From contig JBHGNT010000414.1 of the NCBI GenBank assembly GCA_043228905.1, positions 1-27,272 of the forward strand: a stretch of DNA of 27,272 bases, read 5' to 3'. Both the position numbers and the translations under genes were made by a program. The stretch is from Azolla caroliniana. Taxonomy: Eukaryota; Plantae; Polypodiophyta. Under the pieces are notes generated by a model. It did not search any database and was not told the origin of the DNA. It saw only the letters and a program-made list of their open reading frames with translations. Shown here piece after piece: positions 1 through 27,272 of the stretch (the first letter of the stretch is position 1; every line of letters begins with the position of its first letter).

Positions 1-1080
1 GCCGAATGCCACCAATGTCCTGTGGAATTAACAACAAAATAAGTAAAAAAATTCCTCATCCCCTCATGAGCTGCTTCGATCCCCCCCACCATCATCACTC
101 CTAAAATAGACACATTGCTTCCTTTAGTCCATATCCACCATCTCGCCGAATACCACCAACGTCCTGTGCAATGAATCAACAAAAATGAGAAATTGTTCCT
201 CATCCCCTCATGATTTGCTTCATTCCCCCGCACCATCGTCACTCCTAAAAATAGAGAAATTGCTTCAATCAAACCACATCCACCATCTCGCCGAATACCA
301 CCTCTGAGCTATACAAATAACAACAAAAACAAGTGAATAATGGTTCCTCATCCCCTCATGATTTGCTTCTGTCCCCCCCACCATCATCACTCCTAAAAAC
401 AAACAAATTGCTTCAATCAATCCACATCCACCATCTCGCTGAGTACCGCCAATATCCTGTGCAATTAACAACAAAATAAGTGAACAATGATTCCTCTCCC
501 CTCCTGATCTGCTTCAGCCCTCGCACCAACACCACTCATCCTCACACCATGACAAAGTTGCTTCAAATCCCATTGCCATCATCCTGAAAACTATGAGAAC
601 CATAATATTTGTCTTAAGTCAGCCCATATCTGGGGTATCTTGCTTCCCCTATTCCATCTCACCGATTAACGCGGCCCTATAATCACAACAAAAAATGAGG
701 GAAAACCATTCCTCGCCTTCTCATAATAATCTGCTTCAGCCCCCACTCCAACATCACTCATCCTAACCACAAAAAACAGAAAAACGGCTTCGTCATGTCC
801 CCATCTACCATTTCGCTATCTCCGATTCGACAACCCTGTTACACTAACAAGCAACAAACGAGTAGAAAACAAATAGAAATCCTCACCTTCTCCTAGTAAT
901 CTTCGACAACCCCCACCAACATCAGTCATCCTAATCACAAAACAACTTAAACCTATTTCAACCTGTCCACATCCACCATGTCGATGTCTCTGATTATCAC
1001 ACAAAATCTGCCTCATACCACTAAAATCTTCTTATACTAGTCTGATTCAGCATCCAGAACCTCATCCCATTTCCTCATAT
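1..1080. repeat. ~145-bp tandem repeat array in the 3' UTR of the minus-strand LINE
   Basis: Units restart with GCCGAATRCCA or GCTGAGTACCG at 1, 145, 290 and 438. Progressively more degenerate units (GCTTCRGCCCC anchors at ~511, 733, 900, 1045) continue toward the ORF stop. Confidence 0.9.
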
Positions 1081-1157
1081 CTTCTTCTAGCATATGTATA
1101 TCTTACCTACATTAAAATAAGCTTCCTACATGCCGCCATCGTCTCCTCCCTGTTATC

Positions 1158-3599
1158 TCATGTTGTTCGCCATAAGAATGGTATTGGTGGCAGGAACAAC
1201 CAACGAGGTGGCACATAATTCCACCTAACCTCCGTGCCTACATCTAACATTATAGGAATAGCTGACCAAACTAGTCGTAATCTCTTTCTTTTTCGAATGG
1301 TTGTGTTTCCATAGACTTTATACCTGTCATACTCACCTTTAACGGAATGTACTAATAAATTCCAAAAAGACTTTACCTGATCCACAACGTGAATGTCTTC
1401 ATCATTGTATAACTTGGAGCACCTAGCTTTCCAAAGAACCCATAGAGACAACAAGGAGACAATCTGCCAAACATAACTCCGCGAGAAGAACTTGACTCCC
1501 TGCAAGGATCTTGAAGTAGAATATACCTGAAAACTTCTTACATATAAAGACAATGAAGAATGATTATAATGATAAAAAGCCCTTTGTTGATCCAACATTC
1601 CCCAAAAGACTGCACCCCACGTAAAAATAGCAGACCTGTACTTACGACCTAGAAGCCTAAGAATTCGACACCAAAAACTTTTTGCAGAAACACATTCCCA
1701 AAATGCATGATGCAATGTCTCATCCGCAAACCCACACATAATACATGACCGATTACTCATCGATCCCCTCAATAAATGACCTATTGGCAATGAATAATGA
1801 ATCATCAACCATCGAAAATGCAATATCTTATTCATGCATTTAATAGACCAAAACTGTTTCCAAAACATAACCATATGAGTAGATGAAACATTACCTTCCT
1901 CCCAATACTTTTTTCCAGCAGGTATCAGCTCGGTCTTCCTCAACATAAAATTCCTGCCAAACGCTATTGAATATTTGAAAAAAGGAAGGAGCTTAGTCGA
2001 AGAGTCAGATATGGATAATTTCCAACCATAATCCACTGGATCCCACTGCAGGTCATCAATAGGTTTAGAGTCTAACACCGAAATATGAGATGAAAAATTA
2101 ACTATTAGTGGACTAGGATCGATATATATATTTTTATTTAATCTAGCAATTACTCGCACTGGCAATTGCTTCGCAGCCAACATGATTTGAGACTCCTCAT
2201 CCACTAGTATCAACCTACCATTGTCCAACACTTCATAAAAATAAATGCTACCATTTTGATCATATAACCGATCTCCTATAAGTATATTGAGTGTCAAGAA
2301 CATACCGTACCAACTTTGAAAATGATCGAATTGCAATGTAGGCACTATGACCTGATACACCCTGGACAACTGTGATAACATGATCTTAGCCCCTCTTAAG
2401 TTAGATAACCTATTACTTTGCTCCAGCGTAGTGGACTGCATAAACCTTATCCAATCCGCAACCGTACGAGCTGGTCCACTATCCATTGCAGCCCATGATA
2501 ACGTAGGTAGTAAACCCAAAACATATGCAGCTTCATCAGTAAATAAAGGATTCCATATCAATGGTTGACGCATAAATTGATGATAGCTTTTCGGTGGCAA
2601 GAAAACAAGCGCTTGCCGAAGAGTTTCCCATGCCCGAAAAATTCCATTGAAGAAACGCAATGATCCATCATTGGACTTAGGTAGCGTGAAATCTGCATTG
2701 AAGAACCATTTAAGACTATCCTTCCATTGACCACCTACCGAAGGCTTGACCTTATATAGATGTTGCATCCATAGCTTTTTCCATAACTCCTGTCCTGGCA
2801 ATAAACTCCTAACAACATGTTTAGTAAGTAAAGCTTTGGTTTGCATAAATGGATCAATCAAACCTAAACCACCTTTTTGTTTAGGTTGTATCAGAATAGA
2901 CCAAGCTACCTTTGCTACAGGATTGACTGACCTATTGTTCCCCCAAATAAAATTCCGTACTAAACGTTGAACTTTCAACATTATTGACATAGAAAACAGC
3001 CATGTAGATGCTATATACCAAATCGAGGACAACAACACCGCATTAGCTACAACTACACGTCCTGCTAAAGATAATTTTTCTTTATTCCAATATACTAATT
3101 TATTTCTTAATCTTAACAATAAGGGTGCAATCATATCTTCTGACTTTAATCCCACACCCACTCGACAACCTAAATACCTAATGGATTGACCTTGAGGTAT
3201 CCATGTGAATCCTAAAGAGGGTACATTAACTGGCGGATCTCTCGAAGCGACCCAAAAACCTGATGACTTATCCCAATTTATCAATGCACCCGATGCATCT
3301 GAGAAATCATCCACGGCCTTTTGCACATGAAACAAATTACCATGTGAGGCCTGAACATATAAAACTTTATCATCAGCGAATTCACAATCCACATTTGCGT
3401 TTGCTACTGGTAGTGCTAAACCTTTAATATTTACATATGGAGAATTTAAATGTACAGAGAATGCTTCGGATACTAACAAAAACAGGAAAGGAGCAAGTGG
3501 ACATCCCTGGCGTACAGATCTTGAAATAAAAAAACGCCTACCAATGTTCCCTGTATTTAATAGAGAACTACTTGCATTACGATATAATGCTGAGTATCC
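1158..3599 (-). CDS. LINE ORF2 C-terminal part (RT domains 4-7, thumb, zf-RVT zinc knuckle), 5'-truncated, no internal stops
   Basis: The frame stays open upstream of the listed start: SRSVRQGCPLAPFLF, then FADD, YLG, LSLAGRVVVAN, PKQKGGLGL and the CxxC..ETLHHAFWEC knuckle. Confidence 0.9.
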   Translation of the reverse strand, partial: GYSALYRNASSSLLNTGNIGRRFFISRSVRQGCPLAPFLFLLVSEAFSVHLNSPYVNIKGLALPVANANVDCEFADDKVLYVQASHGNLFHVQKAVDDFSDASGALINWDKSSGFWVASRDPPVNVPSLGFTWIPQGQSIRYLGCRVGVGLKSEDMIAPLLLRLRNKLVYWNKEKLSLAGRVVVANAVLLSSIWYIASTWLFSMSIMLKVQRLVRNFIWGNNRSVNPVAKVAWSILIQPKQKGGLGLIDPFMQTKALLTKHVVRSLLPGQELWKKLWMQHLYKVKPSVGGQWKDSLKWFFNADFTLPKSNDGSLRFFNGIFRAWETLRQALVFLPPKSYHQFMRQPLIWNPLFTDEAAYVLGLLPTLSWAAMDSGPARTVADWIRFMQSTTLEQSNRLSNLRGAKIMLSQLSRVYQVIVPTLQFDHFQSWYGMFLTLNILIGDRLYDQNGSIYFYEVLDNGRLILVDEESQIMLAAKQLPVRVIARLNKNIYIDPSPLIVNFSSHISVLDSKPIDDLQWDPVDYGWKLSISDSSTKLLPFFKYSIAFGRNFMLRKTELIPAGKKYWEEGNVSSTHMVMFWKQFWSIKCMNKILHFRWLMIHYSLPIGHLLRGSMSNRSCIMCGFADETLHHAFWECVSAKSFWCRILRLLGRKYRSAIFTWGAVFWGMLDQQRAFYHYNHSSLSLYVRSFQVYSTSRSLQGVKFFSRSYVWQIVSLLSLWVLWKARCSKLYNDEDIHVVDQVKSFWNLLVHSVKGEYDRYKVYGNTTIRKRKRLRLVWSAIPIMLDVGTEVRWNYVPPRWLFLPPIPFLWRTT

Positions 3600-3749
3600 C
3601 TATACTTTTGTTTTCTGTTTGTTTCTATATTGTTGGTCGGTCGGGAATCCTCACAGTTGGAGAGGTCACAAAAACATTAGGAAACACAAGACCTCCATGT
3701 ACTATTGATAATTGTTAAAGAATAGGACACACAATTATATTCACTTCAA

Positions 3750-4275
3750 CTATCGCAAATTTTGAATTTGCTCTTGTTTGGTAACCATTGATTTGTCTAT
3801 TCTAAGATTAACTTGCTTGTAAAACTCCAAAATAGGAAGATAATGTTCCAATTTACTTGGCTTCTTAGCGACATATGCTCGTACATATTTTTAGGAATAT
3901 AGTTAACTAGTCTCATTCATGGTTAAATGGTTTGATCTGTCCATCAGACTGAGTGTGGTCTGTCGGGCTCATATTGAAAGTAAATCCTAGTTTCTTAAAT
4001 ACTTGTGTCTAAAAATCACTAGTAAAGTTAGAGTATCTGTATCACTCATTATATCCATCGATAACTCATAGAATCAGAATAACTTATGGATCATAATTTG
4101 AGAAACCAAGTCCTAAGTTTCAATGCATATGTCATTGGAAGGAATTTGGCCATTTTCATTAATCTATCAACAACAACCTATATGGCATCATAGCCTCTCT
4201 GAGTGCATGGTAAACCAACAATGAAATCTATTAATATGCATTCCTAGTTTGTTATTAGGAATATCCAAAGGATCT
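3750..4275 (-). pseudogene. Degenerate chromovirus-type integrase fragment
   Basis: The reverse complement aligns by eye to ~20745-21300 of the chromovirus in this window (PLDIP..DFIVGLP..YDAI.VVVDRL..MAKF; TDHTQSDGQ; RAYV..WEHYLPILEF), with stops and deletions. Confidence 0.75.
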
Positions 4276-4318
4276 AAACGACAACTCTATTGAAAATATA
4301 GAGTTTAGAGCCAAATTC

Positions 4319-4923
4319 TTGGAGTAATAAAAAAGGATCAAGGGCCAAGAGGACTCCCATTGCACTTCAGCAATGAATATCCCTAAAAAAATTCTTTATT
4401 TTAGCAATTATGATGAATAATTTCTAGAGCTTTTTGTTTTGTGAAGGAATTTCTTATCATGATATTAGTGGATAGGTTATTGAACACTATAAAGTGCGGG
4501 CACACCATGTTTGGATTATTATCAATCCTTAATTGGACTACATGCGACAAACAAACCCGCACGCACATGCACACTCACACCCACAACAAGGACCTTAATA
4601 TTGAGAACATGCAAAAATAAATTTATGTGAATATTAAATAACCACTTCATTAAATGAATATTGTTGACAGGTCCTTCCCTAAGAATATACCCACCATTTG
4701 AATATATCATCGTGAAGCCCTTCACTTTTATGGGCATGTATTGTATTCTTGACACTGTTTTGTATCCACCACTATGTATGTCCCTCAAGCGTATCTATAT
4801 AAATACATATCATCCAAACCAGAAACATACACACACACGCACACACAACCAAAGCTAGGACTTGAATAACTAGGACACAAGCAAAAATAAGATTACGTGA
4901 ATAATAAACCACCACTTAATAGA
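4319..4923 (+). promoter_or_regulatory. PR-1a upstream region with TATA box (TATATAAATA 4796-4805) and CA-rich leader
   Basis: TATA box ~120 bp before the ATG at 4924. The region is homologous to 10239-10733 upstream of the second PR-1 copy. Confidence 0.6.
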
Positions 4924-5250
4924 ATGAAGAACCAACACAATGACTTTATTCATCTTGCACACATTACTCTTCTATTTGTGTTGATGAATTGTGCCACAAT
5001 TGGCATGGCTCAATCAGTAAATGATGACTTTGTAAATGCTCACAATGTTGAGAGGGAAACATTAAGCATTCCACTTCTTGTGTGGAATGAAACATTGGCG
5101 ACCTACGCTTACCAATATGCCACAACACAGGATACAAATGAAGGTGGTTGCTCTGGCGCATTGGTCCATTCTGGTGGTCCATTGACTATACTCGTGGGAT
5201 TCATGAGTTTTTCGTATCTTTCTTTCTCACAATATATTTCACATTCTTAA
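4924..5250 (+). pseudogene. PR1: PR-1/CAP-family gene, N-terminal half only (signal peptide to HSGGP), fused at ~5183 to LTR sequence
   Basis: MKNQ..hydrophobic signal..AQSVNDDFVNAHNVER..LVWNETLATYAYQYA..C..LVHSGGP. The expected YGENL and GHYTQVVW motifs are absent, and the ORF reads on into LTR DNA to a stop at 5250. Confidence 0.85.
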
Positions 5251-5342
5251 TTGCCTTAGAATTTTCCTTCCTCCTAGTCCAAAACCCTAGTGGTTCCCAC
5301 CCGACTCACGCAACGATTCGGAGGCGAAAGGCATGACACAAG

Positions 5343-5360
5343 TGGTGAACCCGACGTGAA
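5343..5360 (+). other. Primer binding site, tRNA-Trp
   Basis: TGGTGAACCCGACGTGAA is complementary to the 3' end of plant cytosolic tRNA-Trp (..TTCACGTCGGGTTCACCA, recalled). It lies 4 nt after the LTR end CATGACA. Confidence 0.85.
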
Positions 5361-5376
5361 AATAGGTGGCAAGGAG

Positions 5377-7871
5377 ATGGAAAATCAACTGGAGGCTAAC
5401 AACATGATGATGATGTTCGAACGGATGCTTCAGGAACAACGTGTGATGTCGGAGATAGCGGCGGCAGTAGAGCGGCTCGTGCAACGGATCAGACAATTCA
5501 ACGGAAAGGACGTATCGCGCTATCTTCGGGACTACAAGGCGGAAATGATACGGTGTGGGATTTTGGAAGGACTACAAGTGACATCCTTCAACCGGGTGGC
5601 TACCGACGGGCTTCAAGCAAGTATCCACGAGCTACGACAACAGAATCTGACATGGGAAGCGTTTGAAGAGGCGCTAAAGACCACGTTCGCTATCGAGGAC
5701 TCCTCCAAGGCAACGCGGAGAGGATTGGGTAGAAACGCCGGACAAGGGGATGAAGGACCTCGATGTGTTTTCGGCATTCGAAAGTCGGTTCGGGAGGTTG
5801 TCTGCGAGAGATCAAGCTATCCTCGCACCGGACAAAGTTATCATGTTCTTACGAGCCGTAGACGTCCGGGACCGGAAGGATCTTGGAGTGCTTCTAGAGG
5901 ACACGAATACCGAGAGTGGCCTCACCGAAACATGGGAAAGTGTGCGAGATATCGTTGCGCGATACACAAAGAGGGGGCAATTGTTACGGACATGACCATT
6001 TAATATCCCATGGTGAGAATTTACCGTAGTATTCTATACACGTGGATAAGTGTGAGGGTTAAATGAGAGTGTAAAGAAGGGGAGGATTACTTTTAATCCT
6101 CGGGATTGAGACAACCCAATCGGTCAAGTGTGAACTTGCCTGGGGGCCTTGGGTATCGCTATAAATAAGAGGCCTAACTGCCCTCATTTAATCATCTTTT
6201 GATTACATCGAGACTCTGCTCTTGTGGTGGGTCAACTCTTGTAGCGAGTGCGCCAAAACCAGGTACAACTCGACGCCATGGCGGTGGTATGGGACGCCGA
6301 TCAAGGCTCGAGTCCGTCTCGATCCCTTCGCTCGGGGGTGGTCAGGTGGATCGGCACCCTTCTTTCTCTTTCTCCTTTCTATCTATCATTTGTTTATCCT
6401 TATCTTAAGCTTACTTTAGTACTTAGATCTCTAATAGCAATGGCTTGCCAATGAAGAAAAGAGGGTTTCGGAACCGATTCCGAAACCGAGATCCGGATCG
6501 GAACACCATCAACCGCGGGCTCAGGAGGCTACAACTGAGAAGGGAATCGACGCAACTACGGTGGAGCAATTGCTGAAGGAGATGGAAAATCTAAAAATCG
6601 CGATGGTGAAGAAGTCGGATGACCGTCCCACAAGTTCCAAGTACATGGACCGTCGATGCATATGGTGCGATAGCACCGAACATGATCGGAGGGATTGCGA
6701 CGAGCACAAGGAAGCGCTACGACGGGATCTTATCTACTACGAGGGAAATCAGATTCATTCGATGGACTCTCGGAAGTCACTCCGACTGAACTTCCGGAAA
6801 GGCGGCATGAAGAAGATCCTAGAGGAGGAAATAGCGGTGAAGAACAATTACGCGACAACCGCGGGAATACGTGTCGGGGAGTCATCGGGAGCAAAGGTGT
6901 CTTTTTGGCCGGAAGTGCTAGAAAACACCGAGAAAACCGACTCTAACGAGATCCGAAGTACCGCGGAAGGCATCCGGGAAGCTACGGGATGGGAGTGCCC
7001 CGTCGATAAGAATAGCGTGTTTGCTTTATGCCAATTGCATGAAGTGTATGTAGATGAGAAGCGACAACACACGGATGAGGCGACCGGTCCATCGAAGACA
7101 CCGGAAAGCTGGAACTCCATAGGTAAGGGAAAAGAAAAGATGATTCCGGCATTCAAGCTTGCCTCGGACATCGAACAACAAACGGACTTGAAAAAGGTGT
7201 TCGAGGAGAGAATCCTCGATAGCCGGGTAGATTTTTCGCTTCGAGAATTACTCGGAATAGCGAAGAAGGAGTTCCACGATCTTCTTGTGGATCTCGTGAA
7301 GAGAAAAATGCAAAGTATGGAGGAGAACGCTCCAAGGGTGAATGCAAATACCGTTCTAATGAATGACACTGAATTGGATGGCGAAATACCAAATTCTCAC
7401 TACACAAAACCACACTGGGAACGCGCAACTACGGAGACTCCGGTCCGAATCGGTAACATCAAAGAACCCATGCTAGCATTGATTCATTACGGATCGGAGA
7501 TCAACTTGATGTCCAAGGAATTCTACCAGAAGGGTAAGTGGCCTATTAACACCAATCATGGGTGGAAGATCCGGGCGGCCACTAAAGCAACAAAAGATCT
7601 ATTTGCGACTTGTCCGGATGTGACGGTGAAGATCGGGGATGTCGAGATCGTCCAAAATTTCTTCGTACAAGACGAGGTCTCACATTCCGTGATCCTCAGG
7701 CAACCTTTTATCACGGCATCACGGATGGAGACGAAGGTGCTCGATAGCGGTGCGGCTTTTGCGCAAATTCGGAGCCAAAACGGAGGGAAATCCGTCGAAT
7801 TCCTAATAGTGCAGGCAAATCATGAAAGGAACAAGAAAGATCACCTGTCCCAAACAAGAATGGATTTTTAG
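5377..7871 (+). pseudogene. gag: Family A gag-protease ORF, disrupted by a 7-bp deletion (~5725) and the solo LTR
   Basis: Removing 5982-6441 restores KRGQ|WLANEEKR..TTVEQLL. Contains the zinc knuckle CIWCDSTEHDRRDC, a degenerate protease motif ALIHYGSEINLM and VILRQPF. Stop TAG at 7869-7871. Confidence 0.88.
5982..6436 (+). mobile_element. Solo LTR (455 bp) of the chromovirus, GCAAT target-site duplication
   Basis: Near-identical to 15294-15748 and 21855-22309. GCAAT at 5977-5981 and 6437-6441. G-box CACGTG at 6039-6044 and TATAAATA at 6160-6167. Confidence 0.96.
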
Positions 7872-7925
7872 AGCGGACCGTTGCGGAGTGGGGAAATGAT
7901 AGTCCGAGAAGCCCTGATACCCCAC
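7862..7925 (+). promoter_or_regulatory. Candidate -1 ribosomal frameshift signal: G GAT TTT heptamer plus H-type pseudoknot
   Basis: The heptamer directly precedes the gag-PR stop. The -1 frame is the RT frame. Stem 1 is 7874-7883/7897-7906 and stem 2 is GTGGGG 7888-7893/CCCCAC 7920-7925. Confidence 0.75.
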
Positions 7926-9677
7926 ACAAGAAGAAACCTCTCGGTGCAAAACAAGTACGAATCGGTCCTGATGGGGCATCCACGTACACGGCCGTAACCG
8001 GAAGAATGAAGAAAGAATACCGAAAGGTGGAGGATAAGTTATGGTAGACATCAATAATAAAAGAAGACGAAGAAATCGTGGGCATAGTAGAAGAAGTGTT
8101 CTATGGAAACACACTACAACGGCTTGAAGAGCTCGCAGAAGATACAAGTCAGGGAAACCGGGTAATTCCGGTGGAGTCGGTCGAGATGTACGAGATCATT
8201 GTGAAAATGGAGCCGGATGCACTCCACAAAGAAGAAGCAATGGTAAGTATGAAATACAAGATCGTGGAGAAGAAAGTGAAACCGGCCACGGGACCGTTAC
8301 TCGTAGATAGTGAACAAAAGAGGAAAGAAGTCTCAAGGGATCCGACACTTCGGAAGTCCATGGATATCGGACATGCCTTCACGGATGAGACCCGGAAGAA
8401 ACTTCGGATCGGTGGAGGTGGGTTCCTATTAAAGAATGAAGAAGAACGATTCCGTGGGATGCTAGAGCGACATGGGAGAGCATTTGCATTTACATCGAAA
8501 GAAATAGGATGCGCTGACCTGAAGATAGTGGAGCCGATGATGATCTTCACGATTGACCATGTGCCATGGAACCTGAAGCCGATTCCGGTGCCACGGGCGC
8601 ATATTCCGAAAATCATCGACTTGCTCAAGGAGAAGGTGGCGATGGGGATTCTAGAGCCATCAAATGCTCCGTACTCAAATCGATGGTTTACGGTTCCGAA
8701 GAAGAATGGGTCACTCCGATTTATTCAAGATTTGCAACCGGTGAACAAGGTCACGATCCGGAACTCCGGAGTCGGTCCGATAGTGGACGAATTTGCGGAA
8801 GCATTTGCCGGTCGCGCGATATACTCCATCAGAGACCTATACTCCGGATATGACCAATTCCAACTAGCTGGGAAGAGCCGAGACATCACTACCATGCGGA
8901 CACCGATAGGATTAGTCCGGATGTGTACGCTACCACAAGGCGCGACGAACTCAGTCGCACATATGATGAATGCGATGAACAAGGTGCTCCGGGATTGCAT
9001 ACTGGAGATAACAATGCCGTTCCTAGATGACATTCCGATAAAAGGGTGTGCGGTGGAAGAAAAAGATGAAGCTATGGATGAACGGGGATGCTGAAGGTTC
9101 GTAGTCAACCATATCCGTGATTGTGAGAAAGTGTTACGGAAGTTAGAAGATGTGCATCTAACACTTTCTGGAGAGAAATCGGCATTCGGACAAGAAGAAA
9201 GATTGGTAGTCGGACATCTATGTGGGCCCTACGGCCGAAGACCATCACCAACCAAGATCGATGCGATTCGAGCTATGAAAGAAGTATGCGAGTCACAATC
9301 CGAAGTTCGAAGGTTTCTTGGAGCATGTGCATTCTACCACATATGGATTCCGCACTATGCACATATAGCGGACCCACTCTATCTTTTGTTGCGGAAGGGT
9401 AAGAAGTTTGAATGGAAACCGGAGCATACCAAAGCTGTGAAGAAGCTCAAGAAATCACTACGGAGGGCAAAAGCACTAAAGAAGCCGAACTATGACCAAC
9501 CGATCATAGTAACGGTTCACACAAGTCCAACCGGAATCGGATGGGTCATCAATCAAGCCGATCCGGAAGGTTCGCGATATCCGATCCGATTTGGAGCAAA
9601 GGTTCTCAACAAAAGGCAACGTGGATATGCACAAGTTAAAAGAGAATTATGGGGAGTCGTGTCAGCAATCAAATCGG
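7862..9677 (+). pseudogene. pol: Family A pol (RT and partial RNase H), in the -1 frame relative to gag-PR
   Basis: WNLKPIPVPR, RFIQDLQPVNK, DLYSGYDQF, LPQGATNS, PFLDDIPIKG, VRRFLG, TSPTGIGW. In-frame stops at ~8045 and 9092, truncated at 9677. Confidence 0.92.
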
Positions 9678-9679
9678 GC

Positions 9680-9870
9680 TCTTAGAACAAAACTCCATAG
9701 AAAACTTATATTTCACATGATATTCCATGTCCTCCGTCTTTCCAATCATATGTGTCAGTTGTGGAGCTATAAGAAGATTCACCATCCCAATAGAAACAGT
9801 TGCAAACAGATATGAACTGATTCCAGCATTTGTAAAAACAGTTGGGGAGAAAAAGAAAAAAAAACCGACC
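9680..9870 (-). pseudogene. Possible degenerate fragment of an MFS monosaccharide transporter (pGlcT/SGB1-like)
   Basis: FFFSPTVFTNAGISSYLFATVSIGMVNLL, with FLWSF downstream in another frame, resembles the recalled motif VFYFSSTVFKSAG..SDLA.V.VG.VNLL..MDK.GRK.LLLWSF. Confidence 0.45.
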
Positions 9871-9893
9871 ATGAAAATGAAATGTACTATACT

Positions 9894-10238
9894 AATCTCC
9901 ACCTCTCACCCCATTTGCTTCGATCCCCACAACTTATTCACTCTCCCTTCATGATGTGCTTCGGCCCCCTCACCATCATCACTCCTAAAAACAACCAAAT
10001 TGCTTCATTCAATCCACCTCCACCATCTCGCCGAATGCCACCAATGTCCTATGGAATTAACAACAAAATAAGTAAAAGAATTCCTCATCCCCTCATGAGC
10101 TGCTTCGATCCCCCCCACCATCATCACTCCTAAAACAGACACATTGCTTCCTTTAGTCCACATCCACCATCTCGCCGAATACCACCAACGTCTTGTGCAA
10201 TGAATCAACAAAAATGAGAAATTGTTCCTTATCCCCTC
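9894..10238 (-). repeat. Second copy of the LINE 3' tandem-repeat region
   Basis: 10030-10238 matches 1-209 with ~6 mismatches. Additional partial units lie at 9894-10029. Confidence 0.92.
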
Positions 10239-10733
10239 TTAGGGTAATAAAAAGGGTCAAGGGCCAAGAGGACTCCCATTGTTCTTCAACAATGAATATC
10301 CAAAAAACAAATCATTTATTTTAGTAATTGTGATGAATAATTTCTAGAGCTTGTTGTTTTCTGAAGGAATTTTGTTATCACGATATTAATGGATAGGTTA
10401 TTGAACACTATAAAATGTGGGCACACCGTGTTTGGATTATAATCAATCCTTAATTGGACTACATGCGACAAACACACATGCACACACATGCACTCTCACA
10501 CCCACAACAAAGACTTTAATATTGAGAACGTGCAAAAATAATTTTAAGTGAATATTAAACAACCACTTTATTAAATGAATATTGTTACCATGTCCTTCCC
10601 TAAGAATATATCATGGTGAAGCCCTTCACTTTTATGGGCATGTATTGTATCCTTGACACTATTTTGTATCCAGCACTATGTATGTCCCTCAAGCGTATAT
10701 ATATAAATACATATCATCCAAACCACAAACATA
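10239..10733 (+). promoter_or_regulatory. PR-1b upstream region with TATA box (~10697-10708)
   Basis: Colinear with 4319-4829 at roughly 90% identity by eye. Confidence 0.65.
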
Positions 10734-10757
10734 TCATCCTCAATGCTCACAATGTTG

Positions 10758-11902
10758 TAGTAACAACCTCTGAAATTGCGTGGACAAGTCTTTTAGATGC
10801 TGAAAACTGTTTAATTAGCATTAAGGGAATGAAAGTAGAATCGAACGAGGTATGCTACTACAAACTAGAGCACGGAAGGGAAAAAGGTGAGCAACCAGTC
10901 TTTCAAAGAGAAAAAACGATTAGGCTGATCGTAAAAACTGGCAAGAATATGATTATTGACCCTAAGCCAAGGGAGATCACACCGGCGACAGTGTGTTGGC
11001 CTATAGAAGGGCATTTGGATCAGTTATCATGGGACCCAGCCAGGTATTTTTGGAGAACTCAAGGAAAAACTAATGGGGAAAAGCTGGTTCAATTTTTCAG
11101 GTATAACACGAAGATTGGGAGGCAAATTCTTCTAGAACAAAAACATGACAAGGTTGCGGCAAGGAAATTTTGGATGCAGGAGGGCATAAGTGAAAGGAGA
11201 CTAGATAAATTCTGGAAAATGATATGGCATGACAAATATGACCGCAAGATAATGATGTGTTTATGGCTTATTGCACATAGAGCCTTGCCGGTAGGGACGT
11301 GGGGTAAAGGCCCCAATGTAGACTCTAGATGTACTGCATGTGGACAGATAGAAAGCATCTCCCATTGTCTATGGGAATGTCGCAATGCAATGGCTGTATG
11401 GGGAAGGGCACTTCGTTTGCTTTGCCATGCCTCTAGTTCGTTCACCCTCAACTTGGGACATGCTTGTTGGATGTCTCTTGACGTTGATGTGGCGACATAT
11501 GATAGCACATGCAATGCTAAGTACAGAGGGGAGAATGGCATTGTTCGGCTGATCACTGACAATGGGGTACCTACAACTTGTGTACAGAATCAAAAACTTG
11601 AAGATCTTTGGATGTTGCTTGCCCCCATTACTATATGGCATATATGGACACCAAGGTGTACCAAGGTATTTTCCGCACACAAACGCCCTCCAGCTAAATC
11701 GATTAAGCTAATTTGGCACACACTCATAACTACACTAAGAGCTCAATATGAGCGGATTAATGGTACTAATGATGCTGCAGACCTAATGAGGCTGAATTTT
11801 CGAAAAAGATGGTGTACGACACCGACGGCCGCAGCAAATGGAATGGATATATTATGGAAGTATGATGTACCCAGATGGTTGTTTCCCCCTCCCATTAGTT
11901 GA
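10758..11902 (+). CDS. LINE ORF2 C-terminal region (zf-RVT), uninterrupted
   Basis: FWKMIW..LWLIAHRALPVG..CTACGQIESISHCLWEC..WKYDVPRWLFPPP, homologous to the C-terminus of the 1158-3599 ORF. Confidence 0.85.
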
Positions 11903-12127
11903 ACGAGGGCTGTGAAAGACATGGCAAGTGGGATAGTGAAGGTAGGTGATGTATCTGAAAGGATGGTTTGAGTCATATGTAAAAGTGTAAGATAAATAAG
12001 TGAGATCTCGTATGTAGGCTAGGATAATCTTGGCACGGCCTACCTGAGAAAGGGATCGTGTTCATGATTATTTTAACTAATGGAGTATATTCTCTTTTGG
12101 GAAAAAAAAAAGAAAAGAAAAGAAAAA
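10758..12127 (+). mobile_element. 5'-truncated L1-like LINE with A-rich tail and 13-bp TSD
   Basis: GCTCACAATGTTG at 10745-10757 and 12128-12140. A-rich tail at 12102-12127. The ORF contains zf-RVT. Confidence 0.95.
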
Positions 12128-13205
12128 GCTCACAATGTTGAAAGGGAAACATGAAGCATTCCACTTCTTGTGTGGAATGACACATTGGCGACCTCCGCTT
12201 ACCAATATTCTAGAACGCAGAAAAGAGTGCTTGGATCTCAGAAAAGAGTGACTAAGATTATAAGACCAACACTTGCGCTACTGGGCAAGTGTGTGGTCAC
12301 TACACCCAAGTGGTGTGGGCCACCACACTTCATGTTGGATGTGTTTCTCATGTATGCACCTCCACCCAAGGTGCAACATACATTATTTGCAACTATGATC
12401 CCCCAGGAAATATCTCTGGCGAACGCCCATATTAAGTTTCGGTCTGATCATTATACATATCCACCCACTTGCACTTGTGCCCTACACCAATACATATACA
12501 CCATCATCCCAAATAATCTTGCAATTGCTACAAATTGCCCTCCTTTGTTTTTAGGTATTTGTATCCATGTGAAATCATTGTTATTACTGTTTCTTGTTTT
12601 GTTTCAAATGCTCGAGAAATGATTGTTTTGAGTTAACTAACTCTTGTTGTGTGCTTGTAATAATTGCTAATGTAGAGAACAAACGCCATGGCTTTAAAGT
12701 TGTCGACAATATTTGTTATGACATGAAAGCCTTTTAAATTTTGATAGAGTAGGCCATGCTTGATCAAAATTATGTTTCTATTGGTAGATATTGCAATTTT
12801 TTTATTCCATAAAGCATAATAAAAAGGATTAAATTATGTACCCATAACATTCCTACTTAAAACATTTCCACAACTGTGCGGCGATTTATTGTGAGTAGAA
12901 TTAGATTGCTAATTATGAAAACGCATCATCTATAGAAATGTCTTCCCCTATTGAATATATGGATGTATTTTGTTCATTCTCGCAATCAAATGATGAGTGC
13001 AAGTGGAACACTTCAAGGGTTCAGCCAGAGATTCACTTGCGTAATTGTGGTTGACAAAACTATACTAGACTCTAGCAACGTTTTGTTATACTTAAAATTA
13101 ATGGATGTGAAGTATACGAGGGACCTTGGAGTACTTTTATAAATTGAAGAAGTTCTGTTTACACATTGGTCTGAAGGAGGCAAAGCAAGTGAACAATTTC
13201 ATAAG

Positions 13206-13746
13206 TGTCACCCATGGGACAATGTGTTGAATGCGGGTATATAATGGTTGTATTCACAATGTCCCATTCGACACACAAGGTTTAGGCTATTTATGTAAAT
13301 AGTGAAAAGTGCAATTGCCCTATGTCGGTTAGCATTTAAAATGCCTCTTGTAACCTAGTTTTAAGGTTATTCATCTTTGTAAAGAATGCTATTGTAACTC
13401 TGAGTAATTATATAGTTATATCTTGTTGTGCCTATTTTGGTGTCTTTCTTCTCCTTGTGCCTTTTTTTATCTTGCTTCTGTTGAATAAAAAATTGTTGCT
13501 TGAATCTATTATTGTTTGCTACCTATACGAGATCTTCATAAGAAGAGAACTGGTTCTTTTTTCGCACGTGACGGCTAGTTATGACATTTTGTATTAGAGC
13601 TTGGTGTTGTTTGATTCTATAGCCAATCACCATTTGTCTACATCAACATCTCTTCCCTAGTATCCTCTAAACATCTTTCCATCAACTTCACTGATCAGGA
13701 CTTTATCAACCTCAACGATCAAGGCTCTTCTTTCTTCTTCTAACGG
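13206..13746 (+). mobile_element. Old LTR retrotransposon 5' end: LTR 13206-13586, degenerate tRNA-iMet PBS, start of internal region
   Basis: TGTCA...TGACA termini. TTGTATTAGAGC (13589-13600) differs from TGGTATCAGAGC at 2 positions. Interrupted at 13747 by family A. Confidence 0.6.
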
Positions 13747-14642
13747 TGTCGTAGTGTAATTCGTACACTACGTGAAAGATTACATTTTTGGTCTCTCCAG
13801 ATAGGACATGGAGTACCCGGTGAGAACCAGAAGAAGGAACCAGTAAGGACCGAAACCGGCAAGGAGACCCAACAAGAGCCGGATGAAGAAGGCCGGTGAG
13901 AGTCGGTGAGAAACAGACGAAGAGATCGGTAAGGAGGTCCCGATAAGAACCGGACAAAGAAAACTATCAAGCACCGGATGAAGCAAAACCGGAAAGAGCC
14001 GGATGAAAAAGGCCGGTGAGAGTCTCTCACCGGATGAAGAGACGTATTTGTGAATAGAAGAAAGTATAAAAATATATATATTACATGCATAGGGCAAGAT
14101 TCGAACCTTGCACCTCCATGTTAATAATGTTAAGCCTTATCATTATAGTAGGGTATCATGAATTTTAAGTTATACTAAACTTTATTCCATGTAAAATTTC
14201 TAGACGTGCATGGTAAAAATGTTATTCATGCATAGACACTCGAGTTCAAAAAGAAAAGATGAGATAGAAAGCTAATCATGCACATGCAATGTGCATGAAA
14301 ACAAAAGATAGAAAAAGCATGATGCTTGCATGTGATAAACTTAGACTCTTCCAACACTATATAACGAAGAGAGAAAGATGTATAGAGGTTTTTGATTATT
14401 TTACAAGGGTTGATTAATATAATATAATCGTGGGGGTCCACGAATTTGCTAACTATTATTCTCTCTTAATTTGAGTACTCACTAATACACTATACTCGTG
14501 GGATTCACGAGTTTTTCATATCTTTCTTTCTCACAATATATTTCACATTCTTAATTGCCTTAGAATTTTCCTTCCTCCTAGTTCAAAACCCTAGTGGTTC
14601 CCACCCGACTCACGCAACGATTCGGAGGCGAAAGGCATGACA
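13747..14642 (+). repeat. Family A 5' LTR (~896 bp)
   Basis: Starts TGTCGTAG and ends CATGACA before the PBS. Internal direct repeat at 13874-13904 and 13994-14024. TATA-like CTATATAA at ~14357. The left boundary is inferred because no partner LTR is in the window. Confidence 0.75.
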
Positions 14643-14646
14643 CAAC

Positions 14647-14664
14647 TGGTGAACCCGACGTGAA
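14647..14664 (+). other. Primer binding site, tRNA-Trp
   Basis: TGGTGAACCCGACGTGAA, identical to 5343-5360. Confidence 0.85.
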
Positions 14665-14680
14665 AACGGGTGGCAAGGAG

Positions 14681-15293
14681 ATGGCAAATCAACCGGAGGC
14701 TAACAGCATCATGATGATGTTCGAGCGAATGCTTCAGTAAAAACATGCGATGTCGGAGATAGCGACGGCAGTAGAGCGGCTCGTGCAACGGATCGGACAA
14801 TTCAACGGAAAGGACGTATCACGCTGTCTTCGAGACTACAAGGCGGAAATGCTACGGTGCGGGATTTTGGAAGGACTACAAGTGACATCCTTCAACCGGG
14901 TGGCTACCGACAGGCTTCAAGCAAGTATCCACGGGCTACGACAACAGAATCTGACGTGGGAAGCGTTTGAAGAGGCGCTAAAGACCACGTTCGCTATCGA
15001 GGACTCCTCCAAGGCAACGCGGAGAGGATTCGAGGATTGGGTAGAAACGCCAGACAAGGGGATGAAGGACCTCGATGTGTTTTCGGCATTCGAAAGTCGG
15101 TTCGGGAGGTTGTCTGCGAGAGATCAAGCTATCCTCGCACCGGACAAAGTTATCATGTTCTTACGAGCCGTAGACGTCCGGGACCGGAAGGATCTTGGAG
15201 TGCTTCTAGAGGACACGAATACCGAGAGTGGCCTCACCGAAACATGGGAAAGTGTGCGGGATATCGTTGCGCGATACACAAAGAGGGGGCAAT
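14681..15293 (+). pseudogene. gag: Family A gag N-terminal part (continues at 22315-22499)
   Basis: ATG at 14681, premature TAA at 14738-14740 (GAA in copy 1), then FNGKDVSR..WEAFEEALK. Confidence 0.85.
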
Positions 15294-15748
15294 TGTTATG
15301 GACATGACCATTTAATATCCGATGGTGAGAATTTACCAGAGTATTCTATACACGTGGATAAGTGTGAGGGTTAAACGAGAGTGTAAAGAAGGGGAGGATT
15401 ACTTTTAATCCTCGGGATTGAGACAACCCAATAGGTCAAGTGTGAACTTGCCTGGGGGCCTTAGATATCGCTATAAATAAGAGGCGTAGCTGCCCTCATT
15501 TAATCATCTTTTGACTACATCGAGACTCTGCTCTTGTGGTGGGTCAACTCTTGTAGCGAGCGCGCCAAAACCAGGTACGACTCGACGCCACGGCGGTGGT
15601 ATGGGACGCCGATCAAGGCTCGAGTCCGTCTCGATCCCTTCGCTCGGGGGTGGTCAGGTGGATCGGCACCCTTCTTTCTCTTTCTCCTTTCTATCTATCA
15701 TTTGTTTATCCTTATCTTAAGCTTACTTTAGTACTTAGATCTCTAATA
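15294..15748 (+). repeat. Chromovirus 5' LTR
   Basis: TGTTA...TAATA, followed by the PBS. Confidence 0.95.
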
Positions 15749-15750
15749 TT

Positions 15751-15762
15751 TGGTATCAGAGC
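15751..15762 (+). other. Primer binding site, tRNA-iMet
   Basis: TGGTATCAGAGC, 2 nt after the LTR. Confidence 0.95.
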
Positions 15763-15994
15763 TATGTACTAATGTTTCTTTGTTTTTCATTTGTCGTTTG
15801 ATTGATGGTGATCGATCGATGTGCGGTCGGCCTTGATCCAGACAACGATCAACAAAGAACTTCGGTAACTCTTTCCAGAATTTTTATTCTATTCTCTCTT
15901 CTCCCATCTAATCATGTGTTTGGTTTATATGTCATTTTTTTTCATTAAGTCAATGATGTTGTAGTGGTCTTTAATTGATTATCTAAAACGTTTA

Positions 15995-16262
15995 CATATG
16001 TGCACGAGGTCAATACCTCGTTTGATATATTAATAATATGTGATGAGTGTCGTATGCGTACGAGGTTAATACCTCAATTACGTATTACGTTCATGAACAT
16101 ATGTTACGTTTGCGTATGAGTTTAATACCTTGATTTGTTGTAAACGATATGCGATTGGTCTCGTATGCGTAAGAGGTCAATACCTCAATTGCGTATTACG
16201 ATGATCTTTTATTTGTGGATGTTTCGTGTGCGTAGAGGTATATACCTCGATTACGTATCTCG
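15995..16262 (+). repeat. Five degenerate ~56-bp hairpin repeats in the chromovirus leader
   Basis: GAGGT-N4-ACCTC cores at 16006, 16062, 16118 (degenerate), 16173 and 16235. Confidence 0.8.
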
Positions 16263-17437
16263 ATCACATCATTTGTGGCTATTTAATATAACGATATGTT
16301 TAATATAGGCATATATGGTCACATATATACGTATTTGATCGTATATATGTGATAAGTAAACATATGTGTATATTCGTTATTACGTGATTATATCGAAAGT
16401 TGTCCTTGTCGGGAAAAGGATGTTGGTGGCCGTCCTCACATTTTTGTGAGAATGGCGTTGTCACCATCCCTTTTTCAACAATTTTTTATTGTTGATAACC
16501 CCGTTGATGACCTCGATTTCGTTACATAAAGAAACGCCAATAGCCATAATGATGTTGAGTACGTAGGGCTTGACCCACTTCAAGTGAGGTCGCTCCAATG
16601 ACGCACGTATCCAACATCCCTCCCTCGTTACATGGATACGATGCCACCATGAGTTCGTTCTTACGAGAGGCATTCGTAATGACGTGACCATGTGATGGCC
16701 CACGTGAGCCTACTACGAAATGAGGGCTCATTTGGCTTGACTATTAGGTTGCACTTTGGCGTATGCCATCGTAATTACGAGACTTGAGGTTAGGTAACGT
16801 ACCAACATAGTTTTGGTAAATGAGGGCGAAATAATGACCCTTGACATATATGTTCTTTTAAAAAAAAACATATATGATCAATTGCCTCGCATATCTCTTA
16901 TACGCATCAAACATTAAGCATTCGAGAAGAGCAACTTACTTGGTTGACTCGTGTTTAATGTATTTGTTGTCGAGGTTTCGAGTTCAAATATGACCAAGAC
17001 CATACAACATCCTTGATACATATGACTATAAAACATGTTTAGACTTAAGGTCTAAGTGCACCTCGGGGTCCTCGTAATAGGACTTAAAGAGACGAAACCA
17101 CATATGTGGGCACCGAAACATACTTTATTGTTAACATTTTTTTTCGTGTATAAACTATTCATGACGCGAACATACATGGTTGAGCCTCGGGGAGCCACCA
17201 TGAAAAAATCGATATAGAGATCAGGGAAAGACATTTATTTGTCACCCCCATGGTTTTTAAAACACCTTTGTGTTACCATAATAACCTGATCTTGAACCTC
17301 ATCTCATACGTCTATAGGGGTATTGACGTGAGATCATGATATCGATTAATGTTTGCCCATGATATGTTTACATGACGACATGATGTTATGACTATATCTA
17401 CGACCTTATCCTATTTCTTTTCCAGAAATAATCTTAA

Positions 17438-20400
17438 ATGGCACAAATTAACGTCCCGATGTCATCCGCTCAAGCGGAAGGAACTCAAGGAAATCCTCCT
17501 GGACAAATGTCCACTGAGATGTATTTGGCACAAATAACCCAATACCTTAGTTTCACCGCTCAACAGATGACCGAACTTCGGCAATCTCAGAGTGCTCTTG
17601 AGGCACGTGTCATTAGTCTACAATGTGAGACTAATAGACCTGATGAGCGACAAGGTGAACCATCATTTGTCGTTAAGCCATTTACGGGAGACAAAAAGGA
17701 AAGAACCGAAGAAGCAATCTGCACATGGTTGGGATGATGGGAGTCTCATTTTGAGCTCTATCCCACGCCAGATAGTACGAAGATTGCATATGTCGGCCGA
17801 GAACTCGGGGGTAAGGCCGCCACCTGGTGGCGTGGGCTCCGTACTATGGGGAAATTGCCCGATACCTGGACAGATTTTGTCATGGTTTTTAAGGGTCAAT
17901 TTCTGCAACCTCCCTCTCGAACCGAGGCAGCACAAGCTTTAATGAACCTCTCTAGCAAGAAATTTTCCTCGCTAGAAGACTATGTTCACCATGCTAGAAC
18001 CCAAATTCAAAAATCGGGTCTAGAAGGGGCAATTGGTTGATAGCTTGTTTTGTCAATGGCATCCCCAATTCGGACTATCACTGGATAGTGCACGATAAGG
18101 ATCCAAAATCCTTCGAAGAGGCCGTTGAAATAGTTCTTCGCTATCAACGCACTTCGAAGAAGGACCATAACAAACCCAATGAAGCGCCCGGGACTAAGCA
18201 GTCGCAATTTGTTGGGAAACGCAAGATACCCAACGAATTCCTGGATTGTGATTGTAAGTGACAACATCCTTTTTGTGTATTCTACAAAAAGAAGGGTCAT
18301 ACAAAAGATCAATGTCGAAAGCTCCAACGGAAAGAGCATGACAACAAAGCTAAAGCTGCAGACCATAAAGGTCAGATTCCTAATTTCCTTCAGGTCTATA
18401 CACATCATTTAAGTAATTGTCAATGTTCTTTCCCTCACTATGTATTGGGTCCCAATGAGTTACTATGTGCAAACGGGTATATCAATGGATCTCCCGTACA
18501 ATTTTTATTTGATTCGGGAAGCTCACACAATTTTGTGAATGATCGTTTGGTTCAGATATGGGGAATCCAACCCACCGTAAGGGATCACACCTACACGGTG
18601 CACTTGGCTGATGGAAGAGTACAATACATCAATGGGGCGATTCATTCATTAGGAATTTCTATTGATACTTATATAGAGGAAGTAGACTTCCATGTAATGA
18701 ATCTTTGTACCACCGATGTAATACTAGGTTATCCCTGGTTTTATAATAAAAACTCTTCTTTATTTATTGATTGGGTTCGTCATTCCATTTCTTTTGTACT
18801 GAACGATTGTATGCATTTTATTCAACGTGTAAAAAAACGATCCCTCTCGATTGTTTCCTCGTGTCCATCAATATCCGAGTTGTCTTGTTCTACATTATTT
18901 TATTGTGTACTTGATCCGGACATTCACATTTACAATATCGATAATGTCCTGGTTCAATTAACATATTTTGAACAACAACTTAATGAAATCTTAAATGATT
19001 TTCATGATGTTTTTCCAAGTGAACTACCTGATGGGTTACCTCCTAAACGTAATATAGACCATCGTATAGATATTGTACCTGGTGTTGCACCAATAAGTAT
19101 ACCTCCGTATCGCTTAAGTCGATCCGAAGAAGATGAGGTATCTAAGCAACTCAAGGACTATTTACGAATGGGTTATATACGTTATAGTAAATCTCCATGG
19201 GGTGCACTAGTTCTCTTGGTTAAAAAGAAAGAGGGCACATGGTGTATGTGTATTAATTACCGATGCTTGAATAAAGTGACGATCAAGATTTCGTACCCAT
19301 TGCACTGGGCTGACGATCTAATTGACCGTCTCGAGGGAGCTCGGTATTTTATGAAACTTGATCTCCGTACTAGCTACCATCAAATACGAATAAGTGAGGA
19401 CGATGTTCCTAAAACGGCATTTCGTACGGGCTTTGACCGTTACGAGTTTTTGGTTATGCCTTTTGGTTTGACCAATGCTCTGGCTACATTTCAACAAGAA
19501 ATGAATGACATTTTCCGAGAACAACTTGGAAAATTTGTCGTTATTTTCTTGGATGATATTTTAGTTTATAGCCGTACATTACAAGAACATGCTAAACATG
19601 TCCGCTTTGTTTTACAAACATTGCGTGACAAACAGTTTTATGCAAAGATCTCAAAATGTGAGTTCTTCAAGAAATCAATTACTTATCTAGGACATCTCAT
19701 AACCGAACGAGGAGTTGAAATTGATCCTTCTCGCATTGAGAAAATCAAGCTTTGGCCCACTCTTCGGAATATTCGAGAAGTTCGATCATTCCTTGGTTTT
19801 GTCGGGTTTTTGCGAAAATCTCCTCGTAATTACTCCCAATTCACGACGCCGTTTACTGATCTTTTAAAAGGTCAAACGCATAAGTCTACAAAACCTATTG
19901 TTTGGAATGCTACACTAGACCTTGCCTTTAAGGAACTCAAGGACCTGGTTTGCAAGGCTCCTTCACTTCTTTTACCTGATCCTTCAAAACCTTTTGAGGT
20001 TGAAACCGATGCAAGCGATTATGCTATAGGTGTTGTCTTGTATCAAGATGCTAAACCAATAGCATTCGAGAGTAAGAAACTTGATTCTGCTCAATGTCGG
20101 TATACCGTTCAAGAAAAGGAATTATTTGCAGTTATACATGCGCTCAAAACATGGCGCCATTATCTTTATGGAAATCACTTTGTGGTAACTACGGACCACG
20201 AGTCCTTGAAATATTTTTGTGATCAACAAGACCTGAAAGGTCGTAAGGCACGATGGGCTGATCTCATCCAGGACTTTGATTTTTCCATACGATATCGTAA
20301 AGGTTCCATGAACACTATCGCTGATTCACTAAGTCGCATCCGTGAAGTTAACATGCTTAGCTTCACTGAAATAACATCAGATCTTTATGATCACCTTCGA

Positions 20401-21859
20401 GGAAAGTATCTTGATGACAGTTATTTTGCAAAATACTGGGCAAGAGTTGAGTTTGGAACAGACACCACCACATCCTCGAAGGAATACTTCCACATTGCTA
20501 ACGGTTTGCTCTACCGTAATGGAAGGGTTTGTGTTCCAGATTTACCCGAGGTCAAAAAGAGGATTCTTTTTTAATGCCATGATGCACCCTCAACAGGGCA
20601 CCCTGGAATACATCGTACACTCGTTCTCATGTCCACTCAATTTTATTAGCCTAAGATGCGTCCTGACATACATAGCTATGTGACTAAATGTCACCAGTGT
20701 CAGGTTAACAAAGCCGAGCGACTTAAAGCCGCAGAACTTTTACATCCCTTGGACATTCCCAATAATAACTGGGAAAGTATATCCATGGATTTTATTGTTA
20801 GCCTTCCTCGCACCCAAAAAGGTCATGATGCCATCTGGGTTGTCGTTGATCGACTAACTAAAATGGCCAGATTTATTGCTACTAAAACCACGGTAACAAC
20901 TCCTGAATTGGCTTACCAATTCGTTGACGAATTCTTTCGTTTTTATGGGTTACCGATGGATATCGTGAGTGATCAAGATCCAAAGTTTACTAGTGACTTC
21001 TCGACGCAAGTCTTTAAGAAGTTAGAAACTACGTTGAGCATGAGCTCCACGGATCATCCTCAATCCGATGGATAGACAGAACGAGTAAATCAAATTATTG
21101 AGGACATGCTTCGAGCATACGTTGGTGCAAAACCAACAAAATGGGAACGGTATCTCCCAATTTTGGAGTTTGCTTATAATAGCTCCAAGCATACGTCGAC
21201 GAGATATAGTCCTTTTATGTTGATGTATGGTTTTCAGCCACGAGCCCCGATTGATGTTAATATACATCATGATGAGTTGCGAAGTACGCAAAACTTTCTT
21301 CGGGATATGCAAGATATATTGCATATTGCACGAGATAATATAAAAACAGCTCAAGATAGAGCGTGTTTTTATGTCGATCATCATAGGCAACCTCGTGTAT
21401 TCAACCCTGGACAGAAGGTATTTTTACGTGTACCTCATAATTCTAAGACATTGTCTACGGGTAAGTGTGCTAAGTTAGCCCCACGGTTTTGTGGACCTTT
21501 TACAATCCTCAAACGCATTGGGTCATCAACCTATCGTCTCGCTCTTCCCGATGGTGTCGGAATTCATCCAGTCTTTCATGTGAGTCGTCTAAAAGAACTT
21601 CTAGGTTATGGCGACAATACAGTTACAACTGAAACTCTGGTTACTTCTGAAGAATTATCTTCTAAACCACATGTACCAGAAAGAATTCTCGATGTTAAAA
21701 CAAAAAAATTACGTACTAAAGAAATTCCGAGAATTTAAAATAAAATGGATGGATAAATCAATAAAAGATGGCACATGGGAACGCGAAAATACTCTCAGAA
21801 CTAATTTCCCTAACTTTCCATTCCAAGAGTGCAATGTTTTAAAGAGGGGGAGTATGTGA
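17438..21859 (+). pseudogene. gag-pol: Chromovirus gag-pol polyprotein with several stops and two frameshifts
   Basis: Gag (KPFTGD, AATWW), degenerate knuckle [14 protein letters not shown] in the same frame as pol, protease [21 protein letters not shown], RNase H ETDASDYA, integrase HHCC and ISMDF/IVSDQD, GPF motif, chromodomain PERILD..FKIKW..TWE. Confidence 0.95.
21841..21852 (+). other. Polypurine tract
   Basis: AAAGAGGGGGAG just before the 3' LTR. Confidence 0.9.
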
Positions 21860-22309
21860 TGGGCATGAACATTTAATATCCCATGGTGAGAATTTACCGT
21901 AGTATTCTATGCACGTGGATAAGTGTGAGGGTTAAACGAGAGTGTAAAGAAGGGGAGGATTAGTTTTAATCCTCGGGATTGAGACAACCCAATAGGTCAA
22001 GTGCGAACTTGCCTGGGGGCCTTGGGTATCGTTATAAATAAGAGGCCTAGCTACCCTCATTTGATCATCTTTTCACTACATCGAGACTCTGCTCTTGTGG
22101 TGGGTCAACTCTTGTAGCGAGCGCGCCAACACCAGGTACGACTCGACGCCACGACGGTGGTATGGGACGCCGATCAAGGCTCGAGTCCGTCTCGATCCCT
22201 TCGCTCGGGGGTGGTCGGGTGGATCGGCACCCTTCTTTCTCTTTCTCCTTTCTATCTATCATTTGTTTATCCTTATCTTAAGCTTACTTTAGTACTTAGA
22301 TCTCTAATA
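21855..22309 (+). repeat. Chromovirus 3' LTR
   Basis: About 19 substitutions versus the 5' LTR over 455 bp (by-eye count). Confidence 0.95.
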
Positions 22310-22499
22310 GCAATGGCTTGCCAACGAAGAAAAGAGGGTTTCGGAACTGATTCCGAAACCGAGATCCGGATCGGAACACCATCAACCGCGGGCTCGAGAA
22401 GCTACAACTGAGAAGGGAATCGACGCAACTACGGTGGAGCAGTTGCTGAAGGAGATGGAGAATCTAAAAATCGCGATGGTGAAGAAGTCGGATGACCGT

Positions 22500-23581
22500 T
22501 GTCGTGGCTTGGCTCGCCTAGAAGCGTAGCGTTGCGTAGACAAAAGAAATCGTGAAAGTGAGGAAGGAATCACTGGGATTATGGACGGAAGAGACGAAAG
22601 AGTAGAGATAGATAAATAGTGATCAACAAGATATGACAAGATAGGATATAGAATGATATTTGAAGCAATAAAAGAGATTTATAATTATTTGATAAAAGAG
22701 TTACAAAATGATTGTGCACATCGTTGAACCTCCGAACTTTGTCTTGCAAGGTAATCGCTCTTCTCTTTCTTGATCGTAGACCATTACAATCTTCACTTCA
22801 ATATTTTGATGAAGATAAGGCTCGAACCGCCTCCCTCTTGTTGAGAGTTGACCACCACGACCGCCAAGCTAGAGCTCTACGTTTATGTTAAACTTCTTCC
22901 CTTCTTTCTCTATTTTTATGGTATCTCTTATGAAATACATAATTTGATTGATATCTCATACATATCTCTCCTTTTGATCTTCTCTTTCACCCTTTAAATA
23001 GGTGCCCCCATGCATATGATGCATTGGAGGGTACAAGTCATGCATGTAGTGCATGAAATGCATGTGATGCATGATCGCCATTTGGCGTTCATGCATTACA
23101 TGTGATGCACGATAAACATCTCGCTCATTTGAGCTTTTATGTATGAAACAATATATGCAATAAGAATAAACATGAAAATATAATCTTAAAGAGAAAGGGC
23201 CTAGCTTAATGGTAGGTGTGTTGACTTTGGTGTATGAGGTTGTTGATTCGAGTCTCAAAATACTACAACATACAACTTTATTTTTATATCATGAAGCAAA
23301 TCCTTTATCTAATATAAAGTATATATAAAGTATGCTTTATTTTATGTATATTACTAGTATAGAGTAAATGGTAAGATTTGAGAGTCATAGGGTGGGGTTA
23401 TTGGTTCAAGTCCTCTCTTATTCGTGTAATATAATATATTTATCTATATATATATATTATTTTTCTTTACATATATATAATATTATCATATGTGTTGTTA
23501 TAAAACATTATCAAATGTTATTTTAGTTACGTATTTATCTTATTGTAGACTTTTAATGTGAAGCTTTCGTACTTCACGACA
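22500..23581 (-). repeat. Family B 3' LTR (1082 bp)
   Basis: TGTCGTG...CACGACA perfect terminal inverted repeat. Minus-strand CCTATTTAAAGGG TATA at 22990-23002. Confidence 0.88.
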
Positions 23582-23593
23582 TCCACCCCCTCT
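23582..23593 (-). other. Polypurine tract
   Basis: AGAGGGGGTGGA on the minus strand, abutting the LTR. Confidence 0.85.
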
Positions 23594-23621
23594 AGACCTG
23601 CACATCCTCCGGCATGTGCCA

Positions 23622-26600
23622 CTATCTTTCATCTTCATGTTGATCTATCGGAGGAGGTTCAAGCTCAAACCTTTTCTTAAATACTTTTATCCTCTTTCCA
23701 GCTACCACGTTTAGGATTAGTGTCCCATCCAATTCACTAAGCTTATAAGTAAAGTTATCATATACTTTTCTTACTATATAAGGCCCAAACCATCTTTCAG
23801 CGAACTTGCGGACGGTGTTATGTTGATTATCTAAACTGCTATCGTACACGAGCACCCAATCTCCTTCTTCTATTTTCTTAGGTCGAATTCTATGACTTTT
23901 ATCAAAAAGGATTTTATTCTTTAGTTGAGCCTCCTTCAATCGTTGGGCTGCTATTTCTATATCTTCAGGTCGACGCTCTAATTCTTGAATTCGCAAAGCA
24001 AGTAATTCTTCTCTGCTCACCTCTTCTCTCCATGGAATAGATATCCATGACATAATTGATTCTTCTATCGACATGATGGGCTTTTGACCAAGTATCAATT
24101 CAGCTGGCATGTATCCTGTTACTGAACTATGAGTTGTTCGATCCGCCCATAGTGCATAAGGTAGCATGCGTGGCTAATCTCTTATTTTACCTTTACAACT
24201 TTTCACGATCGCCTTAACTATTGAGCTATGTCCTCTTTCAATCTTTCCATTGGCTTCTGGATTATATGCAGTTGTAAGTGATAATTTGACCCCTATTCGG
24301 CTGAAGAATTCTCTAGCTTCATCAGAGTCGAGTTCTCCTTTATCTGCAATTATTTTACCAACACACCCGTAACGACATATTACATCTTCTAACAAAAATT
24401 TACATACAGCTCTAGTTGTTTTTTGTCGTAGTGGTCTTCCTTCTACTTGGTTTGTAAGGTCTTCTCTTGCTAGTACTAAATATCGCATTTGACCTTCCCC
24501 AAGTGGCATTGTCACTAAATCAACCATCCATTTGTAGTGCATTGATGATGAATATGTTGGTTTTAGCTCATCTCGATACCGGATAGTTGAATACCTCTGG
24601 CAAACCTCACAGGTTTCCACAAATTTCGTTACATCTTTATACATATGTGGCCACCAATACTTTTCTTTCAACTTCATAAATGTCGCCCATATGCCTCTAT
24701 GTCCTGCCCACAAACTATCATGGAATTCATTAATTAATTTTCTCTTAATGTCATCCTTACAAATGACTCGAAGAGGATTTTCGGTTGGCCTTTTTGGACG
24801 CCTCCATAAATGCCCTTCATGTAAAAAAAACTTGAATGCTCGTCTTCGAAATTCATTTAATTGTTTCTTCGACCATGATGGGTTGGCTTCTTGAGTCTTT
24901 AGAAAATTTCCTATTTCTAACCATTGACCTTCATACTCTGTGTCTTTGAACATTATACTTACATTAAACTCATCATGAGGCGTCATAGATTCTTGATGAG
25001 CAAATTGATGGCTTGTAGTTGCCCAGTTCTTATCTTCAGTTTGCATCACCTTTTCATTTATGAACCTTGCCCTTGACAACATATCTGCAACTGGGTTTTC
25101 TTTTCCCTTTATATGCCGCAATTCTGGGTTCATGGTTCTGATGTATGCAATCCACCGAAGCATTGCAATATCTGGTGTCGTGCAACTTGCTACCATTCCA
25201 ATGAGTGGCAAACAATCTGTTTCAACCACTACATCTGCTCCGATCAAGTAATCTCTATCTGTTTTTAATGCAGTAAGCAAACCCCACAATTCTCGTTTAA
25301 CTTGTGCATAGTTTCTTTGTCTTTCATTTAATATCTTTGCTCCATATCTGATAGCATATCGATGTTGGTCTTCATCTTCTTGGTTGATAACCCAACCGAT
25401 CCCGATTGGGCTAGTATCAACTGTTACTATAATTGGTCTTTCACCTTTGTAGTCTGGTTGACGAAGAACTGGTGCTTTCAGTAATGCTTCTTTCAGCTGT
25501 TGAACAACTTGTGTATGTTCATCAGTCCAAATAAACTTCTTTCCTTTTCTTAAAAGTTGGTAGAGAGGATCTGAGACATGTGCAAAGTGTGGTAACCAAA
25601 TATGATAAAACACACATGCACCCAAAAATCTTCTCACCTCTGTTACCGAGTCGCAAACTTCCTTCATATTTTGTATTGCATTAATTTTGATCGGCGAAGG
25701 CTTCCTCCCATACCACCCACACATATGACCAACTATTAGAACTTCGTTTTGCCCAAAGCAAGACTTTGTTCCTGATAGTGTCAAATGTACCTGCTCAAGC
25801 TTATTTAAAATACTTTCACATTCATTAATGTGATCCATCACAAACTTTCTGCAACCATTTCCAACCATAGTCTCATCTTTCTCTCTTTCTAAGCATCCCT
25901 TAATAGGAATATCATCTAAAAATGGCATAGTTACCTTTGGGATGTATTCATGTAGAACTTTGTTCATTGCATTCATCATATGAGCAACCGAATTCGTCGC
26001 ACCTTGAGGTAGAGTGCACATTCGAACCAACCCAATTGGTGTTTTCATTGTTGTGATATTGCGACTATCAATTGCTAGTTGAAATTGGTCGTATCCTGAA
26101 TATAGGTCTCCCATAGAGTAAATCGCTCTTCCAGCAAACGCTTCCGCAAATTCATCAACGATCGGTCCGATTCCTGCATTTCGGATTGTGACTTTGTTGA
26201 CTGGTTGTAGATCTTGAATGAATCTTAGAGAACCATCTTTCTTTGGAACTGTGAACCATCTATTGGAGTATGGTGCATTTGAAGGCTCTAAAATCTTTAT
26301 CTTGACTTTATCCTTCAGCAGCTCCAACAATTGAGGTAATCGAGCTCTCGGTACTGCAATAGGTTTAAAATTCCAAGGAATATGAGGGATAGTAAATATT
26401 ACCATTGGCGTCACCACCTTTGGATTTACACAACCAATCTCCTCAGCTTTGAATGTGAACGCTTTCCCATGCCTAAAGATCATTTCTTTGAAAGTCGCGA
26501 TCTCTGATTGTAGAAGAAATTCACCCCTTCCGATTCTCAAGTTATTTATTGTCTCCGAAGTGAAGTGATGTCCGATCTTCTCTATTGGTCGAAGCATAGG

Positions 26601-27085
26601 CTCGGTTGCTGCTGCCTCCATCTTCTCTTCACTACCAATAGGTAATGGTACTGCAGCAGGTTTGACCTTTTTATCTATTGTTTTGTATTTTGTATTACAT
26701 AAACTTTCTACTTCTTCATATTTACAATTATACCTATCAATCTCATAATACATATCAATTGAGTTTACATGTATCTTTCTAACATTCTCATCATCTTCTT
26801 TCAAATACATTTCTAACTCTTCTAAAGTATTTGCAAAAGAAATTTCTTCCATAACACTTTCAATCTGCTCTTCTTTTTCAAGTACTCCATTATCCTTCAA
26901 TGCTTGCTGAAACAGATTAGCATTCTTTTTCAAGTTCCTCTTGCATTCATACATCCTAGTCACACATATAGCACCACTTTCAGAAACATGAAATGACTTA
27001 TTCATATGTTGTAATGCCCTATATGAGGGTCTTTTAATAATGGGACTATTCCAACCCTCACTCGCAACAGTCCTAGTCAAAAACC
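23622..27085 (-). pseudogene. pol: Family B pol (RT-RNase H-integrase, no chromodomain), single in-frame stop at 24174-24176
   Basis: PFLDDIPIKG, TVDTSPIGIGW, VETDC, HDSLWAGH..CEVC, WMVDL/IIADKGE/KIERGH, WFGPY. IRD*PRML (probably TGG>TAG) joins the two listed ORFs in frame. Confidence 0.95.
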
Positions 27086-27087
27086 TG
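27023..27087 (-). promoter_or_regulatory. Candidate frameshift signal of family B (GGTTTT-TGA plus H-type pseudoknot)
   Basis: Stem 1 GGACTGTT/AATAGTCC and stem 2 GTGAGGGTT/GACCCTCAT, at the position homologous to 7862-7925. Confidence 0.72.
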
Positions 27088-27272
27088 ATTATCAAAATCA
27101 TCACAATCTTTTGGTATTGAATGATCACGAAGCTCTTGCTTGTTCCTCTCATGATTTGGGCGAACTGTCATAAATTGTACAGTTCGTCGTCCATCTTGGC
27201 TACGGATTTTCGCATAGGCAGAACCATTGTCGGGGACTTTGGTCTCCATCCGTACCGCTGTAATGTATGGTT
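27073..27272 (-). CDS. Family B gag-protease C-terminal end (partial)
   Basis: PYITAVRMETKVPDNGSAYAKIRSQDGRRTVQFMTVRPNHERNK aligns with family A PFITASRMETKVLDSGAAFAQIRSQNGGKSVEFLIVQANHERNK, in a different frame from pol. Confidence 0.85.
   Translation of the reverse strand, partial: PYITAVRMETKVPDNGSAYAKIRSQDGRRTVQFMTVRPNHERNKQELRDHSIPKDCDDFDNQVFD

Follow-up and report, generated by a model that had tools for sequence, protein, structure and literature searches.

Interrupted expression between protease (PR) and reverse transcriptase (RT) has precedents among plant gypsy retrotransposons, which use other means to bring it about. In the available portion of the REXdb classification, Ogre (GAG-PROT:_:RT-RH-INT) carries a partly spliced intron and Retand (GAG-PROT:s:RT-RH-INT) an in-frame stop codon at this position, and neither is listed there with overlapping frames or with a slippery site and pseudoknot (PMC6317226). 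Tcn1 and Selgy (GAG:o:PROT-RT-RH-INT), also listed there, are gypsy elements from seed-free plants and, like the elements described below, have open reading frames (ORFs) that overlap; their overlap lies between Gag and protease (PMC6317226). For the non-chromovirus Phygy lineage, called specific to Physcomitrella, the same portion gives the ORF organisation as ND (PMC6317226). Our literature search for this recoding signal or two-ORF layout in such elements found no description.

Among plant viruses, the programmed -1 ribosomal frameshifting (PRF) of dianthoviruses and umbraviruses offers a parallel, with G_GAU_UUU, a close stop, plant ribosomes and a polymerase reached via the -1 frame; as far as the accessible text goes, however, their stimulator is a stem-loop paired with sequence about 4 kb away, whereas the elements here are LTR retrotransposons with a compact, local predicted pseudoknot (PMC5009743). 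The same text gives G_GA and G_GU heptamers as known -1 sites, states that a nearby stop matters in PEMV, and lists G_GAU_UUU as a natural heptamer variant, in line with the original prediction, which had cited it as functional in dianthoviruses (PMC5009743). The alpharetrovirus RSV also shifts by -1 into pol, a likeness of function. As here, its protease lies within the upstream ORF; its heptamer differs from G_GAU_UUU, and it is a vertebrate retrovirus.

Natural -2 shifting is represented in one review, in the part available, by phage Mu, the arteriviruses (protein-stimulated) and Trichomonas virus 1. In the arterivirus PRRSV, GG_GUU_UUU gives -2 while the -1 frame stops at once, and shorter spacers are said in the accessible text to favour -2 (PMC4937337), a rule drawn from engineered constructs. 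The -2 optimum lies at spacers 1-2 nt shorter than for -1 (PMC3458567), and the -2 optima of Lin et al. (5-8 nt) were measured on U6A in rabbit lysate, a site other than AG_GUU_UUU.

Two probable recoding junctions in the window

The window, the whole 27,272-nucleotide stretch of Azolla caroliniana DNA that was analysed (contig JBHGNT010000414.1), contains two such elements on opposite strands (Table 1). In element A, the frame from 7862 is -1 relative to the ORF 6438-7871 and matches RVT_1 in 8048-9094; the original prediction had correctly called this the RT frame and located its stop at 8045-8047, but missed a second stop at 9092-9094. Its description of the heptamer, a 5-nt spacer, a stem 1 with one mismatch and a GTGGGG/CCCCAC pairing was borne out position for position. 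Our own pseudoknot scan placed the window copy above 25 of 25 dinucleotide shuffles. Nested folding of this copy did not recover stem 1 (z +1.22 and +0.29), and a comparison of 7700-8100 with Rfam gave no match at E 10; the closest relative, L001, does fold stem 1, at an ensemble frequency of 0.81. The bulk of family contigs in four sequencing runs lack both the 7879 mismatch and the 8045 stop, which are private to the window copy. The signal of element A exceeds chance, as confirmed by the shuffle scan and by conservation and covariation in relatives.

The element itself is a dead relic still bearing the signal. Its gag is interrupted twice, by the solo LTR and by a frameshift near 5655, and its RT, with the second stop, is cut off near 9677. 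The earlier reading of gag and protease as one ORF holds in relatives (P0001, 679 aa) but not in this copy, where gag is split. A PDB sequence search with the protease gave no match, and a fold search was used instead: the upstream domain is predicted to adopt a retropepsin fold (pLDDT 77), matching the Ddi1, XMRV and HIV proteases at E 1e-5. Relatives keep the catalytic Asp that this copy has lost, mostly as D-H-G (166/192).

The form of the junction in element B had been missed by the original prediction. Its -1 frame is closed immediately by UGA, and its pol is open in the frame reached by -2 or +1, which are alike in DNA. A mutation of this one copy was considered as the source of the offset and rejected: contigs of the four runs list no indel between 26880 and 27272, and two metagenome relatives (L060 and L059) share the offset.

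Table 1. Coordinates of putative recoding signals and associated features of elements A and B in the window
Feature	Position	Strand	Remarks
Element A, 5' LTR remnant (end) and primer-binding site TGGTGAACCCGACGTGA	5335-5360	+	bounds approximate
Solo LTR of another gypsy element (C)	5968-6436	+	inserted in element A gag
Element A, 3' part of Gag-protease ORF	6438-7871	+	weak DUF4100
Element A, protease domain	~7422-7840	+	catalytic Asp lost in window copy
Element A, -1 frame: ~120-codon linker, RT, partial RNase H	7862-9685	+	two stops, at 8045 and 9092; cut off near 9677
Element A, slippery heptamer G_GAU_UUU (GGATTTT), last Gag-PR codons	7862-7868	+	conserved in relatives
Element A, Gag-PR stop TAG	7869-7871	+	directly 3' of shift site
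Element A, predicted pseudoknot stem 1	7874-7906	+	arms 7874-7883 and 7897-7906; one C.A mismatch at 7879
Element A, predicted pseudoknot stem 2	7888-7925	+	GTGGGG 7888-7893 with CCCCAC 7920-7925; scan and covariation
Element B, 3' LTR	22500-22892	-	flank CCGT (fits NCGN)
Element B, RT-RNase H-integrase ORF	24174-27167	-	-2/+1 frame relative to own Gag-PR; open 969 codons from shift site
Element B, predicted pseudoknot	27023-27073	-	stem 1 of 8 bp without mismatch, 27073-27066/27050-27043; stem 2, 27061-27054/27030-27023; 5-nt spacer
Element B, Gag-PR stop UAG	27073-27075	-	one codon past shift site
Element B, shift site AG_GUU_UUU	27079-27086	-

Conservation of the junction across the lineage

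Metagenome loci and run contigs were used in place of host-genome copies. Eighty of 164 metagenome relatives entered the survey and one without a stop (L065) was then dropped, so that 79 loci and the two window elements gave 81 scored junctions; most loci come from assemblies with consecutive names (ERZ10343-ERZ10344) and are therefore not independent samples. Viral contigs yielded one marginal match only (L081, dropped), and prokaryote genomes searched for relatives yielded none. A slippery heptamer, variants included, stands at the protease end in 75/81 junctions, and in 27 of these 75 no stop interrupts the -1 frame for more than 1000 codons after the site. The six loci without an in-frame heptamer comprise two with the cassette out of frame (L064, L077), one with a U-run variant (L074) and three with none (L047, L062, L079). 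Where RT could be matched (65 loci), it lies in the -1 frame in 58 and in the -2/+1 frame in 3, the remaining 4 being degraded copies. A family consensus with PR and RT in one frame would have spoken against the original prediction; instead, the offset is a family trait, and the run contigs have no indel near the junction. The possibility that the offset of element A is a mutation of one copy was rejected on the same two observations.

Heptamers of the -1 form are G_GAU_UUY, also G_GGU_UUU and G_GUU_UUC, with the stem-1 core 6 nt downstream. Because the search pattern fixed GAU/GUU/GGU and UUY in advance, the only features left free to serve as tests are the first base and the ratio of UUU to UUC. 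The codon preceding the heptamer, Met and Trp set aside, has G as its last base in 51 of 52 cases spanning 10 amino acids, compared with a background of 29.6%, and the A-site codon is UUU in 55/59, though upstream Phe codons favour UUC (178 vs 110 UUU). Among 157 distinct Gag-PR C-termini, Riccia, Adiantum and Physcomitrium entries included, 144 finish in DF-stop, [GNV]F-stop, xF+1 or xF+5. Three sequence features of canonical -1 PRF are present, namely an X_XXY_YYZ-type heptamer at the ORF overlap, a predicted stimulator at 5-6 nt (canonical range 5-9 nt) and a -1 ORF open without a conserved start; the private stop closes that ORF in the element A copy of the window. Long fused database proteins were considered as proof of a single ORF and set aside: those named are spliced gene models with varying joints, and only P0148, a distant relative, appears to carry PR and RT in a single frame, which means that the wider group does not always depend on recoding.

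The junction alignment comprised 46 of 55 distinct junctions (45 with at least 140 open codons, plus the window copy). An alignment and covariation check of the kind proposed with the original prediction supports the stems: both sides change in 15/18 pseudoknot pairs, and covariation is 0.318 compared with 0.212 +/- 0.010 in shuffled alignments (0/500 as high), a control that ignores the relatedness of the sequences, and with 0.078-0.154 in slid ones. A predicted H-type pseudoknot was found in 53 of the 55 distinct junctions, scoring above all 25 shuffles in 49, and RNAalifold recovers stem 1 unaided. Stem 2 is the weaker of the two: 5/6 of its pairs change on both sides and 74.6% of cells are paired in fixed register, its 3' arm moves 1-2 columns between families, and many of its pairs join a G-run to a C-run. 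Pairing the stem-1 loop with bases further 3', and covarying, stem 2 fits a predicted H-type pseudoknot.

The AG_GUU_UUU form, represented by three sequences in two families (element B, L060 and L059), has the pseudoknot of the -1 form with a spacer one base shorter. Among the 65 loci with an RT match, the -2/+1 junctions are all the GGUUUUU ones and only those. Pol is open in the -2/+1 frame in all three (969, 1100 and 1153 codons), and the -1 frame closes after 1-6 codons. The stem-1 core begins 5 nt after the site in 3/3 of these rows vs 6 nt in 43/43 -1-type rows; the difference in spacer and the change of frame stem from a single event and do not count as two independent facts. In L063, with G_GUU_UUC and a 6-nt spacer, pol remains in the -1 frame. 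The two families are ~80% alike in pol and form one clade at 91/100 in an unrooted tree of 34 pol sequences and an outgroup. The outgroup branch is too long to place the root, so it is on parsimony that the -2/+1 form appears derived from the -1 signal.

These Ty3/gypsy elements look like REXdb Phygy. The likeness, to the extent of the available description, lies in a gypsy-type order of domains that lacks a chromodomain, a DUF4100 Gag and Physcomitrium relatives, with the NCGN flanks and the primer-binding site as candidate further points (PMC6317226); the difference lies in a GAG-PROT frame that overlaps the one for RT-RH-INT, with a recoding signal, and in Gag-PR relatives from Riccia and Adiantum. 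A Pfam search of four full pol ORFs found no chromodomain or extra archaeal RNase H in any. A 4-bp NCGN stands at the single visible flank of element B, L018, L022 and L035, no element having both flanks visible. The primer-binding site, TGGTGAACCC.. after the LTR, is shared by 28 of 37 loci of at least 5.5 kb, -1 and -2 types alike, and is a putative match to tRNA-Trp; ARAGORN found no tRNA for comparison in 12 loci. Gag-PR relatives with matching C-terminal residues come from Physcomitrium, Riccia and Adiantum, that is, moss, liverwort and fern; the original attribution to moss gypsy elements thus stands for some named relatives, but not for the liverwort and fern, and the host is not established as a moss.

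Candidate routes to pol and direction of the proposed shift

From the junction sequences we consider -1 PRF across the lineage highly probable. Very likely, the conserved slippery site and predicted pseudoknot end Gag-PR, and a minority of ribosomes slips back, mostly by one base and likely by two in the subclade of element B, to make RT-RNase H-integrase. Most ribosomes would terminate 0, 1 or 5 codons past the site and release Gag-PR, which would keep protease output near parity with Gag and hold the pol enzymes at a low, fixed proportion; the minority slipping back one base at a G_GAU_UUY-type site would enter pol in the -1 frame. The proposal that Gag-PR is made stoichiometrically and RT-RH-IN by frameshift gains support from the family offset, the covarying stems, the coding linker and the predicted retropepsin fold.

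An Ogre-like intron removing the stop and cassette has a precedent in plants, at least as Ogre is described in the available text (PMC6317226), and PR is joined to RT in eleven long models (NCBI/UniRef) of Riccia and Physcomitrium, those examined skipping the cassette. The stretches these models omit differ, however, with a motif-to-motif distance of 77-183 aa where measurable, as with introns invented by gene finders. Contigs of the four runs, probably DNA, bear on neither splicing nor expression; the joints listed in them are single low-depth contigs, and none takes out the junction with GT-AG ends. From the heptamer on, the linker is stop-free in the -1 frame over 110 codons in 42/47 loci, against 0/47 for either other frame, and its changes favour the third codon position (72/59/127 in 13 pairs, vs 25/23/14 in the cassette). 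Purines make up 60% of it and U 24%, and a rough pattern detects no acceptor-like site in 40 of the 47 loci; by these measures it behaves as coding sequence rather than intron. Splicing would also leave the conserved heptamer and covarying stems unexplained, and on this indirect evidence we regard it as very improbable. Separate translation of pol, by reinitiation, internal entry or its own transcript and served by the structure, is just as hard to credit. Gag-PR does close with a true stop, and gag-pol expression without simple recoding has reportedly been discussed for Candida Tca2 (PMC2194720). Yet there is no conserved Met, the first one ranging from codon 1 to 109 and lying past codon 80 in 17/50 loci, the frame is open and protein-like well upstream of it, and the heptamer would again go unexplained. 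Least likely of all, with almost no weight, is restoration of the frame not by the ribosome but by RNA polymerase or RT slipping along the run of five U: both forms have five U, but the run shrinks to U3-U4 in the UUC and G_GGU variants with the offset unchanged, the fixed 5-6 nt spacer to the pseudoknot suits ribosome geometry, and polymerase slippage usually requires longer runs.

For the element B subclade, -2 slippage is the probable route. On AG_GUU_UUU a slip of two bases would leave the A-site tRNA-Phe fully paired again, an outcome that GAU_UUU does not allow, and this re-pairing makes -2 likely there. P-site re-pairing after such a slip (GUU to AGG) would be poor, a point that counts against -2. 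Alternatively, the subclade alone might shift +1, at UUU_G, UUU_U or the stop, the rest of the lineage remaining -1; we think this unlikely. The DNA frames would be the same, the U6 run of L059 permits full +1 re-pairing, the stop is one codon downstream, and +1 shifting is given in the accessible text as common among LTR elements (PMC5009743). In element B and L060, however, the slip would place tRNA-Phe on UUG; if instead the following codon or the stop occupied the A site, the ribosome would by then have taken in stem 1, which starts at the G of UAG; and -2 preserves the F-L-x-R register of the -1 relatives, whereas +1 drops one residue. The site also fits the arterivirus -2 motif as far as that source describes it (PMC4937337).

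Returning to -2, element B appears to work like the PRRSV site without belonging to that system. A purine-G_GUU_UUU site is present in 3/3 members and an immediate -1 stop in element B and L060; according to the available text, PRRSV differs in having no RNA structure, in needing an nsp1beta-PCBP complex and in reaching an accessory ORF (nsp2TF) in its -2 frame, whereas element B has a predicted cis pseudoknot 5 nt downstream and the essential pol in that frame (PMC4937337). The predicted pseudoknot takes the place of the protein-bound C-rich stimulator of arterivirus -2 PRF. In the pol register, the U-run to stem distance is equal in the -1 and -2 forms, and the ribosome would therefore come to rest at an identical position ahead of the pseudoknot in both. 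Loss of a single A from the heptamer may be enough to convert one form into the other.

Implications for the lineage

We lean towards the view that this moss, liverwort and fern lineage makes RT by pseudoknot-driven -1 shifting after the protease, and that one branch switched to -2, as its sole route to pol, by a single-base loss. The conserved -1 signal would fill the REXdb gap on Phygy coding organisation and suggests a cause for the inconsistent gene-finder introns in Riccia and Physcomitrium elements, and the lineage supplies a single compact frameshift pseudoknot of plants in dozens of natural variants. More weight attaches to the -2 branch than to the -1 signal. If true, it would give plant ribosomes a natural -2 signal stimulated by RNA structure, beside living -1 sister forms, and would put the mRNA-tension model of shift direction to a natural test; what sets that direction is directly testable because the two natural forms share the pseudoknot and differ by one base.

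Junction and state of the window copy

Element A, the plus-strand Ty3/gypsy copy, carries the slippery heptamer, stop codon, one-mismatch stem 1 and loop pairing of the original prediction exactly where it had placed them. The -1 frame beginning at the heptamer is, as also predicted, the RT frame, with a stop at 8045-8047 followed by RT and RNase H. The proposed single gag-protease ORF holds in part: the upstream frame ends as described, but gag is broken. Pfam matches for the domain upstream of the junction are weak; its structure model (pLDDT 77) resembles the Ddi1, XMRV and HIV proteases, and on this model the domain is a protease. The copy is dead, since gag contains a solo LTR and a frameshift, the catalytic Asp of the protease is absent, RT carries two stops, and the alignment to intact relatives stops near 9677. 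Plain folding of this copy did not recover stem 1. The bulk of family contigs from four runs shares neither the mismatch at 7879 nor the stop at 8045, and the differences listed for these contigs include no indel close to the junction.

The segments 5185-9677 and 14489-22499 are about 96% identical, and both contain family-A gag with element C, another gypsy element, inserted at the same site. Because element C is a solo LTR in one and a full element in the other, the solo LTR is suggested to have formed after the local duplication. Element B, a minus-strand gypsy relative, then lies antisense 190 bp farther along in the second copy. Gag and PR-RT-RH of element C are in different frames, the layout REXdb gives for Tcn1, and no chromodomain was found in it at 21076-21735. 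Element A also interrupts the first of two CAP gene fragments.

Coordinates of junction components and other features in the window
Feature	Position	Strand	Basis or remark
Slippery heptamer G GAT TTT, element A	7862-7868	+	window sequence
Gag-PR stop TAG, element A	7869-7871	+	window sequence
Stem-1 arms, element A	7874-7883 with 7897-7906	+	window sequence; one mismatch
Stem 2, element A	GTGGGG 7888-7893 with complementary CCCCAC 7920-7925	+	window sequence
ORF of element A upstream of shift site	6438-7871	+	ends at TAG
Solo LTR of element C in element A gag (first segment)	5968-6436	+	
LTRs of full element C (second segment)	15280-15748 and 21841-22309		
Element C Gag fragment	17738-18040	+	other frame than PR-RT-RH
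Element C PR-RT-RH	18262-20574	+	element C within 17738-21738
CAP (cysteine-rich secretory / PR-1-like) gene fragments	4891-5250 and 12124-12220		duplicated
LINE-type RT/zf-RVT remnants (two)	1158-3599; 10604-11902	-; +	
Arrays of about 145-148-bp repeats	1-566 and 9944-10238		open frame on minus strand

Conservation of the frame and the RNA signal

Alignment of the protease against metagenome contigs identified 164 relatives, of which the 80 listed were used; most derive from assemblies with consecutive names, and the loci are therefore not independent samples. Among 81 scored junctions, including the two window elements and otherwise drawn from these 80, 75 have a heptamer no more than 12 codons before the Gag-PR stop, at a distance of 0, 1 or 5. 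Comparison across family copies did not place PR and RT in one frame: among matches listed, RT is in the -1 frame in 58 of 65 junctions with an RT match and in the -2/+1 frame in three, the remaining four being degraded copies that contain indels or premature stops. The -1 frame stays open for >1000 codons from the shift site in 27/75 (among matches listed); these long frames encode RT, RNase H and integrase, and none of four pol frames tested contains a chromodomain. Gag-PR proteins end in DF*, [GNV]F*, xF+1 or xF+5 in 144 of 157 distinct cases, including Riccia sorocarpa, R. fluitans, Adiantum nelumboides and Physcomitrium patens entries known from protein alone.

In a third arrangement (loci L055, L061, L071, L075 and L078), the Gag-PR stop falls five codons past the shift site, within the 5′ arm of stem 1, and the protein ends in ..DF/GF-x-x-x-P-L; xF plus five residues ends 38/157 C-termini, Physcomitrium and Adiantum proteins among them. 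One low-coverage copy (L074:4043-4100) has a longer U-run, GGG then seven T, upstream of the usual stem.

Codon statistics from 59 distinct junctions of the listed relatives point to selection on the signal as RNA. The codon preceding the shift site ends in G in 51/52 non-Met/Trp cases, spanning 10 amino acids, relative to 29.6% upstream, and the last heptamer codon is UUU in 55/59, though UUC outnumbers UUU upstream (178 vs 110); the middle codon was fixed by the search pattern and is uninformative as a test. Our own scan, which used approximate stacking energies and 25 shuffles per junction, predicted a pseudoknot in 53 of 55 distinct junctions and ranked it better than every shuffle in 49. 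In a nearly gap-free alignment of 46 junctions, with the structure taken from the window copy, 15 of the 18 predicted pairs show changes on both sides. The covariation score is 0.318, compared with 0.212 ± 0.010 after shuffling (0/500 as high, in a control that ignores kinship among the junctions) and 0.078-0.154 for slid structures. RNAalifold recovers, unaided, the 8-bp core of stem 1, with double changes in 6/8 pairs. Stem 2 is weaker (74.6% paired), and its register moves by 1-2 columns. The pseudoknot first proposed for one copy is supported by covariation, most clearly in stem 1.

Two other routes to pol were weighed. Were the linker, from heptamer to RT, an intron, splicing would remove the junction, and eleven long database proteins do join PR to RT; these are, however, eukaryotic gene models that omit differing stretches. 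The linker also behaves as coding sequence: for 110 codons past the shift site the -1 frame lacks stops in 42/47 loci while the other two frames are stopped in all, and across 13 independent pairs linker changes fall 72/59/127 by codon position, a third-position excess that is lacking in the heptamer-pseudoknot cassette (25/23/14). Linkers are purine-rich and U-poor, and by a rough pattern 40/47 have no acceptor-like site; splicing is disfavoured. Pol might alternatively begin at its own start codon, but the first pol-frame Met varies in position from codon 1 to 109. Programmed -1 frameshifting after the protease, at a real and conserved signal, is very likely, and the original reading, that RT-RH-IN is made in this way, very likely holds for most of the lineage, in which site and frame are conserved and the stems covary. 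In P0148 (ENA, 1374 aa), a distant relative, the protease runs on into RT without a change of frame, and ..ADFED.. occupies the place of the usual junction. A single-ORF form is therefore probable in the wider group; P0148 itself may be such a natural form or an assembly indel.

Element B and the -2/+1 arrangement

Element B is 57% identical to A in pol. Its Gag-PR frame terminates CAG GUU UUU GAC UAG, and it carries a pseudoknot of the A type, in which each stem has 8 bp; stem 1 is perfect, and stem 2 has an A-U pair where a G-C would stand. A UGA stops the -1 frame immediately, and pol lies in the -2/+1 frame, where 969 codons are stop-free. Loci L060 and L059 (95% and 80% to B) share this arrangement (1153 and 1100 open codons in the -2 frame, 1 and 6 in the -1 frame) and form one clade with B (support 91/100). 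Between 26880 and 27272 the contigs from four runs are free of indels, and a contig of 444 bases from another labelled organism crosses the junction gap-free.

Among listed relatives, the heptamer-to-stem-core spacing is 5 nt in all three -2/+1 forms and 6 nt in 43/43 others; L063 combines G_GUU_UUC and 6-nt spacing with a -1 pol. In pol register the distance from U-run to stem is equal in the A and B forms, so that all that sets them apart is the phase in which the upstream frame arrives; deleting a single A from GGAUUUUU would turn the -1 form into the B form. Judged from these sequences, the subclade probably shifts -2. A +1 shift, which reaches the same DNA frame, is considerably less likely, and other routes are less likely still.

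Known elements and proposed mechanism

The visible flank, on one side only, is NCGN in four elements, and 28/37 long loci share one PBS, presumably a match to tRNA-Trp. In these features, and in lacking a chromodomain, the elements resemble REXdb Phygy, of which they are putative members. In the available part of PMC6317226, Phygy ORF organisation is given as ND, Gag/PR overlaps are noted for Tcn1, Selgy and some SIRE, and PR/RT breaks are limited to Ogre (intron) and Retand (stop), whereas our elements have overlapping frames there. According to the accessible text of PMC5009743, G_GA and G_GU heptamers are natural -1 sites, plant elements in a 2003 survey gave +1 cases only, and the natural -2 cases named are Mu, arteriviruses and Trichomonas virus 1. 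At PRRSV GG_GUU_UUU, as in element B, the -1 frame runs into a stop, and -2 slippage is favoured when the spacer is shorter (PMC4937337, in part); an engineered U6A series, with a -2 optimum at spacers 1-2 nt shorter than for -1, agrees with B (PMC3458567, in part). The accessible text of PMC7466625 lacks the terms 'frame', 'ORF' and 'splic', and that of PMC11963269 does not treat the PR/RT junction. The original prediction knew of no such description for moss gypsy elements, and no account of this signal was found in the freely accessible full texts searched.

From the observed frames, site, spacing and covariation, we infer that the pseudoknot would stall ribosomes while GAU and UUU occupy the P and A sites; a minority would slip -1 and yield Gag-PR-Pol, while the remainder would stop and release Gag-PR. 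In element B a -1 slip would be a dead end; a slip of two bases would let tRNA-Phe pair fully again on the U5 run, and the reduced spacer length would tip the balance towards -2. The mechanism is a known one, in a lineage and at a position for which no description was found, and the surprising part is the probable -2 branch. Of 192 distinct relatives, 166 have D-H-G as the protease active-site triad (window about 7480-7495; P0001-P0303) and 12 have D-T/S-G. Speculatively, an attenuated protease would suit synthesis one-for-one with Gag.

Follow-up and report, generated by a model that had tools for sequence, protein, structure and literature searches.

A Phygy-like LTR retrotransposon family of Azolla caroliniana with pol natively in the +1 register and a likely −2 frameshift at the protease/RT junction

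The stretch of Azolla caroliniana DNA analysed here (27,272 nt; the window) ends within a retroelement whose reverse transcriptase (RT) frame is out of register with its gag-protease (PR) frame, which raises the question of whether one copy has decayed or the register belongs to the whole family and, if the latter, how Pol is made. On the minus strand from 27087 the junction reads CAG GTT TTT GAC TAG, followed by a 31-nt hairpin (27073-27043); the gag-protease frame ends with these codons (stop at 27075-27073), and the RT-RNase H-integrase frame is +1 relative to it. A preliminary description made from the sequence alone gave this sequence, two stems and the +1 register, all of which were confirmed on the minus strand at 27087-27023, as were its pol-frame peptides, FLTRTVA in this family (family B, +1) versus FLERTVA in a second one (family A, −1). 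The features are as follows.

27073..27270, minus strand: 3' end of the family B gag-protease ORF, ending in …HERNKQELRDHSIPKDCDDFDNQVFD*; 724 aa in whole copies
27079..27086, minus strand: slippery octamer AG_GUU_UUU, at which a −2 shift is proposed; UGA follows immediately in the −1 frame
27074..27078, minus strand: spacer GACUA, 5 nt (−1 relatives: 6 nt after the heptamer)
27043..27073, minus strand: stem 1, with 8-9 bp if a pseudoknot forms and up to 12 bp if it is a plain hairpin
27053..27061, minus strand: 5' arm of stem 2, GUGAGGGUU, within the stem-1 loop
27023..27031, minus strand: 3' arm of stem 2, GACCCUCAU
23622..27086, minus strand: pol (RT, RNase H, integrase), lying in the +1/−2 frame and open for 1154 codons in whole copies
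23582..23593, minus strand: polypurine tract of family B
22500..23581, minus strand: 3' LTR of family B (TG…CA), followed by ACGG (NCGN target site)
7862..7925, plus strand: family A comparator with G_GAU_UUU, UAG, 6-nt spacer, the same two stems and pol in −1

The family B element is truncated by the contig end at 27272, carries a premature stop in the integrase region of pol (24174-24176) and sits in a family A gag fragment (window 22480-22500, 21841-22140). The family A site reads G GAT TTT TAG AGC, and this site with its local −1 register was seen in 30 family A loci with a few point variants. In the window's family A copy, stem 1 is weakened by private changes at 7875-7905 and folds, at −4.1 kcal/mol, no better than shuffled sequence, and pol meets a stop after 173 nt. 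More pieces of family A lie at 5185-9700 and 14489-15579.

According to the preliminary description, the family B copy had lost a G, and its family should read CAG GGT TTT TGA with pol in −1. The genome contradicts this: the 22-base site as written occurs 74 times exactly, the extra-G form not once. Because exact patterns are biased, a second search was anchored on the flanks only, with 45-65 bases left free; among the 96 copies it returned, 95 have the same length, one is shorter and none is longer, and AG_GUU_UUU was counted by eye in about 85. The −1 frame shuts after two codons in 30 of 30 family B loci, so the downstream ORF does not lie in −1 as in canonical −1 programmed frameshifting (PRF), and the +1 frame is open to the end of the locus in 16 of the 30. 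Of 20 copies retrieved, 11 of them chosen for their open frames, 16 have an LTR pair (98.1-100% identity, five pairs at 100%), and eight have both ORFs (724-aa gag-PR and 1154-codon pol) whole. The lost-G hypothesis was rejected; young copies with identical LTRs, too, have both ORFs whole in the +1 register; G_GGU_UUU sites do exist in this material, as single copies of other, −1 families (L225, L226). The preliminary description had tied its reading to the extra G or, failing that, to some alternative slippery site: the former is absent from the family, but the latter is there, AG_GUU_UUU, and fits a −2 shift. The feature itself is real; it had been mis-explained, and it is more interesting than was proposed. 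A minority of family B copies (L082, L084, L088, L089 and others), and also the diverged lineage L091 described below, have six U (GUU UUU UAY), a site that would permit both −2 and +1 re-pairing. A search of the host genome for additional −2-type families gave eight hits versus six in a reversed control (two B variants, one of them assigned from the flank-anchored search, three copies of −1 families and three without a readable protease end), another pattern search gave nine hits, all B variants where readable, and no locus was found in the viral contigs searched. Two contigs assembled from sequencing runs span the family B junction without gaps; one run listed as possible RNA is probably DNA.

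Family B is a Ty3/gypsy LTR retrotransposon with PR-RT-RNase H-integrase order, TG…CA LTRs, a primer binding site (PBS) and a polypurine tract. A DHGS protease motif lies upstream of the pol domains, and a Pfam scan of the window copy gave the order RVT_1, RT_RNaseH, Integrase_H2C2, rve, with no chromodomain or extra family. The elements measure 7.9-8.0 kb, the PBS is complementary to the 3' end of a host tRNA-Trp(CCA) gene plus CCA, and the 5' flank is NCGN in 15 of 15 full LTR pairs, with an exact 4-bp duplicate in 10 (read by eye). By its NCGN site, tRNA-Trp PBS, size (range 7.7-10 kb) and lack of an extra domain, family B is Phygy-like. Phygy is a non-chromovirus Ty3/gypsy clade which in its published entry likewise has a 4-bp NCGN target site, a tRNA-Trp primer site, a length of about 7.9 kb and an interior filled by the coding region (PMC6317226); its ORF organisation is tabulated there as 'ND' (supplementary file 3), and the cited entry, unlike the elements described here, includes neither a PR/RT −1 signal nor a −2 variant. 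Three tandem tRNA-Trp(CCA) genes about 700 bp apart are found at L190 (G000:C16:5033645-5036661). Also present in the window (18262-21738, minus strand) is a decayed, unrelated Ty3/gypsy element that carries PR-RT-RH-INT and looks chromovirus-like by eye.

The hairpin behind the family B site is predicted to be stable on its own (31 nt, −12.5 kcal/mol, z −4.8, equalled by 0 of 200 shuffles), whereas the entire 86-nt region folds no better than shuffles (z −0.7). Its stem-1 arms are 27073-27066 and 27050-27043. A substitution at 27051, private to the window copy, breaks one stem-1 pair that is intact in the 29 other family B copies compared. Stem 2 was matched in 6-10 of 1000 shuffles of the downstream 32 nt for three B-type representatives. 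The site could adopt either a pseudoknot or a plain 12-bp hairpin. The preliminary description also held that stem 2 changes on both arms with respect to family A; the arms do change together, but its exact pairing is one column off, as in a gapless alignment GTGGGG of family A sits over TGAGGG of family B. Its claim that the same structured element stands behind the protease/RT junction in both families holds, and the element covaries across many more families. In 23 representatives, exactly 5 nt separate the U run from a gapless 31-nt stem-1 block, and among 22 distinct sequences 92% of stem-1 cells are paired versus 21-55% for slid controls, with two-sided changes in five of nine pairs; the ninth pair is present in just 8 of the 22, the pair count was reached by 43 of 500 shuffles, and these counts are to be read knowing that the stem also encodes a conserved peptide and that related rows inflate them. 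Stem 2 clearly beats shuffles in B-type and A-type rows only, many −1 relatives giving weak values (p 0.02-0.53), and MAFFT introduced no gaps for this stem. A shared, covarying structured element at the protease/RT junction lends good support to recoding there.

The relatives of family B use the other direction. Among 80 metagenome loci, 54 have a readable junction; 51 of these are in −1, nearly all with G_GAU_UUY before pol, two are B-type with both frames open and one is decayed. Among homologous gag-PR proteins, which include some named from Riccia, Physcomitrium and Adiantum, the usual end is DF or a position just past it: of 246 proteins 111 have a readable tail, 60 ending in DF, GF or NF and 34 within one to seven residues after DF or GF, with two ending in QVF-x (one re-binned by hand) and 15 otherwise. 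No second VF lineage was evident among these 111 tails, although protein ends do not reveal frames. A −1 frameshift with G_GAU_UUY, often a stop directly after it, a 6-nt spacer and a conserved stem appears to be clade-wide at the Phygy-like PR/RT junction (loci L092-L167, L192, L229-L242 and window 7862-7925), and no description of it was found in the literature searched. In a tree of the protease region with 122 rows, all rows ending in QVF group in a single clade (SH-aLRT 100) that is nested among those ending in DF; the tree is a quick search with midpoint root and no bootstrap, and the exact sister of family B is not resolved in it. Another young family of the same genome (L229, L230, L242) has CAG GAT TTT TAG ATA before the stem and pol in −1, and relative to this family, family B is one base shorter from the Gln codon to the stem. 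The nested clade and this one-base difference indicate that the +1/−2 register arose once from a −1 ancestor. A single copy of yet another family (L227, G000:C12:13518535-13518554), with a partly decayed stem, shares with family B the letters CAGGTTTTT followed by 5 nt and the stem but reads TCA GGT TTT TAA with pol in −1, i.e., one cassette in two registers.

The two B-type metagenome contigs (L090, L091) share the site and register of family B, and their proteases are 95% (L090) and 82% (L091) identical to it. In pol, dN/dS against family B is 0.028/0.207 for L090 and 0.115/1.153 for L091, and among 12 gapless family B copies pN/pS is 0.09 for shared versus 0.34 for singleton changes (Fisher p 5e-4). 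As judged from these substitutions, family B pol is under purifying selection in its +1/−2 register, with dN/dS of about 0.1 against a diverged sister lineage, and the register has been retained through a synonymous distance above 1. In principle, family B could be a defective lineage in which a frameshift became fixed and which is copied in trans by −1 families, several of which have open pol in the same genome; this would be the lost base of the preliminary description transferred to the whole family. Such a dead family would not show a pol dN/dS of about 0.1 over a synonymous distance above 1 or the strong depletion of shared non-synonymous changes, and its young copies keep 1154 open codons; this explanation is largely refuted and we regard it as extremely improbable. 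Pol-frame stops lie 10 codons 5' of CAG in a young family B subfamily and 7-8 codons 5' of the U run in L091, which confines the frame change to the last ten or so gag-PR codons. Within this window CAG GUU UUU is common to family B and L091. The linker 3' of the site is open in both, differing by an in-frame 8-codon indel, and stem 1 pairing survives changes between them that alter the peptide (NSP to SGP).

We conclude that family B, a recently active Phygy-like family with pol natively in +1 (equal to −2), probably makes its Gag-PR-Pol by a programmed −2 frameshift on AG_GUU_UUU. What comparison of sequences establishes is the register, the site, the spacer, the covarying stems, the purifying selection on pol and a single derived origin within a −1 clade. 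In the proposed mechanism the majority of ribosomes would terminate at UAG and release Gag-PR, while a minority would pause at the hairpin or pseudoknot predicted to drive the shift 5 nt downstream, the P site then holding Val and the A site Phe. This tRNA-Phe would move two bases back and re-pair fully with the U5 run; re-pairing at the P site, on AGG, would be poor, as with the identical PRRSV octamer, and this poor GUU-to-AGG step counts against a −2 shift. A −1 slip in family B would end at UGA at almost no cost, and the −2 product, …Q-V-F-L-T-R-T-V…, would be collinear with …D-F-L-x-R-T-V… of the relatives. In both types the U5 run stands 5 nt before stem 1, and −1 in the relatives and −2 in family B would reach the same three bases, the A-site tRNA-Phe landing on the first three U of the run. 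From the spacers, 6 nt in the −1 relatives versus 5 nt in family B with both shifts on the same U, we infer −2; the ancestral −1 signal was likely turned into −2 once, by a net change of one base 5' of the U run. This agrees with engineered systems in which −2 is optimal at spacers 1-2 nt shorter than −1, with hairpins or pseudoknots (PMC3458567). With G_GUU_UUU, shortening the spacer by one base produced 16-41% −2 in rabbit lysate, but in wheat-germ extract, a plant system, −2 was not noticeable (PMC6735917), and the wheat-germ result is the main published point against the −2 reading of family B.

A +1 shift yields the same net frame as −2, with products that differ by one residue, and a programmed +1 frameshift at the same place, in which the P-site tRNA-Phe moves forward on UUU_N while the ribosome is slowed by the stop and the structure, is the alternative to be taken most seriously. 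Ty1 and Ty3 use +1. In L091 and about ten B copies the site is UUU_UAC/UAU, where +1 re-pairing would be perfect; UUU_Y is prone to +1 in bacteria, and pseudoknots can stimulate +1, as in antizyme (both PMC5009743). The main family, however, has UUU_GAC, on which tRNA-Phe would have to sit on UUG, the upstream AG_GUU is retained in both B lineages, and the geometry of U5, 5 nt and stem is the same as in the −1 relatives, which suits a backward pull. We therefore consider +1 slippage unlikely. Pol might instead be made as a separate protein, by termination at UAG and reinitiation at a nearby upstream AUG in the pol frame; such an AUG precedes the stop by 26 nt in family B and by 17 nt in L091, and both have a purine at −3. 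These AUGs differ in position between family B and L091 and derive from acidic D/N-D codon pairs, such an AUG is expected by chance in 23-32% of 9-codon gag-PR windows, and the kept slippery run, spacer and stems would be left unexplained. A free Pol would also need another route into the particle, and reinitiation seems to us quite improbable. Splicing could also join gag-PR to pol, with CAG|G as acceptor or donor; CAG|GT does look like a splice junction, and Ogre elements have an intron between PROT and RT (PMC6317226). In family B, however, the ORFs overlap, leaving no spacer to remove and nothing like the non-coding intron of Ogre; GTTTTT is a poor donor, the acceptor side is purine-rich in L091, no donor of at least 7/9 occurs in the frame-joining phase in family B, L090 or L091, and the only GT shared in that phase, 256 codons upstream, makes a poor donor. 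Splicing is accordingly given very little credence.

Known −2 systems resemble the proposed family B shift in part. At the shift site it is like arterivirus nsp2TF (PRRSV, SHFV), with AG_GUU_UUU, full A-site and poor P-site re-pairing and an immediate −1 stop, and it has RG_GUU_UUU with the downstream ORF in −2, as arterivirus-type sites do. On AG_GUU_UUU, PRRSV is described as shifting −2 at about 20% and −1, into a stop, at about 7%, stimulated by nsp1beta with PCBP on CCCANCUCC 10 nt downstream and by no RNA structure (PMC7618472, PMC6675879). Unlike in arteriviruses, the C-rich motif is lacking in family B, a covarying hairpin or pseudoknot 5 nt downstream is the proposed stimulator, and the shift product would be the essential Pol; the absence of CCCANCUCC, which PRRSV needs, from family B, L090 and L091 counts against −2. 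By this analogy family B would resemble the arterivirus system at the shift site without being a member of arterivirus-type −2 PRF. It is also like engineered −2 shifts, where bringing a 3' RNA structure nearer by one base converts −1 to −2 at a U-rich site (PMC3458567, PMC6735917), and like the antizyme cassette, which shifts −2 in budding yeast (PMC3458567, PMC5009743); unlike these reporters and foreign-host cases, the family B shift would be natural, selected and accompanied by −1 relatives. MMTV and HTLV pro-pol, with a −1 shift after protease, place the shift between protease and RT as well, and the relatives' heptamer G_GAU_UUU is the known plant-virus −1 site of pea enation mosaic virus; unlike family B, all three use −1, and MMTV and HTLV need two shifts (PMC5009743). 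Closer in direction are the phage Mu tail genes and Trichomonas vaginalis virus 1, in which −2 gives access to a downstream essential ORF, and TVV2-4 use −1, i.e., the direction varies among kin there too; unlike family B, neither is a retroelement, and the cited passages name no RNA-structure stimulator for them (PMC5009743). The −2 cases listed in that 2016 review are phage Mu, arteriviruses and Trichomonas virus 1, and plant elements with pol in +1 are given there as unresolved puzzles (PMC5009743). The literature searched yielded neither a −2 retrotransposon nor a description of the PR/RT junction in Phygy, subscription journals and bioRxiv supplements being outside its scope.

Few natural −2 frameshifts are known, and the best-studied eukaryotic case in the sources cited needs a protein stimulator. 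On balance we lean towards the wider reading that family B represents a natural, RNA-structure-driven −2 frameshift, essential to retroelement replication, which came from the relatives' −1 signal by a one-base register change with the U5-spacer-pseudoknot geometry fixed, and that a PR/RT frameshift would be clade-wide in Phygy-like elements of liverworts, mosses and ferns. A single genome contains sister elements with this structure in both registers, −1 and +1/−2, both under selection, so natural sequences can serve to test the switch on plant ribosomes; if the reading is true, these elements would be a living test of the mRNA-tension model on such ribosomes. The result would also fill the 'ND' given for Phygy ORF organisation in the reference table of plant retrotransposons, and annotators should not take +1 junctions of this kind for decay. 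Elsewhere in the window are two LINE-type RT fragments with zf-RVT domains (1158-3599, minus strand; 10604-11902, plus strand) and, on the plus strand at 4891-5250 and 12124-12220, two copies of a short exon that presumably resembles a PR-1/CAP secreted protein.
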